From NCBI RefSeq assembly GCF_044792175.1, contig NZ_CP172866.1: a stretch of 64,000 bases of DNA, one strand, 5' to 3'. This document shows positions 1 through 64,000 of this stretch, one piece after another. This DNA is from Corallococcus coralloides. Lineage in GTDB: Bacteria; Myxococcota; Myxococcia; Myxococcales; Myxococcaceae. Numbering within the stretch: the first letter of the stretch is position 1; each line of letters starts with the position of its first letter. The translations under genes were made by a program, and so were the position numbers. A model generated the notes under the pieces. That model had not been told where the DNA came from. It saw only the letters and a list, made by a program, of their open reading frames with translations, and did no database searches.

Positions 1-74
1 ATCCACAGCTCAATCCCCTGGAACATCCCCTCTGCCTCACGCAGCCCCTGCGCCTGCTGGAGTCCTCCGCCTGG

Positions 75-3000
75 GTGGAGCACGTCCCGTTCGCGATGTT
101 CCTGGTGGACCTGCTGCGTCCCGCGACGCTGGTGGAGCTGGGGACGCACACCGGCGTGTCCTACTCCGCGTTCTGCCAGGCGGTGGACGCGCTGAAGCTG
201 GAGACGCGCTGCCACGCGGTGGACACCTGGCAGGGCGACCCGCACGCGGGCTTCTACGGGCCGGACGTCCTCGCGGACCTGCGCGCGCACCACGACCCGC
301 TCTACAGCCGGTTCTCCCAACTGCACCCGATGACCTTCGACCAGGCCCTGGGCCAGTTCGAGGACGGCTCCATCGACCTGCTCCACATCGACGGCTGCCA
401 CGAGTACGCGCAGGTGAAGGCGGACTTCGAGCGCTGGCGCCCCAAGCTGAGCGCGCGCGGCGTCGTCCTCTTCCACGACACCCACGTGCACGAGCGCGAC
501 TTCGGCGTCTGGCGGCTGTGGGAGGAGCTGCGGGGCCAGCATCCCTCCTTCGAGTTCGAGCACGGCTTCGGTCTGGGCGTGCTCGCGGTGGGCCCGGAGC
601 AGCCGGAGGGGCTGTTGGCCCTGACGAGCACCCGGGACGCGGAGCGCGAACACGTGCGGCAGGCCTTCGCCACGCTCGGCGGGCGCCTGACGCTCCTGCT
701 GCACCGGCAGCACCTGCTCGACGCCTACGGCCAGAAGGAACAGCAGGCCGCGGACCACGCGCGTCAGGCGCAGCAGCTCCAGGCGGAGCTGGACGCCGCC
801 CGCGAAGCGGCGCGCGACACCGCGAGCACCCTTCGCGAGTTCGAAGGCCGGCTCGCGCGGATGGGCCTGGCCCAGCGGATGCTCCAGGAGGAGCTGGGCC
901 GCAAGAACGCCCGCATCTACGAACTGGACGCGCACGTGGCGACCCAGGGCTCGCAGTTGGCGCACATCAACGGCAGCCTCGCCTGGAAGGCCATCAACCG
1001 CTACTGGGCCATGCGCGAGCGCGTGCTGCCCCCCGGCACGAAGCGCGGCCACCTCTACCAGAAGAGCAAGGGCACGCTGCACAAGGTGGGCGCGAAGCTG
1101 ATCAAGCTGCCCGCGAAGAAGGGCGCCCTCCAGGCCCTGCGCGCCGCGAAGGCCGCCCTCACGCCGGCCGCCCCCGTCCCCCCCACCGCCGCCTTGGTCG
1201 AGGCCCCGAGCGCGCCGCCCGCGCGCCCGGCGCCGTGGACCGCGCCGCTCACGCACGTCTCCCAGGCCAGCCTGGGCCGGCGCATCCTGATCATCGCGGA
1301 GCTGTCGCTGCCCCAGTGCAAGCGCTACCGCGTGGATCAGAAGGTCGCCATGTTCCACCGGCTCGGGTACGACGTCACCGTCCTGCGCTGGAACGACCAC
1401 GAGGAGTGCAAGGCCGCGCTCCAGTTCCACGGCCTGGTCATCTACTACCGGGTGCCCGCCTTCCCCGGCGTGGAGGAGCTACTGGCGGAGACCCGGCGCC
1501 TGGGCCTCCCGCACTTCTTCGACGTCGACGACCTCATCTTCGACGTGGAGGAGTACCAGCGGAACACCAACGTGCAGCGGCTGCCCGCGAACGAGCGCGA
1601 GCTGCTGCTCAACGGCGCGAAGCTCTACCGCAAGGCGCTCAGCCTGTGTGAGCACGCCATCGCCAGCACGCCCACCATCGCGGAGCAGATGTCCCGCGTC
1701 ATCTCCGGCAAGGTCTACGTCGTCGAGAACTGCCTGGACGACGGCATCCTGGAGCTGGCCCGGGAGATGGAAGCGCGCCCGCCCGCGGTGGACCCGGACA
1801 CGGTCACCATCGGCTACGGCAGCGGAACGCGCACGCACGACGCGGACTTCACCATCGCCGCAGACGCCATCCTCGCGGTGATGGAGCGCCATCCGAACGT
1901 GCGCCTGGCCATCCACGGCTTCCTGGAGCTGCCGGAGGGCTTCTCGCGCTTCTCCGACCGCGTCTTCCGCATCCCGTTCCTGGACGCGGACGACTACCTG
2001 CGCGCGCTCGCGTCCTGGCAGATCTCCATCGCGCCGCTGGAGCAGACGGTCTTCAACGACGCCAAGAGCAACATCAAGTTCATCGAGGCGTCCATCTTCC
2101 GCGTGCCCGCGGTGTGCTCCGGCTCCGGGCCGTTCCGGGAGATCATCGACCACGGCCGCAACGGCTTCATCGCCACCACCCGTGAGGAGTGGGAGTCCGC
2201 GCTCTCCGCGCTGGTGCAGGACGCGTCGCTGCGCAAGCGCATGGGCGAGGAGGCGCACCGCAGCGTGCTGTCGCGCTACCACCCGGCGGTCGTGGCCACG
2301 GAGCGGCTGCAGCCCATCCTCCAGCACCTGCCGCCCGCGCCGCCGCCGCGCCTGAAGGTCCTGGAGGCCAACATCCTCTTCGCGCCCCTGAGCTTCGGCG
2401 GGGCGACCGTCGTCACGGAGCAACTGGCGCACCAGTTGAAGGCGGAGGGCTGCGACGTCACCGTGTTCACCGGCATCATGAACTCGCCGCTGCCCGCCTA
2501 TTCGGTGGTGCGCTACGAGGCGCTGGGCCTGCCGGTCATCGCCACCCAGGTGCCGTCCCTCACCGACCGCGCCCAGGAGTACCAGAACCCGCGCATGGGG
2601 GAGACCTTCACCCAGGTGCTCAAGGCCGTGCGCCCGGACGTGGTGCACTTCCACTCCATCCAGCTCCTGAGCTCCGCGCTCGCCACGGCGTGCGCCGCGG
2701 AGGGCATCCCGTACACCATCACCGTGCATGACGCGTGGTGGCTGTGCGAGCGCCAGTTCATGGTCCGCGAGGACTCCACGTACTGCGGCCAGAAGGGCAT
2801 CGACCTGCGCGTGTGCACCAAGTGCGTGCCGGACTCGCGCTACACCTTCAAGCGCACGTTCGCCCTGCGCAAGGTGCTGGACGGCGCGGCCCTGCTGCTG
2901 GCGCCCAGCGAGTTCCAGCGCCAGCTCTACATCGCCAACGGCGTCGCGCCGGAGCGCATCGTCGTGAACAAGAACGGCGTGCTGCTGCCCGGCCGCGCGC

Positions 3001-3608
3001 GCGCCCCGCGCCCCGCGAACGCCCCCGTGCGCTTCGCCTACCTGGGCGGCCGCGCGGGGCACAAGGGGTACTTCTGGCTCAAGGACATCCTGGAGTCGGT
3101 GCCGGAGTCCGGCTGGGTCCTGAAGATGACCGACATCCAGTTGCGCATGGGGTCGGCCTCCATCGACGCGAAGGAATGGAAGGTGAAGGGCCAGGTGGAG
3201 GTGGTGCCTCCGTATGATCAGGACGGGATGGACGCCTTCTTCGACGGAGTGGACGTGCTGCTGATGCCCTCGCAGTGCAAGGAGAGCTTCGGGCTGACCG
3301 TGCGCGAGGCCATGGCCCGGAACGTGTGGGTGGTCACCACGGCGTCGGGCGGCGTCAGCGAGGACATCGTGGAGGGCGTCAACGGCAACGTCGTGGACAT
3401 GTCGGACGCCGACGGCTTCCGCCGCGTGCTGCGCGACCTGGTGGCCCACCCGGAGCGCATCGCGCGCGACCCGAACGCCCAGCGCACCCCGGTGCGCGAC
3501 TACGAGACCCAGGCCCGGGAGCTCCACGCGCTCCTGTCCGGTCTGGTGAATCCTCCCGCCCGGAGCACGCCCCGCCAGGACGCCAGCGCCGCGGTGCCCC
3601 ACCGTTGA
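75..3608 (+). CDS. Multidomain polysaccharide biosynthesis protein: N-terminal class I SAM methyltransferase (Methyltransf_24/TylF-like), coiled-coil, Pro/Ala linker, GT-B glycosyltransferase, C-terminal GT4 glycosyltransferase
   Basis: The ORF runs 75..3608 and starts with GTG at 75. There is no in-frame stop upstream, so the true start may lie before the window. The N-terminus has a TylF/CmcI-like methyltransferase region ([30 protein letters not shown]). Residues about 180-300 have coiled-coil heptads ([16 protein letters not shown]...). A second domain has GT1-type signatures. The C-terminal domain carries the GT4 E-x7-E region ([38 protein letters not shown]). Confidence 0.75.
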
Positions 3609-3625
3609 ACCCCCGGAGACGCTCC

Positions 3626-4498
3626 ATGCCCTTGTCCCAGCTCAAGGCCCTGATTCCTCCCGCGATCAAGACCGCCGTGCGCGCACAGCTCCAGACGGGG
3701 CTGATGCGCACGGAGAACCAGTTGGCGTCGCTCCGGTCGCGCTGGTCGCCGCCGGCCCCCGTGGAGCCGTCACCGCCGGTCGTCGAGGCGCCGCCACCGC
3801 CGGCCCCCGCGCTTCCGCCCATCACCCGGGAGCTCATCGCGGCCCAGTACCTGCGCGGCGAGGGCCTGGAGATTGGAGCCCTGTCCAATCCCACGAAGGT
3901 GCCCGCCGGGGTCCGGGTCCGCTATGTGGACGTGGCGCCCATCGACGTGCTGCGCGCCCGCTTCCCGGAGGTGGCCGACCGCATCGTCACGCCGGACATC
4001 GTGGACAACGGCGAGGAGCTGGGCACGGTGGCGCCGGACTCCCAGGACTTCGTCATCGCCAACCACGTCCTGGAGCACTGCGAAGATCCCATCGGCACGC
4101 TGAAGAACTTCCTCCGGGTCCTGCGCCCCGGAGGCATCCTCTTCATGGCCATCCCGGACAAGCGCTTCACCTTCGACCTGCCCCGGGAGCTCACCTCCGC
4201 GGCGCACGTCGTGGAGGACCACCTGAAGGGGCCGGAGGTCTCCCGGCGCGCCCACTACGACGAGTGGCTGCGCCTCATCGACCGGAAGGAGGGCGAGGAG
4301 CTGGCCCGCCTGACGGAGGACTTCCTCCAGAACCGCACGAACATCCACTTCCACGTGTGGACCTTCAACGAGATGTCCGAGCTGTTCTCCGCGGCCCGCA
4401 ACCAGTTGGGCCTGCCCTTCGACGTCAAGCTGGCCTTCCTGGATCCGCCGTGTCTGGAGGTGGTGTGGGTCCTGGAAGTGACGAAGCCCCGGGCCTGA
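3626..4498 (+). CDS. Class I SAM-dependent methyltransferase (Methyltransf_11/23-like)
   Basis: The ATG at 3626 has a GGAG 6-9 nt upstream. The listed ORF 3275..4498 overlaps the upstream gene, so I chose the internal start. The protein has the motif VIANHVLEHCEDPIGTLKNFLRVLRPGGILFMAIPDK, typical of SAM methyltransferases. Confidence 0.75.
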   Translation: MPLSQLKALIPPAIKTAVRAQLQTGLMRTENQLASLRSRWSPPAPVEPSPPVVEAPPPPAPALPPITRELIAAQYLRGEGLEIGALSNPTKVPAGVRVRYVDVAPIDVLRARFPEVADRIVTPDIVDNGEELGTVAPDSQDFVIANHVLEHCEDPIGTLKNFLRVLRPGGILFMAIPDKRFTFDLPRELTSAAHVVEDHLKGPEVSRRAHYDEWLRLIDRKEGEELARLTEDFLQNRTNIHFHVWTFNEMSELFSAARNQLGLPFDVKLAFLDPPCLEVVWVLEVTKPRA

Positions 4499-4502
4499 GC
4501 GC

Positions 4503-5900
4503 CTACGCCGGGCCGTAGTAGCGCTGGTACACGGTGGTGAGCGTCACCACCGTGGTGAGCAGGATGAAGCCGGCGATGAGCACCGGCTTGAGGCGCGTCA
4601 GCGCGCGCGGTGCCCAGGTGGGCGGGGCCAGCGCCACCACCAGCAGCGGCGTGTAGGGCAACAGGTAGCGGCCCTGCACCCCGTCCACGTGGTTCGCGCC
4701 CGGCGCCGTCCACGCCAGGTACAGCATGGCCTGGATGGCCAGTACGCCCGCCACCGCCACCCCCAGCGCCACCGCGCGCTCGCGCCAGCCCACCTTCGGC
4801 GCGGCCCCGTCGGCGTCCAGCACCATCACCCCCAGGAGCAACGCGGCCAGCCCGAGGAGCGCGGGGCGGGGCACCGGCGTGTCCAGCCAGCCCAGCACGC
4901 CGCCGCCCTGGTGCAGGAAGTCCGGCAGCCGCGTCCAGAAGTCGCTCACCAGCACGCCCAGCACCTGGAAGGGGTGCGCGCGCACGTGGGCCACCTGCGC
5001 CACCACCTCGCTGGGGCGGAAGATGTCCCGCACCGTGGCGGACCACGCGAACTGGAGCAGCGCGGGCACGGCGACGATGGCGGCCAGGGCCAGGGCATAG
5101 CGGCCGCGCGTCCCCAGCCGGGTGAGCGGCAGCAGCAGGAACACCAGCGTCAGCGGCAGGTAGGCCTGCTTGCACAGCGCCACGAACACCGCGCTCGCCA
5201 GCAGCAGGCCCAGTTGCTTCGCGCCCAGCGGCCCCGGGTGCGCGAAGGTGAAATGCAGCGACAGCGCCACCAGCAGCAGGCACGCCGACATCGTGATGGG
5301 GTCCGCGGACACGGACGCGCGCTGGAAGAGCACCATGGGCGTGAGCGCCAGCAGCGCGAAGGCCCACCGCTGGAAGGGCATCAGGCGCAGCGCCACCGCG
5401 GTGAGCACCAGCGCCACCAGCACGTTGCCCAGCCGGCCCGCCCACAGCACCACCACCGGGGGCGCCTCCAGGATCCGCGCGGGCGCCATGCCCAGCGACT
5501 GCGGGAAGTAGACCAGCGGGAAGTAGATGGCGGACGCGGCGAAGCGCCACTCCTGGGTGTCCTGGGGCGCCAGCGCCGCGTGCATCGCGTCGCGCAGGCG
5601 CTGCCGGTCCTGGCGCGCCGCGGGGTTGCCGCCCACGCCCTCGGACACCTCCTGCGCCACCCGCACGATGCTGCGCGGGAGCTGCCCGCCCGCGTCACCC
5701 ACCGGGATGCGCGTGGCCGTGAGCTGCCCCTCGGAGACCTGATACGCGCGGTAGAAGTGCGCCGGCTCGTCCGCCACCTGGAACGGCGGGGTGAGGAAGC
5801 TCAACACCGCGCCCAGCACCGCGGCCACGACGAGGAAGGCCACGACGGGCGCGATGAAGAACGGACGCAGCGGGGACGGGGACGGGGCAGACGGAAGCAT
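4503..5900 (-). CDS. Polytopic integral membrane protein, DUF2142/GT-C-like (candidate polyprenol-phosphate-sugar dependent glycosyltransferase)
   Basis: The 465-aa protein has at least 10 hydrophobic segments. Its N-terminus has a TM helix followed by a loop containing DEPAHFYRAYQ, which is reminiscent of the DUF2142/ArnT-like GT-C fold. It sits next to a GT2/DUF2304 pair. Confidence 0.55.
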   Translation of the reverse strand: MLPSAPSPSPLRPFFIAPVVAFLVVAAVLGAVLSFLTPPFQVADEPAHFYRAYQVSEGQLTATRIPVGDAGGQLPRSIVRVAQEVSEGVGGNPAARQDRQRLRDAMHAALAPQDTQEWRFAASAIYFPLVYFPQSLGMAPARILEAPPVVVLWAGRLGNVLVALVLTAVALRLMPFQRWAFALLALTPMVLFQRASVSADPITMSACLLLVALSLHFTFAHPGPLGAKQLGLLLASAVFVALCKQAYLPLTLVFLLLPLTRLGTRGRYALALAAIVAVPALLQFAWSATVRDIFRPSEVVAQVAHVRAHPFQVLGVLVSDFWTRLPDFLHQGGGVLGWLDTPVPRPALLGLAALLLGVMVLDADGAAPKVGWRERAVALGVAVAGVLAIQAMLYLAWTAPGANHVDGVQGRYLLPYTPLLVVALAPPTWAPRALTRLKPVLIAGFILLTTVVTLTTVYQRYYGPA

Positions 5901-5927
5901 GGAGGACGGAGGGGGCCCGGTGGGCCC

Positions 5928-6344
5928 TCAGGCGGCGTGCGGGTCGCGCCGGGCTGCGGCGGCGGGGGGGACGGCTTCGGGACGGGGCTGCGCGCGCGCG
6001 GCGCGCTCGGCCTCCGCGGAGGTGAGCAGGGCGACCTCCTGGGCCAACCGCTTGAGCTGCTGGCGCTGATCCGCCACCTGGAGGCTCAGCCGGTACACCA
6101 GCCACATGAGGCACGACAGGGCGATGAAGAAGAGGGCGGACGGGGCGTAGTAGATGCCCATGGCCGCCGCCAGCGCGTCGATGCCGTGGCGCCACAGCGA
6201 CAGGCCCGCGATGGCCGCCGCCACCAGCAGCCACGCGAAGGTGTGCCGCTCGCTGGTGCGCCGGCCCCGGGCCGACCACAGGACGCTGAAGGCGAAGACG
6301 GCCGCGAAGGCCACGCCGATGAGGCTGGAGCGAAGCATGGGCAT
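5928..6344 (-). CDS. Small membrane protein, DUF2304-like (partner of polyprenol-phosphate GT2)
   Basis: The start ATG at 6344-6342 overlaps the TGA stop of the upstream GT2 gene (tgATG), which suggests translational coupling. The protein MPMLRSSLIGVAFAAVFAFSVLW... has three predicted TM helices and a charged C-tail. The longer listed ORF (to 6413) would overlap the GT2 gene. Confidence 0.5.
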   Translation of the reverse strand: MPMLRSSLIGVAFAAVFAFSVLWSARGRRTSERHTFAWLLVAAAIAGLSLWRHGIDALAAAMGIYYAPSALFFIALSCLMWLVYRLSLQVADQRQQLKRLAQEVALLTSAEAERAARAQPRPEAVPPAAAARRDPHAA

Positions 6345-7042
6345 CAGACGGGACGGACCCGCTCCATGAGCAGGGCGAAGGACACCTTCGCCATGTAGAA
6401 GGCCGACTTCCACGGCGTCAGCGAGCTGGTGCCGGTGAGGCGCGGCCGCATGCGCACCGGCACCTCCGCGATGGCGAAGCCCTGGCGCGCCGCCATCAGC
6501 ACGCTCTCCGGCTCCGGGTAGTCATGCGGGTGGACGCGCGCGAAGAAGCGGATCGCCTGCGGACCGAAGCCCCGGAAGCCGGAGGTGGGGTCGGTGATGC
6601 GGTGGCGGCTCAGCGTGGACAGGAGGCCCGCCAGGAACCGGTTGCCGAAGCGGCGCAGCCGCGTGGAGCGGAAGCTGGTGACGCCCGCGAAGCGGCTGCC
6701 GATGACCAGCTCCACGCCCGACTGGAGCGCCTCGCGCAGCGCGGGCACGGACGCCGGGTCATGCTGGCCGTCGCCGTCCATGCGGATGACGTGGTCGTAC
6801 CCGTTGCGGGACGCGAACAGCAGGCCGCTGGCCTCGCCCGCGGCGACGCCCAGGTTGAAGGGATGGCTGAGCACCCGCGCCCCGCAGTCCCGCGCGCGCT
6901 GCGCCGTGGCGTCGCGCGAGCCGTCGTCCACCACGAGCACGTCGAACTCCGGCAGCGCCTCGCGCAGCTCCGCCACCGTCGAGCCGATGCACTCCTCTTC
7001 GTTGAAGGCCAGCAACACGATGAGGCCCCGTCGGGTGTCCAT
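6344..7042 (-). CDS. GT2 family glycosyltransferase, dolichol/polyprenol-phosphate mannosyl(glycosyl)transferase-like
   Basis: The protein has the DPM1/GtrB-like motifs VVDDGSRD, MDGDGQHDP and ITDPTSGFRGF. Confidence 0.8.
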   Translation of the reverse strand: MDTRRGLIVLLAFNEEECIGSTVAELREALPEFDVLVVDDGSRDATAQRARDCGARVLSHPFNLGVAAGEASGLLFASRNGYDHVIRMDGDGQHDPASVPALREALQSGVELVIGSRFAGVTSFRSTRLRRFGNRFLAGLLSTLSRHRITDPTSGFRGFGPQAIRFFARVHPHDYPEPESVLMAARQGFAIAEVPVRMRPRLTGTSSLTPWKSAFYMAKVSFALLMERVRPV

Positions 7043-7334
7043 TCAGCCCCCTCCTGCGTCTTCCGGGCCTTCTACCGTTACCCGGCACGCGCGAACAACC
7101 CGCTACGCCCGGTTCTCCAACACTCGCGCAATGAAGATACCCGCGTCCTCCAGCCTCAGGCCCCGGGCCAGCGCTCCCAGCCCCTGGCCCGCCAGGGAGA
7201 CGAGCGGCCGGGGGAGCCTGCGCAGGGCGCGCGCCCGGTCCGCCAGGCTGTCGGCCTCGAAGTCCAGGCCCCCGAAGGTGTCCCTGACGCTTCCGCGCGT
7301 CCCCCGTCACGTGGCCGCCCGGCTCCCAGGCCGG

Positions 7335-7838
7335 TCAGCGGCCCCGGCGCCGCGAGGGCGCGCGGCGCGGCGGCTCCTTCGGGGGCTCCTGCGGGGTCGG
7401 AGGCAGGCGCGACAGCAACTGCTCCAACTGGCGCTCCACCTCCTGGCGCCACAGGGACTGCGTGCGCGCCTGGACGCGCTGGTGCTCGTGGATGAGCGCG
7501 AGCGCGTCCAGGATGGCCTCGTTGAACTCCACCTGGCGCCGGAGCGCCTCGTTGATGAAGGGCTGGAACGCCAGCCGGAAGGCGCGCTTGGCCATCACCA
7601 GCGCGGGCCCCACCAGGGGTCGGTGGGACGAAGGCGGATCCGCGTAGCGCGCGTCGCGCTTCAGCCGCGCGCCCTCCAGGAACGGGGGCCACGCGGCGTT
7701 GATGGCCGGGGCCTGGGTGGCGGCGAGGCGCCGGCGCAGCGCCTCCACCTTCTCGGGCTCCGGCGTGGGCAGCCGCGCCAGGGACTCCAGCACCGCCTCC
7801 ACCGTGGGGTCGCGGGTGATGAGGTCCTCAGCGCGCAT
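7335..7838 (-). CDS. Hypothetical protein
   Basis: The amino-acid composition is balanced, unlike the overlapping R/P-rich shadow ORFs. Its start overlaps the stop of the GT4 gene by 11 nt. I recognise no domain. Confidence 0.4.
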   Translation of the reverse strand: MRAEDLITRDPTVEAVLESLARLPTPEPEKVEALRRRLAATQAPAINAAWPPFLEGARLKRDARYADPPSSHRPLVGPALVMAKRAFRLAFQPFINEALRRQVEFNEAILDALALIHEHQRVQARTQSLWRQEVERQLEQLLSRLPPTPQEPPKEPPRRAPSRRRGR

Positions 7839-9474
7839 GCGGGTGTCCTCCCACGTCCAGCTCCCTCGCCAGCTCCGCCGCGAGCGACACCAGGTCGCGC
7901 CCCGGGGTGAGCTCCCACAGCTTCTTTCCCAGGACCTGCTTGACGCCCGCGTCCGGCGCGCGGCGGGCCTCCCAGACGCCCGCGACGCACGCCTCCGGCG
8001 GCAGCCGCGACACGGTCCTCCGGGCGACCTCCTCTCCGGCGCCCGCGAACAGCAGCGGCCCGGAGGCGCACCGCACGCCCGTCTCCAGCGACGACGACGG
8101 CGGGCTGACCCCCTCCAACCCGAAGGAGGGCTCGTCCGGCGTGAAGCGCCGCACCCGCGTCACGCCCTCGTGCTCGTCGCGCGGGGCCAACTGGAGGGGC
8201 AGCACCTGCCGGCGCACCGTCCACAGGCTCGCGTCCGGAAGCCGGTCCACCACCGCGCGCGCCAGCCGGGACATGGGCGCGTCCGGCGCGGCGTCGAAGC
8301 CGGGGCACACGACGGTGGCGGCGGGTCCGGCGGGAGGGCGGGCGTGGGGCGCGGCTCCCTGGAGGAAGGGCGTGAGCGCCTCGCGTACGCGCTGGGCCAC
8401 GGCCTGCTGGTCCAGGGACGCCAGGCGCTGGCGCTGCGCCTCCACCACCCGCGAGCGCAGGGCGGGGTCGCGCTCCAGCACCGCCAGCAGCCCCGCCACC
8501 TGCGCGGGGTCGTCCGACAGCGTGGTGAGGCCCGCGCCGCCCATGGTCTCCGGCACCGCCGCGGCGCCGTAGGCCACCACCGGCACGCCCCGGTACATGG
8601 CCTCCAGCAGCGGCACGCCGAAGCCCTCGTGGCGGCTCATGGAGAGGTACGCGGTGGCGGAGGCGAAGCACGCGGACAACTGGGCGGCGTCCACCCGCCC
8701 CAGGAACACCACGCGATCCGGGCCCAGTTGCTCGCGCAGCGCCAGCACGGACGCGTCATAGGGCGCGCTGCTGTAGAGCGTCCCCGCCACCAGCAGCCGG
8801 CTCCGGGGCTGGTACAGGCGCTGGTAGGCGGTGAAGACGCGCAGCACGTCCTCCAGCCGCTTGCTGGGCACGGTGCGGCCCACGAAGAGCACGTTGGCGC
8901 ACCCGTCCGCCATCTGCTCGCGCAGGGCCGCGTCCGGCGCCACGTTGAACGCGTTCCAGTCCACCGCGAAGGGCAGGACGCTCGCGTCCGGGTAGCCCGC
9001 GGCGGACAGCTCCTCCACGCTGAAGTGCGAGTAGGCCCAGGCGTGCGTCACGTGCTCGCGGAGCTGGAGCAGCTCCTCGCGCGCCAGCATGCAGCCGCGG
9101 GCGACGTGGCGGTCCGTGCCCTCGAAGAACCGCTCGGGCGTGACGTTGTGGTACAGCAGCGCCTTGCGCCCCTTGGCCTTGGCCACCAGCGGCACCAGCC
9201 TCGACTCGAAGCTGTGGTGGACGAGCAGCGCGGTGTCCCGGCCCGCGTCGCGGGCGTAGTCCAGGGCGGGGCGCACCTCGTCGCGGCACGCCTCGTCCCA
9301 CTGCTCCGCGTAGATCTCCGACGCGTACCCCCACCCGCGCAGCAGGTCGCGCAGGTAGCGCACCTGGTTGCCCACGGCGTCGCCCCAGGCCAGCCGCGGC
9401 ACGAGCTGGTGGACCGCTCCGGCGCTCGAGGACGCGGTCCCTCGCTTGCTGTTCCAGAGGCTCACGTTGGGCAA
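7828..9474 (-). CDS. GT4 family glycosyltransferase (GT-B, Glycos_transf_1)
   Basis: The C-terminal half has SMSRHEGFGVPLLEAMYRGVPVVAYGAAAVPETMG, the GT4 E-x7-E signature. The gene is transcribed divergently from rfbB. Confidence 0.8.
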   Translation of the reverse strand: MPNVSLWNSKRGTASSSAGAVHQLVPRLAWGDAVGNQVRYLRDLLRGWGYASEIYAEQWDEACRDEVRPALDYARDAGRDTALLVHHSFESRLVPLVAKAKGRKALLYHNVTPERFFEGTDRHVARGCMLAREELLQLREHVTHAWAYSHFSVEELSAAGYPDASVLPFAVDWNAFNVAPDAALREQMADGCANVLFVGRTVPSKRLEDVLRVFTAYQRLYQPRSRLLVAGTLYSSAPYDASVLALREQLGPDRVVFLGRVDAAQLSACFASATAYLSMSRHEGFGVPLLEAMYRGVPVVAYGAAAVPETMGGAGLTTLSDDPAQVAGLLAVLERDPALRSRVVEAQRQRLASLDQQAVAQRVREALTPFLQGAAPHARPPAGPAATVVCPGFDAAPDAPMSRLARAVVDRLPDASLWTVRRQVLPLQLAPRDEHEGVTRVRRFTPDEPSFGLEGVSPPSSSLETGVRCASGPLLFAGAGEEVARRTVSRLPPEACVAGVWEARRAPDAGVKQVLGKKLWELTPGRDLVSLAAELARELDVGGHPHAR

Positions 9475-9588
9475 GGCATTTACCCCTGGCCCGGACCGGC
9501 CACAAGTGGTCGCGCGCTTGCCTTGACGGGGATCCGTCCCTCCGCTACGGAGGGCGCTTTCTCCCGACGTACGAGTGGTGGCGTGTCA

Positions 9589-10614
9589 ATGAACGTCCTG
9601 GTGACAGGGGGCTGCGGCTTCATCGGCTCCAACCTGGTGAAGTACCTCCGCCGCGAGCGGCCCGACTGGAAGATCATCAACCTCGACAAGCTCACGTACG
9701 CGGGCAACCTCGAGACCCTCGCCGACCTGGAAGGCGACCCGAAGCACGTCTTCGTGCGCGGCGACATCGGCAACCGGGAGCTGGTGGAGCACCTGCTCGT
9801 CCAGCACGGCGTCGACGCCGTGATGCACCTGGCGGCCGAGAGCCACGTGGACCGCTCCATCCTGGGCCCGGAGGTGTTCATCAACACCAACGTGCTGGGC
9901 ACCCAGCAGCTCCTGGAGGCCTGCCGCGCCCGGGGCGTGAAGCGCTTCCTGATGGTCTCCACCGACGAGGTCTACGGCTCGCTGGGCCCCACGGGCGCCT
10001 TCACGGAGACCTCTCCGCTGCAGCCCTCCAGCCCGTACTCCGCCTCCAAGACGTCCTCGGACCTCATCGCGCTGGCCTACCACCACACGTTCAAGATGGA
10101 CGTGGTGGTGACGCGCTGCTCGAACAACTACGGCCGCTACCAGTTCCCGGAGAAGCTCATCCCGCTGATGGTGGTGAACGCGCTGCACGACAAGCCGCTG
10201 CCCGTCTACGGCGACGGCGCCAACGTGCGCGACTGGCTCCACGTGGAGGACCACTGCCAGGGCCTGCTGGTGGCGCTGGAGAAGGGCCGTGCGGGCGAGG
10301 TCTACAACATCGGCGGCGGCTCCGAGCGGCGCAACATCGAGATCGTCAAGGGCATCCTGGGCCTCTTGAAGAAGCCCGAGTCGCTCATCCAGTACGTGGC
10401 GGACCGGCCCGGCCATGACCGGCGCTACGCCATCGACCCCACGAAGATCCGCACGGAGCTGGGCTATCAGCCGAAGCACACCTTCGAGCAGGGGCTGGCG
10501 GAGACGGTGACCTGGTACGTGGAGAACCGCGCCTGGTGGGAGCGCGTCACCAGCGGCGCCTACCGCCAGTACTTCGACACCCAGTACAAGGCCCGTCTGC
10601 AGGGGCGGGGTTAG
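9589..10614 (+). CDS. rfbB: dTDP-glucose 4,6-dehydratase
   Basis: The protein starts MNVLVTGGCGFIGSNLV and contains the YSASK catalytic motif. It aligns over its full length to RmlB. The ATG is at 9589 inside the listed ORF 7699..10614. Confidence 0.95.
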   Translation: MNVLVTGGCGFIGSNLVKYLRRERPDWKIINLDKLTYAGNLETLADLEGDPKHVFVRGDIGNRELVEHLLVQHGVDAVMHLAAESHVDRSILGPEVFINTNVLGTQQLLEACRARGVKRFLMVSTDEVYGSLGPTGAFTETSPLQPSSPYSASKTSSDLIALAYHHTFKMDVVVTRCSNNYGRYQFPEKLIPLMVVNALHDKPLPVYGDGANVRDWLHVEDHCQGLLVALEKGRAGEVYNIGGGSERRNIEIVKGILGLLKKPESLIQYVADRPGHDRRYAIDPTKIRTELGYQPKHTFEQGLAETVTWYVENRAWWERVTSGAYRQYFDTQYKARLQGRG

Positions 10615-10618
10615 CGCC

Positions 10619-11518
10619 ATGCGCTTCGTCGTCACGGGGGCCAACGGCCTGGTGGGCAGCCGCGTCTGCGCGCAGTTGACCGGGCGCGGACACGAAGTCG
10701 TGGGCCTGGGGCGCGGGCCCCGGCGCACGGGGGGCACGCACGGCTACGTGGAGGTGGACCTCACGCGCGAGCAGGACGTGGCTGCGGCCATCGCCCAGGC
10801 CCGTCCGGAGGCCATCATCCACCCCGCCTCCATGACGGAGGTGGACGCGTGTGAGAAGGACCCGGACGCGGCCTACGCGGCGAACGTCCACGCCACCGCG
10901 GCGGTGGCCCGCGCGGCGAAGGCGGCGGGCGCGCACCTGGTGCACGTCTCCACGGACTACGTCTTCGACGGGGACGCGGGGCCTTATTCGGAGGACGCGC
11001 TGCCCAACCCGCGCGGCGTCTACGCGCTGACCAAGCACATGGCGGAGCAGGCGGCGCGCGTCTTCGTGCCGGGCTGCGCCATCGCGCGCACCGCGGTGGT
11101 GTACGGCTGGCCCGCGGCGGGGCGCCCCAACTTCGGGGCCTGGCTGGTGGGGGCGCTGGAGAAGGGCCAGCCGGTGAAGCTCTTCGAGGACCAGGTGGTG
11201 TCCCCCAGCTTCGCGGACAGCGTGGCCGCCATGCTGGTGGAGCTGGGCGAGCGGCGGCTCGGCGGCGTGTGGAACACCTGCGGCGGCACGGTCATCGACC
11301 GGGTGGGCTTCGGCCGGGCGCTCTGCGAGGTGTTCGGCTTCGACGCGTCGCTCATCACCCCCACGCGGATGGCGGACCTGAAGCTGGCCAGCCCCCGCCC
11401 GCTGCGAAGCGGCCTCAAGACGGACAAGGTTCGTACGGAGCTGAAGGCCCAACCGCTGGAGCTGGCGGAGTCCCTGGCGCGCTTCCACGCGGCCTGGAAG
11501 GCGCACCGCGCCGGTTGA
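10619..11518 (+). CDS. rfbD: dTDP-4-dehydrorhamnose reductase
   Basis: The protein starts [16 protein letters not shown] and has YALTKHMAE. The RmlD-like fold begins 4 nt after the rfbB stop. Confidence 0.9.
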
Positions 11519-11589
11519 GCATCCGCGCGTGGCGGCCGGGCCGCGCGCATCCGTTTCGCGGCCGCGCCGTGGAACACAGGGGAGCACGC

Positions 11590-12471
11590 ATGAAGGGAAT
11601 CATTCTGGCCGGGGGTTCGGGCACGCGCCTGTACCCGCTGACGCGCGTGGTGAGCAAGCAACTGCTGCCCGTCTACGACAAGCCGATGATCTACTACCCG
11701 CTGACGACGCTGATGCTGGCGGGCATCCGGGAGATCCTCGTCATCTCCACGCCGCAGGACCTGCCGCGCTTCCGCGAGCTGCTGGGCGACGGGGAGCAGT
11801 GGGGCATCCGCCTCCAGTACGCCGAGCAGCCGCGCCCGGAGGGCCTGGCGCAGGCGTTCGTCATCGGCCGGGACTTCGTGGGGAAGGATCCGGTGTCGCT
11901 CATCCTGGGTGACAACATCTTCTACGGCCACGGCATGGGGGAGCTCACGCAGCGCGCGTCGAAGCGCACGCAGGGCGCCACGGTGTTCGGCTACTACGTG
12001 AAGGATCCGGAGCGCTACGGCGTGGTGGAGCTCAACGCCCAGCACAAGGCCGTCAGCATCGAGGAGAAGCCGGCGAAGCCCAAGTCGCACTACGCCGTCA
12101 CGGGCCTGTACTTCTACGACAACCAGGTCATCGACATCGCGGCGAACCTCAAGCCGGGCAAGCGCGGCGAGTATGAGATCACCGACGTCAACGCGGAGTA
12201 CCTGCGCCGCGGCCAGCTCAACGTGGAGCTGATGGGGCGCGGCTATGCGTGGCTGGACACCGGCACGCACGAGTCGCTGATGCAGGCCTCCAACTACATC
12301 GAGATCATCGAGCGCCGTCAGGGCCTCAAGGTGGCCTGTCCGGAGGAGATCGCCTTCCGCATGGGCTACATCGACGAGCAGCGGCTGACGGCGCTGGCGG
12401 AGCCCATGCGCAAGAACGAATACGGCCAGTACCTGTTGGACCTGGTGGAGAAGCGGGGGGCGGTGTCGTGA
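11590..12471 (+). CDS. rfbA: Glucose-1-phosphate thymidylyltransferase
   Basis: The protein starts [18 protein letters not shown] and contains [11 protein letters not shown], both RmlA hallmarks. Confidence 0.95.
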
Positions 12472-13013
12472 AGGTCACCCCGCTGGCGATTCCGGACGTC
12501 CTGCTCATCGAGCCGAAGGTGTTCGGCGACGACCGGGGCTTCTTCCTCGAGTCCTTCCACGCGAAGCGCTACGCGGACGTGGGCGTCGTGGGACCGTTCG
12601 TGCAGGACAACCTGTCGCGCTCGGTGAAGGGCACGCTGCGAGGGCTGCACTTCCAGGAGCCGAACGCGCAGGGCAAGCTGGTGCAGTGCCTGGCGGGCGC
12701 GGTGTGGGACGTGGCGGTGGACATCCGCAAGGGGTCGCCCACGTTCGGCCGCTGGGTGGCCGCGGAGCTGACGGGCGAGAACAAGCACCAGCTCTGGGTG
12801 CCGGCGGGCTTCGCGCACGGGTTCTGCGTGGTGAGCGACTCGGCGGACTTCTTCTACAAGTGCACGGCGCTGTACTCCCCGGAGTCCGAGCGCAGCGTGG
12901 TCTGGAATGATCCGGACCTGGCCATCCCCTGGCCCGTGAAGGAGCCCCTGCTCTCGCCCAAGGATCAGCGCGCGCCCCGGCTGAAGGACGCGCCCGTGCT
13001 GCCCGTCTTCTGA
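12468..13013 (+). CDS. rfbC: dTDP-4-dehydrorhamnose 3,5-epimerase
   Basis: The GTG start overlaps the rfbA stop (GTGA). The protein contains [15 protein letters not shown] and GLHFQ, an RmlC cupin. Confidence 0.9.
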
Positions 13014-13159
13014 CGTGAAAGGCGGCCGGGCAGGCGTGGCGTGGGGGGCTTGCCATTCCTCTCCTCCTGCGCGGTGAGCAGGCAGGGGGGCGGGCCTCGT
13101 CCCGGGGGTGGAAGCCAGCCGGGGGATGGAATGCCCAATCTCCTCCAAGGAGGAGACGC

Positions 13160-14221
13160 ATGGTCCTGCCCGGCAGGGGAATGAGTTGGAAGGAGTTCTT
13201 CAAATCCCTCAAGGACGAGTGGGGGCGCGACAACGTGGGCAACGTCGCGGGGGCGCTGACGTTCCAGAGCATCCTCGCGCTCTTCCCGTTCTTGCTGTTC
13301 CTCGTGTCGCTCGCGGGCGTGCTGATTGATCCGCACCAGGCGCAGCAGCTCATCCAGGAGCTGTCGAAGGTGGCGCCGCAGGAGGTGACGAAGATCCTCG
13401 GCGAGCGCCTGGAGGCGCTGGCGAGCAGCAATCCGGTGGGGCTCCTGACCATCGGTGGCGTGGGCGCCATCTGGGCGGCGTCGGGCGGTGTGGTGGCGCT
13501 GATGGAGGCGCTCAACACGGTCTACGGCGTGACGGAGAAGCGCCCGTTCTGGAAGAAGCGCGGCATCGCGCTCCTGACGACCCTGGGGACGGCGGTGACG
13601 GTGGTGCTGGCGGCGCTGGTCGCCATCGTGACGCCGGCCATCGCGAACAAACTGGGCGAGCCGTTCACCAGCATCGTGCTGTGGCTGCGCATGCCGGTTG
13701 CGGGCCTGCTGATGATGCTGCTCCTGGCGGTGCTGTACTACGTGCTGCCGGACGTGAAGCAGAAGTTCAAGTTCATCACCCCGGGGTCGGTGGTGAGCGT
13801 GATCATCTGGGTCATCGCCTCGTGGGGCTTCTCGAAGTACGTGTCGAACTTCGGCTCGTACGACGTGAACTACGGCGCCATCGGCGGTGTCATCGTGATG
13901 CTGCTGTGGATGCAGATCTCCTGCATGGTCGTGCTGCTGGGCGCGGAGATCAACGGCATCCTCGAGCACAAGTCGCCGGAAGGGAAGTCGCCGGGCGCGC
14001 GAGACCCGAACGCGCCGGGACCGAACGTGACGAAGTCGGAGGCGGAGGAGCGGGGCGCGAACCTGCCTGGCGCCACGGACTTCCGTCCCATCCCGCCCGA
14101 GCCGCGTTACGAGAGCCACCCGGTGGCGTTGAGCAAGACGCCGCTGGCCGCCGCGGCGAAGTGGGCGGCGGGCGTGGGCCTGGGCGTGTTCCTGATGCGC
14201 CGCAGGTCCGCCGCGCGGTAG
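13160..14221 (+). CDS. YihY/BrkB family inner membrane protein
   Basis: A GGAG lies 4 nt upstream of the ATG at 13160, and an alternative ATG lies at 13181. The protein has the motif GALTFQSILALFPFLLFLVSL typical of YihY/RNase BN-like membrane proteins and six TM helices. Confidence 0.8.
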   Translation: MVLPGRGMSWKEFFKSLKDEWGRDNVGNVAGALTFQSILALFPFLLFLVSLAGVLIDPHQAQQLIQELSKVAPQEVTKILGERLEALASSNPVGLLTIGGVGAIWAASGGVVALMEALNTVYGVTEKRPFWKKRGIALLTTLGTAVTVVLAALVAIVTPAIANKLGEPFTSIVLWLRMPVAGLLMMLLLAVLYYVLPDVKQKFKFITPGSVVSVIIWVIASWGFSKYVSNFGSYDVNYGAIGGVIVMLLWMQISCMVVLLGAEINGILEHKSPEGKSPGARDPNAPGPNVTKSEAEERGANLPGATDFRPIPPEPRYESHPVALSKTPLAAAAKWAAGVGLGVFLMRRRSAAR

Positions 14222-14234
14222 GCCCTGTCGTCCA

Positions 14235-14278
14235 GCGGCGGGCGGTCCTCGAAAGGGGGCCGCCCGTCGTCATTTTCA
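14235..14278 (+). terminator. Putative intrinsic terminator between convergent genes
   Basis: The stem cggcgggcgg/ccgcccgtcg spans about 14236-14245 and 14260-14269, with a tcctcgaaaggggg loop, and is followed by cattttc. Confidence 0.3.
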
Positions 14279-14761
14279 CGGCAGGGGGGAGGTGACGTAG
14301 TCCACCCCGTCGGAGTGGCAGCCGTGACAGGTCGAGTGGGCGCGGCCGTAGTAGTTCCGGGTGTAGTCGGGGCCGAAGCCCTCGTAGAAGATCCAGGTGG
14401 CCTTGCCGGGACCTTCCGCGACCTTCACGTCCAGCGCGTGGCCCCGGAGCGTCTTCCCGTCGTCCTCGAAGAGCTCCTTCACCAGGATGCTGCCCACGGG
14501 ATGCGTGGCGTTGCCGTCGCGCAGCGACCGCGCGACGACGTCGTTGAAGAACACGCGGACCTTGCTGCCGTGGGGCGCGCGTGTGTCGTGCACGGAGGGC
14601 TCCGCGAGCCAGGAGGTGTACTGGCCCGAGCGGACGAAGGCGGTGATGCCGGTCTCGGACGTGTCGATGCCCTGGACGACGCCGAGGCCCTCGTCCACGG
14701 AGGAGGAGGGGCCGCAGGCGGCGGAGAACAGGACCATGAGCGGCAGGAGGGGGGCGCGCAT
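14276..14761 (-). CDS. Lipoprotein with a single CXXCH motif (possible c-type haem-binding protein)
   Basis: The signal peptide carries the lipobox FSAAC. The protein has the motif STCHGCHSDG (CXXCH). Confidence 0.55.
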   Translation of the reverse strand: MRAPLLPLMVLFSAACGPSSSVDEGLGVVQGIDTSETGITAFVRSGQYTSWLAEPSVHDTRAPHGSKVRVFFNDVVARSLRDGNATHPVGSILVKELFEDDGKTLRGHALDVKVAEGPGKATWIFYEGFGPDYTRNYYGRAHSTCHGCHSDGVDYVTSPLP

Positions 14762-14809
14762 GGTCAGGACTACGCCGGGGGCGAGGGGGCGGTTACAGCC
14801 GGGCCCGGC

Positions 14810-15430
14810 TCAGCGGGGCGCGTAGTTGTGGCTCAGGTCGAAGACGAGCGTCTTCACGATGGGCGGGATGGAGAGCTCGATGCGGCCCCGGTTCAGGTCT
14901 CCGTGGGTGACCTGGTAGGAGAGGCCGCCGAACTCGTCATCGAAGGTGTAGTTGTCGTTGTCGAAGATGGAGATTTCGAGCGGGTAGCGCAGCAGGTTGG
15001 AGGTGATGATCTGGCAGCCGCCGGTGCGCCATTCGGGATCCCAGCTCTCGCTTTCCTCGGTGCGGGTGCGCTCGGGAGCGGAGGGGCAGTTCATCTCCAC
15101 GACGACGTCCGGCGGGGAGCCGTCGGAGTCCCAGTCCTCGCCCGTGTCCGGGTCGACGTCCGCGATGGTGGCGTACCGGGGCTGGATGAAGGTGCGCATC
15201 ACGCCCACGTAGCAGGTGTGCTGGTCGAGCCGGCAGACACTGCCCTCCGCGCAGGGTTCACAGACGCTGCCATCGGGGCCGCATTCCGAGTCGCTCCGGA
15301 ACGAGATGCACTCGTTGAACGAGGAGCAGCACCCGTCCGCGCAGTTCTCCGGGGTGCAGTCGTAGGGACCGCAGGCGGGGAGCCACAGCGCGCACATCAG
15401 GATGAACATCCAACCGCCGAGGACTTTCAT
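14810..15430 (-). CDS. Cys-rich secreted protein, paralog A of a two-member family in this window
   Basis: The protein has a signal peptide and about 12 Cys in its first 70 residues (CGPYDCTPENCADGCCSSFNEC...). Its conserved block DWDSDGSPPDVVVEMNCPSAP is shared with the protein encoded at 19500..20159. Confidence 0.6.
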   Translation of the reverse strand: MKVLGGWMFILMCALWLPACGPYDCTPENCADGCCSSFNECISFRSDSECGPDGSVCEPCAEGSVCRLDQHTCYVGVMRTFIQPRYATIADVDPDTGEDWDSDGSPPDVVVEMNCPSAPERTRTEESESWDPEWRTGGCQIITSNLLRYPLEISIFDNDNYTFDDEFGGLSYQVTHGDLNRGRIELSIPPIVKTLVFDLSHNYAPR

Positions 15431-15453
15431 GAGCGCGGTGAACGCTACCCGCT

Positions 15454-15960
15454 TCAGGGCCTTCCGTCCCGGGCCTTGCGTGCGATGGCTTTCTCGTAGG
15501 CGGCCTGAAGCTCCCGGAACACCGAGCGGGGAGGGCGCGGCGCGTCCAGGTGCAGGTGGCGCAGCTCCTTCATGAACGCGTTCCAGAGGGGCGGGCCGCC
15601 CTTTTCAAGCAGCTCCGCGCGCACCGAAAGCTCCTCGGTCACCTGCGTGTGCCGGCGGCCCCAGGCGCCCAGGTGCGCGAGCAGGGGCACCAGTTGGATG
15701 GACGCCTCCGTGAGGCTGTAGATGCCCTTCTGCTGGTGGTTCGGATCCGGGCGGCGCGACAGCAGGCCGGACGCGGTCAGGCGCTTCAGCCGGTCCGCGA
15801 GGATGTTGGAGGCGATGCCCTCCTCGCTCCGTGAGAGCAGGTCACCGTAGCTGCGCCGGTTCCCGAACATGACGTCGCGGATGACGATCAGGCTCCAGCG
15901 GTCGCCGAGCTGTTCGAGCGTCAGGTTGATGGGGCAGCCGGAGCGCCCTGTCTGCGGCAT
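15454..15960 (-). CDS. HxlR-family (MarR-like) transcriptional regulator
   Basis: From the internal Met the protein reads MPQTGRSGCPINLTLEQLGDRWSLIVIRDVMFG, the HxlR winged-HTH signature. The gene is divergent from a GST gene. Confidence 0.85.
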   Translation of the reverse strand: MPQTGRSGCPINLTLEQLGDRWSLIVIRDVMFGNRRSYGDLLSRSEEGIASNILADRLKRLTASGLLSRRPDPNHQQKGIYSLTEASIQLVPLLAHLGAWGRRHTQVTEELSVRAELLEKGGPPLWNAFMKELRHLHLDAPRPPRSVFRELQAAYEKAIARKARDGRP

Positions 15961-16044
15961 GGCCGTGCTCCTGGGGATGCTGCTTGCAGTATGCAAGGGG
16001 TCGAAATACGGTTCAACCCATTGTGAAACGCAAGGGGTCGGACG

Positions 16045-16704
16045 ATGTCGCTCGCGGTCTACGGTCACTACTTCTCTTCGTACACGCAGAAGGTGCTCAT
16101 CGCGCTGTATGAGAACGGAACGCCCTTCGAGTTTCGAAGCATCAGCCCGGAGACGCCGGAGCACTCAGCCGAGTGGCTGCGCCGCTGGCCGCTGCGCAAG
16201 TTCCCGCTGCTGGTGGACGGTGACCGTCAGGTCGTCGAGACGAGCATCATCATCGAGTACCTCCAGCTCAAGCATCCCGGGCCGGTGCGCCTGCTGCCCG
16301 AGGATCCGATGGCCGCGCTGGACGTGCGGTTCCTCGACCGGTTCTTCGACCTGCACGTCATGAACGCGGCCCAGCACGCCGTGGACGGGGCGTTGACGGG
16401 GGACCCGGTGAAGCGCCAGGACGGGATGAAGCTGGCGGTGGAGAAGCTGGAGCGCGCCTACGGCTGGATTGAAGGGCAGTTGGGTGGCCGAACCTGGGCG
16501 GCGGGCAACGACTTCACGTTGGCGGACTGTGCGGCGGCGCCGTCGCTGTTCTACGCGGACTGGACGCACCGGATTCCCGAGTCGTGTCCCCAACTGCGCG
16601 CCTATCGCGCGAGGTTGCTCGCGCGTCCGTCTGTTGCCCGTGCGGTGGACGGGGGCCGGCCGTATCGGCATCTCTTCCCGCTGGGAGCGCCGGACCGCGA
16701 TTGA
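16045..16704 (+). CDS. Glutathione S-transferase
   Basis: The protein has the GST N-terminal thioredoxin-like and C-terminal helical domains (LPEDPMAALDVRFLDRF..., TLADCAAAPSLFYADW). Confidence 0.85.
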   Translation: MSLAVYGHYFSSYTQKVLIALYENGTPFEFRSISPETPEHSAEWLRRWPLRKFPLLVDGDRQVVETSIIIEYLQLKHPGPVRLLPEDPMAALDVRFLDRFFDLHVMNAAQHAVDGALTGDPVKRQDGMKLAVEKLERAYGWIEGQLGGRTWAAGNDFTLADCAAAPSLFYADWTHRIPESCPQLRAYRARLLARPSVARAVDGGRPYRHLFPLGAPDRD

Positions 16705-16711
16705 GCGAGGC

Positions 16712-18490
16712 TCAGGGCCGCGGGGGAGGGGAGACCGCGGCCATGATGTATCGGGGCAGGAGCTCCTCGCGGAACTTCCGCCAGAGGGAGACGTGGTTGT
16801 AGTTGCCGGCGGTGAAGAGCACGACGAGGTCCAGCTCCGGGACGACCATCACGAGCTGGCCACCGTTCCCGCTGGCTTCGTACTGTGAATACACCCGGTC
16901 ACCGACGCGAAGCTCATGGCGCCACCACGTGTAGCCATAGGTTCGCCCGTCTGGCATCGTCGCCTGTTTCGCGACGGAGCGTTCCACCCAGCGCTGGCTG
17001 ACCACGCGCTTCCCGTTCCAGGTGCCGCCGGAGAGGTAGAGCTGCCCGAGCTTCAGGGCGTCACGAGGGCGCATGTAGATGCCGCCACCCAGGTACTGCT
17101 CACCGTCGGGCATGAGGTCCAGGTGGTAGCCGCGCATCTGGAGGGGCGTGGCGACGTTCTTCGTGAAGAACTCGGGGATCCAGGTACGGGTGGTGTTGCG
17201 GAGGACGCCGCCGAGGAGGTTGATGTTCGCGGAGCAGTACACGGCCTTCCCGCCGCCGGGAGCGCGGACCATGGGGAGGTCCAGCGTGTACTTGTACCAA
17301 TCCGGTACGGAGTCCTCGAGCCGGTCCTCGTTGCCGGGTGACTCTGGATTGTCGTCGTCACAGGCCAGGCCCGTCGCCATGGTCATCAGGTGCGCGACGG
17401 TGACCTTGCGCTTGCGAGCGTCCAGGTTGGAGAGCTTGCCCTTGTACTCAGGGAAGAGTGAGACGACGGGCGTGTCCACGGTGAACGGGGCGCCCTGGTC
17501 CAGGGCGATGCCGATGAGCAGGGACGCATAGGACTTGGAGGAGGACCGCAGGTCGTGGGGACGCTCCTTGTCGAAGCCCTGGAAGTACTCTTCGGCGATG
17601 AGCTTTCCGTGGCGCGCGATGAGCAGGCCCTGGATGGCGGGCACGGACTCCGGGCTCGGTTCCTGGTCGAGGATGCGCTGCACGAGCTGCTGGAGCGGCT
17701 GGACGTCCATGCCGACGTCCGCAGGGGAGGCCGTGGTCCAGCCATCGTCCTCCGCGATGGGCTTCTGGTAGGCGTAGGGGCCAGGAGCAGGAGTGCGGGA
17801 GTAGAGCCCCACGGCCTGCGAGCGGTCCCGACGAGTGAAGTCGAAGCTCGTGTCAAAGGGAGGGTAGGGGAGAGACAGCCGTCCGGACTGCTCGTCGAAC
17901 GTGCCTTCAATCTGGGTGTCACTCTTGGTGTCCGTGAGCCGGACCGTGCGGTCCTGAAGCTCCACACGGAACAGCATCCGGTTGCCGAAGTTCCGCTCCG
18001 GGTTGCGAATGAACGCCGTCACGGAGCCGTCAGGCTGCTTCTGGACGACAAGATACAGCGAGAACCGGTCCTCCAGCGGAGCCACGTTGCCGCGCCAGAC
18101 ACCCGGCTGGAGCGCGCGCAGTTCCACGGGAGAGGCGAACTTCATGCCGCTCATGAGCACACGCGGTTGGATCCAGTGACCCGTGATGCTCTGACTGTTC
18201 TCCATCAACGTCGCTCGGAGTTCTCCTCCTGGGAAGACGACGGACACCTTGCAGCCCTCGAACCGGGCAGGAACATCGAATCCGCCGATGCGCGCGCGCC
18301 AAGTGTCCCCATGCCGGACCAGCGTCAGCTCACCCTGAACCTGAGGCCCAAGAATACGCTCACTGCCCCAGATGCCCACCAACGCCTCCGCAGACATGGG
18401 GACAGCGCCGACATGGAAAGGCAGCAGCGCCAACAGGAGCCCGATGAGCCTTCGGGAGCTGGAGTGCACGGTGGATGCGTGGAGGGTCAT
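16712..18490 (-). CDS. Secreted serine hydrolase, beta-lactamase/transpeptidase-like fold with an N-terminal extra domain
   Basis: The protein has a signal peptide. SSSKSY (an S-x-x-K active-site motif) lies at about residue 316 in a beta-lactamase-like C-terminal half, and YAN lies downstream. Confidence 0.8.
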   Translation of the reverse strand: MTLHASTVHSSSRRLIGLLLALLPFHVGAVPMSAEALVGIWGSERILGPQVQGELTLVRHGDTWRARIGGFDVPARFEGCKVSVVFPGGELRATLMENSQSITGHWIQPRVLMSGMKFASPVELRALQPGVWRGNVAPLEDRFSLYLVVQKQPDGSVTAFIRNPERNFGNRMLFRVELQDRTVRLTDTKSDTQIEGTFDEQSGRLSLPYPPFDTSFDFTRRDRSQAVGLYSRTPAPGPYAYQKPIAEDDGWTTASPADVGMDVQPLQQLVQRILDQEPSPESVPAIQGLLIARHGKLIAEEYFQGFDKERPHDLRSSSKSYASLLIGIALDQGAPFTVDTPVVSLFPEYKGKLSNLDARKRKVTVAHLMTMATGLACDDDNPESPGNEDRLEDSVPDWYKYTLDLPMVRAPGGGKAVYCSANINLLGGVLRNTTRTWIPEFFTKNVATPLQMRGYHLDLMPDGEQYLGGGIYMRPRDALKLGQLYLSGGTWNGKRVVSQRWVERSVAKQATMPDGRTYGYTWWRHELRVGDRVYSQYEASGNGGQLVMVVPELDLVVLFTAGNYNHVSLWRKFREELLPRYIMAAVSPPPRP

Positions 18491-18525
18491 CGAATGACTT
18501 TGGTTCTGGATGTTATAGCCCGGTC

Positions 18526-19512
18526 ATGCGATCCGACCTGGCAGAACGCTGGCTCACACCCGATGGTCAGCGCCGGCGCGAGCGCTTGATCGCCTCGGGA
18601 TTTCAAGGACCCTGGCGTGAAGTCCTCAAGGGCTTTCCGGGAGCAGATGCATTGGGACCCCACGTGGGGGATCTCCGAGGCATCGACCTCGCTCAGGAAG
18701 AGCTACCGGGCGCGGAGTTCGTTCATGTTCGGCTCGATGGCGCCCGCCTGGATGACTGCGGGCTCAACGAGGCGCGGCTCGACTTCACCACGCTGTCTGG
18801 TGCCTCGCTGACCTGGGCGCGCATGGAGCGCGCCAGCCTGATGGCTTGCGTCGCGATGGCCACGTGCTGGGACGATGCTTCCTTGGAAGGGGCAGTCCTC
18901 ACGGCTTCAAACCTGGTTCACGGCTCATTCCGTCGCGCCCGACTTCAGGGCGCCCGTTTGACCGCAGCGACGTTGATGAAGGCGGACCTGCGCTGCGCTG
19001 ATCTCCGAGGCGCGGAGTTGTCCTTCTGTGACATGGAGGAAGCGTGCGTCGCGGGTGTTCGCACGGATTGGCCTCGCACCTATGGGCGGGCAGGGCTGGG
19101 CAATGCGGACGTGAGCTATTACCGGGATCATGGCGGGTACCCATCATTCATGGATGCCATCCTGCTCGACCCGGGTATGCGCGCGCTCCGATGGTTGGAC
19201 AGGAAGGAAATCCTGATGCATGTGGAAGCAGCGGTCGAGATGAGCCCCGCGGTGGATGCTGAAATCCTCGCGCTCCTCCTGGATCCAGACTTTGAGGCAG
19301 CGGTGCGCTTACGACTCGAGGCCCCGGATGAGCTGCGGTACGAGGCTGCCTCCAGCCTCATGTGGGCTCTTGGCTTGGATCAAAGCAAGAATGTGTGGGG
19401 ACGCTCAGGGGTGTCGATTTGTCAGCGCTGGATGGCAAACCTCCGCAAGAACATGGCCGCCAGCATCCAACAACGCTGGCGGCGGGCCGAGGTGTCCGTC
19501 TATTCGGCGTAG
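18526..19512 (+). CDS. Pentapeptide-repeat protein
   Basis: The protein has runs of A(D/N)L-type pentapeptides (TLSGASLTWARMERASLMACVAMATCWDDASLEGAVLTASNLVHGSFRRARLQGARLTAATLMKADLRCADLRGAEL). I chose the internal ATG at 18526. Confidence 0.7.
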   Translation: MRSDLAERWLTPDGQRRRERLIASGFQGPWREVLKGFPGADALGPHVGDLRGIDLAQEELPGAEFVHVRLDGARLDDCGLNEARLDFTTLSGASLTWARMERASLMACVAMATCWDDASLEGAVLTASNLVHGSFRRARLQGARLTAATLMKADLRCADLRGAELSFCDMEEACVAGVRTDWPRTYGRAGLGNADVSYYRDHGGYPSFMDAILLDPGMRALRWLDRKEILMHVEAAVEMSPAVDAEILALLLDPDFEAAVRLRLEAPDELRYEAASSLMWALGLDQSKNVWGRSGVSICQRWMANLRKNMAASIQQRWRRAEVSVYSA

Positions 19513-20159
19513 TATGTGGTGATCTGGAGGGCCAAGGAGAGCAACGCACCGGAACTCGTGAACTCCACGACGCCACGGTCAATGTCGGCTCGGGTCATCT
19601 GATACTGCGCAGACGCAATCGGGTCGTCAAAGAGGGTGTCAACGTCAATGACGGTGAACTGGATGGGGGCCGAAAGCAGATCGGTACTCAGGACGTCGCA
19701 TGCCCCCTGCGTCCACGTAGGGGTGAAGCTTTCAACTTCCTCCGAAGGGGGCGCAGGCTGTGCGTTGGGACAGGACAGCTTGACCACGACATCCGGCGGC
19801 GAGCCATCTACGTCCCAGTCACTGTTGTCAGCAGGATCCTGCGGAGCGATCGTGGCGCGCAGGGGCTGGATCTTCGTGCGAATGGTGGGGGTGTAGCACT
19901 GTTGCTGTGACGGATGGCAGATGGTCCCGGTCGCGCACTTCGAGCATTTGGTGCCGGTAACACCGCACGCGTCGTTGGTACGAACTTCGACGCACTGGTT
20001 CGTGGTCGGATCGCAGCAGCCTGCACAATTCGCTGCAGTACAGATTTCTTCGAGTGGCGGGTTCTCCGTGATGGGGCCTGAGCTTGAGTCTTCGGGCCCA
20101 CAGCCTGCTAGCAAGAGAATCGACGTCAGCCCAAGAAGAATTCGGTTGTTGAATGTCAT
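19500..20159 (-). CDS. Cys-rich lipoprotein, paralog B (lipobox LLAGC)
   Basis: The protein starts MTFNNRILLGLTSILLLAGCG. It has a Cys-rich N-terminal region and the DWDVDGSPPDVVVKLSCPNAQ block shared with 14810..15430. It lies 6 nt downstream of the SIR2-like gene on the same strand and is lower in GC. Confidence 0.6.
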   Translation of the reverse strand: MTFNNRILLGLTSILLLAGCGPEDSSSGPITENPPLEEICTAANCAGCCDPTTNQCVEVRTNDACGVTGTKCSKCATGTICHPSQQQCYTPTIRTKIQPLRATIAPQDPADNSDWDVDGSPPDVVVKLSCPNAQPAPPSEEVESFTPTWTQGACDVLSTDLLSAPIQFTVIDVDTLFDDPIASAQYQMTRADIDRGVVEFTSSGALLSLALQITTYYAE

Positions 20160-20165
20160 TGGTTG

Positions 20166-21893
20166 TTAGTTGAGGTGGAGAACCAACACGCGGGTGCCTT
20201 TGTCCATGCGAACTTCAGCGGTGGCCATCCGAGTCACAGGAATGCTCGCGACCTGCGCCCTTCTGTTGCTGGGCGTGGGAGTGATGACGATGGGCGCAGG
20301 GTTCGGATACCCCAGGGCCGTGATGGTTGGGGCATCCGCGTAGCCCACGAGGTACAGGGATCCATCCGAGAGCGCGCGATGAAGCTCAATTCCCTCCTGG
20401 ATGAGGCCATAGATGGGTGTATCCGCGCTGTAGGTGGGAACGGTGCTCATCGGTACAAATGCGTAGCGTCCCCTGGGAAGCTGCGAGACGCGAGCCCCAC
20501 GCTCGGCGTCCGAAGCGGCGACGACCTGATGCTGCTGGCGAACGCTTCTGAGCGTGCTCGCGAGTGCCGGGACCGGAGCAGTCGTCGGGGGCTGCGGCTG
20601 GACAGGTCTCAGATTCCGCGGAGTCTGAACGACAAAGACGTCATTGTTGACGCTTTTGCTCGGGGATGGCCAGACCGCTGCCACGCCGCCAGCAATCAGC
20701 GCGGCAGCAGCAAACGGCAGGATTCTCCCGGAGCCTGATTTCGAAGGGCTGGCTGTGCCGTCCGTCTTCGGAGCGGAACGGGAAGCGGGACGATCCGAAG
20801 CGGAGGGCACAGGCTCGGGTGGCTTCGCCGCACTTGAGTGGGGCGAGGTCGCCGGCCCAGGGGCTCTGGTGGCCGAGGCGATTGGGATGGATGGCGGCGG
20901 TGGCTGTCGGACTGTGCTTGGAGGGGGCGACTGCGGGGCAACGGATGCGCCAAAGTGTTGACGCAGTTCAGGGAAGAATTTGTGGCAATCGATTCCGCCA
21001 TAACAACGAAGCCCTTTGTTGCCTCGTAAATTGGCAACCCTGCTGAAGAGCGTCGGATTACAGGCCTCGATTATAGCGTCATTCTTCTCGTAGAAACCCC
21101 AGAGGATGTCGACATCCTTGTGCCTGTCGACGTCAATCGCCGCGAGTGTCTGGGTGAAGACATCATCCCATCCGCCGTATCCGATAACGACAAGTGTGTG
21201 GCTTTGAAGGATCTGGATCAGTTCCGCAGAGACGAGTTTGCGCTCGCGACCAAGCTGGATGCCAGTGTGCAACGTAGGCGAGTCATGCCAGTAGCCGTGA
21301 AGGTGGATGATGTGCGTGGATTTGGAAGAGGAAGGAACCGTCTGCCCGAACGGGCTGTCGTGAGTCACGATCGTGCGATGGAAATCACCGCCAGCCACCT
21401 TCACCGATGCTGAGATGAGGGGATCAAAATTCGTGGTCAAGACGGGGCCAAACGTATCGGCTCTCTCCACCAGCAATCTTCCGAGATGCTCCGTCGCGGG
21501 AGGTAAGGCCCATCCGCCATAATCCAGATCCAGTTCGTCGTCAGTCGCTGCTCCATCGCGTTGGCGGTCCACCCGTGCGCGAAGCACAGCCTCTCGAACA
21601 ACCTTCTCGGAGACTTTCTTGTCCTCAAGGCCTTGCACGAAATGCATGGCCCATTGGTATCTGTTCTCTTTGGTGTGCTCGCGCTCCGTGTCGAATCTCG
21701 CCTTGAATCCGGTCGGGACGTGCTCGCGGATGAGATCCAGCATCGCCTCTACCCCAGGCACCTGGGGGGCGTCGGCTCGTTCCTGCGTCGACAAGGGGGA
21801 ACCGACCAGAAACGCGATTTTCCGGCTTTTGGCGGCAGTGATGACAGCGTTGGGGAGAGCATCCTTGGGATGCAGGAACGAATAGGAACTCAT
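20166..21893 (-). CDS. SIR2-like (SIR2_2/DHS-like NAD-binding) domain protein with Pro/Ser-rich linker, one TM helix and C-terminal domain
   Basis: The N-terminal 300 aa carry the SIR2_2 hallmarks FLVGSPLS, TTNFDPLIS, IIHLHGYW and VVIGYGGWDD. A low-complexity P/S/A linker follows, then a hydrophobic helix ILPFAAAALIAGGVAAVW and a roughly 160-aa C-terminal region. The gene is low in GC (about 48-55%). Confidence 0.75.
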   Translation of the reverse strand: MSSYSFLHPKDALPNAVITAAKSRKIAFLVGSPLSTQERADAPQVPGVEAMLDLIREHVPTGFKARFDTEREHTKENRYQWAMHFVQGLEDKKVSEKVVREAVLRARVDRQRDGAATDDELDLDYGGWALPPATEHLGRLLVERADTFGPVLTTNFDPLISASVKVAGGDFHRTIVTHDSPFGQTVPSSSKSTHIIHLHGYWHDSPTLHTGIQLGRERKLVSAELIQILQSHTLVVIGYGGWDDVFTQTLAAIDVDRHKDVDILWGFYEKNDAIIEACNPTLFSRVANLRGNKGLRCYGGIDCHKFFPELRQHFGASVAPQSPPPSTVRQPPPPSIPIASATRAPGPATSPHSSAAKPPEPVPSASDRPASRSAPKTDGTASPSKSGSGRILPFAAAALIAGGVAAVWPSPSKSVNNDVFVVQTPRNLRPVQPQPPTTAPVPALASTLRSVRQQHQVVAASDAERGARVSQLPRGRYAFVPMSTVPTYSADTPIYGLIQEGIELHRALSDGSLYLVGYADAPTITALGYPNPAPIVITPTPSNRRAQVASIPVTRMATAEVRMDKGTRVLVLHLN

Positions 21894-21932
21894 CGAGGGC
21901 GAACGCTATCAGAACCGCAGGCGGGGCCTAAT

Positions 21933-23498
21933 TCATGCGGCTCGCTCACTTGGTCGACCTTGTTCCTCCTCTTGGAGTGCCAATGTCTTCCGGTATTCCG
22001 CAGCCTCGGCCGCCCGGGTCAGTTCAAACTCACCGTGATGCTTGCGGACTGCCTCCGCGATCTCATCCAGGCCGACGCGGAAGAACTCCTTTCGCTCATT
22101 GATGCGGTTGACTCGCCGGTTCGCGAAGGCCTTGTGCAGGGCGTTCTCCAGGGCAGGGGCGTCCGAGGTCCGGATGATGGCGTGGACATCGAACTCGAAC
22201 GGCACCGAGGCATCTCCAAGTTCATCGATGCGGTCCTGGGGGACCAATCGTCGGGTCATCCCCAGCTTGAACACGCCCTCGCCGAAGGAACCAATATTGG
22301 AGATGACGTAGACGTGCCCGGTGCGGGTGAGCTGTGCCTGGGAGATGGCGCGCTGCTTCTCCATGTCTTCTGCCACACGGCGCTCCAGCTCCGCGATGCG
22401 CTCCATCAGCTTCTGCTGCTCCGAGCCCTTCGCCTGCTCGTAGTCCGCCCGCGCCTTGGCCAGCGCTTCTGCATCGCGCTTCGCTTCGCGCTCCGCTTCC
22501 AGCTTCGCCTTCTCCAACTCGCGTTGGGCGGCTTCCTCCTCACGCATCTGCTCCCGGATCCGGCGCTGCTCGTCACGCTCCTGCTGCACCTTCTCCTCGT
22601 ACTCGTACGCGAGCATCAGCTCCTCGACCTTGAGCTTGACGTAGCGCCTGGCGATGACGCACTGCTGGATCTCCGCGAGACCATTGATGGCGGCGGCTGC
22701 CTTCTCGATGCGCGTCTCCATGGCCTTGACGTTCTTGTAGGACACCTTCGCTACACACGCGTCCGCCTCGCCATTGAAGGCCCGGAGCATCAGCTTCAAG
22801 GTCCGCTCAATCTGCTTCTTGCCTTCCGCCTTGCTTCCATTCACTTCCCACTGAATGGAGCACGTGGCGGCTTCCTTGTTCTTCAGCATCTGCTTCTGAG
22901 CGTCGCGGATCTTCTCCAGCCGGTCCTCGTACTCCTTGACCGACGCCAGCGCGTACACCGGTTTGTAGAAGCCGAAGGAGAGCAGGACCTCCTCTTCCTC
23001 CAGTGCCTTCAACTCGGCCCTCAGGCGGGCGATGCCTGACTCCAGGTTGGTCCGCTCAGCGTTCGCCTGCTTTCGACGGGCTTCTGCCTCCTCCATGGCG
23101 CGCGTCGCGCTTTGCGTCGTCCGGCTCGTCTCTTCGCGGAGCCGGTTCAACTCCGCTTTCGCTCGGCCCTGCTCAGCGGCGATGGCCTGCTCAACGTCCG
23201 CTTTTGCCCGGGCAAGCTCGGTCTCTACCCGCTTCCGCTCCGCCGCCAGTGCACTGTCCGCTTCGCTCCGTGCCTTCGCCAAATCGTCCTGGACCCGCTT
23301 CTGTTCCGCGGCCATCGCGGTGGTCGCGTCCGTGCGGGCCCGCGTCAACTCCTCCGCGACCCGGCGCCGTTCGGCCTCCAGGTCCAGGATGGGCTTGAAT
23401 CGTTCCTGGACGGCTTTGAGCCGGCTCTGTGTCCGCAGCCACAAGCCAAGGAGCAACAGGCCCAGAATGCCCAGGCCAATGGCGATGATCGTTGTCAT
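21933..23498 (-). CDS. Membrane-anchored coiled-coil protein with DUF4041 and C-terminal T5orf172 (GIY-YIG-like) domain
   Basis: I chose the internal ATG at 23498, which has AGGAGA 6 nt upstream and avoids overlap with the helicase gene. The N-terminus has a TM helix (TTIIAIGLGILGLLLLGLWL), and about 200 aa of E/R/A-rich coiled coil follow. The C-terminus reads GHVYVISNIGSFGEGVFKLGMTRRLVPQDRIDELGDASVPFEFDVHAIIRTSDAPALENALHKAF...EFF, the T5orf172/MUG113 signature. Confidence 0.75.
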   Translation of the reverse strand: MTTIIAIGLGILGLLLLGLWLRTQSRLKAVQERFKPILDLEAERRRVAEELTRARTDATTAMAAEQKRVQDDLAKARSEADSALAAERKRVETELARAKADVEQAIAAEQGRAKAELNRLREETSRTTQSATRAMEEAEARRKQANAERTNLESGIARLRAELKALEEEEVLLSFGFYKPVYALASVKEYEDRLEKIRDAQKQMLKNKEAATCSIQWEVNGSKAEGKKQIERTLKLMLRAFNGEADACVAKVSYKNVKAMETRIEKAAAAINGLAEIQQCVIARRYVKLKVEELMLAYEYEEKVQQERDEQRRIREQMREEEAAQRELEKAKLEAEREAKRDAEALAKARADYEQAKGSEQQKLMERIAELERRVAEDMEKQRAISQAQLTRTGHVYVISNIGSFGEGVFKLGMTRRLVPQDRIDELGDASVPFEFDVHAIIRTSDAPALENALHKAFANRRVNRINERKEFFRVGLDEIAEAVRKHHGEFELTRAAEAAEYRKTLALQEEEQGRPSERAA

Positions 23499-23511
23499 GG
23501 ATGTCTCCTGT

Positions 23512-26500
23512 TCAGGCGCTGACGGCCCGCATCTGATGCTCCACCGGGGACTCTTCACGCACGACGGCTGGCAGCTCAGCCGCCTCCTCCCGAAGGAGCT
23601 CCTCGACGCGCGCGACGATCCGGGCGACCTCTTCTGAAGGCGAGCGGAACCAGTCCGTGGACCAGATGCGGTGAAGCTTCCACCCCAGGCCCTTCAACAC
23701 CTGGTCCCGGAGCCGGTCCCGGTCCCGCGCGGAACGCGACGAGTGGTACCGCTCGCCGTCACACTCGACACCGAGGATGTACCGGCCTGGTTGCTGGGGA
23801 TGCCGGAGGGCCATGTCGATGAAGTAGCCCGCAACGCCTACCTGCGGAACCACCTCGAAGCCCCGCGCCGCGAGCGCCTTCGCGACGGCGATTTCGAAGT
23901 CGGAATCCGGTGGACGGCCGCTCCCCACGCCGTGCGCCACCTTCTCTCCCTTGGCTTCGGACAGGTACCGTTGCAGGACGCGCATCCCACGGGGACTGCT
24001 CTCCTGGACCTTGAGCTGTGACGGGTCGAAGGACGCGAACACCGTCAGTGCACACCGCGCCCTCGTGAAGAGGACGTTCAACCGGCGGTATCCGTCCGCC
24101 TGGTTGATGGGCCCGAAGTTCATCCGGAAGCGCTCGTTCTTGTCGGGACCGAACGTGACCGACACGAAGATGGCGTCGCGCTCGTCGCCTTGCACGTTCT
24201 CCAGGTTCTTCACGTCGAAGGGCATGGGTGACTTCTCCCACTTCGCCAGGAAGGCTCGGAGGGTCGCGTCGTTCTTCTCCTCGGCAGTCACCAGGTCGTC
24301 GATGAGATCCCGCTGCTTCGAATTCAGCGTGACGACCAACAGGCTCTGCTCAGGACGTGTCCGCGCGTGCTCCTTCACCTTCGCCAGCACTTCGCGGGCT
24401 TCGGGGACGTTTCGGTTGGACTCGTACAGTCCTCCGTCCACTTTGTGGAAGCGCAGCCCCAAACCTTCCAGTTGCTCACCTGGTGCAGGGAAGGTGATGA
24501 GGTCGCCGTTGTAGAACTCACGATTGCTGAAGGCGATGAGCGAGGGGTGACGTGAACGGTAATGCCAGCGCAGCATGCGCATGGGGAACCGCTCCGCCGC
24601 CGCCGTGAGGATGCTCTCTGAATCCTCCAGGAAGGACGGGCCCTGAGCCTCGTCTCCCGCCTCGTCGTTGGACTCTGTGTCCTCCTGTTCCATCTGGGCG
24701 AAGAAGCTGGTGGGAGGGAGTTGCTCCGGGTCGCCCACTACCACCAACTGTCTCCCTCGCGCGATGGCGCCCAGCGCATCTTCGGGACGCATCTGGCTGG
24801 CCTCGTCCATCACGACCAGGTCGAAGGTCAACTGGCCGGCGGGCAGGTACTGGGCGACCGACTGCGGACCCATCATGAAACACGGCATCAGCGTCTGGAG
24901 CGCACTGCCGGCACGGGCGACCAGTTCACGAATGGGGAGGTGCCGCTGCTTCTTTCCCAACTCGTGCCGCAGAAGATGGGTCTCCGTCATACCCGCCACT
25001 TTCGCCGAGGACACACCCGGAGGAACCGGACGCTGGCTGAGTTGACGTGCCAGGTATCGGCCCTGCCTTTCGATGCAATGCGTGTCCAGGCGTGCGAACT
25101 CCTCTCTCTGGGAGGCATGAACGGCGCCCGTGAACTGGTCGAGCTCGGGTTGGTCTCGCAGGATGGCTTCCGCCAGGGAGCGGAAGAAGACAGCGTCGAA
25201 GGCCGCGACCAGCCGTTCCGGCTCCAGGCCCGGACGTGTGTCGACGCGCTCCAGGAACCCAGCGGTGCTCCGCGCTCGCGCGACGGCACGCCGCTGCCGT
25301 TGATACGCGCACCAGGCTGGAAGCGTCGCGGACTGGCTTCGGGCCTGGCGCAGTCGCAAGACCGTCGATTGGAGCGGCTTCTCGGCGGCGAGATCCTCCC
25401 AGGTGCCCTGGGCCATCCTTCCCAGCTCCCGGGCTTGGGTTGCGGACTGTCTGTAGGCACTGAGGGCTGTCTCCAATTCGTTCGTGATGGCGAGCAGGTC
25501 CGCGTGCCTTCGTGGCGTGTCCTCTCGTAGCAGCCACTCCGCCAGCCCTTCAGGGAGCGGCGCCGCGAGGAGGTCATCAACATGTCGGAGGATGCTTCGG
25601 GGACCCGCTAGGGAGGTTTTCCGCCCCTGGTAGGCCACCCCTGGCAGGGTCGCCGCGGAAGCGTGCGCTTCCAGCCGGTCTGCGGCTTCGCACGCTTCAC
25701 GCACCCGGCGCAGTTGTCCCTGGAGTTGGGAGAGGGTCAGGGACGGCGGGGCATCTCCCTTCCGTGCCCAGTTCAGGACCTGGCTCAGGTGCTTCAGCAG
25801 GGCGTCGAGGCTGTCCTGGGCCTTTCCGCAGGACTCGGTGTTCCAGGGGGCGCTCGGCAGCCCCATGCGCGTCGAGGCTTCTTGCACGAAAGTGCTTACG
25901 TCTCGGACTTGGGACAGTTCTTCGCTCTTCGCGCGGACCATCGCCAGGATCTCGCGCCAATGGCTCGGGGAACGCTCCAACACTGCTCGGCGTAGCTCCA
26001 AACCTCGCTCACCCATGGGGAGGATCAATGCGTCGATGTTCCGGTATGCGTCCAACCACGAAAGGATTCGGTCGAAGCGTGTCTCGACCCCCTGGAAGCG
26101 GGCGCCAAGGGTCGCTTTCAAGGTCGCGTCCTCCTGGAACCGCTCCCGTGCCGCGTAATGAGCCAGCAGGTCGTTGTAGCCCTGAACCAGTACGGGCCTT
26201 GTTGGACGTACGCCATGTGCCATGGCCTGGAAGTCCCGCCGCGCGGCGCGCCAAGCGCTCGAGAGCCAGGGGATGAATGGCGCGGTTGAAACCGCAACCG
26301 CATGGGACTTGAGCGTCGCGAGGGGAGGAACGAGTTCGGGCATGAAGCGCACCGCGAGCGCCCGTGCCTGATCTTTCAATTCCGTACAGGTGCTGTCAGC
26401 CTTCCGAAGTGTCTCCTCGGCTTCGCGTTCGATCCAGCACGGGTCCCGCCACTCCAAAGTGGTGTCGTCCAGGGCGGCCATCGCCTCGACGACGCGGGCG

Positions 26501-28710
26501 AAAGACTGGAGCTGCTGGGGCGTCCAGCGCGTGACGTCGACTTCCAGGCGGGAGGCCACGTCGGCCGCGAACCGGCGAGCCTGCGCCAGGATTCGAGCAG
26601 CGGCCTCCACCGCTTCATGCGCGCGCGTCAGTGTCACGAGCGTGGTGTCAGGCGAGAGCAGACGCAGGGCCATGTCGAGGACGGCTTCCGCGCCGCGCAG
26701 CGCGGACGCGGTCAGGTCTTCCTGGGCACGCCAGCCTGCCTCCAACCCCGCCCACCGGGCCTGGACCGCTTCAATGGCATCAAGCAGGGCTCGTAATCCC
26801 TCTCTCTGCGTGGAATCGAGCAGGGCAGGGACCAGCGTCGCGGGAGTCCCTTCTGGAAGCCGTGGCAGGACTCGGACGTTGGAGATCAGCGCATCCACCG
26901 CGAGTGCGCTCGAGCTGGGCGTGACGCCCGTGCGGACGGTGAAGGCCGCCAGCGCCTTCTCCAGGAGCAGCGCGGACTCCTCCCAGGTGGCGATACGCTG
27001 AACGAGTGTCTGACGGTCCTTGTCGGTCAGCGCATCGTTCGTCACACCCGCCCAGGGGTGGGCACTGAGGATGGGCGCGACGCGGCGAACATCCCCAAGC
27101 TGCGCCGCGAGACTCCGAACCGCGTCGCGAACCTCCGATAGCGCATGGGTAGACATGCCTTCGGCGCCCTCGAAGCGGAGGCCTTCCAGCTCCACGACCG
27201 CGTCTCCCAGTTCCGATTCCGCGCGACTGACCTTCCAGAACACGTCATGCGGTGACATGCCGAGTGTCCCGAACGGCTTGTGCATTCGCTCGGTATGCGC
27301 GCGCAGGATGCCCGCCGCGTTCGAGACCTGTTCGGTGAGCGGGCGGGGAGCGGTCGCGCTCGCATCCAGGTTGAGTCGGCGACGCAGGTCCTCCATGAAC
27401 TGCTGTTTCTGGGTCTTGTGGCTGTGCAACTCCAGGCAGAACTCGCCGAGCCCCGCATGCTGGAGGCGGCGTGAGACGACCTCCAACGCCGCCAACTTCT
27501 GCGTGACGAACAGCACGGTCTTGCCCGCCGCCAACGCCGCGCCAATGAGGTTGGTGATGGTCTGTGATTTCCCGGTGCCGGGCGGCCCTTGCACCACCAG
27601 ATTCTCGCCCCGGAGCACGTCCACCAACACGCTGTGCTGGCTGCTGTCCGCGTCCGTGATGAGTGGCGGCGGATTGACCTCCTGCGAGTCCAAATCGTAG
27701 ACCTCGCTCCGGCGCTCCCGGCTGCCCCCGCCACCTCCGCCAGGTTCGTTCGCCTCCGCCTGTCCTCCCATCAGCGTCCGGACGAGCGGGTTCGCCAGCA
27801 TGGGGCTGTTCTGAGGCCAGCGGCTGGGCTCCAGGTCCCGCCACATCAGGAGCCGCCCGAAGGACAGGAGCGTCAGGGTCACCTGCCGCTCCAGGCTCCA
27901 GCCAGGGCGCAGGCCTTTGAGCAGCGCCGTCACCTTGTCGAAGTACGCCTCCAGCCCCTCCTCCGCGGAGAAGGCCGGCAGCGTGATGCCGAACTCCTGC
28001 CGCAGCTTCTCCTGGAGCGTGAGGTTCGAGTCGATGGACTCGCCTTCATTGTAGTCCACCTCGTAGGAGTGGACCTGCGTCTCCGGGTGGGCTTGGCCGC
28101 GTTTGAGGCTCACAGGCATGAGCACGAGTGGAGCGCTGCGAGGCTTCTCCTGCCGCGTGTCGCCGGACTCGTACCAGCGCAGGAACCCGAAGGCGAAGTG
28201 GAGCAGATTGGCCCCGGTCTCCTGGATGGCCGTTTGCGCGAGGCCCTGGAGTCGGTGCAGGTGGCTCTCCAGATCCTCCGGGAAGTACAACGTCTGGAGG
28301 TGGCGATCCTGGTGCTTGCGAGGATTGCTGCCGCTCTCTGCCGGGACCGCCTTGGGCAGCTCATACCGGGTATCGATGCCCAGCTTCTTCGCTTGTTGAA
28401 GCAGCAGCTTCTGCCGAGCGTCCTTGCTTGGGGCCTCCTCCGTCGTCATCGAAAACACCACCGTCGCGGCGGCGGGATCGAAGTCCTCCTCTTCCTCGGA
28501 GGCTTGCTCCGGTGGCATCACCGGAAGGAACGTGAGCGCGCGGTGGTTGCTCAGGCGCTCGAAGACGACACCTGGCAGTTCATCCACAATGCGCAGCGAC
28601 GTCCGGGCCGTGTGCTTGAAGTTGAGGAGTCGGTTGGTTGCGCTCAAATCCAGCAACCGGGTGCGTTGCCGCTGAAGCTCTTTCAGCAGGACCGAGTCGT
28701 GCGGATTCAT
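23512..28710 (-). CDS. Giant SF1 (Upf1-like, AAA_11/AAA_12) helicase with DUF4011-like N-terminus and C-terminal DUF559/Vsr-like endonuclease (REase_MTES/DUF3320) domain
   Basis: The start is the ATG at 28710 (MNPHDSVLLKELQRQRTRLLDLSATNRLLNF). The earlier ORF start at 28869 would add a low-complexity extension. The Walker A motif is VVQGPPGTGKSQTITNLI. The helicase has QLVVVGDPEQLPPT (motif III-like) and NVLFTRARCALTVF (motif VI). The C-terminus reads GYFIDMAL...ILGVECDGERYHSSRSARDRDRLRDQVLKGLGWKLHRIWSTDWF, the DUF559/Vsr-fold endonuclease motif. Confidence 0.85.
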   Translation of the reverse strand: MNPHDSVLLKELQRQRTRLLDLSATNRLLNFKHTARTSLRIVDELPGVVFERLSNHRALTFLPVMPPEQASEEEEDFDPAAATVVFSMTTEEAPSKDARQKLLLQQAKKLGIDTRYELPKAVPAESGSNPRKHQDRHLQTLYFPEDLESHLHRLQGLAQTAIQETGANLLHFAFGFLRWYESGDTRQEKPRSAPLVLMPVSLKRGQAHPETQVHSYEVDYNEGESIDSNLTLQEKLRQEFGITLPAFSAEEGLEAYFDKVTALLKGLRPGWSLERQVTLTLLSFGRLLMWRDLEPSRWPQNSPMLANPLVRTLMGGQAEANEPGGGGGGSRERRSEVYDLDSQEVNPPPLITDADSSQHSVLVDVLRGENLVVQGPPGTGKSQTITNLIGAALAAGKTVLFVTQKLAALEVVSRRLQHAGLGEFCLELHSHKTQKQQFMEDLRRRLNLDASATAPRPLTEQVSNAAGILRAHTERMHKPFGTLGMSPHDVFWKVSRAESELGDAVVELEGLRFEGAEGMSTHALSEVRDAVRSLAAQLGDVRRVAPILSAHPWAGVTNDALTDKDRQTLVQRIATWEESALLLEKALAAFTVRTGVTPSSSALAVDALISNVRVLPRLPEGTPATLVPALLDSTQREGLRALLDAIEAVQARWAGLEAGWRAQEDLTASALRGAEAVLDMALRLLSPDTTLVTLTRAHEAVEAAARILAQARRFAADVASRLEVDVTRWTPQQLQSFARVVEAMAALDDTTLEWRDPCWIEREAEETLRKADSTCTELKDQARALAVRFMPELVPPLATLKSHAVAVSTAPFIPWLSSAWRAARRDFQAMAHGVRPTRPVLVQGYNDLLAHYAARERFQEDATLKATLGARFQGVETRFDRILSWLDAYRNIDALILPMGERGLELRRAVLERSPSHWREILAMVRAKSEELSQVRDVSTFVQEASTRMGLPSAPWNTESCGKAQDSLDALLKHLSQVLNWARKGDAPPSLTLSQLQGQLRRVREACEAADRLEAHASAATLPGVAYQGRKTSLAGPRSILRHVDDLLAAPLPEGLAEWLLREDTPRRHADLLAITNELETALSAYRQSATQARELGRMAQGTWEDLAAEKPLQSTVLRLRQARSQSATLPAWCAYQRQRRAVARARSTAGFLERVDTRPGLEPERLVAAFDAVFFRSLAEAILRDQPELDQFTGAVHASQREEFARLDTHCIERQGRYLARQLSQRPVPPGVSSAKVAGMTETHLLRHELGKKQRHLPIRELVARAGSALQTLMPCFMMGPQSVAQYLPAGQLTFDLVVMDEASQMRPEDALGAIARGRQLVVVGDPEQLPPTSFFAQMEQEDTESNDEAGDEAQGPSFLEDSESILTAAAERFPMRMLRWHYRSRHPSLIAFSNREFYNGDLITFPAPGEQLEGLGLRFHKVDGGLYESNRNVPEAREVLAKVKEHARTRPEQSLLVVTLNSKQRDLIDDLVTAEEKNDATLRAFLAKWEKSPMPFDVKNLENVQGDERDAIFVSVTFGPDKNERFRMNFGPINQADGYRRLNVLFTRARCALTVFASFDPSQLKVQESSPRGMRVLQRYLSEAKGEKVAHGVGSGRPPDSDFEIAVAKALAARGFEVVPQVGVAGYFIDMALRHPQQPGRYILGVECDGERYHSSRSARDRDRLRDQVLKGLGWKLHRIWSTDWFRSPSEEVARIVARVEELLREEAAELPAVVREESPVEHQMRAVSA

Positions 28711-28814
28711 GGAGGTGCCCCCCGGGTCGTCATGGGTGGGACGACCTGGCACCCAGGTTCTGGCGCACTCCTCGCCGCGGTTGCATCCCCCGTGAGGGTG
28801 ATTGACACCCACGC

Positions 28815-28857
28815 GAAAACGCCGCCTCGCTTCCGGAGGACCGGAAACGGGCGGCGT
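28815..28857 (-). terminator. Rho-independent terminator of the ABC-F gene
   Basis: The plus strand 28819-28857 reads aa-gccgcc-tcgc-ttccgg-agga-ccggaa-acg-ggcggc-gt. It has an outer stem of about 8 bp and an inner stem of 6 bp. On the minus-strand RNA the hairpin is followed by UUUUCGCG. Confidence 0.45.
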
Positions 28858-28882
28858 AGGCACTGCCAAGAGTAGCGAAGGA

Positions 28883-31887
<3,005 letters not shown>

Positions 31888-32019
31888 AGTCCGGGCGCGT
31901 GGCCCGCCGGCCGCCCTCCGGCCGGGTTGTGACGGGCGCCACGCGAACGGCGGTGCGCGGGGACGTGGCGGGTTAGCCTGCGGTGCCCGGGCCGTGTTGC
32001 CCGGCGCCCTCTCCGCCGC

Positions 32020-33204
32020 ATGGACCCGCGCGTCGCCACCCTCCTGAGTCACGTCCGCGCGAACGCGGAGAACCGGCCCGGCGTGTACCGGTTCTTCGGT
32101 CCCGCAGGGGAGCTGCTCTACGTGGGCAAGTCCGTGCGGCTGCGCACGCGGCTGTTGTCCTACTTCCGCGCGGACGAGGGCGAGAAGGCCTGGGAGATCG
32201 TCGCCCAGGCGCACCAGGTGGAGTGGGAGTACACGGCCAGCGAGTTCGCGGCGCTCCTGCATGAGTTCCGCCTCATCAAGAGCCACCGGCCCCTCTACAA
32301 CGTGGAGCACAAGCGCGACCGCGCGCACTGCTTCCTCCAACTCACGCGCGAGGCCGTGCCCCGGCTGCGCGTGGTGGGCCAGCCCGGCGGCGGCGGGAGC
32401 GCGGAGTACTTCGGGCCCTTCCACGGCCGGCACACCATGGCGGACGTGGTGCGCGCGGTGAACGACCTGCTGGAGCTGCGCGACTGCCCGTCGGAGACGC
32501 CCATGCGGCTGGCGGATCAGATCCAGCTCTTCCCGCTGAAGGATGATCCGCGGTGCATGCGCGGACAGACGGCGCGGTGCCTCTCGCCGTGCGCGGGCGG
32601 GTGCACGACGGCGGAGTACCTGGCGCAGGTCGCGCTGGCTCGGGCGTTCCTCAACGGCGAGTCGGACCGGCCGCTCGTCATCCTGCGTGAGCGCATGGCG
32701 ATGGCGGCGCGGCGGCTCCAGTTCGAATACGCGGCGGAGCTGCGCGACCGCGCGGAGCGGCTGGAGAACGTGCAGGCGTGGATTGTCGAGCTGGGGCGCA
32801 CGCTGCGGCGGCTGTCGCTGATCTACACGGCGCGCGGATATGACGGTGAGGACCGCACGTATGTCCTCAGGCGGGGGCGGATCCGCGCGGAGGTGCCCAC
32901 GCCCCGGACGCTGGAGGAGCAGGCGGCGCTGGACGCGCGCGTGCGGGCCATCTTCGACGTGCCGGAGCCGGAGGCGATTGGCCTCCGCGCGCAGGAGGCC
33001 CAGGAGGTGATGCTCGTCGCGAAGTGGTTCCGCCTGCACCCCGACGAACTGGATGCGACGGTGCCTCCTCCGGCGCGGTCTGGGAGCGATGAGCCCTTCG
33101 AGGAGGCGGCGGAGGCACGGGCCGCGCTCGCTCGCACGTTGGAGCGCACCGTGGAGGGGCCGGAGGAACCAGAGCCCGCTGGCGCCGCTGAGCCGGCGGG
33201 GTGA
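32020..33204 (+). CDS. GIY-YIG nuclease, UvrC N-terminal-like (Cho-like excinuclease homolog)
   Basis: The protein has GVYRFFGPAGELLYVGKSVRLRTRLLSYF and EFAALLHEFRLIKSHRPLYNV (GIY-YIG), a Cys cluster, and a UVR-like helix pair (FEYAAELRDRAERLENV). Confidence 0.75.
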   Translation: MDPRVATLLSHVRANAENRPGVYRFFGPAGELLYVGKSVRLRTRLLSYFRADEGEKAWEIVAQAHQVEWEYTASEFAALLHEFRLIKSHRPLYNVEHKRDRAHCFLQLTREAVPRLRVVGQPGGGGSAEYFGPFHGRHTMADVVRAVNDLLELRDCPSETPMRLADQIQLFPLKDDPRCMRGQTARCLSPCAGGCTTAEYLAQVALARAFLNGESDRPLVILRERMAMAARRLQFEYAAELRDRAERLENVQAWIVELGRTLRRLSLIYTARGYDGEDRTYVLRRGRIRAEVPTPRTLEEQAALDARVRAIFDVPEPEAIGLRAQEAQEVMLVAKWFRLHPDELDATVPPPARSGSDEPFEEAAEARAALARTLERTVEGPEEPEPAGAAEPAG

Positions 33205-33373
33205 TGACGCCGGACATCACCCCGCGCACGGCTGTCATCAGGGGCGCGGACCTGCGCTGAGGAGGTCAGGCTGGAAAGACAGGGGTTTGGCGTTCGCCCT
33301 GGGCGCCCCGGGCGCTGGCACGCGCCGTGCTCAAGGGACAGGCATCCCCGCTGTTCCTTCGAGGCCCTGTCCC

Positions 33374-34075
33374 ATGGCGATCTCCTCCCTGCGTCCGTCC
33401 TCCAGCCCGTGCGCGAAGCCCTCTCCCGAAGCCGCGCAGGCCCCGCGGAATGTCGTGGTGAAGGTCGTCAACCCGGATGGCTCGCACGTGAAGACGGTGG
33501 ACTCCGCGAAGCAGCCCCAGGAGTTCGCGAAGCTGCTGAAGGACATGGGCCTGACGAAGGAGGCACTGGTGAAGGGCGAGGGCGCGAAGAGCCACTGTCC
33601 GAAGCCCACCGGCTCGCAGAGCTTCCAGAACAACTGGAACCGCGACAGCTTCGAGCCGTCCAAGGCGCAGGGCGCGAAGGGCCCGTCCTCCGGCAAGAGC
33701 GCGGATGCGGTGGCCCAGGACATCGCGAAGGAGGCCACGTCCTGGAAGTATGACTATTCGGGCGGCAAGTCGTGGGATGCCGCCATGAAGAACGCCGGCA
33801 ACTTCGACGCGTCCAAGTCCGGCGTCTGCGTGGACATGGCCATCGAGGCCGAGCAGCGCTTCGAGCAGGCCGGCGTGGACGCGCAGGTCGTCTTCGGCAA
33901 TACGGACCAGGGCCTTCATGCGTGGGTGGAGTTCAAGGACGACAAGGGCCAGTTCCAGGCCTTCGACCCCACCGCCGCGGCCTGCACCAAGAAGGCCGAC
34001 GACGCCATCACCCCGTATGACGGCGGCGCCTACAAGTACCAGGGCGTCACGGAGACCCACCAGGCCGTGGGCTGA
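33374..34075 (+). CDS. Transglutaminase-like (papain-fold Cys-His-Asp) domain protein
   Basis: The protein has SGVCVDMAIEAEQRFEQAGVDAQVVFGNTDQGLHAWVEFKDDKGQFQAFDPT, with the Cys, His and Asp spaced as in Transglut_core. Confidence 0.55.
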   Translation: MAISSLRPSSSPCAKPSPEAAQAPRNVVVKVVNPDGSHVKTVDSAKQPQEFAKLLKDMGLTKEALVKGEGAKSHCPKPTGSQSFQNNWNRDSFEPSKAQGAKGPSSGKSADAVAQDIAKEATSWKYDYSGGKSWDAAMKNAGNFDASKSGVCVDMAIEAEQRFEQAGVDAQVVFGNTDQGLHAWVEFKDDKGQFQAFDPTAAACTKKADDAITPYDGGAYKYQGVTETHQAVG

Positions 34076-34646
34076 GGTTCCGGATGACGCGACAGGGATT
34101 GCCGGCGGCGAAGACATACGGGGGGATGTCCCGCGTCACCACGCTCCCCGCGCCGATGGTGGTCCCCTCGCCGATGGTGACGCCCGGGCAGATGATGGAC
34201 CCGCCGCCAATCCACACCTTGGCGCCGATGGTGATGGCGCGGCCCAGCTCCGGGCCCTTGATGCGCTCATCCGGGTCCAGGGGATGCGTGGCCGCGTACA
34301 CCTGCACCCCCGGGCCGAAGGACACGTCGTCGCCAATCGTCACCGTGTTGCAGTCCAGGATGACGCAGTTGAAGTTCATGAAGACGCGCTCGCCCAGCCG
34401 GATGTGCTCGCCGTAGTCGCAGAGGAACGGCGGTTCGATCCACGTCCCGGCGCCCACCTTGCCCAGAAGCTCGGCGAGCAGGCTCTCACGCAGCGGCAGC
34501 GCGTCCTCGGTGGACTGGTTGTAGGAGCGCAGGAGCTTCCGGGCGCGGATCCGCTCGGCCACCAGTTGCGGGTCGGTGGCGCTGTACAGCTCGCCCGCGA
34601 GCATCTTCTCTTTCTCGGTTCGTGCCATGCCCTGAAGGTTAGTCAT
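34047..34646 (-). CDS. Maltose/galactoside O-acetyltransferase-like hexapeptide-repeat transferase
   Basis: The protein has the left-handed beta-helix repeats IGDDVSFGPGVQVY, IGAKVWIGGGSIICPGVTIGEGTTIGAGSVV and PPYVFAAGNP. Confidence 0.8.
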   Translation of the reverse strand: MTNLQGMARTEKEKMLAGELYSATDPQLVAERIRARKLLRSYNQSTEDALPLRESLLAELLGKVGAGTWIEPPFLCDYGEHIRLGERVFMNFNCVILDCNTVTIGDDVSFGPGVQVYAATHPLDPDERIKGPELGRAITIGAKVWIGGGSIICPGVTIGEGTTIGAGSVVTRDIPPYVFAAGNPCRVIRNLSPRPGGSP

Positions 34647-34723
34647 CCGTTCTCCTGGATGGTGAACAGCCCGCCTCCCGGCTGCGCGGACACGGGTGAC
34701 ACCGGACGGCGCGGCCAGCGAGG

Positions 34724-35506
34724 ATGCCGGCCATGAGGACTGAGCGGGTCGAGGAGACGCTGGAGCGCATCCGTCGCGAGGTGGAGCGGACCCCGGATGG
34801 CGTGCTGGCCTTCGATGGCGACGGCACGCTGTGGAGCGGGGACGTGGGGGACGACCTGTTCATGGCCCTGCTGGAGCACGGCGGCGTGCGCCCCGAGGCG
34901 CGCGGGGCCCTGGAGTCGCTGGGGGCCCGCCATGGCGTGGAGGGGCATCCGGACGCGGTGACGCTGGCGCACGCGCTGTTCAAGGCGTTCGAGGCCGGGC
35001 GGCTGCCGGAGAAGGACACCTACGAGATGATGGCGTGGATCTTCGCCGGCTGGCACGCGGAGGAGCTGCGCGGCTTCGCCCACGACGTGGTGGCCCGGCG
35101 GGGCGTGGCCGGCCGCGTCCACCCGGAGGCCCGCCGCGTGGTGGAGTGGGCCCGGGGGCAGGGCGTGGACTGCTACGTGGTCAGCGCGTCACCGCGCGCG
35201 GTGGTGGAGGCCGCCGTGCGCGAGGTGGGCATCCCGCCGGACTTCGTGGTGGCGTGCACGCCGAAGGAGCAGGGCGGACGGCTGCTCACGTCTGTCTTCG
35301 AGCCCGTGCCCTACGGCCCCGGCAAGGTGAACAGCCTGAGGCTGCGGACGGACCGGCCGCTCTACGCCGCCTTCGGAGACAACGTGTTCGACCTGGAGCT
35401 GCTCGCGGCCTCCCGCGTCCCGGTGGCCATCCGGCCCAAGGCCCGGCTGCGCGACCGCGCGGCGGAGCTGCCCGCGCTGGTGCAACTGCACCCCGAAGAG
35501 GCCTGA
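34724..35506 (+). CDS. HAD-superfamily hydrolase
   Basis: The protein has LAFDGDGTLW (HAD motif I, DxDGT) and a C-terminal FGDNVFD. Confidence 0.7.
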   Translation: MPAMRTERVEETLERIRREVERTPDGVLAFDGDGTLWSGDVGDDLFMALLEHGGVRPEARGALESLGARHGVEGHPDAVTLAHALFKAFEAGRLPEKDTYEMMAWIFAGWHAEELRGFAHDVVARRGVAGRVHPEARRVVEWARGQGVDCYVVSASPRAVVEAAVREVGIPPDFVVACTPKEQGGRLLTSVFEPVPYGPGKVNSLRLRTDRPLYAAFGDNVFDLELLAASRVPVAIRPKARLRDRAAELPALVQLHPEEA

Positions 35507-35608
35507 CGCGAAACGGGCGTGGAGGAAGCCTCCACGCCCGTCTCACTGAAACCTCACGCGCCGCTTCGTGGGGGACCACGAAGCGGCGTCATGTCGAGCC
35601 CGCGGAGG

Positions 35609-37363
35609 TCAGCTCCCCTTGATGGGGATGAACTCCACGCGGCGGTTCGCGCTGCGGCCCTCCGGCGTCTCGTTGGACACGCGCGGACGGTCGGGGCCGT
35701 AGCCCTTCGCCTCCAGCCGCGAGCCCGCGATGCCCTTCTGGATGAGGTACGCGCGCACGCGGTTCGCGCGCTGGTGGCTCAGCGTGCGGTTGGCCTCCTC
35801 AGGGCCGCTGTTGTCCGTGTGGCCTTCGATCCGGACCTTCAGCTTCGGGTTCGCCTTCAGGTAGGCCACGATGTCATCCAGTTGCTGCTGCTCGTTCTCC
35901 TGGAACTCCGACTGGTTCACCGGGAACTGGACGATGTGCTCCAGCGGCGACTTCGTCTCCTCCGCGGGCTGCTCCTCGGGAGGCGGCTGGGGCTTGGGCT
36001 CCTCGGGCTTGGGCTGCGGCTTCGCGGGGCAGCCACGCTCGGACGCGGGGCCCGCCTCGTTCGGGCAGGCGTCGTCCTTGTCCGGCACGCCGTCGCCATC
36101 CGTGTCCTTCACCGGGCAGCCGCGCTCGGAAGCCGGACCGGCCTCGTTCGGGCAGGCGTCGTCCTTGTCCGGCACGCCGTCACCATCCGTGTCCTTCACG
36201 GGGCAGCCGCGCTCGGAAGACGGACCGGCTTCGTTCGGGCACTGGTCCTCGCGGTCCACCACGCCGTCGCCGTCCGTGTCCTTGTCCGGGCAGCCGTTGT
36301 TCTCCACGGAGCCGGCCTCCAGCGGGCAGCGGTCGTCCTTGTTGGCCACGCCGTCGCCGTCGTCGTCCTCGTTGGGGCACTGCTCCGGCGTGTGGCTGCG
36401 GCCGGTGCGGCAGCGGTCCACGGGCTCGGGCTCGTTCGCGTACGCGATGCCCGCGGCCAGCCGGAACGACGGCGTGCCCGGGATGTCCGTGAAGCCGTGC
36501 CCGCCAAGAGCGAAGGCCTCGAAGCCCGCGCCCACCGGCAGCCGCACGCCGCCCAGCAGCTCCAGCGCCAGGTCCGACTCCACGAGCGACTCGGCGGCCT
36601 GCAGCGCGACTTCGGCGCGCAGCCCCTTGCCGCGCGTGGCCACCACCACGCCCTGCTCCAGCTCCGTGCCGACGTCGCGGCCCGGCTCGACCTCCTTGGA
36701 GCGGATCCGGATGCCCGCGTTGGCGCCCAGCACCACGGGGCCCACCTCGCGGCTGATGGACACGCGGGGCGCGAACTGGAACCCGGCCCAGCCCGCCTGG
36801 CGGCCGAACGCGTCCGCCGTGCCTCCCGGAATCCCGATGTCCAGGCCCAGGCCCAGGAACACCGGCGCGCCTTCCTCGCGCCGCAGCAGCTCGTAGCGCA
36901 CGCCCAGCTCCGGCGTGCCCAGGCCGAACGAGTCCGGCTCGCTCACGCCCACCAACTGCTCCGCGCCGTGACCGCCCTGCGCGATGATGACGGGCAGCTT
37001 CGCGGAGAACTCCAACCGGTCCACCGGCGACCACGCGCCGGCCAGCCAGCCCGCGGTGCGGTAGTGGAGGATGGAGCGCTCCAGCCCGTCACTGCCCTGG
37101 AGCAGCAGGATGCCGCGCTCGTAGTTGACCATGAGGAGCAGGCGGTAGCCGCCCTCGGGGAGCACGCGGCCGGTGTCCACCAGCATCGAGTCCGTCGCCG
37201 CCGGCGTGAAGCGCAGGCGCTCCAGGTCCAGCGGGACGAGCGGGCTCGTCGGGGTCTGCGCGAACGCGGCGGGGGTGACGGCGGTGGCCAGCAGCGCGGC
37301 CAGCGCCCAGCTCTTTGCCTTCATACGCAAGGGGAGGTCCATTCGAGAAAAGAGGGAGCGCAT
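35609..37363 (-). CDS. OmpA-family outer-membrane protein with thrombospondin type-3 (Ca-binding) repeats
   Basis: The protein has a signal peptide and a beta-rich N-domain. It has tandem repeats DTDGDGVPDKDDACPNEAGPASERGCPVK (TSP3). Its C-terminus is OmpA-like (RIEGHTDNSGPEEANRTLSHQRANRVRAYL). Confidence 0.85.
   Translation of the reverse strand: MRSLFSRMDLPLRMKAKSWALAALLATAVTPAAFAQTPTSPLVPLDLERLRFTPAATDSMLVDTGRVLPEGGYRLLLMVNYERGILLLQGSDGLERSILHYRTAGWLAGAWSPVDRLEFSAKLPVIIAQGGHGAEQLVGVSEPDSFGLGTPELGVRYELLRREEGAPVFLGLGLDIGIPGGTADAFGRQAGWAGFQFAPRVSISREVGPVVLGANAGIRIRSKEVEPGRDVGTELEQGVVVATRGKGLRAEVALQAAESLVESDLALELLGGVRLPVGAGFEAFALGGHGFTDIPGTPSFRLAAGIAYANEPEPVDRCRTGRSHTPEQCPNEDDDGDGVANKDDRCPLEAGSVENNGCPDKDTDGDGVVDREDQCPNEAGPSSERGCPVKDTDGDGVPDKDDACPNEAGPASERGCPVKDTDGDGVPDKDDACPNEAGPASERGCPAKPQPKPEEPKPQPPPEEQPAEETKSPLEHIVQFPVNQSEFQENEQQQLDDIVAYLKANPKLKVRIEGHTDNSGPEEANRTLSHQRANRVRAYLIQKGIAGSRLEAKGYGPDRPRVSNETPEGRSANRRVEFIPIKGS
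36030..36300. repeat. Near-identical tandem DNA repeats (about 93 nt x 3) encoding the TSP3 repeats
   Basis: The unit ...gggcagccgcgctcggaagccggaccggcctcgttcgggcaggcgtcgtccttgtccggcacgccgtc(g/a)ccatccgtgtccttcac is repeated with single-nucleotide differences. Confidence 0.5.
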
Positions 37364-37366
37364 GTC

Positions 37367-40300
37367 TCAGTTCCCCCGGGCCGGGTTCTGACGGCGACGC
37401 GACGTGCCCCAGGCCGCCAGCGCGGCGAGGAGCGCCAGCGCGGACGAGCCGCCGCCGGTGCTGTCGCAGCCACCGCCAGCGATCTCCACGACCTGCGCCT
37501 GGACCCGGACCTGGAACGTGCACTGCGCGGTGTTGCCCGCCTCATCCGTGGCGGTGACGGTGACCTGCGTGGCCCCCGGCGCGAACGCGCTGCCCGACTC
37601 GGGCGAGGACGTCACGGTGGGATTCGCCGTCACCGCGTCCGTGGCCGTGGGCGTGAACGTCACCTGCGTGTCCGGCGCCACCGTGATGTCCGCGGGGCAG
37701 GTGAGGGTGGGCGCGGTGGTGTCCTGCACCGTCACCGTGAACGTACAGGTGAGGCCGGTGGAGGTCGCGGTGACCGTCGTGGTGCCAATGGGGAAGAGCG
37801 CGCCCGACGGCTGCGAGTAGCTCACCGGGAGGCCCGCCGGCTCCAGCACCGCGGGGTCGTAGGTCACGATCGCGCCGTCCGGATCCGTCGCCTCCACGAC
37901 GAGGTTCGCGGGGCAGGTGAGGGTGGGGGCCACGACGTCCTCCGTCACGTTGAGGGTGACGGTGGCGACGTTGCTGTCCGTGGCGCAGTCGCGGACGCGG
38001 TACGTGAAGCTGTCCGGGCCCACGTAGCCGGCGGCGGGCGTGTACTCGAGGTTCCCCTGCGCGCTGGTGCCCAGCGTGCCGTGCTGCGGCGGGGTGACGA
38101 TCGTCCAGGTCAACACCTGCCCGACGTCCGGATCCGTGCCTGCCAGGGCGAGCGCCGTCGGCGTGTCCTTCTGGATGGTGACCGTCTGGTCCGCCGCCGT
38201 CGGGGGCTGGTTGGCGACGACCGTCACCATGCGGCCGCCGGGGATGGCGTTGGCGAAGACGGAGAGCGCGTAGGTGCCCAGCGGCACGTCGGCGGGCACG
38301 GTCACCGTCGCGCGGGTGTCCGAGGTGTTGCTGCTGGGGAGCGTCCAGAGACGCCCGCCCTCGGCGGCCTGCAGGCGCACCAGCGGGAAGTCGGTGGGCG
38401 AGTCCGCGCTGTTGCCGCCGCTTCCGCCGGAGATGCCCCGGAACCGCTGGCCCTCCACGACGGTGGGGCAGGCGGCCACGAGGGTCGCCGGGTTCGTCAC
38501 CGTGGGCTTCCAGGCGGTCTGGGCCCGGGTGTCGTCATACACCTGCGCGTTGGTGGCCTCCTGACCGCCGGCCAGCAGGACCTCGCCCGAGGACAGGGCG
38601 ACGCTGAACAGGCCTCCCGCGGCAGTGGGGTCCGCGACGTTGATCCACGCGCGGAGGAGGGGGTCATAGACCTCCGCCGTGTTGGCGTAGTCGCCATTCG
38701 TGGTGATGCCGCCCGCGACCAGCACCTTGCCGGAGGTCATCAGCGTGGCGGTGTGCAGCCAGCGCGGCTGCGAGAGCGCGCCCACGGACGTCCAGGTGTT
38801 GGTGCCGGGCGTGTAGAGCTCCGAGGACGTGAGCTCCGTGCCGCCCGAGATGCCGCCCGCCGCGAGCACCTGGCCTGACGGCAGCAGCGTCAACGTCAGC
38901 TCGTCCCGGGCGCCCGCGAGGCCCGCCGCCGGGGTCCAGGTGTCGTTGGCGGGGTTGTAGAGCTCCGCCGAGGCCAGCGCCGTGCCACCGGCGTTGTGGC
39001 CGCCAGCGACGAGCACCCGGCCGTCATGCAGCAGCACGGCGCGGTGTCCGGCGCGCGCCGCGACGAGCGAGCCCGCCGCGGTCCACGTATTCGTGTCGGG
39101 CGCGTAGAGCTCCGCGCTGCCCAGCACCGTGGTGTTCTGCTGACCGCCGACCACGAGCACGCGGCCATCCGGCAGGAGCGTGGCGGTGTGCAGGTGGCGC
39201 GGGCTCAGCATGTTCTCGGTGGCCAGCCACGTGTTGGTGGTGGGGTCGAAGCGCTGCGCGTTGGGCGTCGAGGTGTTCACGTTGCGGCCACCCGCGACCA
39301 GGACCTGTCCCGAGTGCAGGAGGGTGGCGGTGCCCCGCTCGCGCGGCACGTCGAGGTCGGGCAGGGCGGTCCACGCGTTGCTCGCGCGGTCATACAGCTC
39401 CGCCGCGGGTGACGACGTGAAGAGGCCGCGTCCTCCCACGACGAGCACCTGGCCGGAGGGCAGCAGCGCCGCCGCGGAGTCGGTCCGGGGCGTGCCCATG
39501 GTGCCAGCGGGAGACCAGCGGCTCAGGGCGGGGTCGTAGACCTCCGTCTGCGCGAAGAACGTCGTCCCGGGGGTCGTGGAGAATCCGCCCGCGATGAACA
39601 CCTTGCCCGAGGGCAGCAGCGTCGCGGTGTGGTTCTCGCGGCCGACGCTCATGGTGCCGCCGGAGGTCCACGTGCCGGTGGCAGGGTCGTAGATCTCGGC
39701 CGAGGTCAGCGCCGGCGACCCGAAGACAGAGCCGCCGGTGACGAGTACCCGGCCGTCAGGCAGCAGCGTGGCCATGTGGCCGGCGCGCGCGGACGCGAGG
39801 CTGCCGGTCGCGGTCCAGGTGTTGGCCGCCGGATCGTAGAGCTCCGACTGGGACGTGGCGCCGCCCGCGGCGAAGCCACCCGCGACGAGCACGCGGCCGT
39901 CGGGGAGCAGGGTGCTGGTGAAGTAGTGCCGGGCCACCAGCGGGGGCGCCGCGGCGGACCAGGTGCCGGTGGCCGGATTGTAGAGGTCGGCGCCGGACAC
40001 CTCTCCGCTGCCGCTGAAGCCGCTCACCACGAGCACGCGCCCATCGCGCAGCCGCGTGGCGCTGTGCGCGTTCCGGCCCACGGACATGGAGCCCGTGGCG
40101 GTGAAGGCGTTGGTCGCGGGGTCGTAGAGCTCCGCGGTCGCGAGCCGGACGCCGCCGCCGCCGGTGCCGCCCGCGATCAGGACCTGTCCCGTGGCCAGCA
40201 GCGTGGCCGTGGGGAGGCTGCGGGTCGAGGCCATGTTGCCCGTGCCGGACCAGGTGTTGGCCACGGGATCATAGATGCGTCCCCCCTGCGAGCCGTCGGT

Positions 40301-40666
40301 CAGCACCAGCACCTTGCCCGAGGGAAGGAGCACGGCCAGGGTGATGTTGCCCGTGAGGCTGGAGGTCCCCGCGGAGGCCCAGGTGTTGGTGGCGGGATCG
40401 TAGGTGTCCGCCGCGCTCACGAAGCCGGTCGTGTTGACGCCGTTGACGACGAGCAGCTTCCCGTTGGGTAGCAGGACGGCCGCGTGTTGCCCGCGTGGCG
40501 TCCCCATGGGAGCGGTGGCGTACCAGGCCGGCGGCGCCGCGAGACGGGCGTGCGTGGCGCGGATGCCCTCGGATGCCGCCGGGCGCTCGTTCCCGCCGCA
40601 GGACAGAAGGCCCAGGCTCGCGGCGAACAACAGGAGCCTGCTCCAGACAGCGCGTTGTGACCGCAT
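37367..40666 (-). CDS. Kelch-repeat lipoprotein with C-terminal beta-sandwich (HYR/cadherin-like) domains and MYXO-CTERM-like sorting tail
   Basis: The protein has the lipobox LLSCGG and more than 12 Kelch motifs (…LLPDGRVLV.GG…). Its C-terminus reads GGGCDSTGGGSSALALLAALAAWGTSRRRQ, which resembles a MYXO-CTERM. The gene is 4 nt upstream of the OmpA-TSP3 gene. Confidence 0.8.
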   Translation of the reverse strand: MRSQRAVWSRLLLFAASLGLLSCGGNERPAASEGIRATHARLAAPPAWYATAPMGTPRGQHAAVLLPNGKLLVVNGVNTTGFVSAADTYDPATNTWASAGTSSLTGNITLAVLLPSGKVLVLTDGSQGGRIYDPVANTWSGTGNMASTRSLPTATLLATGQVLIAGGTGGGGVRLATAELYDPATNAFTATGSMSVGRNAHSATRLRDGRVLVVSGFSGSGEVSGADLYNPATGTWSAAAPPLVARHYFTSTLLPDGRVLVAGGFAAGGATSQSELYDPAANTWTATGSLASARAGHMATLLPDGRVLVTGGSVFGSPALTSAEIYDPATGTWTSGGTMSVGRENHTATLLPSGKVFIAGGFSTTPGTTFFAQTEVYDPALSRWSPAGTMGTPRTDSAAALLPSGQVLVVGGRGLFTSSPAAELYDRASNAWTALPDLDVPRERGTATLLHSGQVLVAGGRNVNTSTPNAQRFDPTTNTWLATENMLSPRHLHTATLLPDGRVLVVGGQQNTTVLGSAELYAPDTNTWTAAGSLVAARAGHRAVLLHDGRVLVAGGHNAGGTALASAELYNPANDTWTPAAGLAGARDELTLTLLPSGQVLAAGGISGGTELTSSELYTPGTNTWTSVGALSQPRWLHTATLMTSGKVLVAGGITTNGDYANTAEVYDPLLRAWINVADPTAAGGLFSVALSSGEVLLAGGQEATNAQVYDDTRAQTAWKPTVTNPATLVAACPTVVEGQRFRGISGGSGGNSADSPTDFPLVRLQAAEGGRLWTLPSSNTSDTRATVTVPADVPLGTYALSVFANAIPGGRMVTVVANQPPTAADQTVTIQKDTPTALALAGTDPDVGQVLTWTIVTPPQHGTLGTSAQGNLEYTPAAGYVGPDSFTYRVRDCATDSNVATVTLNVTEDVVAPTLTCPANLVVEATDPDGAIVTYDPAVLEPAGLPVSYSQPSGALFPIGTTTVTATSTGLTCTFTVTVQDTTAPTLTCPADITVAPDTQVTFTPTATDAVTANPTVTSSPESGSAFAPGATQVTVTATDEAGNTAQCTFQVRVQAQVVEIAGGGCDSTGGGSSALALLAALAAWGTSRRRQNPARGN

Positions 40667-40795
40667 CGATGAAACCCCGATCCGCGAGGGCTGGCGCGAC
40701 CACGACCGTCGGCCCGCCGCTCGACGTGAACACTCCGGGTTGCGGATTATCAGTGCGCCGGGTGCTGGGGCAATGCGTTAAAGAATCCGGTGTGG

Positions 40796-41851
40796 TTACC
40801 CATCACGTGGGTCGTAGACCTTCTCGGGAGGGGCCTCCAGGAAGCGGCGCCACCAGAGACGGGCCTCGTCCTGGGTGTACCCCTCGAAATTGTTGAAGGG
40901 AGTGGAAGGCAGGAGCCACGGTTCCAGGAACCGCGCCAGCTCCCGATAGGCCGGCAGCGTCTCACCCCACTTCGTGTTCCCCGCGAGCGGCGCGGGGCCC
41001 AGGCCGATCAGGGCACGACCTCCACTGAGTTCCTGGACGGAGGTCTCCGGGTGGCTCAGGTGCGAGCGGAGCGCCTGGGCGCCGCCAATGGTTTCGAGGA
41101 GGGGAGGGCCCAGGAAGTTCAACCAGTGGATGCCATCCACCCCTTCTCCCATGCCCCACGTGCTCTCTCGTGGGACATCCCAGCCGGGATGCTGGACCAG
41201 TCGGTCCTTCAGGAGGGGAAGGAGCCTCGATCTCCCACGGGTGAACGAAAGCGACAGTCCCGCATGGCCCGTGCTGAAGGGAAGGAGCTCCGCCAGCGAA
41301 AGCGCCAGCTCACGTGCCTTCTCGGGCCCCTGGTCCTCCAGATATCGCATGGGGACCTTCACACTCAGAACGCTGTACTCAGAAGAAGGTTTTCGCCAGG
41401 GAAGACGAGAGCGGAAGCTGAATTCATAGCCACTGGGGTCCGACTCTCCACCGACGAGATGGACCCACGTGTCAAAGCCCCGCTTGGTCAGCGTGCGGAA
41501 CCAGATGGAGTCCTGGTCCATGTCATCCAAGGGCTCGAAGCGAGACCTCTCGACATGGCGCCGCAGCTCCTCCCAGAACTCAGGTGTGAGCGGAAACGCC
41601 GCCTCACTGATGTCGGGGTCATAGCCCGTGGTCAATTTTTCAGGCGCATCTCCAATGGCGTTGAGAAACAGGTCCAGTGACTGTCTCGCATATGGAGCAA
41701 GTGAGCCGTGGTCATGCGGCAGATAGAACACGATGCGCAGGACAAGCTGGACCCTGGGAAGTGTCGTGGCGAAGTGCTCGGAGGGAGTGTAGCTAGTCAC
41801 GAATGATCCCGAACTGGGGTGTGATGATGGCGGGGTTGCACTGCCCATCAA
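40796..41851 (-). CDS. Hypothetical cytoplasmic protein, candidate immunity/partner of the upstream nuclease-like lipoprotein
   Basis: The ORF has a non-shadow composition and overlaps the end of the upstream lipoprotein gene by 59 nt, so the true start may be internal. I recognise no domain. Confidence 0.45.
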   Translation of the reverse strand: MMGSATPPSSHPSSGSFVTSYTPSEHFATTLPRVQLVLRIVFYLPHDHGSLAPYARQSLDLFLNAIGDAPEKLTTGYDPDISEAAFPLTPEFWEELRRHVERSRFEPLDDMDQDSIWFRTLTKRGFDTWVHLVGGESDPSGYEFSFRSRLPWRKPSSEYSVLSVKVPMRYLEDQGPEKARELALSLAELLPFSTGHAGLSLSFTRGRSRLLPLLKDRLVQHPGWDVPRESTWGMGEGVDGIHWLNFLGPPLLETIGGAQALRSHLSHPETSVQELSGGRALIGLGPAPLAGNTKWGETLPAYRELARFLEPWLLPSTPFNNFEGYTQDEARLWWRRFLEAPPEKVYDPRDG

Positions 41852-42518
41852 GGTTTGCGTACCGGGTCATCTGCGCCTGTGTTTCTGGAACCGAGCGTGG
41901 ATTGCTCTTTCGTGCCTTGAGGCACGGAAACTTGAAGTCGTAGATGCACTGGGCCTGATCCGGTCGGCCTGAGGCGTGAAGGACGATGTCAGGCTTCAGG
42001 ATGTCCTGGTTCCCCGCCTTGCCCGTGCGAATCACATAGCTCGGCTCGATCGAAACGTTGTTGGGGAAGAGCCGGAGGATTTCGCGCCGCACGCATGCGA
42101 AGGCAACGTCATGCTTCATCGTCCCAAGCTCGGCCTGTCGTCGGATGGGATCGCCGTTCTTGTCGTAACCCACCACACGCATGCACTCCGCGTCATCCGG
42201 GGACTTCCCCTCACCGTACTCACGCTCATTGACGAGGTGGTTCGCCTCCTTCGCGCACTCCACCAACAGGTGCTCGATGCGGGCCACGTCCGCGGCTTCC
42301 AGGAGCTTCATCGTGGCTCCCGCCGAGGCCGCGGCCCTCGCGGCCTTGTCCACCCAGGGCAGGAACGCCTCGTCCCCCGGCTGCGTGTAGCAGGCGGGAT
42401 TGCGCAGGCATCCACTGGTCGCGGAGTCCGTGGTCTGCGCGTACTGCCTCGGCCCCGAAGCGCACGACAGACACAGCAGGGCCACCAGTCCACACAGCAG
42501 GCGACCCTCAGTCATCAT
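41793..42518 (-). CDS. Lipoprotein with C-terminal PD-(D/E)xK nuclease-like signature (candidate polymorphic toxin)
   Basis: I chose the internal start MMTEGRLLCGLVALLCLSCASG (lipobox LSC). The C-terminal region has E (VRREILRL), PD (KPDIVLH) and D-x-K (IYDFKFP) in canonical restriction-endonuclease-fold order. Confidence 0.5.
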   Translation of the reverse strand: MMTEGRLLCGLVALLCLSCASGPRQYAQTTDSATSGCLRNPACYTQPGDEAFLPWVDKAARAAASAGATMKLLEAADVARIEHLLVECAKEANHLVNEREYGEGKSPDDAECMRVVGYDKNGDPIRRQAELGTMKHDVAFACVRREILRLFPNNVSIEPSYVIRTGKAGNQDILKPDIVLHASGRPDQAQCIYDFKFPCLKARKSNPRSVPETQAQMTRYANLDGQCNPAIITPQFGIIRD

Positions 42519-43491
42519 CTTCACCCGCGTCGTGCGCCGCCGCGTTGAAGAGGCCAAAGCCCCCGGCCTCCTCGCTGGAGATGTCCGCCCGGCGCAGAGC
42601 AGGGGAGTCCCGCGTCTGTCCCACCGCCATCCACCGGGGCGCCGCCAGCAGCACGCCGTCCCTCGGCAGCTCCGGCAGCAGGTGCTCCAGGTCACCAAGG
42701 ATGAACTCCGCGTGCCCCACGCCCTCGGGCTCCGGCAGCCCCACCGGCGGATGCCACGCGCCTCCGTCCAGGTGCCCGAAGGGGAAGCTCCCCGTGCCGC
42801 TCGCCCCTCCGTACCCGCCCTCCAGCAGCCGCCTTGTCCGCTCCACCCCTCCCGTCACCGCCGGCAGGCACACGCGCGTCAGCCAGTCCCAGGTCGCCGC
42901 GCCCTCCTCCACGGGCCAGTCCAGCTCCACCGTGTCGTCCGCCTTCGCCAGCAGCGCGTCGATGTACGCACACGCCGCCCGCGGCCCCAGCACGCCGCCC
43001 CGGCGCGCCTCCTCCACCGCCGCGGGCCACAGCTCCTCGCGGTAGTAGTGCGCGAAGTAGAAGCCCGGCTCGTCCCACTCCGGACGCGCGCCCCGCGGCA
43101 GCTTCGCCAGCACCAGCCCGCTCGACAGGTACGCGGGCCCCGTGGCCCAGGGATGGAACTGGCTGAAGGCCAGCCGGAACACCCGCACCGCCAGCCCCGC
43201 CTCCTCCGTCGCCTCCAACCCCTCCGGACACCCCGCGCGCAGGTGGAAGTCGTCGAAGCGCAGGAACACGTCCACCCCCATGCCCACCGCGCTCTGACAC
43301 AGCGACTCCAGGCACTCCGCCAGCGGATGCCCCGCATGCACGGGGGCCTCCCACGCCGCCGCCCGCACCGTGCGCGTCTCTGCCTCCACCCGCAGCGACA
43401 GCCGCACCCGGCCGCCCCCGAACGCAGCCTCCCCGTGCCGGACGTCCTCCCCGTGAAGCACGCCCCGATGTTCCTGCCCTGGAGTCGTCAT
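42508..43491 (-). CDS. Hypothetical protein
   Basis: This is the minus-strand ORF with balanced composition, starting at MTTPGQEH. The plus-strand ORF 42400.. over the same DNA is R/P/Q-rich and is a shadow. It overlaps the downstream lipoprotein gene by 11 nt. Confidence 0.5.
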   Translation of the reverse strand: MTTPGQEHRGVLHGEDVRHGEAAFGGGRVRLSLRVEAETRTVRAAAWEAPVHAGHPLAECLESLCQSAVGMGVDVFLRFDDFHLRAGCPEGLEATEEAGLAVRVFRLAFSQFHPWATGPAYLSSGLVLAKLPRGARPEWDEPGFYFAHYYREELWPAAVEEARRGGVLGPRAACAYIDALLAKADDTVELDWPVEEGAATWDWLTRVCLPAVTGGVERTRRLLEGGYGGASGTGSFPFGHLDGGAWHPPVGLPEPEGVGHAEFILGDLEHLLPELPRDGVLLAAPRWMAVGQTRDSPALRRADISSEEAGGFGLFNAAAHDAGEDDD

Positions 43492-43539
43492 GCTAGGCAC
43501 CCATCCTTTCCCACACGTCCCCTCCAGGCCAGGAGCCCC

Positions 43540-44391
43540 ATGTCCGAGCCCTCCCATCCGCGCGACGGCGACTTCGAGCTCGTCACCCTGCGCAACGGCC
43601 ACCGCGCCGTGCGCCACCTGGGCCATGGCGAGGTCATGCACCCCGCGGTGGGCCCGTGGCAGGAGGCCCTGCGCCTCTACGTCGACCAGCCCGGCCTCGC
43701 GGACCGCCTGCGAAAGCCCGGCCCGCCGCTTGTCATCCACGACGTGGGCCTGGGCGCCGCCACCAACGCCGTCGCCGCGCTCACCCGCGCCCGGGAGCTG
43801 GGCCCCGACCGCGCCCGCGACCTGCACATCGTCAGCTTCGAGGTGGACCTGGCCCCCCTGCGGCTCGCGCTCGCGGACGCGGAGGGCTTCCCCTTCCTCC
43901 AGCCGTTCCGCGAGGCCGCCGAGCGCCTCATGAAGCACGGCGCCTGGTCCGAGCCCGGCCTCCAGTGGACCCTCAAGCTGGGGGACGCCGTGCCCTTCCT
44001 GGAGCCGGACGCGCAGCTCCCCCCCGCGGACCTCGTCTTCTTCGACCCGTTCTCACCCGCGTCCAACCCGGACATGTGGACCGAGGCCGTGCTCGCCCGG
44101 GTGCGCCGGCATTGCCGGGAAGACGGGGAGGGCGCCCTGCTGATGACCTACAGCGCGGCCACGCCCACCCGCGTCACGCTGCTGCTCGCGGGGTTCTACG
44201 TGGGCGCCGGCGCTTCCACCGGCACCAAGGGGGAGACCACCGTGGCCTCGACCCGCTACGAGACACTGACCGCCCCGCTGGGGACCCGGTGGCTGGAGCG
44301 CTGGGAGCGCTCGTCCTCCCGGGCCCCGCACGGCGGCACCCTCACGCCTGAGGTCGAGCGTCGCCTCCGGACCCATCCTCAGTGGCGCTGA
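43540..44391 (+). CDS. mnmD: tRNA 5-methylaminomethyl-2-thiouridine methyltransferase, MnmD (MnmC N-domain/DUF752) homolog
   Basis: The ATG is at 43540 within ORF 42400..44391. The protein has LVIHDVGLGAATNAV and FFDPFSPASNPDMWTEAVL, both MnmC methyltransferase-domain signatures. Confidence 0.7.
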   Translation: MSEPSHPRDGDFELVTLRNGHRAVRHLGHGEVMHPAVGPWQEALRLYVDQPGLADRLRKPGPPLVIHDVGLGAATNAVAALTRARELGPDRARDLHIVSFEVDLAPLRLALADAEGFPFLQPFREAAERLMKHGAWSEPGLQWTLKLGDAVPFLEPDAQLPPADLVFFDPFSPASNPDMWTEAVLARVRRHCREDGEGALLMTYSAATPTRVTLLLAGFYVGAGASTGTKGETTVASTRYETLTAPLGTRWLERWERSSSRAPHGGTLTPEVERRLRTHPQWR

Positions 44392-44959
44392 GCGCCCCTT
44401 CCACGGGGGCCTCGCTCCAGCGCAGATGGAACGTGGCCGCCGTGCCGTCGAACTCCTCCGGCAGCGCCACCACCCGCCAACCCCCGCACAGCGCCACCGC
44501 GCGCGCCAGCAGACCCGCCGCGAACGTCGGCTGGTCCGCCAGCACGTCGTTCATCCAGAGCTCCAGCGATGTCGCGCCGCGCTCCACGATTTTGACTTCA
44601 CTGAAGTTGTTGCCGGCGCGAAAGCCCAGGTCCGCCCGCAGCAGCATCCTCCGGGGACCGGCCAGCCGGCCCACGCCCAGCAGCGCGCGGCCAAAGAACG
44701 TCCCGAAGTAGGCGTCCATGAAGCGCTCGCCCAGGGAATAGTACGCGGCCTCCGCCGGCACGCCGCCATAGACGTGGCCCGCCGCGATGCGCAGGAACTC
44801 CCGCCACTGCTCCAGCGAATAGGTGCGCTCCAGCTTCTTGTCGAGGTCCAGCCCAGCCCGCTTGAGGTGCTCTCGGCACGCGGGCGTCAGACGATTCTCC
44901 AACGCGCGGACGAAGAGCGCCTCGACGGTCTGGGCGAAGACAAGCTTCTCAGGATTCAT
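44342..44959 (-). CDS. TIGR02265/DUF2378 family protein (myxobacterial paralogous family)
   Basis: The protein starts MNPEKLVFAQTVEALFVRALENRLTPACREHLKRAGLDLD...LEQWREFLRIAAGHVY...FMDAY, which matches my memory of the TIGR02265 consensus. Confidence 0.6.
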   Translation of the reverse strand: MNPEKLVFAQTVEALFVRALENRLTPACREHLKRAGLDLDKKLERTYSLEQWREFLRIAAGHVYGGVPAEAAYYSLGERFMDAYFGTFFGRALLGVGRLAGPRRMLLRADLGFRAGNNFSEVKIVERGATSLELWMNDVLADQPTFAAGLLARAVALCGGWRVVALPEEFDGTAATFHLRWSEAPVEGALSATEDGSGGDARPQA

Positions 44960-45038
44960 GCGGAGCACCCTACACGAAGCCCCCCATGCGATGCTCCCCC
45001 ACCTGTGTACTGACGTTCAGTGCCGTGCCCCCCGAGTG

Positions 45039-46040
45039 TCAGGAAGCTGGCGCGCGCCGCACCCTTCGTGAACTCCGGGTGTTTTCAGACCCTGTGCTGA
45101 CGGACCGCGCCACGAGTCCGCGCAGCCACTGGTGCGCGGGGTCGCCGTCGAAGCGCTCGTGCCAGACCTGGAGGATGTCGAAGGAGCGCAGGGGGATGGG
45201 CGGGGGGAACACCTGGAGCCCGTACGCGTCCTTGAACGCGGCGATGAGGCGGCGGGGCGCGGTGAGGACGTGGTCCGAGCGCGACACCGCCAGCGGCGCG
45301 ATGAGGAAGTAGGGCACGCGCACGGCGATGCGGCGCGGGGGCAGGCCGAGCTGGGCCAGGGCCAGGTCCACCGCGCCCACGCCGTCGCCCTTCGGGCTGA
45401 TGAGGATGTGGGACAGCTCCAGGTAGGTGTCCACGTCCAGCGTGCGGCGCACGGTGGGGTGGTCCTTGCGCACCACGCAGACGAAGTCCTCGGTGAGCAG
45501 CCGCTGCTGGCGCAGGCCCGGCCCGGACGGCGCCGGCGCGACGATGATGGCCAGGTCCACCTCGCCCGTCTCCAGGTGGCTGGGGAAGGTGTGGCTGTCC
45601 ACGTGCAGCACGGACAGGTCCACGCCGGGGGCCTCGCGGCCCAGGAGCTCCAGCGCGCCCGGCAGGAGCACCGACCCGAAGAAGTCGCGCGTCGCCACCG
45701 TGAAGCGGCGCTTCGCGGTGGCGGGCGCGAACGCGGGCTCGTCGCACAGGGCCCGCCGCAGCTCCGCCAGCCCCCGCTTGAGCGGCGCGGCCAGGGCCTG
45801 CGCGCGCGGCGTCAGCACCATGCCGCCCCGGCCGCGGATGAGGAGCGCGTCGCCCAACAGCTCCCGCAACTGGGCGAGCGCGTGGCTCATCGCGGACTGG
45901 GTGAGGCCCACGCGCGCGGCGGCGCGGGTGACGTGCACCTCGTGCAGCAGCGCGTCCAGCGCCACCATCAGGTTGAGGTTGATGCCGGAGAGGTCCACCT
46001 CGGCGGGGGAGGGCGCTGGGGTTTCATGAGCGCGGCGCAT
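45039..46040 (-). CDS. LysR-family transcriptional regulator
   Basis: I chose the internal start MRRAHETP. The HTH region reads INLNLMVALDALLHEVHVTRAAARVGLTQSAMSHALAQLRELLGD, and a LysR substrate-binding domain follows. Confidence 0.85.
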   Translation of the reverse strand: MRRAHETPAPSPAEVDLSGINLNLMVALDALLHEVHVTRAAARVGLTQSAMSHALAQLRELLGDALLIRGRGGMVLTPRAQALAAPLKRGLAELRRALCDEPAFAPATAKRRFTVATRDFFGSVLLPGALELLGREAPGVDLSVLHVDSHTFPSHLETGEVDLAIIVAPAPSGPGLRQQRLLTEDFVCVVRKDHPTVRRTLDVDTYLELSHILISPKGDGVGAVDLALAQLGLPPRRIAVRVPYFLIAPLAVSRSDHVLTAPRRLIAAFKDAYGLQVFPPPIPLRSFDILQVWHERFDGDPAHQWLRGLVARSVSTGSENTRSSRRVRRAPAS

Positions 46041-46121
46041 GGAGGCATGCATAGCATGCAGTGGCCTCATGCAGGGCGCGGGGGCACTGTTCGGCCATCT
46101 CGCGGTCGCTGGAGGCACCCC

Positions 46122-47015
46122 ATGTCCATCGTCATCAACACCCCGAACGGCAACATCGGTCGTCCCCTCGTGGAGAAGCTCTTGAAGGCGGGCCGCAAGG
46201 TCACCGTCATCTCGCGCACGCCGGAGAAGGTGGCGGACCTGGTGAAGCTGGGCGCGAAGGTGGTGCAGGGCTCCATCGAGGAGCAGGCCACGCTGGACGC
46301 GGCGCTCGCGGGCGCGGAGGCGCTGTTCTGGCTGTCTCCGCCCGCCATCCGCCCGGACTTCCACGACTGGGCGAAGGCCAACGGCCAGCGGGCCGCGGAG
46401 CGCGTGAAGGCGCACGGCGTGAAGCGCGTGGTGATGCTCTCCAGCGTCGGCGCGCAGAGCGGGGCGGGCACCGGGCCGGTGTCCGCGCTGAAGTCCATCG
46501 AAGAGGCCTTCCAGGCGGCGGCGCCGGACGTCGTCAGCCTGCGCGCGGGCTTCTTCATGGAGAACCTGCTGCGCGACGTGCCGGGTCTGGCGAAGGCGGG
46601 CGCGCTCTACAGCTCGAACCCGGAGACCCAGCCCTTCCCCATGGTCGCCACCGCGGACATCGCGGCCAAGGCCGCCGAGTTCCTGTTGGACCCTTCATGG
46701 ACGGGCCACCGCTACGTGGGCGTGCACGGGCCCAAGGACCTCACCTATCCGGAGGTCGCCAGCATCCTCACCCAGGTGCTGGGCCAGCCCGTGAAGTACG
46801 TGCGGGTGGGGCTGGACGACCTGCGCAAGGGGATGCTGGGCGCGGGCATGCCCGCCTTCGCGGCGGACACCTTCGTGGAGATGTACGGCGCCATCCAGGA
46901 CGGGCGCATGGCTTCGGCGGAGCCGCGCTCGAAGGAGACCACCACGCCCACCACGCTGGCGGAGTTCGCCAGCACCGTGCTCAAGCCGGCGGTGGAGCGG
47001 GCGCGCGCGTCCTGA
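46122..47015 (+). CDS. NmrA-family NAD(P)-binding protein
   Basis: The protein starts [32 protein letters not shown], a Rossmann GxxGxxG-like motif. It is divergent from the LysR gene. Confidence 0.8.
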
Positions 47016-47154
47016 CAGCGCCCGCCTGTTCGCTCGTATCAGCAACAGGAGGGGGAGACGTGCGCTGCCCCGCCCCCTCCCTGACAACTGGTGCACGATG
47101 GGGGCCCGCCGGAGATTGCTCCGGTACGGTCACCCCACCGAAGACGAGCGCACC

Positions 47155-49923
47155 ATGGACGAGCAACGCCCCGCCAAGCCCCCGGCCCGGACGGACCCCT
47201 CCATCGACCTGCTCCACCAGCGGACCCGTCAGCCGCTGGAGGTCATCTTCTCCCCCCGCAGCGTCGCGGTGGTGGGGGCGAGCGAGCGGCCCGGCAGCGT
47301 GGGCCGCACCGTCCTCTGGAACCTCATCAGCAGCCCGTTCGGCGGCACCGTCTACCCGGTGAACCCGCAGCGCCCCAACGTGCTCGGCATCAAGGCGTGG
47401 CCCTCCCTGCGCGCGCTGCCGGAGCCGGTGGACCTGGCCGTCATCGTCACCCCCGCGAAGTCCGTGCCGGCCATCATCCGCGAGTGCGCGGAGGTCGGCG
47501 TCAAGGGCGTCATCATCATCTCCGCGGGCTTCAAGGAGACGGGGCCGGAGGGCGCGAAGCTGGAGCAGGAGGTGCTGCACATCGCGCAGGCCGCGAACCT
47601 GCGCATCATCGGGCCCAACTGCCTGGGCGTGATGCGCCCCACCAGCGGCTTCAACGCCACCTTCGCCAAGGGCATGGCCCGCCCCGGCAACGTGGCCTTC
47701 ATCAGCCAGTCCGGCGCGCTGCTCACCTCCATCCTCGACTGGAGCCTGCGCGAGGCCGTGGGCTTCAGCGCCTTCGTCTCCGTGGGCTCCATGCTGGACG
47801 TGGGCTGGGGAGACCTCATCGACTTCCTCGCGGATGATCCGATGACGCGCTCCATCCTGCTGTACATGGAGTCCATCGGCGACGCGCGCGCCTTCCTGTC
47901 CGCCGCGCGCGAGGTGGCCCTCACCAAGCCCATCATCGTCATCAAGGCCGGCCGCACCGCGCAGGCCGCGCAGGCCGCCGCGTCCCACACCGGCACGCTC
48001 GCCGGCAGCGACGAGGTGCTCTCCGCCGCCTTCCGCCGCGCGGGCGTGCTGCGCGTGGACTCCATCGAGGACCTGTTCCACATGGCGGAGGTGCTGGCCC
48101 GCCAGCCCCGTCCCTCCGGCCGCAGGCTCACGCTGCTCACCAACGCGGGCGGCCCCGCGGTGCTCGCCACGGACGCGCTCGTGTCCGGTGGCGGGGAGCT
48201 GGCCGTGCTGTCCGACGACACCCGGAAGCAACTGGACGGCTTCCTGCCGCCGCCGTGGAGCCACGCCAACCCGGTGGACATCCTGGGAGACGCGGACGCG
48301 GAGCGCTACGCGAAGGCGCTGGAGACCACCGGCGCGGACCCCAACAGCGACGGCCTGCTCGTCATCCTCACCCCGCAGGACATGACGGAGCCCACCCAGA
48401 CGGCGGACCGCCTCAAGGGCTACGCGAAGCTGCCCGGCAAGCCCGTGCTCGCCAGTTGGATGGGGGGCTCCGAGGTCGCCGCGGGCGAGCGCATCCTCAA
48501 CGACGCGGGCATCCCGACCTTCGGCTATCCGGACACCGCGGCCCGCGTCTTCAACTACATGTGGCGCTACTCGGACAACATCGCCGGGCTCTATGAGACG
48601 CCCACGCTGGCGGAGGAGCCCACCGGCGGAGGCCGCGACGTCGCCCGCGCCCTGGTGGACGAGGCCCGCGCCTCCGGCCGCACCCTCCTGTCCGAGTACG
48701 AGTCCAAGCGCCTGCTGGCCGCCTACGGCATCCCCACCGTGGAGACGTGGCTCGCCTCGACGGAGGACGAGGCGGTGGAGAAGGCCCGCGCGCTGGGCTT
48801 CCCCGTGGTGCTCAAGCTGCACTCGCTCACGGTGACGCACAAGACGGACGTGGGCGGCGTGCGGCTGGACCTGCGCGACGAGGCCCAGGTGCGGGACGCG
48901 TACCGCGCCATCCGCGACGCGCTCGCGGAGCGGGGCCTCCAGGACGCGCTCCAGGGCGTCACCGTGCAGCCCATGGCGAAGCTGGACGGCTACGAGCTCA
49001 TCCTGGGCAGCAGCCTGGACGCGCAGTTCGGGCCGGTGCTGCTCTTCGGCGCGGGCGGCACGCTGGTGGAGGTGATGCAGGACCGGGCCCTGGGCCTGCC
49101 GCCCCTCACCACCACGCTGGCGCGGCGGATGATGGAGCGCACGCGCATCCACCACGCGCTCAAGGGCGTACGCGGCCGGGCCCCCGTGGACCTGGGCGCG
49201 CTGGAGCGGCTGATGGTGCGCTTCAGCCAACTGGTGGTGGAGCAGCCCCTCATCCGCGAGCTGGACATCAACCCGCTGCTCGTCTCCGGTGAGCGCATCA
49301 TCGCGCTGGACGCGCGCGTGGTGCTGCACCCGCCGGACGTGCAGGCCGCGTCGCTGCCGAAGCTCGCCATCGAACCGTACCCGCACCAGTACGCGAAGGT
49401 GCTCACGCTGAAGAACGGCGAGCAGCTCCTGGTGCGCCCCATCCGCCCGGAGGACGAGCCCGCCATGGGCCGCTTCCACCAGGCACTCTCCGAGCAGACC
49501 GTGTTCATGCGCTACGCGGGCCTGATGAAGCTCAGCCAGCGCGTGGCCCATGAGCGCCTGGCGCGCATCTGCTTCAACGACTACGCGCGGGAAATGGCGC
49601 TCGTCGCGGAGAGGCCGTCCCCGGACGGGAAGGGCGGGGGAGAGATTCTCGCGGTGGGCCGGCTCACGCGCCTGCGCGGCACGAAGGACGCGGAGTTCGC
49701 CATCACCGTCAGCGACACGGCCCAGCGGCTGGGCCTGGGCACGGAGCTCTTGCGGCGGCTGGTGGACATCGGGAAGGACTGGGGCCTGCGCCGCATCGTC
49801 GCGGACATCCTCACGCGCAACCGCGGCATGCAGGCCGTCAGCAAGAAGCTGGGGTTCACGCTCCTGGAGCACGAGGAGCTGGCCCCGGACATGGTCAAGG
49901 CCGTGAAGGTGCTCAACGGCTGA
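47155..49923 (+). CDS. Bifunctional NDP-forming acyl-CoA synthetase (CoA-binding + ATP-grasp) / GNAT acetyltransferase, Pat-like protein lysine acetyltransferase
   Basis: The CoA-binding region reads [24 protein letters not shown] and the CoA-ligase region reads IIGPNCLGV. The ATP-grasp segment has [18 protein letters not shown]. The C-terminal GNAT region has ...[19 protein letters not shown]. Confidence 0.85.
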
Positions 49924-49953
49924 CCGTGCCCGGGGCTCCCCGTCACCTGGGCA

Positions 49954-50769
49954 CTACACGTCGTCGCAGGGCGTGCCCAGCCGCGCGCCCGTGTAGACGC
50001 CCAGCTCGTTGTAGATGAAGGGCAGGTTCTCACCCACCGGCACCGCGCGCAGCTTCTGGCGCTTGCTCTTCACCACCCAGAACGACGGCTCCTCGCGGTC
50101 CACCACGAGGCGCAGGTCGCCGCCCTGCGTGGAGAAGATCTCCCCCTGCGAGTCGGTGACGACGTTGAGCATCTTCTGCTGCTTCACCTGGCCGCGCTGG
50201 CCCGTGAAGATGCGGAAGCTCTTGTTGTCCGCGCCGATGCCGCGCTCCACCAGGTAGTAGACGCCCTTGTCGTCGCGCAGCAGCGCGTACGGCTGGAACT
50301 TCACCGGGTTGGGCTGGTAGGCCGCCTTGCGCAGCAGCTCCCGGGCCTGGTCCGCGGGCACCGGCTGCTGCGGCAGGGTCTTCTCCCCGCAGCTCAGCGT
50401 GCACGTCTTCTGGTCCTCGCTGAGCTTCAGGTACGACACGACCCGGTAGTCCATGCCGCGGAAGTTGTCGTTGGCCTTGGGGTTGAAGAAGCGGGGCTCG
50501 AAGAAGCTGCCCTCCGTGGCGTTGGGGTAGCCCACGGGCGCCACCTGCGTGAACGTCTTGCCGTCCCCGTAGTACAGCTCGCCGTCGTGCTCGGGCGTCT
50601 GGGGCAGGAGGACCGTGTAGTGGCCCTTGCCGTCCGCGCAGACCTTCGCGGACTCCAGCACCATGCGCTCGCGCAGCTTCTGCTCCTTGCCCCAGGGGGG
50701 ATCCATCGCGAGCGCGGCTTGCGGGGCCAGGACGAGCCCCAGGGCGATGACCATGCGTCGAAGAGTCAT
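49954..50769 (-). CDS. Secreted hypothetical protein
   Basis: The signal peptide reads MTLRRMVIALGLVLAPQAALA. I recognise no domain. Confidence 0.5.
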   Translation of the reverse strand: MTLRRMVIALGLVLAPQAALAMDPPWGKEQKLRERMVLESAKVCADGKGHYTVLLPQTPEHDGELYYGDGKTFTQVAPVGYPNATEGSFFEPRFFNPKANDNFRGMDYRVVSYLKLSEDQKTCTLSCGEKTLPQQPVPADQARELLRKAAYQPNPVKFQPYALLRDDKGVYYLVERGIGADNKSFRIFTGQRGQVKQQKMLNVVTDSQGEIFSTQGGDLRLVVDREEPSFWVVKSKRQKLRAVPVGENLPFIYNELGVYTGARLGTPCDDV

Positions 50770-50786
50770 GTCAGTGGGCTTTCGTT

Positions 50787-51617
50787 CTAGAGGGTGTCGG
50801 TGAAGAAGGAGGTGGTCGCGTCCGGCTGGACCGTCTCACCGGAGGTCACGGTCCAGATGACCTTCTGGGCCTCCAGCTTCAGCGCGGCCTTCGCGTCCAT
50901 GCGGCACTCCACCGTCTGGAGCTTCTGCTGGATGGTGCGCTTCGCCTCGTCGGAGCGCTCGCACAGCTTCTGGAGCGACTCCAGCGGGCCCGCGCAGTAG
51001 CTGCCGAAGGACATCTCGTTGATCTGCTCGTCCGTGATGGAGTCCCAGGCCACGGTGGACGTCAGCTTGGAGCCGCACGCCTTGTTCGTCGCCTCCAGGG
51101 CCTCCGCCAACTGCGTCTCCGCCTGGCTCGCCCAGAACTTGCGGTCGAACGCGAGCAGGGCCTGGTACTTCTTGTCGCCTTCCAGGTCCTGGTAGCGCTC
51201 GAAGACCTTCTCCACCTTCAGCGCGCCCGTCTTGCCCGTGTCCGGCTTCAGGTGCGTGTAGCCCGTGTGGTTCACGCCGCTGAACACGAGGTCCTCGTAG
51301 CCGCCCCGGTCATACACGGAGACGAAGCGCTGCTTGCGGCCGCGCCACAGCGTCCAGTACTCCATGGCGCGGCTGTCCCGGCCCACGGAGGCGACCAGCA
51401 CCTGGCCGTCCAGCTCGCTCTTCGTGCCGTCGAAGGCGACCAGCGCCTTCTTCGCGTCACCGGGCTCCAGCGCGATGAGGGTGATCTTCTCGCCGGCCTC
51501 GTTGGAATACACCTTGCCGGTGGCGGGCTTCGTCCCCGCCACCTCGCTGTCGGGCCGCACACCCCGGGTACACCCCAGGGACAGCGCCACGACCCCCACT
51601 GCCAGTAGCACTCTCAC
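50787..51617 (-). CDS. Hypothetical lipoprotein
   Basis: The protein has the lipobox LSLGCT. It lies 17 nt upstream of the previous gene on the same strand. Confidence 0.5.
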   Translation of the reverse strand: MRVLLAVGVVALSLGCTRGVRPDSEVAGTKPATGKVYSNEAGEKITLIALEPGDAKKALVAFDGTKSELDGQVLVASVGRDSRAMEYWTLWRGRKQRFVSVYDRGGYEDLVFSGVNHTGYTHLKPDTGKTGALKVEKVFERYQDLEGDKKYQALLAFDRKFWASQAETQLAEALEATNKACGSKLTSTVAWDSITDEQINEMSFGSYCAGPLESLQKLCERSDEAKRTIQQKLQTVECRMDAKAALKLEAQKVIWTVTSGETVQPDATTSFFTDTL

Positions 51618-51677
51618 GACGACTCCTTGGATTGCGGGCGCGCCCCCGCTCTGGAGCTTCCGCGCGCCCGGACGACC

Positions 51678-53318
51678 CTACAGGTCGATATCGTACTGCG
51701 AACAGTATTGTCGGACCCTTGGACGTTCCGTTGCCGGGACGCGGGTCCATTGCGCCCGCGCGTTCGCCAGGTCGTGCTGCTGGCAGTACACGCGCGTGAG
51801 CAGCGAGAACGACAGGCCGGTGATCTTCGTGCGCTGGCTGCGCCGGATGTGACGCAGCGCTTCCGACGTGTTGGACGCGTCCAGCGCCTTCTGCGCCGCC
51901 GCCAGGTCCTCGCGCACGCTGTCCGGCATGGACTCCGGGGTGCCGCGCGGCTTCGGCCTGGCCGTCACCGTGGGCGGATCCGCCGTGGGCTGCCGGGGCT
52001 CCTCCGGCTCCGTCGGCTGTGGCTGCTGGGGCTCCGGGTCCACGGGCGGCTGCGGATCCACCGGCTGCGCCACGACCACGGCGGGCGGCGGGGTGACGGG
52101 CGCCGCGGGCCGGGCTTGCGGCGGGACCGGCGGATTCGCCACGACGGCGGCGGGCGGCGCCACATCCGGGCGCTTCCAGAAGAAGGCGACGGCGAACGCG
52201 ATGATGACCGCCAGCCCCACGGCCACGGCCACCGGCCACTTCGGACGGGCGTGGGCCAGCGGCTGCGCGGGCAGGGACGCCGTCTCGGGCCCGGAAGGGG
52301 CGTGGGGGCGCATGCCCACCGTGGGGATGTGCTCCTCGCGGTCCGGCGGACGCGGCGCGGACGGCGGGGCCGTGGGAGGGGTGGGGCGCGAGCGCTGCTC
52401 CGGCTTCGCCTCCGCGAGCGTCTGGAGCGGGCTGCCCGTCAGCTCCAGGATGAACGCGCCGACGTCCGGGTAGCGGTCCTCCGGCTTCTTCGCCATCGCG
52501 CGGGAGATGGCCGCCACCACGTGCGGCGGCGTCTGGGGCGCCAGCGTCAGGAGCGGCGGGGGCTCCAGGTGGACGATCTGGTAGATGAGCTCCGCGACGT
52601 TCTCGCCGGAGTAGGGCGGCCGGCCCGCGAGCATCTCGTAGACGATGCAGCCGAACGCGAAGAGGTCCGTGCGCGCGTCCACGTTGCTGTTGTGGCCCAT
52701 GGCCTGCTCCGGGGCCATGTACTGCGGCGTGCCCATCAGCACGGAGTCCAGCGTCTGCACCGTGCGCGAGTCCACGAGCTTGGAGATGCCGAAGTCGAGC
52801 AGCTTCACGCGCTCGCCCACGACGCCGCCCGCCTCCGTGGGCACGAGGAACACGTTGCCCGGCTTCAGGTCGCGGTGCACCACGCCCGCGCGGTGCGCCG
52901 CCTGCAACGCCGCGCCCATCTGCCGCGTGATGGAGAAGACCTCCTCCAGCGGCAACTGCTTCTGCTTGCGCAGCCGGCGCGACAGGCCCTCGCCGCGCAG
53001 GTACTCCATCACCATGAAGGGCGTGCCGTCCTCCAGGGTGTCGAAGTCCAGCACCTCCACGATGTTCGGGTGCCCCAGCCGCGAGGCGATCTCCGCCTCA
53101 CGCCGGAAGCGCACCGCCACCTCTTCCGACAGCGCCTCCGCGCCGTGCAGCACCTTGATGGCGACCTGCTTGCCCGGCAGGCGCAGGTGGCGCGCGAGGA
53201 ACACCGCGCCCATCCCTCCCTTGCCCAGCACGGTGCCAATCTCATACGTGGAGCGCAGGATCCGTCCCGTCGTCAACGGCTCGCTCTGCGCGGAGGTCGG
53301 TTCGGTTGGCTTTTGCAT
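51678..53318 (-). CDS. Ser/Thr protein kinase with Pro-rich linker, one TM helix and extracytoplasmic C-terminal domain
   Basis: The kinase domain has GKGGMGAVFLA...AIKVL (subdomains I-II), HRDLKPGN (VIb) and DFGISK (VII). The TM helix reads WPVAVAVGLAVIIAFAVAFFW. Confidence 0.9.
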   Translation of the reverse strand: MQKPTEPTSAQSEPLTTGRILRSTYEIGTVLGKGGMGAVFLARHLRLPGKQVAIKVLHGAEALSEEVAVRFRREAEIASRLGHPNIVEVLDFDTLEDGTPFMVMEYLRGEGLSRRLRKQKQLPLEEVFSITRQMGAALQAAHRAGVVHRDLKPGNVFLVPTEAGGVVGERVKLLDFGISKLVDSRTVQTLDSVLMGTPQYMAPEQAMGHNSNVDARTDLFAFGCIVYEMLAGRPPYSGENVAELIYQIVHLEPPPLLTLAPQTPPHVVAAISRAMAKKPEDRYPDVGAFILELTGSPLQTLAEAKPEQRSRPTPPTAPPSAPRPPDREEHIPTVGMRPHAPSGPETASLPAQPLAHARPKWPVAVAVGLAVIIAFAVAFFWKRPDVAPPAAVVANPPVPPQARPAAPVTPPPAVVVAQPVDPQPPVDPEPQQPQPTEPEEPRQPTADPPTVTARPKPRGTPESMPDSVREDLAAAQKALDASNTSEALRHIRRSQRTKITGLSFSLLTRVYCQQHDLANARAQWTRVPATERPRVRQYCSQYDIDL

Positions 53319-53480
53319 CGGCGGTCCAAATTCCTACTAAACCGGGCCGACACGATTGGAAAGCACCTGGGTCGAATCCTCCCCCACGGGTCGTCTGCGC
53401 AGGCTCGGGCTCTCAGGTTCTGAGAGCCCGAGCTGTATTTTTATCCAGAGACCGAAAAAGCGCTCCGGACGGTGCGCGGG

Positions 53481-54116
53481 CTACGGCGTGGTGGGCGGCA
53501 GCACGATGTTCGACTGGATGTCGCTCGCGGAGTTGATGTGCATCTGCACGGCCTGCCGCTCGGCGGTCGCCTCCTGCGCCAGGGCGGTGTTCTTGATCTG
53601 CGGCGACAGCAGGCTGTCCGCGAGGAAGGCGACGCGCGCGTGCGCGTTGAGCTGCGCGCTGATCAGCGCCAGGTCGAGCCCGGTGCCGACGGGCGGAGCC
53701 TCCGGACTGGAGAGGATCCGCATCATCTCCTGGACCTCCGCCTGCAACTGGAGGCTCAGCGCGCTGTCCTCGGGCGTGATGCCCTGGGCCGCGATCAGCG
53801 CGTCCAGGCGCTGCTTCACCGCGGTGTGCTCCGTCACCATCTGGTTGTTGAAGTCGCGCACGGCCTGCTCGGTGGCGAGCGGCGCGGCGTACTGGCCCAG
53901 CATCACCTCGCCCTCGTTGGCCACCTGCAGGATGCGGGCGATCTGCGCGTCGTTGAGCGTCAGCACCACGCCCGCGTCGGTGCCCGAGTCCGGGGCCTGC
54001 TGCTGTGGCGCGTCCTGCGGCGTCGGCTCCTTCACTTCGCTCCCACACCCGTAGCCCAGCGCCAGCGCCCCCGCCAGCAGCGTCCCCATCCAGAATTTCG
54101 CTGTCCGCATGTCCAA
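53481..54116 (-). CDS. DUF4142-like lipoprotein
   Basis: The protein has a signal peptide with lipobox LGYGC, and its remaining region is DUF4142-like (LNDAQIARILQVANEGEVMLGQ). Confidence 0.55.
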   Translation of the reverse strand: MDMRTAKFWMGTLLAGALALGYGCGSEVKEPTPQDAPQQQAPDSGTDAGVVLTLNDAQIARILQVANEGEVMLGQYAAPLATEQAVRDFNNQMVTEHTAVKQRLDALIAAQGITPEDSALSLQLQAEVQEMMRILSSPEAPPVGTGLDLALISAQLNAHARVAFLADSLLSPQIKNTALAQEATAERQAVQMHINSASDIQSNIVLPPTTP

Positions 54117-54342
54117 ACCCCCGTGAATGTCGCGGGGGCAGGATGGGGAGGCCCTCCAGCCATGGCCATGCGCGCTTCAGCCGTTGCCACTGTGCCCGTG
54201 AGCACGGACCGGGCAGGCAGGCCGTCAGGCGCGACCCGCCGGCCAGACCCACCAGGATGTTTCACGGGCATGTTTCAGCCCGCGTCATGACGGAGGAGGT
54301 TGGATCCAGAGCGGCGAGCAGGCAGTTCTCAGACATTGGAAA

Positions 54343-55485
54343 ATGCGTCGCACGTCGCGCAACGTTGACAGTGAAACACCGGATGGTGTCTCGTGTTTCC
54401 AGATGGACGGTTCACGGCGCGTCACTGTTCTCTCCTTGCACCGGGGTTCCGCGAGCATCGTCCGCGCCCTGGTGCCCCACTTCGATCTGCCGCCGGCGGA
54501 GCTCGCCGCGAGGCTGTTCCGCGCCCCCGCGGTGCTGGCGTCGGGCCTGCCGGAGGACCTCGCCCGGGGCCTGTCGGAGGTGCTGGGCAACGCGGGCCTG
54601 CGCGTGGTCGTGGAGCCGGATGACGCGCCCCTTCCTCCTCCCGCCGGGCAGACCTACGACGTGGCGCTGTACGTGCGTGACGGCGGGCGCTTCCGCGAGG
54701 TCTGCGCGGAGCTGGCGGCCGTCCTGGGCTGTCCCCTGGCGGACGCCGCCTCGGCGCTCTGCGCCACGCCGCCCACGGTGGTCGGCTCCGTGTCCCAGGC
54801 CACGGTGGACGCGCTCCGGGAGCGCTTCGCCGCGCTGGGCGCGGAGGTGGACGCGAGCCATCCGCCCACCGCCCGCTATGACGTCTTCGCCACGGAAACG
54901 GTCAGCCTCGCGATGGTCCGCTCGGTGCTGGAGGCGCAGGGCGTGACTCCGGGCGAGCCGCCGCTGGTGGCCCGGGACCTCTCGCACGAGCAGGCGGAGC
55001 GCGTGTGGCGGGAGCTGGGAGCGCGGGGTGGGGTGCGGTTGTTGGATCACGCCTTCCAGCGCTTCGACGTCAGCCTCCTGGAGGCCCCCGCCGACGCCGG
55101 CTTCCCGGAGCTGCTGGTGCGGGAGACGGGCATGCCCCCGGCGCTGGTGCCGAAGGTGCTCAAGCGGCTGCCGGTGGTGCTGCACACGGGGCTGTCGCGC
55201 GTGGACGTGGTGGCGCGCACCGCGCCCCTGGAGGCCGCGGGCGCGAAGCTGGCCGTGCAGCTCATCAACTTCCGCAGCTTCCGCCTGACGGTGGAGGACT
55301 CGAAGGACCCCGCCGTGGCCGCGGAGCTGCTGTCTTCGGGGCTGGGGCTGCAAGCCAACGAGGCGCGCACCGCGCTCTCCCGGCTGCCGCATACCTTCCA
55401 GGCCACGGTGGGGGACACGCGCGCGCGCTGGCTCGTCGCGGAGCTGCGCGCGCGGGGCACGCGGACGTCGCTGGTGTCCCAGTGA
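54343..55485 (+). CDS. Protein composed of about five tandem ribosomal L7/L12 C-terminal-domain-like repeats
   Basis: Each roughly 70-aa unit aligns to the L7/L12 CTD segment [30 protein letters not shown]. Examples are APAVLASGLPEDLARGLSEVLGNAGLRVVVE, TPPTVVGSVSQATVDALRERFAALGAEVDA and MPPALVPKVLKRLPVVLHTGLSRVDVVARTAPLEAAGAKLAVQL. The start is uncertain (ATG 54343 or 54403). Confidence 0.55.
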   Translation: MRRTSRNVDSETPDGVSCFQMDGSRRVTVLSLHRGSASIVRALVPHFDLPPAELAARLFRAPAVLASGLPEDLARGLSEVLGNAGLRVVVEPDDAPLPPPAGQTYDVALYVRDGGRFREVCAELAAVLGCPLADAASALCATPPTVVGSVSQATVDALRERFAALGAEVDASHPPTARYDVFATETVSLAMVRSVLEAQGVTPGEPPLVARDLSHEQAERVWRELGARGGVRLLDHAFQRFDVSLLEAPADAGFPELLVRETGMPPALVPKVLKRLPVVLHTGLSRVDVVARTAPLEAAGAKLAVQLINFRSFRLTVEDSKDPAVAAELLSSGLGLQANEARTALSRLPHTFQATVGDTRARWLVAELRARGTRTSLVSQ

Positions 55486-56030
55486 GCTCGCTCGCGCTGC
55501 ACTTCCGCGTGGCGGAGCAGGGCAAGGTGTTCGCGCTGGCCGGCCGGCATGACGAGGCGCTGCGCCACTACCGGGAGGCGCTGCGGCTGGCCGCGCTCCA
55601 GGGCGGCTCCGACGTCTGCCAGCGCCACTATGCGTGGTGCGTGCTCGAGTCGCTGGAGCGCTCGGGGGCCCACGAGGCCGTCATCTCCTTCTGCCTGCGC
55701 GTGGAGGCCCACTACCAGCAGCAGCCTCCCACGAGCGACCTGGCCCGTCAGGACCTGGCCGCGCACCACGAGCGGCACGGCCTGGCGCTGGCGAAGCTGG
55801 GGCGCCTGGCCGAGGCGCGCACGCGGCTGGAGTCCGCGGTGGCGCTGGCCGGCGCCGGGCGGCTCCCGCTGTCGGAGCGGGTGCTGGGCTGGGCGCGCAC
55901 CGGACTGCACGTGGACGCGCGCCGCATCACGCTGGAGCAGGACCGTCACGCCTACTGGGTCGTCCGTCCCGACACCGTTCGTCCCGACATCGCCGTCGCA
56001 CTTCCTCCCGTCGCCGCACCCTTGGGGTAG
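55482..56030 (+). CDS. TPR-like helical protein
   Basis: The GTG start overlaps the upstream stop (GTGA). The protein has ALAGRHDEALRHYREALRLAALQG, a TPR-like motif. Confidence 0.5.
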   Translation: MSSLALHFRVAEQGKVFALAGRHDEALRHYREALRLAALQGGSDVCQRHYAWCVLESLERSGAHEAVISFCLRVEAHYQQQPPTSDLARQDLAAHHERHGLALAKLGRLAEARTRLESAVALAGAGRLPLSERVLGWARTGLHVDARRITLEQDRHAYWVVRPDTVRPDIAVALPPVAAPLG

Positions 56031-56033
56031 ACC

Positions 56034-58130
56034 ATGCCGAAAGCAGGGAAGATCCTCGCGGATCTCAACATCTCCGACTTCATCCGGGACATGGGGCTCG
56101 CCATCGCCGAGGCCCAGACCAAGCTGGACACCAACAGCGTGGATCAGACGCTGCGCATGGGGCAGACCGTCCTGCCGGGCATGACGCAGAACCTGCTGGC
56201 CCTGGGGTTGCGGCCGGCCTTCTACCACTTCCAGTACGCCGACCTGGAGGTGAACCTCAACGTCTACTACTCGACCACCATCGACGTGGGCGCCAACTTC
56301 AACTACGACAACGAGAACGAGTCGAGTGAGTACAGCCTCGAGACGTCCTCCGCCAGCGGCAGCGCCACCCTCACGGTGCAGGACGGCGAGGGCATTCCCC
56401 CCTACGCCTGTCTGGCGTTGGTGGCCAACGCGCCGGGCCACCTCACGGTGGGCACCACCAGCTACGCGCTGGACGGCGGCGTGGGCCCCAACAGCAGCGG
56501 CCTGCCCGTCACCCGCCAGGACACGCTGTGGGAGACGGCGCAGGAGCTGCTCGTGGCCCTGCGCAACAACTCCGTCTGGACGAACCAGGCCGCGGGGGAC
56601 CTGCAGGGCGTCTTCATGGACTGGGAGATGCAGTCGGGCGTCACCGCCAGCACCAACCGCCCGGACCTCTACGCCATCAACCGCTCGGTCATCACCGTGC
56701 GGACCTCGCCGCAGGCGGCGCCCGGCGACAACCTGGTCATCGCGCGGCTGGGCAGCGTGACGCCCGCGCCCGCGCTGCTGCTGCCGGCCACCAACGGCAC
56801 GCGCTACACCAGCACCGCGGCGACGGTGGGCGCGGCGCTGGCGGACATCGGGCAGCAGGTGGACCCGGCGGCCTTCGTCGTCGTCTCCGGCGCTGACTGC
56901 AACCGGGCCATCTACTTCGACACCGACGTCCACGACGTGCCCACCACCACCTACGGCACGGACCGCGAGCCCTCCGCCATCCTCGACGCGGTGGCGGCGC
57001 TGCTGGCGGAGCACCCGTCCGCCTCGCTGGACCTGGAGGGTTGGGCGGATCAGCGCACGCCGCCGGCCCCCGGCTACAACCAGCGCCTGTCGCAGCGGCG
57101 CGCGGACTTCGTCCTGCGGGCGCTGACGTCGCGGGGCGTGGCGGCCAGCAGGCTCAAGGCCCGGGGCATGGGCGCGACGGTCAGCTTCAGCAGCTCCGAC
57201 CTGGCGGCCAACCGGCGCGTCGTCTTCCAGTTCTCCGGCGTGCCCGCGTCGCTGGTGGCCCGCACCGGCGCGGCCACGGCCGCCTTCGACCCCACGGGGA
57301 CGGACCGGGAGGCCCGCATCGTGCCGCGCACGCGCGCCGCCGCGAACGCGCCCACCACGGCCGTCGTCACCTTCCGCGGCACGGACTTCACCCAGGGCAC
57401 CGCGTCCCAGGGCACCACCTTCGCGGTGGGCGCCACCGCGGAGTCCACCGCCGCCAACCTGGCCCGCGCCATCCGCGACGCCAACGCCAACACCGCCTTC
57501 GGCGCCTTCGCGCGCGGGGACCGCGTCTACCTGTACGGCACCGGTGACCACGCCCTGTTCACCCTGTTCGCGCGCACGCCCACCGCGCCGGCCCTGTCCG
57601 CGGCGGGCTCCATCCGCGTGGCCCGCCGCTTCGGTGACGGCCGCCCGCCGGCCTCGCCCCAGCCGCGCGACACCGTCGTCATCGACAACGTGCAGTTGGT
57701 GGCCGTGGAGGCAGGCGTCGCCCCGCAGCCGGGGCAGTTCACGCTGGGGGTGACGGCCGCGGACACGGCGCGCAACCTGGCCGCCGCCATCACGGCGGGC
57801 TCCAGCTCCGGCGTGCTGGCCGCGGGCCTCCAGGCCCAGTCCGCGGGCAACATCGTCACCGTCTCCGGCCCCTCCGGCACCATGCTGGGCACCAGCAACC
57901 CCGCCGCGTTCCTGCTGTCGGCCAACCGCATCGCCGGCAAGCCGTCCGCGGACCGCGAGGAGAGCTCCGAGCGCGAGCTGCGCGCCCTCAACGTGGATGC
58001 GCACGCTTCGGTGAAGTACGAGATGAGCGTGTCCGGCAGCTCGACCATCAAGGCCCGTCTGGTGGCGGTGCCCGCGCCGCCCCAGTTCCTCCAGGCCATC
58101 GGCGACTACCTCGAACGCTGGTACCCGTAA
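56034..58130 (+). CDS. Large member of a paralogous family (N-terminal ...AIAEAQ..LD motif) fused to an OmpA-like peptidoglycan-binding module
   Basis: The N-terminus reads ILADLNISDFIRDMGLAIAEAQTKLDTNSVDQ...LGLRPAFYHFQYADLEV, matching the family motifs. The middle reads LDLEGWADQRTPPAPGYNQRLSQRRADFVLRALTSRGVAASRLKARGMG, an OmpA C-terminal-like core. There is no signal peptide. Confidence 0.7.
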   Translation: MPKAGKILADLNISDFIRDMGLAIAEAQTKLDTNSVDQTLRMGQTVLPGMTQNLLALGLRPAFYHFQYADLEVNLNVYYSTTIDVGANFNYDNENESSEYSLETSSASGSATLTVQDGEGIPPYACLALVANAPGHLTVGTTSYALDGGVGPNSSGLPVTRQDTLWETAQELLVALRNNSVWTNQAAGDLQGVFMDWEMQSGVTASTNRPDLYAINRSVITVRTSPQAAPGDNLVIARLGSVTPAPALLLPATNGTRYTSTAATVGAALADIGQQVDPAAFVVVSGADCNRAIYFDTDVHDVPTTTYGTDREPSAILDAVAALLAEHPSASLDLEGWADQRTPPAPGYNQRLSQRRADFVLRALTSRGVAASRLKARGMGATVSFSSSDLAANRRVVFQFSGVPASLVARTGAATAAFDPTGTDREARIVPRTRAAANAPTTAVVTFRGTDFTQGTASQGTTFAVGATAESTAANLARAIRDANANTAFGAFARGDRVYLYGTGDHALFTLFARTPTAPALSAAGSIRVARRFGDGRPPASPQPRDTVVIDNVQLVAVEAGVAPQPGQFTLGVTAADTARNLAAAITAGSSSGVLAAGLQAQSAGNIVTVSGPSGTMLGTSNPAAFLLSANRIAGKPSADREESSERELRALNVDAHASVKYEMSVSGSSTIKARLVAVPAPPQFLQAIGDYLERWYP

Positions 58131-58139
58131 GGAGTCCCC

Positions 58140-58643
58140 ATGCCCGGAAACAACACCACGCAGGGCCAGCGCGCGATGATGACGGTGCTGGACGCGCCGC
58201 TGCCCGAGCTCATCGAGCGGCTCGGGCGCGCGGTGGCGGACGCGCAGCACGCGCTGGACGTCAACTCGCTGGACATCGCCAAGCGCATGTCCGAGCGCAC
58301 CGTGGACCTGGGCGACGGGCAGTTGTGGAGCCTGCTCGCGCTCGGCTTCACGCCCACGTTCTACGCCTTCGCCGAGGCCACGCTCGAGGCGAAGCTCACC
58401 TTCACCATCCGCGAGTCCACGGAGTTCTCCGTGGGCGGCGGCGCGACGGGCGGCATGGCCGGCATCTTCTCCGTGACGGTCAACGCCGAGTACAGCCGCA
58501 AGTACGGCTTCGAGGTGCAGGGCGCCAGCTCCATCGCCGCGCGGCTGGTGTCGCTGCCTCCGCCCGCGCGCCTGCACCAGTTGCTCAACGAGATCGCCGC
58601 CCAGCCGCCGCTCCCCGCGGCCTCCACCAATACCTCCGCCTGA
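58140..58643 (+). CDS. Paralogous family member (small)
   Basis: The protein has LIERLGRAVADAQHALDVNS...LGFTPTFYAFAEATLEAKL...SIAARLVSLPPPA. Confidence 0.6.
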   Translation: MPGNNTTQGQRAMMTVLDAPLPELIERLGRAVADAQHALDVNSLDIAKRMSERTVDLGDGQLWSLLALGFTPTFYAFAEATLEAKLTFTIRESTEFSVGGGATGGMAGIFSVTVNAEYSRKYGFEVQGASSIAARLVSLPPPARLHQLLNEIAAQPPLPAASTNTSA

Positions 58644-58665
58644 AGCGCGCAAGGATCCAGACACC

Positions 58666-59238
58666 ATGCCCAACGTCGGTCAGGAACTGCTGAACGTCCC
58701 CATGGGGGACATGATTCGTGAGATGGCGACCGCCATCGCGGAGGCGCAGCTCGAGCTGGACAAGAGCGGGATGCTCGTCGCGGAGATGATGAGCGGCGAG
58801 GCGCTGCTGCGGGACGCCGACGGGAACATCCAGCTCGACGGCTCCGGCAAGCCCATCCGGGTGGACACCAAGGTGTCCTTCGCGGGCACGCCCTCGTCCA
58901 TGATGGAGCTGGGCTTCGCGCCCAACTTCTACCAGTTCGTGGACACCATCATCGAGGTGAAGATCGCCATCAAGATGACGGAGAGCACGGAGAGCAAGGT
59001 GGCGACGCAGAGCACCTCGCGGACGGCCGGCGGGCTGCGCCTCTTCAAGCGCGGCGGCGCGCCCCAGGCCGTGGTGACGACCGTGGACGCCAGCTACACG
59101 CGCAAGTACGACTACAGCGTGGAGGGCTCCAGCCTGCTGCGCACCAAGCTGGTGCCGGTGCCTCCGCCGGCCCTCTTCGAGGAGCGGGTGCGCGCGCTCA
59201 TCGCGTCCAGGGCCGGCACCACGCCCACCACGAAGTAG
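58666..59238 (+). CDS. Paralogous family member
   Basis: The protein has LLNVPMGDMIREMATAIAEAQLELD...LGFAPNFYQFVDTIIEVKI...YSVEGSSLLRTKLVPVPPPA. Confidence 0.65.
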   Translation: MPNVGQELLNVPMGDMIREMATAIAEAQLELDKSGMLVAEMMSGEALLRDADGNIQLDGSGKPIRVDTKVSFAGTPSSMMELGFAPNFYQFVDTIIEVKIAIKMTESTESKVATQSTSRTAGGLRLFKRGGAPQAVVTTVDASYTRKYDYSVEGSSLLRTKLVPVPPPALFEERVRALIASRAGTTPTTK

Positions 59239-59256
59239 CCCGGGAGAGCGCGCACC

Positions 59257-59847
59257 ATGCCTACCAACTCCATTGGTCAGGATCTGCTCAACGTCCCCTT
59301 CGGGGAGATGGTCCGCAACCTGGGCAACGCCATCGCGGATGCCCAGTACGCCCTGGACAGCTCCTCGCTGAAGATCGCCCAGCTCATGGCGGGCTACCGC
59401 ATCGACGACAGCGGCAACGCCGTGCGGGACGGGGCCGGCTTCGTGAAGCTGGGGACCACCGAGTACCCGCTGCTCCTGCTCGGCTTCACGCCCACGTTCT
59501 ACCAGTTCGTGGAGACCATCATCGAAGTGAAGATGGAGATCTCCATGCACGAGTCCACCGATGACTCGACCCAGACGCGCGACCGCAAGGTGGACCGCGA
59601 CAAGGGCATCCTCACCACGCTGGTGAAGGGCCACAAGAGCCACGTCACCACCGTCACGGCCAAGCACTCGCAGAAGTACAGCTATTCCGCCGAGGGCTCG
59701 AGCCTCATCCGCACCAAGCTGGTGCCCATTCCCCCTCCGGCGGCGCTCCAGCAGATCTGCGCGGAGATCGCCAAGGGCCTCAAGGGCACCGCGGAGGGCG
59801 AGGCCGTCAGCGGGAAGATCGACACCGCCGTGGGCAACGTCACCTGA
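59257..59847 (+). CDS. Paralogous family member
   Basis: The protein has LLNVPFGEMVRNLGNAIADAQYALD...LGFTPTFYQFVETIIEVKM...YSAEGSSLIRTKLVPIPPPA. It is about 40% identical to the preceding gene product. Confidence 0.65.
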   Translation: MPTNSIGQDLLNVPFGEMVRNLGNAIADAQYALDSSSLKIAQLMAGYRIDDSGNAVRDGAGFVKLGTTEYPLLLLGFTPTFYQFVETIIEVKMEISMHESTDDSTQTRDRKVDRDKGILTTLVKGHKSHVTTVTAKHSQKYSYSAEGSSLIRTKLVPIPPPAALQQICAEIAKGLKGTAEGEAVSGKIDTAVGNVT

Positions 59848-59865
59848 CGCCAAGGGGCGCCGCGC

Positions 59866-60804
59866 ATGTCACACGTCCGTTGGGAAGACCTGCTGGAGGA
59901 GGACGCCGCCGGGGCCTCCGACGCCGCTGGCGCGTCCGCTCCTGCTCCAGGAGCGGACACGCCCGTGCCGTCGCTGGAGCAGGTGGCCGCCAGCGACCCG
60001 GAGCTGGCGGCGCTGCTGAAGGAGCGCCGGCAGCTCGAAGACACGATGAAGGCGCTGAGCGGCGTGCAGGAGGCGCCCGTGGACGAGCGGCTGGCGAAGC
60101 AGTTCCCCGTCGTCCAGCACACGCCGGAGTCGCGCATCGCGGAGCGCAAGCAGCACGAGCGGGACACCGCGCGGCGGCTGCTGGAGCAGAAGCTGTACGC
60201 CCGGCGCCGGACGGAGGCGGAGGAGGCCGAGCGGGTGGAGGAGCTGCGCCGCGAGCGCCTGCAGGCGGGGAAGGCGGCCCGGCGTCAGGCGCAGAAGCAG
60301 CAGACGCTGCGCCAGCAGTGGGCGCGCAAGGCGCGTGAGCGCGCGAAGCTGGCCACGCGGCTGGCGGAGCGCGCCCTGGAGTCCCCGGGCCGGGGCCGCA
60401 TGAAGCTGGGGGAGCTGGGGTCCGCGACCCGGCGGTTGGCGGACGCGGCGGAGGAGGCGCGCTCGGTGGCGCGCAGGCCCCTCGCGCTGGAGAAGGGCCA
60501 GACGCTGCCCTCGCTCGGGCAGGTGGGCCGGGCCCTGGGGGGACGCGGCGGGCTCACGATAGGGAAGGTGGAGAAGGGGGTGGCGGTGGCGCGCGAGCTT
60601 CGGGGGATGGATCCCCGCTCGCTGGACACCGAGGCCCTGATGATGCGCGGACTGGCGATGGCCGGCATGGACATGGAGTCCATGGAGCAGCAGATGGACA
60701 TGGAGATGGAGCGCGCCGGCATGGGCATGGACGACATGGACGCGCGCGACACGGCACGTGACGCGCGGCGGGAACGCGGGCGCCAGGGAGCGCGGGATGA
60801 GTGA
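59866..60804 (+). CDS. Glu/Arg/Ala-rich coiled-coil protein with Met/Asp-rich C-terminal tail
   Basis: The protein has charged heptads (ERRQLEDTMKAL..., RRRTEAEEAERVEELRRERLQAGKAARRQAQKQQ). The tail reads MDMESMEQQMDMEMERAGMGMDDMDARD. Its stop overlaps the next start. Confidence 0.5.
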   Translation: MSHVRWEDLLEEDAAGASDAAGASAPAPGADTPVPSLEQVAASDPELAALLKERRQLEDTMKALSGVQEAPVDERLAKQFPVVQHTPESRIAERKQHERDTARRLLEQKLYARRRTEAEEAERVEELRRERLQAGKAARRQAQKQQTLRQQWARKARERAKLATRLAERALESPGRGRMKLGELGSATRRLADAAEEARSVARRPLALEKGQTLPSLGQVGRALGGRGGLTIGKVEKGVAVARELRGMDPRSLDTEALMMRGLAMAGMDMESMEQQMDMEMERAGMGMDDMDARDTARDARRERGRQGARDE

Positions 60805-61462
60805 CACGACACAGCAGGCGCAGGAGTTGTTCGGCACGCTGGACGAGTACCTGCTCGAGCTGGCCGACGGCCTGGCGAAGGCCCAGCAGGAGCTGGGGGG
60901 CATCTCCGCGGCGGGCGCGCCCGGCCGGCAGTTCACCTACTACGTGCCGAAGCTGGAGTTCGAGCTGCGCATGGACCTGCGGGTGGAGACGTCCACCACC
61001 ACCACCGGACCGGTGGCCAACGGGAAGATATTGAAGATGCGGCCCGTGCGGCTGGCGGACGTGGCCTCTTCGCAGACGAAGACGGAGATCGTCAGCGTGA
61101 TCCGCGGCAGCTTCGTCGCGGTGCCGGCCAACGAGGGCCTGCCTCCGGTGGTGCTGGACGCCCGCTGCGTCATCGGCGACGGGGGCGTGCCGGGCGTGGT
61201 GGTGCGCGTGCGCAACGCTGCGGGCGAGGCCCTGCCGGGCGTGGAGGTGGAGTTCAACCTGGACCGCAGGACGACGCAGTCGCTGTCCGGCGTGGCGCCG
61301 CTCGCGGGCACGGACGTGGTGCTCGCGGTGGTGAGGACGGACGCGGCGGGGGAGGCGCGGACGACGCTGCGCGTGGCGGCCGGCGAGCAGGCCCGCATCC
61401 TGGCGCTCACGGTGGACGCCGCGTCGCGGACGCTGGCGCTGTCCTGTGAGGTGGCTCGATGA
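60797..61462 (+). CDS. Family-related protein (N-terminal ...LAKAQQEL motif) with transthyretin/CarboxypepD_reg-like beta-sandwich domain
   Basis: The protein has MSDTTQQAQELFGTLDEYLLELADGLAKAQQELGG...YYVPKLEFELRM. The C-terminal half reads GVVVRVRNAAGEALPGVEVEF...RTDAAGEA. Confidence 0.55.
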   Translation: MSDTTQQAQELFGTLDEYLLELADGLAKAQQELGGISAAGAPGRQFTYYVPKLEFELRMDLRVETSTTTTGPVANGKILKMRPVRLADVASSQTKTEIVSVIRGSFVAVPANEGLPPVVLDARCVIGDGGVPGVVVRVRNAAGEALPGVEVEFNLDRRTTQSLSGVAPLAGTDVVLAVVRTDAAGEARTTLRVAAGEQARILALTVDAASRTLALSCEVAR

Positions 61463-62190
61463 AGGTCCGGGCCGTGTTCCACAAGGCCACGGGAGTCCCC
61501 GTGGCGGGAATGAAGGTGGCGTGGTGGGTCCCCGCGAAGACGGGCACCTTCGAGCTGCGCGACACCGGGGTGACGAACGAGGCGGGCGTGCTGGAGATGG
61601 AGGTCAGCAGCGCCACCTTCGGCTCCCACCTCCGGCTGGGCTCCGCCGGGGTGGCCACCTTCCCGGTGAAGATGAGCAGCACCCTCATCGACTACGGGAC
61701 GATGGTCGTCCTGGAGCCCGCGAGGGAGGACGTGCGCGCCGTGTCCTCCGCCGCGGTGGAGCCCACCCAGGAGCCCGCCCTGGAGCAGGGCACGTCCCTG
61801 GTGCTGTCCGACAAGCTGAAGTCGGCGGGCCAGCAGATCGAAGCGGTGCGCGCGTCGCTGACGACGGTGCGGTTGAGCACCGTCCGCGTGCGGTGGATGG
61901 AGACGACGCCCGAGGGCGTGACGGAGGCGGAGGCCCAGTTCGTGGAGCAGTCTCCCGCCGCGCCCGAGACGGGCGACGCGCCCGCCCGCGAGGTGCCGGA
62001 CTTCCGGGGGCTGACGGCCTCGGCGGCCCGGCGGCGCGCGGCGGAGTCGGGGCTGCGGGTGGACCCGATGCCGCTCTTCGTCAAGGAGCCCGGGCAGTGG
62101 GGCCGCGTGCTGCGGCAGGTGCCGGAGCCGGGCAAGCCGCTCGCTTCGGGCCCCGTGCAGTTGATCATTGGCCAGGCGATGGAGGGCTGA
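61459..62190 (+). CDS. Beta-sandwich (CarboxypepD_reg-like) + PASTA-like domain protein
   Basis: The ATG overlaps the upstream stop (ATGA). The N-terminus reads GVPVAGMKVAWWVPAKTGTFELRDTGVTNEAGVLEMEV. The C-terminus reads VPDFRGLTASAARRRAAESGLRV...GRVLRQVPEPGKPLASGPVQLIIG, a PASTA-like topology. Confidence 0.55.
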   Translation: MKVRAVFHKATGVPVAGMKVAWWVPAKTGTFELRDTGVTNEAGVLEMEVSSATFGSHLRLGSAGVATFPVKMSSTLIDYGTMVVLEPAREDVRAVSSAAVEPTQEPALEQGTSLVLSDKLKSAGQQIEAVRASLTTVRLSTVRVRWMETTPEGVTEAEAQFVEQSPAAPETGDAPAREVPDFRGLTASAARRRAAESGLRVDPMPLFVKEPGQWGRVLRQVPEPGKPLASGPVQLIIGQAMEG

Positions 62191-62193
62191 ACC

Positions 62194-62862
62194 ATGGCGG
62201 ATTCGAATGACGTCCCCCAGTTGGAGGCGCTGAGCGCGCCGCTGGGCGCGTTGATCTCCTCGGTGGGCCGCGGCGTGGCGGAGGCGCAGCGGGAGCTGGA
62301 CGCGGCGACCATCGAGCGGATCCGCGAGCTCTACGCCTCGGACGAGGACCTGGCGGTGGAGCTGCAGCGCATCGGCTACCGACCGACCTGGTACCACATC
62401 CCCGAGGCCGAGGCGGAGATCGCCGTGGCGCTGTCCATCACCTCGGAGGAGCGGACGCAGGGGCGCACGCGCCTGAAGATGTACGGCGCGCCCCTGGACG
62501 CCAGCTACACCAACCGCTTCGCCTACAGCCTGACGGCGCAGTCGCGGCTGAAGTTCCGCGTGGTACCGGTGCCTCCCTCGCCCCAGGCGGAGGCGCTGGT
62601 GGTGGTGCCGGCGGTGGTGGGGAAGACGGTGGGGGACGCGCGGGCGCTGCTGTCCGCCATCGGCGTGCCCCACCGGTTCCCCAGCGGCGCGGCGGACGCC
62701 GCCCTGGTCCTCTCGGCCTCGGCCGAGCCGGGGACGCTGCTGCCGCGCGGCACCGAGTTGGTGCTCACCGTGCAGACGACCGGCGGAGGGAAGCTCCCGC
62801 CCACCGGAGTCCTCACCCGCTCGCCCGTCCTGGAGACCGTGGCCGCCGAGCCCTTGAAGTGA
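62194..62862 (+). CDS. Paralogous family member fused to C-terminal PASTA-like domain
   Basis: The protein has LGALISSVGRGVAEAQRELD...IGYRPTWYHIPEAEAEI...YSLTAQSRLKFRVVPVPPSP. It then has VVPAVVGKTVGDARALLSAIGVPH...PGTLLPRGTELVLTV. Confidence 0.6.
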   Translation: MADSNDVPQLEALSAPLGALISSVGRGVAEAQRELDAATIERIRELYASDEDLAVELQRIGYRPTWYHIPEAEAEIAVALSITSEERTQGRTRLKMYGAPLDASYTNRFAYSLTAQSRLKFRVVPVPPSPQAEALVVVPAVVGKTVGDARALLSAIGVPHRFPSGAADAALVLSASAEPGTLLPRGTELVLTVQTTGGGKLPPTGVLTRSPVLETVAAEPLK

Positions 62863-62881
62863 ACGGACGGTCCGTGCCGCG

Positions 62882-63316
62882 ATGGAGGCCCCTGGCGCGA
62901 TGAGTGACGCCATCGACCTGGAGGCCCTGCTGGTGGACCTGCGTGAGTCGCTCGCGCGGGTCCAGGCGCGGCTCGGCGCCGGCCCCATCGTGCTGGGGCC
63001 GGTGGAGCTGGAGCTGCACGGCGCGGTCACCGCGGACGGGACGGGGATGCACTTCACCCCCGGAGGCCCCGGCGAGGTGCGGGCCGTGTTCGTCCAGCAG
63101 GGCCCCGAGGCGGCACCGCCCCCCGCGCCGGAGCTGCTGGGCCTGACGCGGAGCGCCGCCGTGCGCAAGGCCCGCCTGGCCGGAGCCTCGCTGGAGGTGA
63201 CGGACGTGCCCTGCCTGTCGCCGGAGCAGGCGGGGCGGGTGTGCTGGCAGCGCCCCGCGGCCGGAGCGCCCCTGACGGAGGGTCACATCGCGGTGGGACT
63301 GTACGTTACCGGCTGA
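62882..63316 (+). CDS. Small protein with N-terminal helix and C-terminal PASTA-like domain
   Basis: The protein has DLEALLVDLRESLARVQARL. It then has PELLGLTRSAAVRKARLAGASLEVTDV...GRVCWQRPAAGAPLTEGHIAVGLYV. The start is ambiguous (62882 or 62900). Confidence 0.45.
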   Translation: MEAPGAMSDAIDLEALLVDLRESLARVQARLGAGPIVLGPVELELHGAVTADGTGMHFTPGGPGEVRAVFVQQGPEAAPPPAPELLGLTRSAAVRKARLAGASLEVTDVPCLSPEQAGRVCWQRPAAGAPLTEGHIAVGLYVTG

Positions 63317-63366
63317 GCCGCGCGATTTTTCACGGAGCCCCGGCGCCAACCCCTAGAGTCGGGCCC

Positions 63367-64000
63367 GATGAGTGCCTCCGCCGACACCCGCGCCCCGCTC
63401 GCCGCCCTGCTGCCCAAGCCCGGCGAGCCCCCACTCGACGCCGACGAGATCCTCAACCGCTTCGTGAGCTACGTGGCCACGAACGGCTTGAGCCTGTACT
63501 CCGCCCAGGAGGAGGCCATCCTGGAGCTCCTGAGCGACAAGCACCTGTTCCTCAAGACGCCCACGGGCTCCGGCAAGTCGCTGGTGGCCATGGCGCTCCA
63601 CTTCAAGGCCATGGCCGAGGGCAAGGTGTCGTTCTACACGTGCCCCATCAAGGCGCTGGTGAACGAGAAGTTCTTCGCGCTCTCCAAGGCCTTCGGCCCG
63701 GAGAACGTGGGCATGCTGACGGGCGACGCGTCCATCAACCGCGAGGCGCCCATCCTCTGCTGCACGGCGGAGATCCTGTCGAACCTCGCGCTGCGTGACG
63801 CGTCCGCGCGCGTGGACGCGGTGGTGATGGACGAGTTCCACTACTACTCCGACAAGGAGCGCGGGGTGGCCTGGCAGATTCCGCTGCTGGCGCTGCCCAA
63901 GACGCAGTTCCTGCTGATGTCCGCCACGCTGGGCGACACGCACGTCATCGAGCAGAGCCTGGAGAAGCTCACCGGCCGCGAGGTGGCCACGGTGCGCAGC
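63367..64000 (+). CDS. DEAD/DEAH-box (DExH) helicase, N-terminal part (gene continues beyond window)
   Basis: The protein has [20 protein letters not shown] (motif I), [11 protein letters not shown] and [11 protein letters not shown] (DExH motif II). No stop is reached before the window ends. Confidence 0.8.

Follow-up and report, generated by a model that had tools for sequence, protein, structure and literature searches.

Genes of the locus

The window analysed here, a 64,000-nt stretch of the Corallococcus coralloides contig NZ_CP172866.1, opens inside a long forward gene encoding a multidomain protein, which is followed by a stand-alone methyltransferase gene, a series of genes on the opposite strand and the dTDP-L-rhamnose pathway genes. 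The features are as follows.

1..3608, + strand: multidomain protein gene (open frame, GC3 0.97, 95%-identical C. exiguus contigs)
3..617, + strand: domain of SAM-dependent O-methyltransferase type, aa 1-205 (aa 44-160 match Pfam Methyltransf_24, E 3.9e-25)
636..971, + strand: predicted coiled-coil spacer, aa 212-323 (single helix in the AlphaFold2 model, heptad periodicity, length variation in the family)
972..1262, + strand: post-coil segment, aa 324-420 (S..W motif and Lys/Arg-rich amphipathic helices, then a Pro/Ala-rich disordered linker)
1263..2372, + strand: first GT-B module, aa 421-790 (aa 623-767 match Pfam Glyco_trans_1_2, E 8e-9; GT4-like by fold)
2373..3605, + strand: second GT-B module, aa 791-1201 (Glyco_transf_4 and Glycos_transf_1, canonical GT4)
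3626..4498, + strand: stand-alone SAM methyltransferase, 290 aa (Methyltransf_11/23; ATG at 3626, GGAGA 7 nt upstream)
4503..5900, − strand: DUF2142 polytopic membrane protein, 465 aa (Pfam E 2.6e-69)
5928..6338, − strand: DUF2304 small membrane protein, 136 aa, in the same cassette as the DUF2142 gene
6344..7042, − strand: GT2 enzyme, 232 aa, in the same cassette as DUF2142/DUF2304
7103..7283, − strand: remnant of a Methyltransf_23 gene, last ~56 codons (303-aa gene intact in C. exiguus)
7335..7838, − strand: ORF of 167 aa without a match to any family, conserved in Corallococcus relatives and overlapping its neighbour at 7828..9474
7828..9474, − strand: stand-alone GT4 glycosyltransferase, 548 aa (profile match)
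9589-10614, + strand: rmlB, dTDP-L-rhamnose pathway
10619-11518, + strand: rmlD, dTDP-L-rhamnose pathway
11590-12471, + strand: rmlA, dTDP-L-rhamnose pathway
12468-13013, + strand: rmlC, dTDP-L-rhamnose pathway

The frame of the multidomain gene is open from base 3 of the window, with no stop codon upstream, and ends at the stop codon at 3606-3608; its GC3 matches that of true genes of a 70% GC genome. In the C. exiguus contigs an ATG is found 4 nt ahead of base 1 (ccATGC, after which the window begins with ATCCACAGCTC), and the window holds 1201 codons and the stop out of a gene of about 1203 codons. A GTG at 75 was dropped as start codon because the frame is open further 5′ and the start in relatives falls 4 nt ahead of base 1. 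The length of 1177 aa given in an earlier, sequence-only reading of this DNA is therefore replaced by about 1203 aa on the basis of the C. exiguus ATG, which also bears out the remark in that reading that the 5′ end of the gene might lie beyond position 1. Full-length homologues measure 1166-1235 aa, one of them (P0001) being 94% identical and 1205 aa long.

The stand-alone gene at 3626-4498 is the second SAM methyltransferase noticed earlier just downstream. Its orthologue occupies the directly downstream position in three Corallococcus relatives (L001-L003) and in distant alphaproteobacterial loci, and Methyltransf_11 domains akin to its product are fused C-terminally in some members of the multidomain protein family. 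The DUF2142 protein may be a GT-C-type glycosyltransferase that acts in the periplasm and belongs to a Gtr-like cassette for side chains, for which the GT2 enzyme at 6344-7042 would be the candidate polyprenyl-phosphate sugar synthase; the DUF2142/DUF2304/GT2 cassette is missing from Corallococcus CP114039.1. Comparison with C. exiguus shows that a 742-bp deletion took out the rest of the Methyltransf_23 gene. The rmlBDAC genes (9589-13013) correspond to the rfbBDAC cluster that had been recognised 6 kb away. Neither Wzm/Wzt nor Wzx/Wzy was detected in the window by tblastn, or by Pfam on ORFs up to about 58.6 kb, in agreement with what had been read from the sequence; the sole ABC protein in the Pfam-swept ORFs is an ABC-F type ATPase (28883-30811). 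A tRNA scan of the window found zero tRNA genes and thus no tRNA landmark.

Architecture of the multidomain protein

Pfam and AlphaFold2 (models of the protein with pLDDT 83 and 92) resolve a single ORF into a methyltransferase, a predicted coiled-coil helix, a basic linker and two GT-B modules. Misassignment on profile search had been named as a risk to the earlier domain calls, which profile and fold searches uphold, labels aside. Matches in an NCBIfam search (BshA, EpsE, MshA and others) all fall far under the family cut-offs, and for this reason no equivalog name can be given to the protein. When the whole protein was compared with PDB sequences, no solved close relative emerged, and the only matches were weak ones of GT4 enzymes to the last module (E ≥ 1e-5).

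The N-terminal methyltransferase was modelled as a Rossmann fold (pLDDT >90) whose best Foldseek matches are the sugar O-methyltransferase MeT1 of M. hassiacum and COMT/CCoAOMT-class enzymes. The motifs VELG..G and HID and residue H158 are invariant in its homologues, as are the SAM-loop residues (27-38 homologues compared). Its description as TylF/CmcI-like holds for the fold class, as judged by Foldseek, but not at the family level: TylF (PF05711) and CmcI-rhamnosyl O-MT (PF04989) gave no match at E ≤ 0.01, PF13578 (Methyltransf_24) alone being matched, and the TylF/CmcI assignment was rejected for lack of a Pfam profile match. A PF04989 match is present in one remote relative (P0050), within a second methyltransferase region. 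WbdD, for which PDB structures exist, was not matched at E ≤ 0.01 in the PDB sequence search, and the 50 best Foldseek matches to the methyltransferase model did not include it either. By analogy with characterised systems, the domain is proposed to be a chain-terminating (capping) module.

The methyltransferase fold ends at about aa 200 and is separated by few residues from an uninterrupted helix of 112 residues (aa 212-323; pLDDT about 91-97 to aa 300) in the monomeric AlphaFold2 model of aa 1-446, which agrees with the roughly 110-aa coiled coil reported earlier. The hydrophobicity spectrum of this helix peaks at exactly 3.5 residues, the same power being reached in 9 of 300 shuffles, and 22 of the 33 a/d positions are hydrophobic, a figure that is only moderately convincing and counts for less than the spectrum and the pattern of coil lengths in the family. 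In 23 of 27 homologues the strongest hydrophobic period is a heptad harmonic (7, 3.5 or 2.35). Coil length across 27 homologues ranges from 77 to 208 aa and is the sole length-variable segment, the first GT-B module measuring 360-369 aa; multiples of 7 account for 7 of the 14 distinct coil lengths. From its heptads the helix is predicted to be a coiled coil, presumably in oligomeric form, and by analogy it is proposed to act as a molecular ruler.

The coil is followed by a motif with the family consensus STSWRxTxPxR, in which S325 is invariant and W328 nearly invariant. The helices at aa 326-386 were modelled with low confidence and aa 387-417 as disordered (AlphaFold2). The segment carries 17 K+R against 2 D+E and is basic in all 27 homologues (27/27); it may be membrane-associated.

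In the second GT-B module, Glyco_transf_4 (aa 798-993, E 1e-22) and Glycos_transf_1 (aa 1056-1151, E 6e-25) are accompanied by an E-x7-E motif, ESFGLTVRE, which is invariant in homologues and places the module in GT4, and by four invariant cysteines (C915, C928, C938 and C941). For the first module, structural and profile similarity does not point to CAZy GT1 (UGT-type) as the nearest class. The 'GT1+GT4' of the sequence-only reading is thus right for the second module on Pfam and motif evidence, but the first is also GT4-like and 'GT1' was a naming slip. Active-site-type residues are conserved in both modules, which by analogy may constitute the polymerase. GT4-type enzymes are retaining and with dTDP-β-L-Rha would produce the less common β-L-rhamnosides, so both GT4-like modules may use other donors.

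Upstream genes in relatives and the homologue family

The sequence-only reading had proposed extending the sequence upstream to look for wzm/wzt, and all of the close relatives looked at, namely the C. exiguus contigs and Corallococcus CP114039.1, have these genes. The C. exiguus contigs share 95% DNA identity with the window over positions 1-12851, and the relatives L001-L003, at 92-95% DNA identity, all have upstream wzm and wzt genes, located 4.7-6.8 kb ahead of the multidomain gene. They encode a 259-aa Wzm (ABC2_membrane) and a 436-aa Wzt with ABC_tran and a C-terminal Wzt_C carbohydrate-binding module (CBM; 49.3 bits versus a cutoff of 30.4). Since both genes lie outside the window, we infer from the relatives that the window's own genome probably has them too. 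Three locus variants were observed among Corallococcus.

The Myxococcus locus (L086) has the gene order of the published O-antigen genes wzm-wzt-wbgA-sgmR-wbgB (MXAN_4623-4619), and its flanks, SLT, TPR/AIM24 and CDP-OH_P_transf (87% identical), are common to the Corallococcus locus, which judging from the sequence comparison is its positional orthologue. Wzm is 68% and Wzt 61% identical between the two genera; in Wzt the nucleotide-binding domain is 79.5% identical and the CBM 34.5%, a low value, as it should be for a CBM that recognises a serotype-specific terminus. The glycosyltransferase and methyltransferase genes between the shared flanks differ, and no counterpart of the multidomain protein was found in the Myxococcus O-antigen locus at E ≤ 1e-5.

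The family of the multidomain protein is common in databases, with 3146 homologues at E ≤ 0.001; in 185,579 species genomes, 317 loci were counted. Among fused homologues from Proteobacteria and Myxococcota, wzm/wzt were found within 10 kb in 17 of 25 cases and rml genes in 16 of 25; one fused homologue with such a locus belongs to Caballeronia insecticola. Linkage to wzm/wzt with a CBM on Wzt was also detected in loci L006-L009, L011 and L013. In distant loci the CBMs were scored with ORF length as a proxy instead of tblastn, which missed them because the domain diverges too fast. By the same proxy, Wzt lacks a C-terminal CBM in Burkholderiaceae and Luteibacter loci that carry a fused homologue, so that the methyltransferase is not always coupled to cap-dependent export. 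The first GT-B module is strictly co-conserved with the methyltransferase-coil unit, and the third module may be GT4, GT2, WsaF-like, RgpF, or GT2 plus methyltransferase. It is possible, though we put it tentatively, that these proteins form one large, modular and uncharacterised family, in which a constant Methyltransf_24 domain, a heptad-variable coil, the STSWRxTxPxR motif, the basic linker and a GT-B module are combined with a swappable third module.

Proposed function and its alternatives

The multidomain protein probably unites terminator, ruler and polymerase in one polypeptide for an ABC-transporter-dependent O-polysaccharide pathway, comparable to WbbB, K. pneumoniae O7 ORF6 and WsaE. 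A WbdD/WbdA- or WbbB-like role of this kind, in making a methylated glycan that contains rhamnose, had been suggested from the sequence alone, and the wzm/wzt genes of relatives, the flanks and the domains support it. A coiled-coil protein with a terminator at its distal end has been called the hallmark of the terminator-ruler strategy, which has been described as widespread, and this distal position marks terminators across the characterised systems (PMC11231755). WbbB of Klebsiella pneumoniae O12 and Raoultella terrigena likewise has an N-terminal terminator, an extended coiled coil and two C-terminal GT modules, and works in an ABC-transporter-dependent pathway with a CBM on Wzt, a rhamnose-containing glycan and rml genes nearby (PMC11231755). 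Its terminator, however, is a β-Kdo glycosyltransferase (GT99) and not a SAM methyltransferase, and because no WbbB chain was matched when the whole protein was searched against the PDB, the likeness is one of mechanism and kinship is not claimed. K. pneumoniae O7 ORF6 (methyltransferase-kinase-CBM-coiled coil-two GT2), whose terminator and polymerase roles have been demonstrated by experiment (PMC11231755), resembles the Corallococcus protein by description in its N-terminal methyltransferase, central coil and two C-terminal GT modules and in the wzm/wzt and rml genes of its locus. It differs in adding methyl-phosphate, in having an extra ~223-aa kinase and an Ig-like CBM between methyltransferase and coil, and in its GT2 (GT-A) modules, those of Corallococcus being GT-B/GT4-like.

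WsaE of Geobacillus stearothermophilus NRS 2004/3a, which caps a rhamnan, consists of a 2-O-methyltransferase and two rhamnosyltransferase domains (PMC2943079) and is by description similar in its N-terminal O-methyltransferase followed by two GT domains, in a locus with wzm/wzt upstream and rml downstream (PMC2943079); some proteins of the Corallococcus protein's family have a WsaF-like third module. Unlike the latter protein, WsaE belongs to a Gram-positive bacterium and its glycan is attached to S-layer protein. In the WbdD/WbdA systems of E. coli O8/O9a and K. pneumoniae O5/O3 the Wzt CBM reads the cap, which is methyl in O8 and methyl-phosphate in O9a, the WbdD coiled coil has been shown to be a molecular ruler and WbdA consists of tandem GT4-type GT-B modules (PMC3482155, PMC11231755). 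A methyltransferase, a predicted coil and tandem GT4-like GT-B modules recur in the Corallococcus protein, but WbdD and WbdA are separate proteins, and the WbdD C-terminus is a membrane-binding helix where that of the Corallococcus protein comprises two GT modules. The TET operon of the Pseudomonas syringae CPA loci encodes Wzm, Wzt with a C-terminal domain, a WbdA-like bifunctional GT and an O-methyltransferase, the last two fused in some isolates, for a rhamnan O-chain (PMC7820976); these assignments are bioinformatic only and are set beside Corallococcus by description.

In the proposed mechanism, where we infer a cap rather than internal methylation, the role of the coil as ruler, the methylated position, the sugars used as donor and acceptor and the delivery to LPS, the two C-terminal GT-B modules would lie near the membrane and, with other glycosyltransferases of the locus, extend an undecaprenyl-diphosphate-linked glycan at the cytoplasmic face. 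The N-terminal O-methyltransferase, of the cation-dependent type, would be held about 16-17 nm off by an oligomeric coil of about 112 residues, and only chains of sufficient length to reach it would be O-methylated at the non-reducing end, which would stop elongation. Wzt would then recognise the methyl cap through its C-terminal carbohydrate-binding domain, leading to export by Wzm/Wzt and ligation to lipid A-core. dTDP-L-rhamnose from RmlBDAC would provide at least one sugar of the glycan, the stand-alone methyltransferase (3626-4498) may add a further O-methyl group, and the DUF2142/DUF2304/GT2 cassette may attach a side-chain sugar in the periplasm.

It is rather unlikely that the methyltransferase acts on internal sugars of the repeat unit, as in the mycobacterial methylmannose polysaccharide, with the coil as an oligomeriser or scaffold and chain length set otherwise. 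The CBM-less Wzt of the Burkholderiaceae loci and the presence of two methyltransferases in the locus, three in C. exiguus, would suit such a role, but in this lineage Wzt has a Wzt_C CBM diverging much faster than its nucleotide-binding domain, a separate methyltransferase is on hand for internal methylation, and the fused one lies distally on a helix whose length varies by heptad multiples, the marker of terminators (PMC11231755). Export by Wzm/Wzt of a glycan other than LPS O-antigen (a capsule-like polymer, EPS, or a protein- or spore-linked glycan) appears improbable, even though waaL, an initiating phosphoglycosyltransferase and LPS core genes did not turn up in the window or in the relatives' 10 kb upstream, and WsaE-type enzymes work in S-layer protein glycosylation of Gram-positives (PMC2943079). 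Against it stand the flanks and the orthologous wzm and wzt shared with the Myxococcus O-antigen locus, and OPX/PCP-type capsule export genes were not found nearby in the relatives' loci; in M. xanthus the genes for the priming enzyme and ligase reportedly lie elsewhere as well (Perez-Burgos et al. 2019).

The division of labour among the glycosyltransferases offers a further alternative, in which the GT2 proteins encoded upstream (one of 283 aa, one of 473 aa and a 758-aa double GT2) polymerise a backbone containing rhamnose, the fused GTs make an adaptor or branch and the multidomain protein is mainly a WbdD-like terminator scaffold. Usual α-L-rhamnosyltransferases are inverting GT2 enzymes, as in O7 ORF6 (PMC11231755), the double GT2 shares 38% identity with the N-terminal portion of a 1275-aa GT encoded at the Myxococcus wbgA position, and the locus has at least seven GT modules in total, which counts against assigning polymerisation to the fused two. 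This arrangement is nonetheless quite improbable, given that the GT modules of the coiled-coil protein are polymerase components in WbbB and O7 ORF6 (PMC11231755) and that the first GT-B module is constant while the third module varies, a pattern that suits repeat-unit chemistry. A Variovorax homologue was also counted against the terminator-ruler-polymerase reading; its unrelated gene context and degenerate methyltransferase domain make it uninformative.

To our knowledge, the O-antigen structures, biosynthesis and glycan chemistry of Corallococcus are uncharacterised. In M. xanthus the O-antigen matters in gliding motility and development. The capping/ruler strategy itself is already known, and the Corallococcus protein, an uncharacterised family member, does not amount to a new kind of biology. 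The few proteins characterised as terminator and polymerase in a single chain (WbbB, O7 ORF6 and WsaE) would gain an example that has GT-B modules and a methyltransferase alone, and the locus predicts a methyl-capped, rhamnose-containing O-chain whose modal length the helix of some 112 residues would fix. Should the family be general methyl-capping terminator-ruler-polymerases, coil length could predict the modal length of O-chains from the genome. In that case O-antigen diversification among Corallococcus strains would be stepwise, as the three locus variants suggest, and the Burkholderiaceae members, with their CBM-less Wzt, would stand for capping that is not tied to export control.

Module order of the large protein

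At the 5′ edge of the window (G+C ∼70%; GC3 of real genes 0.9-0.97), the frame of the large plus-strand gene is open from base 3 to a stop at 3606-3608, which covers 1201 codons (numbered here from base 3) of a protein of ∼1203 aa. The best homologue, a 1205-aa C. exiguus protein annotated only as 'glycosyltransferase', is 94% identical over 100% of the query. Two C. exiguus contigs match window 1-7283 and 7282-12851 with 95% DNA identity, and their ATG, 4 nt ahead of window base 1, indicates that the gene is cut by the window edge and is short of only two codons. This bears out the suspicion in the sequence-only reading that the 5′ end lay beyond position 1, and a GTG at 75 was rejected as the start.

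Pfam domains of the large protein
aa 44-160, Methyltransf_24
aa 623-767, Glyco_trans_1_2
aa 798-993, Glyco_transf_4
aa 1056-1151, Glycos_transf_1

NCBIfam returned GT4-type matches, all sub-threshold, and a PDB sequence search returned weak GT4 matches only, confined to the last module. In an AlphaFold2 model of aa 1-446 (38 homologues as input; mean pLDDT 83), aa 1-200 form a Rossmann methyltransferase (pLDDT >90), aa 212-323 one unbroken helix, aa 326-386 three helices of lower confidence and aa 387-417 a disordered, Pro/Ala-rich linker. Together, the Pfam domains and the models therefore give the order methyltransferase, long helix, basic linker, GT-B (GT4-like) and canonical GT4, confirming as a whole the earlier observation of a methyltransferase, a coil and two GT modules in one ORF. 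Two of its labels require revision. 'GT1' stems from the Pfam name 'Glycosyl transferases group 1'; the first GT module is GT4-like, and a test for GT1 membership failed. 'TylF/CmcI' holds for the fold class but not for the family, in which membership was tested and not found. Against the PDB (Foldseek), the methyltransferase model groups with cation-dependent class I O-methyltransferases, the top match being MeT1, a sugar O-methyltransferase of the methylmannose polysaccharide pathway of Mycobacterium hassiacum, followed by COMT and CCoAOMT-type enzymes.

The N-terminal half of the GT4 module contains four cysteines (C915, C928, C938 and C941; 'WWLCERQF...YCGQ...VCTKCV', window 2745-2825) that do not vary across 27 homologues of as little as 37% identity and may constitute a structural zinc site, which to our knowledge would be unusual among GT4 enzymes.

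The long helix and the segment behind it

For aa 212-323, hydrophobicity has its spectral peak at exactly 3.5 residues, with a power reached by 9 of 300 shuffles, and hydrophobic residues occupy 22 of the 33 a/d positions in one heptad register. In 23 of 27 homologues the strongest period falls on a heptad harmonic (7, 3.5 or 2.35). When 27 full-length homologues (37-94% identity) are aligned, the segment from the methyltransferase to the conserved S325/W328 motif ranges from 77 to 208 residues, with half of its 14 distinct lengths being multiples of 7, while the first GT module is steady at 360-369 residues. Periodicity, register and family lengths support a coiled coil and candidate ruler, and the limitation of length variation to this segment accords with a possible functional tuning of spacer length. 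As an alpha-helix rises ∼1.5 Å per residue, the 112 helical residues of the monomer model would span ∼16-17 nm.

Directly C-terminal to the coil (aa 325-345, window 975-1040) is a motif with the family consensus STSWRxTxPxR, of which the window copy is partly degenerate. A strongly basic segment follows the coil in every homologue (17 K+R vs 2 D+E in the window protein); by analogy with WbdD it would suit membrane association, and motif and segment could provide a docking site for the membrane or a partner.

Genes around the large gene

Features downstream of the large gene
3626-4498, 290-aa Methyltransf_11/23 enzyme
4503-5900, strand opposite to the large gene, DUF2142 protein
5928-6338, opposite strand, DUF2304 protein
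6344-7042, opposite strand, 232-aa GT2
7103-7283, minus strand, remnant of a third methyltransferase (∼56 codons)
7335-7838, 167-aa ORF with no family match
7828-9474, 548-aa GT4
9589-13013, rmlB, rmlD, rmlA and rmlC (dTDP-L-rhamnose genes)

The second methyltransferase and nearby rhamnose pathway of the sequence-only reading are thus both present and, as it also stated, neither Wzm/Wzt nor Wzx/Wzy was found in the window, the Pfam scan covering ORFs up to 58.6 kb of the 64 kb. The stand-alone methyltransferase is a regular partner of the large protein, since one also lies immediately downstream of family members in distant alphaproteobacterial loci and it is 27-35% identical to methyltransferase domains at the C-terminus of some family members. 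The remnant is the 3′ end of a Methyltransf_23 gene whose intact C. exiguus counterpart (locus L002, 17113-18024) encodes 303 aa, the remainder having been lost in a 742-bp deletion, and the window strain therefore probably lacks one O-methylation found in its closest relatives. The DUF2142/DUF2304/GT2 block (window 4502-7338) also occurs in C. exiguus and is missing from the otherwise collinear Corallococcus CP114039.1 (L001); from its domain types, it would resemble a three-component cassette of the Gtr type that adds side-chain sugars in the periplasm.

Farther along, window 19500-30811 has 60-65% G+C, vs ∼70%, and holds what looks like a defence island, with all its genes on the minus strand.

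Features of the putative defence island
20166-21893, minus strand, SIR2-like protein
21933-23693, minus strand, PD-Lambda-1 homologue (PADLOC E 2.7e-153; Pfam DUF4041 and T5orf172)
23512-28893, minus strand, 1793-aa Hhe/PDC-S37-type helicase-nuclease (DUF4011, AAA_11/12, MTES_1575)
28883-30811, minus strand, ABC-F ATPase, after the helicase-nuclease

Unrelated to the large gene, an OmpA/thrombospondin-type-3-repeat protein and, beside it, a 1136-aa protein bearing Kelch repeats as well as Big_9/cadherin-like and HYR domains are encoded at window 35609-40777 (minus strand).

Beyond the window, the search for wzm/wzt was successful in three Corallococcus relatives.

Genes upstream of the large gene in three Corallococcus genomes
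wzm, 259 aa, and wzt, 436 aa (ABC_tran and Wzt_C)
GT2, 283 aa; 473-aa protein with a weak GT2 match; double GT2, 758 aa
farther upstream, CDP-OH_P_transf, TPR/AIM24 protein and SLT

A Myxococcus locus shares these flanks (CDP-OH_P_transf is 87% identical) and has orthologues of the transporter genes (68% identity for Wzm, 61% for Wzt), followed by genes for a GT (1275 aa), a methyltransferase (684 aa) and a GT2 (780 aa), in agreement with the published M. xanthus O-antigen order wzm-wzt-wbgA-sgmR-wbgB (MXAN_4623-4619; bioRxiv 10.64898/2026.08.28.747804). Common flanks, transporter orthology and gene order place the window gene in that part of the myxobacterial O-antigen locus which varies and is specific to the serotype. 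Between the genera (L086/L087 vs L002), GT and methyltransferase content is wholly exchanged while flanks and transporter are kept; the double GT2 of Corallococcus (758 aa) shares 38% identity with the N-terminal portion of the 1275-aa Myxococcus GT found at the wbgA position. The nucleotide-binding domain of Wzt is 79.5% identical between them and its C-terminal carbohydrate-binding domain (CBM) only 34.5%, a divergence that fits a domain recognising different chain termini.

Proposed chain termination and the wider family

A polymerase-terminator strategy, in which a coil is the molecular ruler and a CBM-bearing Wzt takes terminated chains only, has been described for ABC-transporter-dependent glycans (PMC11231755, PMC3482155). 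WbbB (O12) carries terminator, coil and two polymerising GTs on one polypeptide, and K. pneumoniae O7 ORF6 (methyltransferase-kinase-CBM-coil-2xGT2) puts methyl-phosphate on a rhamnose-containing chain (PMC11231755). WsaE of G. stearothermophilus joins an N-terminal 2-O-methyltransferase to two rhamnosyltransferase domains (PMC2943079), and GT/O-methyltransferase fusions have been described in P. syringae CPA loci (PMC7820976). The Corallococcus protein fits the WbbB/ORF6 scheme with its own module set, having a methyltransferase only, without a kinase, and GT-B, not GT-A, modules in the putative polymerase part. Tests for membership in the WbdD and WbbB (GT99) families failed.

The WbbB/WbdD-like terminator-polymerase interpretation is supported by the O-antigen locus flanks and by wzm/wzt with Wzt_C upstream in relatives; the N-terminal methyltransferase would cap the chain, the coil would act as ruler and LPS would be the destination of the glycan. 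The main rival is that the methyltransferase acts on internal sugars rather than the chain end, to which its structural likeness to methylmannose polysaccharide enzymes and the Burkholderiaceae loci with a CBM-less Wzt both point. In the loci of Myxococcota and Halomonadaceae, Wzt is extended at its C-terminus by 186-215 aa. It is short and lacks the extension in Burkholderiaceae and Luteibacter (L016, L023, L039, L040, L042, L044, L051), where wzm/wzt and rml genes neighbour a fused methyltransferase-coil-GT-GT4 homologue, so that in some lineages capping seems not to be tied to cap-dependent export. The donor sugars of the two GT modules are putative. GT4-type enzymes are retaining, so that with dTDP-beta-L-rhamnose these modules would yield beta-L-rhamnosides; as candidate rhamnosyltransferases, the GT2 enzymes encoded upstream are just as plausible.

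Homologues of the large protein number 3146 at E<=0.001, with 317 loci in 185,579 species genomes. Methyltransf_24, coil and GT-B constitute the constant family unit, and the third module varies (GT4, GT2, GT2 plus Methyltransf_11, WsaF-like or RgpF-like). Among the best 80 genomic loci, the N-terminal methyltransferase is fused in 25, of which 17 have wzm/wzt and 16 have rml genes at a distance of up to 10 kb, Caballeronia insecticola being an example. Many other genomes, among them those of Nitrosomonas, Acetobacteraceae such as Acetobacter and Gluconobacter, and others (L020-L022, L046-L085), encode the GT-B-GT4 pair without this methyltransferase; tblastn found no wzm/wzt within 10 kb of most of these loci. 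For several acetic acid bacteria the match starts only within the coil (query aa ∼262-318), a sign that the GT-B-GT4 chassis may carry other N-terminal modules there. The many pair-only loci indicate that split and fused forms coexist, as for WbdA/WbdD vs WbbB. Overall, by analogy, the evidence supports a protein that would operate like WbbB and ORF6, a neatly modular O-antigen assembly protein of an ordinary kind.

What the first reader, a model, noticed from the sequence alone, without database searches (positions are those of the whole stretch)
20166..28710. Three-gene co-directional cluster: giant SF1 helicase-endonuclease, TM-anchored DUF4041+T5orf172 protein, SIR2-TM protein; candidate undescribed anti-phage defence island
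The three genes lie tandemly on the minus strand with 13-nt and 39-nt gaps, which suggests one transcription unit. All three domain types are hallmarks of defence islands. SIR2_2 domains act as NADase effectors in several defence systems. T5orf172/GIY-YIG domains and Upf1-like helicase-nuclease fusions are also typical of defence loci. I do not recognise this exact combination (DUF4011-like/AAA_11/AAA_12/DUF559 helicase, coiled-coil DUF4041-T5orf172 with N-terminal TM, SIR2 with internal TM) as any named system. The cluster abuts a terminator-ended ABC-F gene, lies 2 kb from tgt, and its distal part is AT-rich relative to the genome.
Basis: partly seen in the sequence, partly recalled or inferred. 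Interest (0 to 1): 0.85.

Follow-up and report, generated by a model that had tools for sequence, protein, structure and literature searches.

The report
Defence island hiding a new two-gene module
The three genes are not one new system: two belong to known single-gene anti-phage families (Hhe-like helicase-nuclease, SNIPE membrane nuclease), while the third, a membrane-spanning SIR2 NAD-degrading enzyme, is always paired with an overlooked fourth gene for a cysteine-rich C2-domain lipoprotein, and this pair looks like an undescribed defence module that may sense events outside the cytoplasm.

Summary
Three co-directional minus-strand genes, with 13-nt and 39-nt gaps, carry the stated domains and have atypical codon usage (GC3 0.68-0.82, against 0.93-0.97 in the flanks). 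The site between ABC-F/tgt and a conserved lipoprotein gene is a variable hotspot: another Corallococcus strain carries Tiamat-like TmtA plus a NERD-UvrD helicase there instead.

The single-system interpretation is only partly supported.
- Gene A is an Hhe-family helicase-nuclease. Its best PADLOC model is PDC-S37, and it scores below the NCBIfam Hhe cut-off.
- Gene B is a SNIPE/PD-lambda-1 homologue. Its 54-67% identical relatives in Myxococcus, Archangium and Sorangium stand alone.
- Gene C (SIR2, one transmembrane segment, an uncharacterised 130-aa C-terminal domain I call CTD) is followed after 6 nt by a missed gene D (19500-20159). D is a lipoprotein with ten conserved cysteines and a C2 fold.

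In all 14 distinct loci examined, a protein built as effector-TM-CTD is directly followed by a D homologue. The effector varies: SIR2, TIR, PNP-type phosphorylase, metallophosphatase or an FAD/NAD Rossmann protein. Outside Corallococcus these pairs occur without A or B. I found neither the pair nor the CTD in PADLOC, Pfam or the searchable literature.

Best reading: a three-module defence island whose new part is C+D, probably an envelope-triggered NAD+-depleting abortive-infection module. That mechanism is inferred, not shown.

The parts
23512..28710 (-). Gene A: Hhe-family helicase-nuclease, 1732 aa. DUF4011 at about 28003-28659; Walker A GPPGTGKS at residue 380; Walker B DEAS at 1307; helicase C-core at about 24034-24828; MTES_1575/DUF559-like nuclease at about 23608-23898.
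   Evidence: Pfam. PADLOC PDC-S37 E 0 / 1267 bits and Hhe 948 bits. NCBIfam Hhe_antiphage 1448.7 bits in one colinear stretch, cut-off 2000; ProA 1139, cut-off 1500. 37-38% identical to PGAP-annotated Hhe on plasmids. Motifs. GC3 0.807.
21933..23498 (-). Gene B: SNIPE/PD-lambda-1 homologue, 521 aa. N-terminal TM at about 23436-23495; coiled coil; DUF4041 at about 22629-22796; T5orf172/GIY-YIG at about 22041-22319.
   Evidence: Pfam DUF4041 1.4e-20 and T5orf172 1.7e-17. PADLOC PD-Lambda-1 2.2e-153, model positions 51-478 of 496. Hydrophobic residues 1-24 followed by R/K. SNIPE architecture and mechanism in PMC13190303. Homologues stand alone in L088-L091.
20166..21893 (-). Gene C: SIR2-TM-CTD protein, 575 aa. 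SIR2 domain at about 20946-21893, with TTNFDPL (N155, D157) and HLHG (H199); Pro/Ser-rich linker; hydrophobic segment at about 20664-20720; uncharacterised C-terminal domain (CTD) at 20169-20558.
   Evidence: Pfam SIR2_2. AlphaFold model confident for residues 1-316 and 445-575. Foldseek top hits are SPARSA SIR2, ThsA, DSR2, SIR2-HerA and KomC. Invariant motifs, aligned with FAM118B. The CTD has no Pfam or PDB sequence match, but 499 representative clusters carry it. GC3 0.675.
19500..20159 (-). Lipobox LLAGC (Cys20); region of ten conserved Cys at about 19896-20042; C2-fold domain at about 19503-19892 with conserved WDxDGSPPDVVV and DVD..FDD acidic motifs. It starts 6 nt after C.
   Evidence: Alignments A2, A3 and A6. 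AlphaFold pLDDT above 90 for residues 90-219. Foldseek hits are C2 domains: 3w56 at 2.5e-6, cPLA2 1rlw with TM 0.69. Precomputed Pfam C2 on paralogues. No PADLOC, Pfam or NCBIfam hit for D1 itself. A D homologue lies downstream of every CTD protein examined.
19456..19483 (-). 12-bp-stem GC-rich hairpin directly downstream of the D1 stop. Possible end of the transcription unit, but the T-run is weak.
   Evidence: Terminator scan; sequence.
28711..28882 (-). Intergenic region between ABC-F and gene A. It holds the ABC-F intrinsic terminator (GCCGCC...GGCGGCGTTTT) and presumably the island's promoter.
   Evidence: Sequence and RNA fold. No sigma-70 consensus found.
28883..30481 (-). Conserved flank: ABC-F ATPase. 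GC3 0.955; 96% identical in C. praedator.
14813..15430 (-). Conserved flank: orphan D2 paralogue, a C2 lipoprotein with GC3 0.927. It bounds the variable site in the window, L002, L003 and L085. It has no adjacent CTD protein here.
   Evidence: (Pfam C2 E 7e-4, below cut-off).

Best explanation
The region is a defence island at a chromosomal hotspot of Corallococcus, between ABC-F/tgt and a conserved C2-lipoprotein gene. It carries three functionally separable modules, transcribed in one direction.

1. **Gene A** is an Hhe-family DUF4011 / SF1-helicase / Vsr-like nuclease. By homology it is a single-protein system that acts on nucleic acid.
2. **Gene B** is a SNIPE (PD-lambda-1) homologue. [quoted passage not shown] By homology it cuts phage DNA as it is injected.
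3. **Genes C and D1** form a previously undescribed two-gene module.
   - C has a cytoplasmic SIR2 NADase domain, one membrane-spanning segment and a roughly 130-aa C-terminal domain (CTD) predicted to lie outside the cytoplasm.
   - D1 is an exported lipoprotein with a disulfide-rich region and a C2-fold (calcium/lipid-binding type) domain.

**Proposed mechanism (inferred).** D1 and the CTD form an extracytoplasmic sensor. It detects an envelope event during phage attack and switches on the cytoplasmic SIR2 domain. NAD+ is then depleted and the infection is aborted.

**Shown.**
- Domain content and fold matches.
- Conserved catalytic motifs.
- Strict C-D adjacency across 14 loci.
- Exchange of the effector domain (SIR2, TIR, PNP, metallophosphatase, FAD/NAD-Rossmann) while TM-CTD and D are kept.
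- Independence from A and B outside Corallococcus.

**Inferred.**
- Membrane topology.
- Physical CTD-D contact.
- The trigger.
- NADase activity.
- Phage protection.
For: **A and B belong to known single-gene families.**
- HMM matches and plasmid Hhe hits.
- The SNIPE paper.
- B homologues stand alone in L088-L091.

**The site is a hotspot.**
- The same flanks carry different cargo. L002/L003 have A-B-C-D1. L085 has TmtA (E 9e-110) plus a NERD-UvrD helicase.
- GC3 is 0.675-0.816 for the four defence genes A-D1 (up to 0.852 for the rest of the cargo), against 0.93-0.97 in the flanks. C and D1 are more atypical than A and B.
- Between the window and L002, A and B are 69% and 87% identical, but C and D1 only 47% and 54%.

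**C+D is a unit.**
- D follows C in Corallococcus (L001-L003), in L004, in L081/L082 (overlapping stop and start), in L083, in L084 and in L094.
- A CTD profile finds 499 clusters.
- Larger members carry PNP_UDP_1, TIR, SIR2, Metallophos, an FAD/NAD Rossmann domain or EAD5 at the N-terminus. A hydrophobic segment lies just before the CTD in the four non-SIR2 proteins whose loci were examined and in most of the other 34 large proteins scanned.
- Every such protein whose locus could be fetched is followed by a D homologue: PNP in L092, TIR in L095, FAD-like in L096, Metallophos in L097 (E 1e-33 to 1e-96; hhalign probability 100).
- Pairwise identities of CTD and D co-vary (Mantel r 0.87, p 2e-4).

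**Effector type.**
- The nearest solved folds to the SIR2 domain are all anti-phage NADases.
- Its nearest sequence relatives are fused to STAND NTPases.

**D is exported.** It has a lipobox, ten conserved Cys and a C2 fold.
Against: - No experiment exists for any part.
- A, B, C and D1 are close-packed and co-directional. They travel together in at least three Corallococcus species, so co-regulation or synergy is not excluded.
- AlphaFold gives low confidence for the proposed TM segment of C and does not model it as a helix.
- Many CTD-only proteins of 130-160 aa lack a signal peptide or TM. Small N-terminally anchored versions have positive charges after the TM. The side of the membrane on which the CTD sits is therefore unsettled.
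- D-like lipoproteins also occur as orphans without a CTD partner: D2 in the window and in L085, and several metagenomic loci.
- The C+D family is rare and mostly myxobacterial. The adjacency sample is 14 loci, some of them related.
- The Mantel signal is dominated by close relatives.
- Gene A scores below the curated Hhe and ProA cut-offs.
Confidence: 0.68

Rival explanations
1. A, B and C (with or without D1) form one integrated multi-gene defence system: helicase-nuclease sensor, membrane nuclease and NADase effector acting together.
For: Tight co-directional packing with 13-, 39- and 6-nt gaps, and no terminator-like hairpin found between the four genes. The four genes occur in the same order in C. 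sicarius and C. praedator. The PhageMaP preprint reports that phage NAD+-regenerating genes partly counter Hhe.
Against: Each part occurs without the others. Hhe stands alone on plasmids. SNIPE homologues at 54-67% identity stand alone in Myxococcus, Archangium and Sorangium. C+D occurs without A or B in L004, L081, L083, L084 and L094, and with other effectors in L092 and L095-L097. Hhe and SNIPE each protect as single genes in the literature (PMC11482910, PMC13190303). GC3 and divergence differ between A/B and C/D1.
Confidence: 0.1
2. C+D is a real two-gene module but not antiviral. It may couple an extracytoplasmic cue (envelope stress, outer-membrane exchange or kin discrimination, attack by a competitor) to NAD+/nucleotide depletion or signalling in social or predatory myxobacteria.
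For: The family is concentrated in Myxococcota. In L092 the neighbours include Imm52, DUF2380 and Gmx_para_CXXCG, which are families associated with polymorphic-toxin and immunity loci. An orphan D2 paralogue with core-like codon usage suggests a non-defence role for some D proteins. No viral relatives of the CTD or D were found.
Against: In Corallococcus the module sits in a hotspot whose other cargo is Hhe-like, SNIPE, Tiamat-like and NERD-helicase genes. The effector repertoire (SIR2, TIR, PNP, metallophosphatase, plus EAD5) is that of anti-phage abortive-infection systems. The nearest SIR2 structures are all anti-phage NADases.
Confidence: 0.15
3. C is a self-sufficient single-gene SIR2 defence protein (DSR-like), and the lipoprotein gene is a neighbour kept only by shared ancestry.
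For: Single-protein SIR2 systems exist (DSR1/DSR2; structural hits). D-like lipoproteins can exist alone.
Against: Adjacency holds in 14 of 14 loci at 20-50% CTD identity. It survives replacement of the whole effector domain and relocation to unrelated genomic contexts. Gaps are often 4-6 nt or overlapping. The D family has only about 19 clusters (90% identity) among 5.8 billion, so chance adjacency is negligible.
Confidence: 0.05

Closest known systems
Hhe (Gao et al. 2020 set; NCBIfam NF042953 'DUF4011 domain-containing anti-phage protein Hhe'), PADLOC candidate PDC-S37 and NCBIfam ProA
   Same: Gene A has the same colinear architecture: N-terminal DUF4011, an SF1 helicase split by a long insert, and a C-terminal Vsr/DUF559-type nuclease. 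It matches the Hhe model over residues 12-1723 in a single stretch. It is 37-38% identical to annotated Hhe.
   Different: It scores 1449 bits against the curated cut-off of 2000 (ProA 1139 against 1500), so it is not an equivalog of either. Its best PADLOC model is the untested candidate PDC-S37. It is chromosomal, at a myxobacterial hotspot, and sits directly upstream of SNIPE.
SNIPE / PD-lambda-1 (Vassallo et al. 2022 screen; Saxton et al., Nature 2026, PMC13190303)
   Same: Gene B has an N-terminal single TM followed by positive charges (N-out predicted), a long helical region, DUF4041 (Pfam now names this family SNIPE) and a C-terminal GIY-YIG/T5orf172 nuclease. PADLOC PD-Lambda-1 E 2e-153, near full length.
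   Different: The N-terminal region is unrelated in sequence, as the paper reports for homologues in general. The host is a myxobacterium, so the partners ManYZ and the lambda tape-measure protein do not apply. Activity is untested.
SIR2 NADase defence effectors: ThsA (Thoeris), DSR1/DSR2, SIR2-HerA, SPARSA SIR2-APAZ, SIR2-STAND (Avs-type), human FAM118B
   Same: The SIR2 domain of gene C has the same fold (Foldseek E 2e-10 to 1e-7) and keeps the TTNFD and H-x-H-G catalytic motifs. Its nearest sequence relatives are SIR2 domains fused to NB-ARC or nSTAND NTPases. The probable output is NAD+ depletion.
   Different: It has no SLOG, HerA, Argonaute/APAZ, DSR2 C-terminal or STAND sensor. Instead it has a TM segment, an uncharacterised CTD and a separate C2 lipoprotein. 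The sensor part is predicted to lie outside the cytoplasm.
Membrane or envelope-linked defence systems (SNIPE, Kiwa, Zorya), as concepts
   Same: A defence protein is placed at the inner membrane, with possible detection of events during phage entry.
   Different: There is no sequence or domain relation. C+D couples a lipoprotein with a C2 fold to swappable nucleotide-degrading effectors.
Eukaryote-type C2 domains (cPLA2, synaptotagmin, PKC)
   Same: The C-terminal 130 aa of D1 adopt the C2 beta-sandwich (TM about 0.7 to the target) and carry conserved acidic loop motifs.
   Different: Sequence identity is 12-18%. Pfam C2 is below threshold. The protein is a bacterial exported lipoprotein with an additional ten-cysteine region. 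Ca2+ or lipid binding is untested.

Membership tests
Hhe (NCBIfam NF042953 equivalog) | N-terminal DUF4011 domain | tested here: met
   Pfam DUF4011 E 8.4e-35, residues 18-236.
Hhe (NCBIfam NF042953 equivalog) | SF1 helicase core (AAA_11/AAA_12) with intact Walker A and B | tested here: met
   Pfam. GPPGTGKS at 380, DEAS at 1307, LFTRA at 1551.
Hhe (NCBIfam NF042953 equivalog) | C-terminal Vsr/DUF559-type endonuclease | tested here: met
   MTES_1575 E 3.8e-37; DUF559 E 3e-3; residues 1605-1701.
Hhe (NCBIfam NF042953 equivalog) | Whole-protein score at or above the curated cut-off (2000 bits) | tested here: not met
   1448.7 bits. It is colinear (2-1701 of 1797) but below the cut-off. ProA scores 1139 against 1500.
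Hhe (NCBIfam NF042953 equivalog) | Confers phage resistance as a single gene | not testable with these tools
   Needs cloning and phage challenge.
PADLOC PDC-S37 (single-gene candidate) | Match to model PDLC05009 | tested here: met
   E 0, 1267 bits, in 3 stretches. The best stretch covers residues 999-1714 against model 647-1350 of 1550. PADLOC's own system-level rules were not run.
SNIPE / PD-lambda-1 | DUF4041 (Pfam PF13250, now named SNIPE) in mid-protein | tested here: met
   E 1.4e-20, residues 235-290.
SNIPE / PD-lambda-1 | C-terminal GIY-YIG/T5orf172 nuclease | tested here: met
   T5orf172 E 1.7e-17 and MUG113 E 8.6e-17, residues 394-486. The GHVYVISN...KLGMTRR motif is present.
SNIPE / PD-lambda-1 | N-terminal single TM anchor with the nuclease in the cytoplasm | tested here: met
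   The Kyte-Doolittle peak is 2.47 at residues 1-24, followed by R/K. This is prediction only; topology was not measured.
SNIPE / PD-lambda-1 | Near full-length match to the PADLOC PD-Lambda-1 model | tested here: met
   E 2.2e-153, residues 91-515 against model 51-478 of 496.
SNIPE / PD-lambda-1 | Cleaves phage DNA during injection; acts as a single gene | not testable with these tools
   Homologues stand alone in other myxobacteria. Activity needs experiment.
Thoeris ThsA | SIR2 fused to a SLOG (or Macro) signal-binding domain, with a ThsB TIR partner | tested here: not met
   There is no SLOG or Macro hit and no TIR gene adjacent. Only the SIR2 fold is shared.
DSR2 / DSR1 | SIR2 with a large cytoplasmic C-terminal sensor domain; single gene | tested here: not met
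   The C-terminal part is a linker, a TM segment and a 130-aa CTD. No PADLOC Dsr model hit was listed. There is an obligate downstream partner gene.
SIR2-HerA and SPARSA (SIR2-APAZ/pAgo) | Adjacent HerA ATPase or short Argonaute partner | tested here: not met
   The neighbours are SNIPE and the D1 lipoprotein. The PADLOC pAgo-SIR2 hit covers only SIR2 residues 143-270 (E 1.4e-8).
SIR2-STAND (Avs-type) | STAND NTPase domain fused to SIR2 | tested here: not met
   Gene C has no NTPase domain. Relatives of its SIR2 domain do carry NB-ARC or nSTAND5.
Immune-type SIR2 NADase (fold and active site) | SIR2 Rossmann fold with the conserved Asn/Asp (TTNFD) and His (HxHG) motifs | tested here: met
   Foldseek E 2e-10 to SPARSA SIR2, and also to ThsA and DSR2. 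N155, D157 and H199 are invariant in the family and aligned to FAM118B. Enzymatic activity is not testable here.
C2 domain | Eight-stranded C2 beta-sandwich | tested here: met
   Model pLDDT above 90. Foldseek 2.5e-6 to 3w56, and TM 0.69-0.72 to cPLA2 and intersectin C2.
C2 domain | Pfam PF00168 above the gathering score | tested here: not met
   D1 has no Pfam hit at E 0.01 or better. D2 scores 20.2 bits against a cut-off of 22. Some paralogues carry a precomputed weak hit.
C2 domain | Ca2+-dependent phospholipid binding | not testable with these tools
   Conserved Asp clusters (D116, D118, D123, D172, D174, D179) are suggestive only.

The most novel reading that the evidence does not exclude
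C+D1 represents a new family of two-gene immune systems. A periplasmic sensor, formed by an uncharacterised CTD and a disulfide-rich C2-domain lipoprotein, detects phage attack at the cell envelope before or during genome entry. It signals across the inner membrane through a single helix and activates interchangeable cytoplasmic effectors (SIR2, TIR, PNP nucleosidase, metallophosphatase, an FAD/NAD-Rossmann protein). This would be a transmembrane-receptor style of bacterial immunity, and a bacterial use of the C2 fold in defence.
Probability: 0.35. Interest if true: 0.85.

Novelty: new variant of a known kind. Interest (0 to 1): 0.68.

Why it matters
Most characterised abortive-infection systems sense phage components inside the cytoplasm. 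C+D suggests a different arrangement: the conserved, presumably sensing, parts (CTD and lipoprotein) lie on the far side of a membrane-spanning segment from a swappable NAD+/nucleotide-degrading effector. If that holds, bacteria would have receptor-like transmembrane immune signalling, with a testable minimal pair of genes. It would also assign a role to a domain family of about 500 clusters that has no annotation, and to bacterial C2-fold lipoproteins. The locus further documents a core-genome defence hotspot in Corallococcus with exchangeable cargo (Hhe-like plus SNIPE plus SIR2 module, or Tiamat-like plus NERD helicase), which is useful for mining myxobacterial immunity. For the finding as originally written, the practical message is a correction: two of the three genes are already-known defence families.

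Tried and rejected
- **Trio as one system.** Rejected on distribution.
- **Mobile-element signatures.** No tRNA in 8-40 kb. No flanking direct repeats beyond chance-level 16-37-mers. No integrase was seen among the ORFs read. The island therefore looks like a core hotspot rather than an obvious integrative element.
- **Promoter scan.** No sigma-70 consensus was found. This is uninformative for myxobacteria.
- **Viral contig scans with CTD and D profiles.** Nothing found.
- **Metagenome scan with the D profile.**
  - Of 27 loci, only one (L107) had a CTD upstream.
  - This showed that orphan D-like lipoproteins exist, so the pairing rule runs one way only.
- **Literature.**
  - No paper was found on TM-anchored SIR2, on SIR2 with a C2 lipoprotein, or on the origin of NCBIfam 'ProA'. 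The library covers open-access papers only.
  - My initial recollection that Hhe came from the PADLOC paper was wrong. A review lists it with the Gao et al. 2020 set.
- **Fold of the CTD on its own.** There were no PDB or Pfam sequence hits.
  - The afdb50 library was unavailable.
Full report
**1. What is in the sequence**

The window comes from a Corallococcus coralloides chromosome: the SIR2 protein is 100% identical to an NCBI C. coralloides entry on a 9.66-Mb contig.

On the minus strand lie gene A (23512..28710, 1732 aa from the ATG), gene B (21933..23498, 521 aa) and gene C (20166..21893, 575 aa). The gaps are 13 nt (ACAGGAGACATCC, with an AGGAG) and 39 nt.
- A: DUF4011, AAA_11/AAA_12 and MTES_1575 (DUF559-like).
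- B: DUF4041 and T5orf172/MUG113.
- C: SIR2_2.

B has a strongly hydrophobic N-terminus (residues 1-24), and C has one hydrophobic segment at about 389-410. A hairpin followed by TTTT lies after the ABC-F stop codon.

Two things were missed. First, a fourth co-directional gene, D1 (19500..20159, 219 aa), starts 6 nt after C and is followed by a 12-bp-stem hairpin. Second, A and B are not orphan domain combinations (section 2).

**2. Genes A and B belong to known single-gene defence families**

*Gene A.*
- It matches PADLOC PDC-S37 (E 0, 1267 bits) and PADLOC Hhe (948 bits).
- It matches the NCBIfam equivalog 'DUF4011 domain-containing anti-phage protein Hhe' in one colinear stretch (residues 12-1723 against model 2-1701 of 1797). 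The score is 1448.7 bits against a cut-off of 2000.
- 'ProA' scores 1139 bits against a cut-off of 1500.
- It is 37-38% identical to PGAP-annotated Hhe on Vibrio and Klebsiella plasmids. There Hhe has no DUF4041 or SIR2 neighbour.
- Walker A and B and the nuclease region are intact.
- Hhe is described as a single gene with helicase and nuclease domains (PMC11482910). A review lists it with the Gao et al. 2020 systems (PMC13223576).

Gene A is thus an Hhe-family member, but not an equivalog of Hhe.

*Gene B.*
- It matches PADLOC PD-Lambda-1 at E 2.2e-153, nearly end to end.
- PD-lambda-1 has been renamed SNIPE. It has been shown in E. coli to be an inner-membrane-anchored nuclease: N-terminal TM with the N-terminus outside, cytoplasmic DNA-binding DUF4041, and a GIY-YIG nuclease. 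It cuts phage DNA during injection and acts as a single gene (Saxton et al., PMC13190303).
- B has the same layout.
- More than 7,600 homologues exist. In M. xanthus, Archangium violaceum and Sorangium, the 54-67% identical homologue has neither a helicase nor a SIR2 neighbour.

**3. The site is a variable hotspot**

The flanks are tgt and ABC-F on one side. On the other side are an orphan D-like lipoprotein (D2, 14813..15430), a P460-like lipoprotein, BrkB and rml genes. Cargo differs between strains:
- In C. sicarius (L002) and C. praedator (L003) the order is ABC-F, A, B, C, D1, D2.
- In Corallococcus sp. CA053C (L085) the same flanks enclose a PADLOC TmtA (Tiamat) match (E 9e-110) and a NERD-UvrD helicase (E 1e-51).
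- The window has a further insert between D1 and D2: a pentapeptide-repeat gene, a 592-aa secreted hydrolase-like gene, a GST and an HxlR-like regulator.

Third-position GC is 0.93-0.97 in the flank genes. In the cargo it is 0.807 (A), 0.816 (B), 0.675 (C), 0.705 (D1), 0.705 (pentapeptide) and 0.852 (592 aa). No tRNA, integrase or flanking repeats were seen.

Between the window and L002, ABC-F is 96% identical, A 69%, B 87%, C 47% and D1 54%. C and D1 therefore diverge together, and faster than A and B.

**4. The real partner of the SIR2 gene is the lipoprotein gene**

Full-length relatives of C are few: nine Corallococcus clusters plus a handful of others. All other hits share only the N-terminal SIR2 domain, which in them is fused to NB-ARC, nSTAND_NTPase5 or TPR. 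In the family alignment the following are conserved:
- the SIR2 domain, with invariant TTNFDPL and HLHG;
- a hydrophobic stretch of about 20 aa;
- a C-terminal domain of about 130 aa (CTD).

Every full-length relative whose locus could be read is followed on the same strand by a D homologue. This holds for L001-L003, and for L004 (a record labelled Comamonas sp. KCTC 72670, 33% identical, with no A or B within 5.3 kb upstream). It also holds for L081/L082 (stop and start overlap), L083, L084 (Myxococcus sp., between housekeeping genes and preceded by an HSDR_N-domain gene) and L094.

D proteins share a lipobox, ten conserved cysteines, and a C-terminal half with the motifs WDxDGSPPDVVV and DVD..FDD. 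The AlphaFold model (pLDDT above 90 for residues 90-219) matches C2 domains: 3w56 at E 2.5e-6, and cPLA2 C2 with TM 0.69. Some paralogues carry weak Pfam C2 hits. Only about 19 D clusters were found among 5.8 billion clusters (90% identity).

**5. Effector swapping**

A profile of the CTD searched against 1.84 billion representative proteins found 499 clusters at E of 1e-3 or better, and 80 at 1e-10 or better. Among 34 larger proteins with the CTD at the C-terminus, the N-terminal domains were:
- PNP_UDP_1 in 7;
- TIR (TIR_2, ThsB_TIR, CAP12-PCTIR) in at least 5;
- SIR2_2 in 5;
- an FAD/NAD-Rossmann region in 4;
- Metallophos in 2;
- one PNP protein with an N-terminal EAD5.

Of the 34 proteins, 29 have at least one hydrophobic segment. 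In most of those it lies a few dozen to about 100 residues before the CTD, but five carry theirs only near the N-terminus.

I fetched one locus for each non-SIR2 effector type. In each, the next gene is a D homologue: PNP in L092/L093, TIR in L095, the FAD-like protein in L096 and Metallophos in L097/L098. HMM E-values range from 1e-33 to 1e-65, and hhalign gives probability 100 (E 7e-55) for L092. Including L107, this makes 14 distinct loci, and all 14 show the pairing.

The converse does not hold. D-like lipoproteins also occur without a CTD neighbour: D2, L085 and several metagenomic loci. CTD and D pairwise identities co-vary (Mantel r 0.87, p 2e-4), although close relatives dominate this signal.

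Neither C's CTD nor D has a PADLOC, Pfam or NCBIfam match. C hits only SIR2-domain models weakly. No paper was found describing such a pair.

**6. How it most likely works**

*Shown.*
- The SIR2 domain of C has the fold of anti-phage NADases. Its top matches are SPARSA SIR2, ThsA, DSR2, SIR2-HerA and KomC.
- It keeps the catalytic motifs.
- D carries an export and lipidation signal and a cysteine pattern typical of oxidised, extracytoplasmic proteins.
- The TM-CTD portion and D are retained while the effector domain changes.

*Inferred.*
- C is inserted with the SIR2 domain in the cytoplasm and the CTD outside. The effector needs cytoplasmic NAD+, there is one TM, and the charge bias is weak but in the right direction.
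- The CTD contacts D in the periplasm.
- An envelope event during phage attack changes this contact and activates the effector, probably by oligomerisation as in other SIR2 and TIR systems.
- NAD+ is then depleted and the infection is aborted.

I put about 0.7 on the three-module reading with C+D as a genuine unit, and about 0.5 on the specific envelope-triggered NADase mechanism.

*Caveats.*
- AlphaFold is not confident about the TM segment.
- Many small CTD-only proteins lack export signals.
- The C+D family is phylogenetically narrow.
- Co-regulation or synergy with A and B in Corallococcus cannot be excluded. In this connection, the PhageMaP preprint noted that phage NAD+-regenerating genes partly counter Hhe.

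**7. Comparison with known systems, and verdict**

A is a new member of the Hhe family and B a new member of the SNIPE family.

C+D works like the SIR2, TIR and PNP abortive-infection effectors. It fails the membership tests for Thoeris, DSR, SIR2-HerA, SPARSA and SIR2-STAND, because their sensor or partner parts are absent. It is best called a new variant of NADase-type defence with a novel, probably extracytoplasmic, sensor pair.

The 'three-gene system' is not supported.

Noticed in passing
window 14813-15430 (-) and 14279-14761 (-): An orphan paralogue (D2) of the C2 lipoprotein has core-like codon usage (GC3 0.93). It sits at the edge of the hotspot next to a P460-like lipoprotein, and is conserved in L002, L003 and L085 without an adjacent CTD protein. 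Its role and its relation to D1 (37-40% identical) are unexplained.
   Followed up: partly
L085 2335-9472 (Corallococcus sp. CA053C, RAWA01000037): The same chromosomal site carries a Tiamat-like TmtA (SACS/NOV_C, 1803 aa; PADLOC E 9e-110) and a NERD-UvrD helicase (PADLOC RTasNERD-Hel, E 1e-51) instead of A-B-C-D1.
   Followed up: yes
window 15454-19512: An extra insert lies between D1 and D2, absent from L002/L003. It holds an HxlR-like regulator (-), a GST (16045-16704, +), a 592-aa secreted serine-hydrolase-like protein (16712-18490, -; GC3 0.85) and a pentapeptide-repeat protein (18475-19512, +; GC3 0.705). The pentapeptide gene converges on D1 and overlaps its 3' end by 13 nt. None has a PADLOC hit.
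   Followed up: partly
L084 6693-7901 and L083 3902-5134: In Myxococcus sp. XM-1-1-1 and a related metagenomic contig, a 400-aa protein with an HSDR_N (type I restriction R-subunit N-terminal) domain lies directly upstream of the SIR2-D pair. It is 80% identical between the two loci, while the SIR2 proteins are only 42% identical. It could be a third component in that lineage or a conserved neighbour.
   Followed up: no
P0286, P0293, P0296, P0305, P0310, P0318 and many others: Most of the 499 CTD-family clusters are small proteins of 130-260 aa. Several start right at the domain and have no signal peptide or TM. Others have an N-terminal TM followed by positive charges. Some short entries are gene fragments (for example P0261). 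Their contexts could not be fetched.
   Followed up: partly
P0271, P0274, P0275, P0283 (L096 6001-8448): Proteins of 730-815 aa have an N-terminal FAD/NAD(P) Rossmann motif region, a TM, a CTD and a downstream D lipoprotein. This effector type has no obvious precedent among defence effectors. P0368, P0372 and P0400 have N-terminal regions with no Pfam match.
   Followed up: no
P0290: One PNP-TM-CTD protein carries an N-terminal Effector-associated domain 5 (EAD5). This adaptor domain is typical of NTPase-based conflict systems and hints at recruitment by another partner.
   Followed up: no
L092 3882-5318 and 8569-9336: The neighbours of the PNP-TM-CTD + D pair include the Gmx_para_CXXCG, DUF2380 and Imm52 families, which are associated with myxobacterial paralogous lipoprotein or toxin-immunity loci.
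   Followed up: no
window 28711-28869: The longest ORF of gene A starts at a TTG at 28869 and would run through the ABC-F terminator hairpin. The ATG at 28710 is the more plausible start, but no clear Shine-Dalgarno sequence precedes it.
   Followed up: partly
window 20166-28710; literature (PMC11482910): The PhageMaP preprint reports that the NAD+-regenerating genes of phage Bas63 partly counter E. coli Hhe. Here an Hhe-like gene lies two genes from an NADase gene. This may be coincidence or a hint of functional synergy; it was not tested.
   Followed up: no
literature (PMC10250203): In Pseudomonas aeruginosa a large DUF4011 gene is a core gene flanking defence hotspot cDHS1. DUF4011 helicases are therefore not always mobile cargo. 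In Corallococcus the gene is variable: it is absent in L085.
   Followed up: partly

Follow-up and report, generated by a model that had tools for sequence, protein, structure and literature searches.

A SIR2_2 protein with a predicted membrane helix and its C2 lipoprotein partner in Corallococcus coralloides: a possible envelope-sensing module

The stretch of Corallococcus coralloides DNA analysed here (64,000 nucleotides of contig NZ_CP172866.1, assembly GCF_044792175.1; hereafter the window) carries on its minus strand an ORF at 20166..21893, with its stop codon at 20166-20168, that encodes a protein of 575 amino acids. The product is 100% identical to a protein from this species labelled by NCBI as 'SIR2 family protein', and the ORF does not owe its existence to chance, since full-length homologues at 31-83% identity retain the entire architecture. 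Its sole Pfam domain is SIR2_2 (PF13289), which reaches 31.1 bits (gathering cut-off 24.5) over residues 151-253 and is present in all 120 homologues among the matches listed. The predicted SIRim-type NADase domain to which this belongs occupies aa 1-310 (20964..21893, minus strand) and, on the basis of homology, probably adopts a sirtuin Rossmann-type fold. Three SIR2-like motifs can be recognised: TTNFD (aa 153-157), HLHGYW (aa 197-202) and VIGYGGWDD (aa 236-244). The best PDB sequence match of the domain is FAM118B, and alignment to this protein assigns putative catalytic roles to Asn155 (nt 21429-21431) and His199 (nt 21297-21299), both of which are invariant in homologue alignment A1 and line up with FAM118B residues spaced as its catalytic N163 and H206. 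In FAM118B, mutation of the catalytic Asn/His abolishes NAD processing (PMC12700824). The SIR2_2 assignment made in the initial annotation is thus borne out, both by the Pfam score and by the retention of the two residues. The protein has no N-terminal signal peptide, and its SIR2 domain is therefore predicted to be cytoplasmic.

The SIR2 domain is followed by an 80-residue Pro/Ser/Ala low-complexity linker, also predicted to be cytoplasmic (aa 311-390; 20724..20963), whose length and sequence vary between homologues. The compositional bias described initially is real, with aa 311-405 comprising 21% Pro, 19% Ala and 17% Ser. Immediately after Arg390 comes the predicted single transmembrane helix (aa 391-409, ILPFAAAALIAGGVAAVWP; 20667..20723). 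This is the most hydrophobic 19-mer of the protein, although it is Ala/Gly-rich and its mean Kyte-Doolittle hydropathy, 1.87, is only moderate. A Pro-rich spacer of 36 residues, predicted to be periplasmic (aa 410-445; 20559..20666) and ranging from 27 to 99 aa across the family, then leads to a C-terminal domain (CTD; aa 446-575; 20169..20558) that is predicted to be extracytoplasmic. The initial annotation had put this domain at about 160 residues: whilst 166 residues do follow the helix, the folded domain accounts for only 130 of them and the spacer for the rest.

The predicted arrangement is bitopic, N-in/C-out, and hydropathy, charge distribution and context all speak for it. Of 42 long family members, 41 have a hydrophobic segment separating the N-terminal enzyme from the CTD, the exception (P0248) having its hydrophobic segment at the N-terminus instead. 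These equivalent segments are hydrophobic 17-19-mers scoring up to 2.6, whose position is kept without conservation of sequence. Around the helix, 35 family members together have 110 Lys and Arg residues on the effector side and 64 on the CTD side. Some CTD relatives possess a cleavable signal peptide or a lipobox, together with two or three tandem CTDs, and the window protein itself is paired with an exported, disulfide-rich lipoprotein. Both the single membrane helix and the outward-facing domain proposed at the outset accordingly gain support. The CTD is not intrinsically extracytoplasmic, however, since about one third of the CTD matches examined are small proteins lacking a transmembrane segment or signal peptide and found in unrelated contexts.

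Directly downstream on the same strand lies the partner gene (19500..20159), which encodes a 219 aa lipoprotein and whose ATG at 20159 follows the SIR2 stop codon by 6 nt. The product begins with a signal peptide and lipobox (LLLAGC, Cys20; nt 20100-20159), after which come a 19-residue spacer, a module of ten cysteines (aa 40-88; nt 19896-20042) and a C2 domain with conserved Asp clusters (aa 90-219; nt 19503-19892). The Cys-rich lipoprotein noticed initially is therefore as described, and all twelve of its cysteines are conserved across homologues. Structure predictions were made for both the CTD and the lipoprotein; the lipoprotein's C2 domain has the eight-stranded beta-sandwich of the C2 fold. 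In other C2 domains Asp clusters bind Ca2+ and lipid, and their conservation here hints at Ca2+-dependent phospholipid binding, although this is suggestive only. Compared with C2 domains of eukaryotic type (cPLA2, synaptotagmin/E-Syt, Munc13, perforin), that of the lipoprotein is bacterial, exported, lipid-anchored and set behind a 10-Cys module. The Pfam C2 model does not match the lipoprotein and gives a paralogue 20.2 bits, below the cut-off of 22; nor does the lipoprotein match anything in Pfam at E<=5, NCBIfam or PHROGs. A terminator-like hairpin at 19456..19483 on the minus strand (12-bp stem with 8 G-C pairs), 17 nt past the lipoprotein stop codon, likely marks the end of the transcription unit, as judged from a consensus match of which there are four in the region against 2.2 expected.

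The two genes sit in a low-GC defence island. The GC content of 0.60 compares with about 0.71, and the GC3 of 0.68-0.70 with 0.85-0.96 in the core genes lying to the 5' side (13160-18490). The pair adjoins two systems recognised by PADLOC, PD-Lambda-1 (E=1e-153) and Hhe/PDC-S37, and related loci elsewhere adjoin HSDR_N, PemK, Imm52 and polymorphic-toxin genes.

The CTD is an alpha+beta domain with two invariant residues, R452 and E503, and three nearly invariant ones, G475, H505 and G517. It has no model in Pfam (at E<=5), NCBIfam or PHROGs and no solved structural relative. An exhaustive HMMER profile search uncovered a family of 499 members at E<=1e-3, with the window ORF matching the CTD HMM at E=6e-58. 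What the family members carry at their N-termini differs widely: in 49 of them the domains include PNP_UDP_1 (seven), SIR2_2 (six), TIR (five), FAD-oxidoreductase-like (four), Metallophos (two) and EAD5 (one). Among the long members, the helix-CTD scaffold is found with SIR2, TIR, PNP nucleosidase, metallophosphatase and Lamassu LmuA/FMO-type effectors. Several of these N-terminal domains match models of defence effectors, including the CBASS PN-superfamily effector together with PDC-M60C, the CBASS endonuclease effector together with PDC-S60, and LmuA (E=9e-91). CTDs linked to different effectors are up to 0.43 identical, compared with 0.25-0.35 among SIR2-linked CTDs. SIR2 is thus one of at least five interchangeable effectors in a modular family. 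The membrane-spanning SIR2 architecture that had been flagged as unusual is confirmed, but it is not the one-off oddity that it appeared to be.

With the lipoprotein alignment as an anchor for finding related loci, the C2 lipoprotein proved to lie immediately downstream, on the same strand, at every effector-helix-CTD locus examined, representing nine independent lineages. This holds for loci of SIR2 type (the window, L001, L002/L003, L006, L007 and L008), TIR type (L016 and L028), PNP type (L020/L021 and L030), LmuA/FMO type (L022) and Metallophos type (L027), with the paired genes separated by short gaps or overlapping by 4 nt. The lipoprotein is found neither beside soluble CTD homologues (L023 and L025) nor beside L004, a SIR2-transmembrane protein with a different C-terminal domain. 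The early suggestion that the lipoprotein could be a partner is strongly supported by this pattern, in which it accompanies the CTD gene whatever the N-terminal enzyme. When the CTD and the lipoprotein were compared by mirror tree, the overall correlation was r=0.83, which falls to r=0.23 (p=0.09) without the close Corallococcus loci.

How does this gene pair relate to systems already described? The closest SIR2 domains belong to SIR2-STAND proteins (Avs5-like; SIR2_2 plus NB-ARC/NACHT plus TPR-type repeats), with 35-40% identity over roughly 310 aa and the same motifs. In both cases SIR2 is the N-terminal effector on a sensor/switch module. In the SIR2-STAND relatives, which match only the SIR2 models of PADLOC and not its AVAST models, the STAND NTPase and repeats that follow SIR2 serve as sensor and oligomerisation switch, whereas the 575 aa protein lacks both and has the linker, helix and CTD (aa 311-575) in their place; any sensing would therefore be extracytoplasmic. 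The SIR2_2 core, with the Asn of TTN(F/Y)D and the His of H-x-H-G, is also shared with ThsA, DSR1/DSR2, SIR2-HerA, SIR2-APAZ/pAgo (SPARSA) and FAM118A/B, and PADLOC returns weak matches to pAgo-, Aga- and PDC-S65-associated SIR2 models (aa 143-270; E 1e-8 or weaker). To our knowledge, none of ThsA, DSR, SIR2-HerA, SPARSA or FAM118 has been described with a transmembrane helix, an external domain and a lipoprotein partner.

We rejected assignment to ThsA, DSR, SIR2-HerA or Avs5 because the defining partner domains or genes are absent: neither Pfam nor PADLOC reveals a SLOG, Macro, HerA, Argonaute or HEAT-like domain or neighbour at the locus. For ThsA (Thoeris), there is neither a SLOG/Macro domain nor a PADLOC Ths match, and it is PD-Lambda-1 and the C2 lipoprotein that lie next to the gene. 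For DSR1/DSR2, SIR2-HerA and SIR2-pAgo, the PADLOC matches cover the SIR2 core only and no HerA or Ago gene is adjacent, and for Avs5, no STAND P-loop NTPase or repeat sensor lies C-terminal to SIR2.

A different kind of likeness is offered by Zorya (ZorAB), Kiwa (KwaAB) and SNIPE, in which an inner-membrane part with a periplasmic portion is proposed to detect phage entry (PMC13434031). The resemblance is one of concept only, that of a membrane component switching on a cytoplasmic effector. PADLOC finds no match to the core components of these systems, its matches in the first gene being confined to the SIR2 core, with none in the CTD or the lipoprotein. The module examined here differs from them in having NAD- or nucleotide-degrading effectors fused to the receptor, and a C2 lipoprotein rather than a motor or a DNA-binding protein. 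Toll-like and IL-1 receptors provide a further analogy, and only that, since they too have an external sensor, a single transmembrane segment and a cytoplasmic TIR domain (here SIR2) and are activated by clustering; members of the CTD family with a true TIR-helix-CTD arrangement exist (the two TIR-type loci named above). The parts run in the opposite order, however, from N-terminal effector to C-terminal sensor, the external domains are not related to each other and no homology is implied. Our search of the literature on SIR2, TIR and PNP effectors with membrane, lipoprotein, C2 or periplasmic parts found no description of the module. The system of Kaur et al. pairs an EACC1 transmembrane protein with a caspase and is unrelated.

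An outer module that elsewhere carries other immune 'killer' enzymes looks, for that reason, like an undescribed receptor that would sense events outside the cytoplasm. On balance we favour the view that the gene pair is the SIR2-bearing form of a two-gene abortive-infection module that senses the envelope and has so far gone undescribed. The first gene would encode a bitopic inner-membrane protein in which the cytoplasmic SIR2 NADase is joined through the disordered linker, helix and spacer to the external CTD, and the second an exported lipoprotein consisting of the 10-Cys module and C2 domain. In the periplasm, the CTD and C2 lipoprotein would together make up the sensor. Disturbance of the envelope—phage adsorption, tail penetration or DNA injection being the likeliest causes, although phage as the trigger is conjecture on our part—would alter the interaction between CTD and lipoprotein and cause the CTD-helix parts to cluster, gathering the SIR2 domains on the cytoplasmic side. 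Once gathered, these would become active and deplete NAD+, so that the infected cell would be arrested or killed (abortive infection). Activation by gathering is modelled on the filament-dependent ThsA, Avs5 and FAM118 sirtuins. The activity of SIR2_2 enzymes depends on oligomerisation, and that of the Avs5 sirtuin needs filament assembly (PMC12700824). We put forward more tentatively, as a serious possibility rather than an expectation, that the module is an 'outside-in' innate immune receptor, in which the CTD and a Ca2+/lipid-binding C2 lipoprotein detect breach of the envelope or contact with phage and the transmembrane helix switches on the fused NADase or nucleotidase effector, be it SIR2, TIR, PNP or another.

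Were the module to work in this way, it would matter for several reasons. Known SIR2, TIR and PNP defence effectors are triggered by cytoplasmic sensors such as STAND NTPases, cyclic-nucleotide receptors, Argonautes and helicases. Here, effectors of these kinds are joined by one predicted membrane helix to a predicted external domain and are paired with an exported C2 lipoprotein, so that a signal from beyond the cytoplasm could set off NAD-depletion immunity at the very outset of infection or attack. The pair would then constitute a compact two-gene system for transmembrane activation of sirtuin and TIR NADases, and would bring with it a sensor fold of a new kind and a function for C2 domains in bacteria. 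If the outside-in reading in particular is correct, the module would be a functional analogue of Toll-like receptors, true TIR versions included, and the first case of a C2 domain serving bacterial immunity. The CTD profile would also provide a ready tool for finding hundreds of further members.

Of the alternatives, the one that fares best keeps the same architecture but gives it a role in non-viral conflict, with the module detecting attack by, or contact with, other cells, or executing developmental death in the social Myxococcota. What is involved might be, for example, predation, toxins (contact-dependent or polymorphic) or the discrimination of kin by way of outer-membrane exchange. Myxobacteria exchange outer-membrane lipoproteins between kin, and the lipoprotein may be a shareable 'self' factor. 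The lipoprotein-linked, full-length loci from named sources all come from Myxococcota (Corallococcus and an uncultured deltaproteobacterium), and related loci lie beside Imm52, DUF2380, Gmx_para_CXXCG and WHH-like toxin/immunity genes, all of which would suit such a role. We nevertheless consider it unlikely, as the direct neighbours in the window are two recognised anti-phage systems and every effector type is one that anti-phage systems use.

Somewhat less probable still is that the helix, CTD and lipoprotein sense nothing outside the cell, and either serve as an envelope anchor or, in the case of the lipoprotein, act as a constitutive inhibitor in a pair akin to a toxin and antitoxin, with activation prompted by a signal within the cytoplasm or by the partner being lost. 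Strict pairing with 4-nt overlaps or short gaps does resemble the organisation of toxin-antidote operons, the effectors, as enzymes that degrade NAD or nucleotides, could be lethal, and the soluble homologues of the CTD show that this domain also serves purposes that have nothing to do with the envelope. An antidote separated from its toxin by a membrane could, however, work only through the CTD, which amounts to transmembrane signalling itself; moreover, the protein has no cytoplasmic sensor domain that might receive a cue, only a low-complexity linker, and the C2 domain, being conserved and rich in Asp, points to regulated binding of lipid rather than to simple capping.

We regard as very improbable an arrangement in which the hydrophobic segment does not span the membrane, the CTD is a cytoplasmic regulator and the adjacency of the lipoprotein reflects co-regulation without contact. 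The Ala/Gly-rich character and moderate hydropathy of the Corallococcus segment, and the many CTD homologues that are leaderless small proteins, speak for such an arrangement. Against these must be set the hydrophobic segments, scoring up to 2.6, found at the same place in all but one of the long members, the charge bias that fits the N-in orientation, the CTD proteins with a signal peptide or lipobox, and the exported protein encoded alongside at each of the nine independent loci examined. Least credible of all, despite the NCBI label of merely 'SIR2 family protein', is an ordinary SIR2-family housekeeping enzyme (a protein deacylase or ADP-ribosyltransferase) anchored to the membrane by chance, given that the protein falls in the SIR2_2 branch rather than among canonical sirtuins, that its gene has a low GC3 and an island location, and that exchange of SIR2 for TIR, PNP, metallophosphatase or LmuA-type domains would be senseless in a housekeeping deacylase.

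The C2 lipoprotein family extends beyond the module. A metagenome scan with the lipoprotein pattern yielded no new paired loci but distant C2 proteins or copies lacking a CTD gene, from which this wider distribution follows. Stand-alone C2 lipoproteins with no CTD gene nearby are seen at L009-L015 and L032, and the window itself encodes one at 14810..15430.

The gene at 20166..21893 (-) encodes a 575-residue protein; NCBI lists a Corallococcus coralloides entry of the same sequence (100% identity) under the name 'SIR2 family protein'. The initial annotation had described SIR2-like motifs and a SIR2_2 domain, a Pro/Ser/Ala linker, one strong hydrophobic helix, a further C-terminal stretch and, 6 nt downstream, a Cys-rich lipoprotein gene, and all of this is borne out. 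The motifs TTNFD, HLHGYW and VIGYGGWDD lie at residues 153-157, 197-202 and 236-244, the Pfam SIR2_2 model is matched at 31.1 bits (cut-off 24.5), residues 311-405 are of low complexity (P 21%, A 19%, S 17%), and the protein's top Kyte-Doolittle 19-mer (ILPFAAAALIAGGVAAVWP, residues 391-409, mean 1.87) is followed by 166 residues. Only 6 nt separate the stop codon from the start codon (ATG) of a 219-aa ORF (19500..20159 (-)) with the lipobox LLLAGC; all sub-coordinates of the pair were confirmed by translation. We read the pair as one version of a conflict or immune module whose constant, non-effector part is the transmembrane (TM) helix, the C-terminal domain (CTD, residues 446-575) and the lipoprotein, a reading that we consider likely.

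The CTD is widespread and has no annotation. An exhaustive search of 1.84 billion representatives with a profile of seven CTD sequences gave 499 matching proteins at E<=1e-3, of which 80 reach E<=1e-10, and no model matching the CTD was found in Pfam (to E<=5), NCBIfam or PHROGs. Two residues, R452 and E503, do not vary, three more (G475, H505 and G517) hardly do, and the motifs LPxGxYGF and FEVH(K/R) are typical of the family. Inspection covered the 150 best-scoring of the 499 matches; about one-third of those seen lack a leader, are 130-170 residues long and lie in unrelated neighbourhoods, so the CTD as such is not restricted to the periplasm. Two leaderless stand-alone homologues, P0175 (locus L023, 5001..5408) and P0166 (locus L025, 5001..5465), exemplify proteins that may hint at what the fold originally bound or did; neighbours of such homologues include an HTH_37 regulator and a 394-aa uncharacterised protein.

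The N-terminal domains of 49 CTD members are varied: PNP_UDP_1 (7), SIR2_2 (6), TIR (5), FAD-oxidoreductase-like (4), Metallophos (2) and EAD5 plus PNP (1). The PADLOC models hit are the CBASS PN-superfamily effector and PDC-M60C for the PNP domain, the CBASS endonuclease effector and PDC-S60 for the Metallophos domain, and the Lamassu effector LmuA (E=9e-91) for the FAD-oxidoreductase-like domain; to judge from these matches, the three are bona fide defence-effector types. CTDs joined to different effectors (identity e.g. 0.41-0.43) are as similar as those joined to SIR2 (0.25-0.35), which argues that effectors have been swapped on a constant chassis of TM-CTD and lipoprotein. At L016, a related locus from a long-read MAG, the TIR-TM-CTD gene (3625..4870) is frameshifted between TIR domain and linker, probably a sequencing error and not a pseudogene.

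Within high-GC DNA (about 0.71 across the window), the SIR2/lipoprotein pair sits in a ~10-kb stretch of lower GC (0.60-0.65), and the GC3 of the two genes is 0.68-0.70 versus 0.85-0.96 in the core genes on the 5' side (13160-18490). Two genes that share the strand of the SIR2 gene and lie directly upstream of it encode homologues of recognised anti-phage systems. The nearer, a PD-Lambda-1 homologue (21933..23558 (-); coiled coil, DUF4041 and T5orf172/MUG113; PADLOC E=1e-153), ends 39 nt from the SIR2 gene and, given this spacing and the shared strand, may be co-transcribed with it. The other is a 1785-aa Hhe/PDC-S37-type helicase-nuclease (23512..28869 (-); PADLOC PDC-S37 score 1267, Hhe E=2e-285) with DUF4011, an AAA_11/AAA_12 helicase and an MTES_1575/DUF559 nuclease; the 3' end of its gene overlaps the annotated start of the next by 47 nt. 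A terminator-like hairpin lies 17 nt after the lipoprotein gene, inside the 3' end of a convergent pentapeptide-repeat gene (18475..19512 (+); 345 aa, GC3 0.71) that overlaps the lipoprotein gene by 13 nt. On one side the island ends at ABC-F and TGT, on the other at a beta-lactamase-like gene, GST and HxlR; neighbours at related loci are HSDR_N, PemK, Imm52, DUF2380, CXXCG and WHH-like genes, and the setting of the module loci is that of a conflict island. A non-viral trigger (kin discrimination, predation or developmental death) might also operate in such a setting; with anti-phage genes adjoining the module here, we think this unlikely and lean towards an immune module that answers infection.

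The lipoprotein comprises a signal peptide with the lipobox, a short spacer, a ten-Cys module (C-x4-C-x2-CC-x6-C-x8-C-x6-C-x2-C-x5-C-x6-C) and a C-terminal domain modelled with pLDDT above 90; it contains a C2 domain, and its twelve Cys are all conserved across homologues. A gene of this family lies directly 3' of every effector-TM-CTD gene with retrievable context, at a gap of 0-140 nt or with a 4-nt overlap. The effector is SIR2 in the window and at L001, L002/L003, L006, L007 and L008 (the last two with two tandem copies), TIR at L016 and L028, PNP at L020/L021 and L030, LmuA/FMO-type at L022 and Metallophos at L027. What had been raised only as a possible partner adjoins the effector-TM-CTD gene in nine independent lineages (CTD identity between lineages <=43%) and with five effector types, and is an obligate partner. 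It was not found beside the soluble CTD homologues of L023 and L025, or beside the SIR2-TM gene of L004, whose C-terminal domain is unrelated. So constant a pairing might be that of an anchor or antidote in which TM-CTD and lipoprotein do no external sensing; we hold this to be quite improbable and prefer a sensing role.

The lipoprotein also stands alone at 14810..15430 (-) in the window, in the Corallococcus orthologues of that gene, and at L015 and L032. The window paralogue, likewise a Cys-rich C2 lipoprotein (40% identical, GC3 0.92), has no CTD gene adjacent; after it comes a 161-aa lipoprotein (14276..14761 (-)) whose CHGCH motif resembles a CxxCH haem-binding site. A C2-paralogue and CHGCH-lipoprotein pair directly follows the SIR2 and lipoprotein genes at L007 (C. 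sicarius) and L008 (C. praedator), which suggests tandem duplication at one locus.

Among the 42 long CTD members (those with >150 residues N-terminal to the CTD), 41 carry a hydrophobic 17-19-mer (Kyte-Doolittle to 2.6) ahead of the CTD and 27-99 residues from it; in the sole exception, P0248, the hydrophobic segment is N-terminal. Summed over 35 long members, the 15 positions flanking the segment hold 110 K/R residues towards the effector and 64 towards the CTD, a positive-inside pattern for the predicted N-in/C-out orientation. Homologues of the SIR2 protein keep the position of the segment and not its sequence, and that it does not span the membrane is very improbable. An extracytoplasmic CTD is further supported by the apparently secreted or lipid-anchored family members P0127, P0162 and P0206, which combine two or three tandem CTDs with a lipobox or a cleavable signal peptide and have no enzyme domain.

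Corallococcus orthologues of the SIR2 protein are 47-83% identical, and three metagenomic proteins (P0011-P0013, 31-42%) share its order of SIR2, variable P/S/A linker, hydrophobic segment, Pro-rich spacer and conserved C-terminal domain. The closest SIR2 domains in a collection of 5.8 billion proteins (35-40% identity over the whole ~310-aa domain) belong to proteins in which an NB-ARC/NACHT P-loop NTPase and TPR repeats come next. Among solved structures, the full-length family profile finds by sequence a single relative, human FAM118B (E=0.003); Asn155 and His199, invariant in a 13-sequence full-length alignment, align with FAM118B residues identified by spacing as N163 and H206, whose mutation abolishes NAD processing (PMC12700824). 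PADLOC gives weak SIR2-core matches alone, to pAgo-, Aga- and PDC-S65-type models. These comparisons place the enzyme, by sequence, in the immunity-type SIR2_2 branch, and a housekeeping sirtuin is scarcely credible. ThsA, DSR, SIR2-HerA and Avs5 were rejected as identities because their defining partner domains or genes are missing from the protein and locus; the protein belongs to SIR2_2 but lies outside every named SIR2 defence system. At L004, P0014 (4005..5654) is a SIR2-linker-TM protein with an unrelated 109-aa C-terminal domain, so the scaffold can carry other external domains; its gene adjoins a phage-type integrase and has no C2 lipoprotein gene downstream.

The loci themselves establish how the module is built, that its effectors are swapped, that the partner is obligate and that the setting is an island. 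The N-terminal enzyme would be cytoplasmic, since it lacks a signal peptide and uses NAD+ and nucleotides as substrates, and the CTD would lie on the periplasmic side and meet the exported lipoprotein there. In M. xanthus, Lys at lipoprotein position +2 is an inner-membrane retention signal; the window lipoprotein has Gly, which points, with low confidence, to outer-membrane targeting. Where the closest SIR2 relatives have a STAND NTPase and repeats as sensor and oligomerisation switch, the module protein has linker-TM-CTD, which may stand in for them. The SIR2_2 enzymes ThsA, Avs5 and FAM118 need higher-order assembly for activity (PMC12700824). From the predicted locations, the place of linker-TM-CTD after SIR2 and assembly-dependent activity, we propose that CTD and C2 lipoprotein together act as a tripwire in the periplasm. 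Zorya, Kiwa and SNIPE have been proposed to respond to phage adsorption or DNA injection (PMC13434031); an envelope disturbance, for example of this kind, would alter the CTD-lipoprotein or C2-membrane interaction, receptors would cluster, SIR2 domains would assemble, and NAD+ would be depleted and the infection aborted. We lean slightly towards this envelope-sensing reading as a whole.

PADLOC-DB 2.0.0, Pfam, NCBIfam and PHROGs have no model of the module. In the literature that could be searched, including the Aravind-lab surveys on conflict systems that swap effectors, no account of it was found; 'System 4' of those surveys is a different pair, EACC1-caspase. Effector-swapping immune modules and membrane-associated defence are kinds already known. 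What is new is an external domain for which no structural relative has been solved, together with a C2 lipoprotein, joined through one TM helix to NADase/nucleotidase effectors; outside-in activation, if proven, would be conceptually new for NAD-depletion immunity.

Some minor features of the loci may be recorded. Resemblances to myxobacterial polymorphic toxin/immunity pairs are seen at L027 (3041..4256; a WHH-motif and a CXXCG-type protein) and at L020 (2882..4318 and 7569..8336; DUF2380, Gmx_para_CXXCG and Imm52). In the window, the ORFs listed for the ABC-F ATPase (28883..30718 (-)) and queuine tRNA-ribosyltransferase (30502..31887 (+)) overlap by ~217 nt, probably from one mechanical start codon placed too far upstream. 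Further GC dips at 40001..42000, 50001..52000 and 58001..60000 (0.656-0.683 vs ~0.72) might be other acquired segments.
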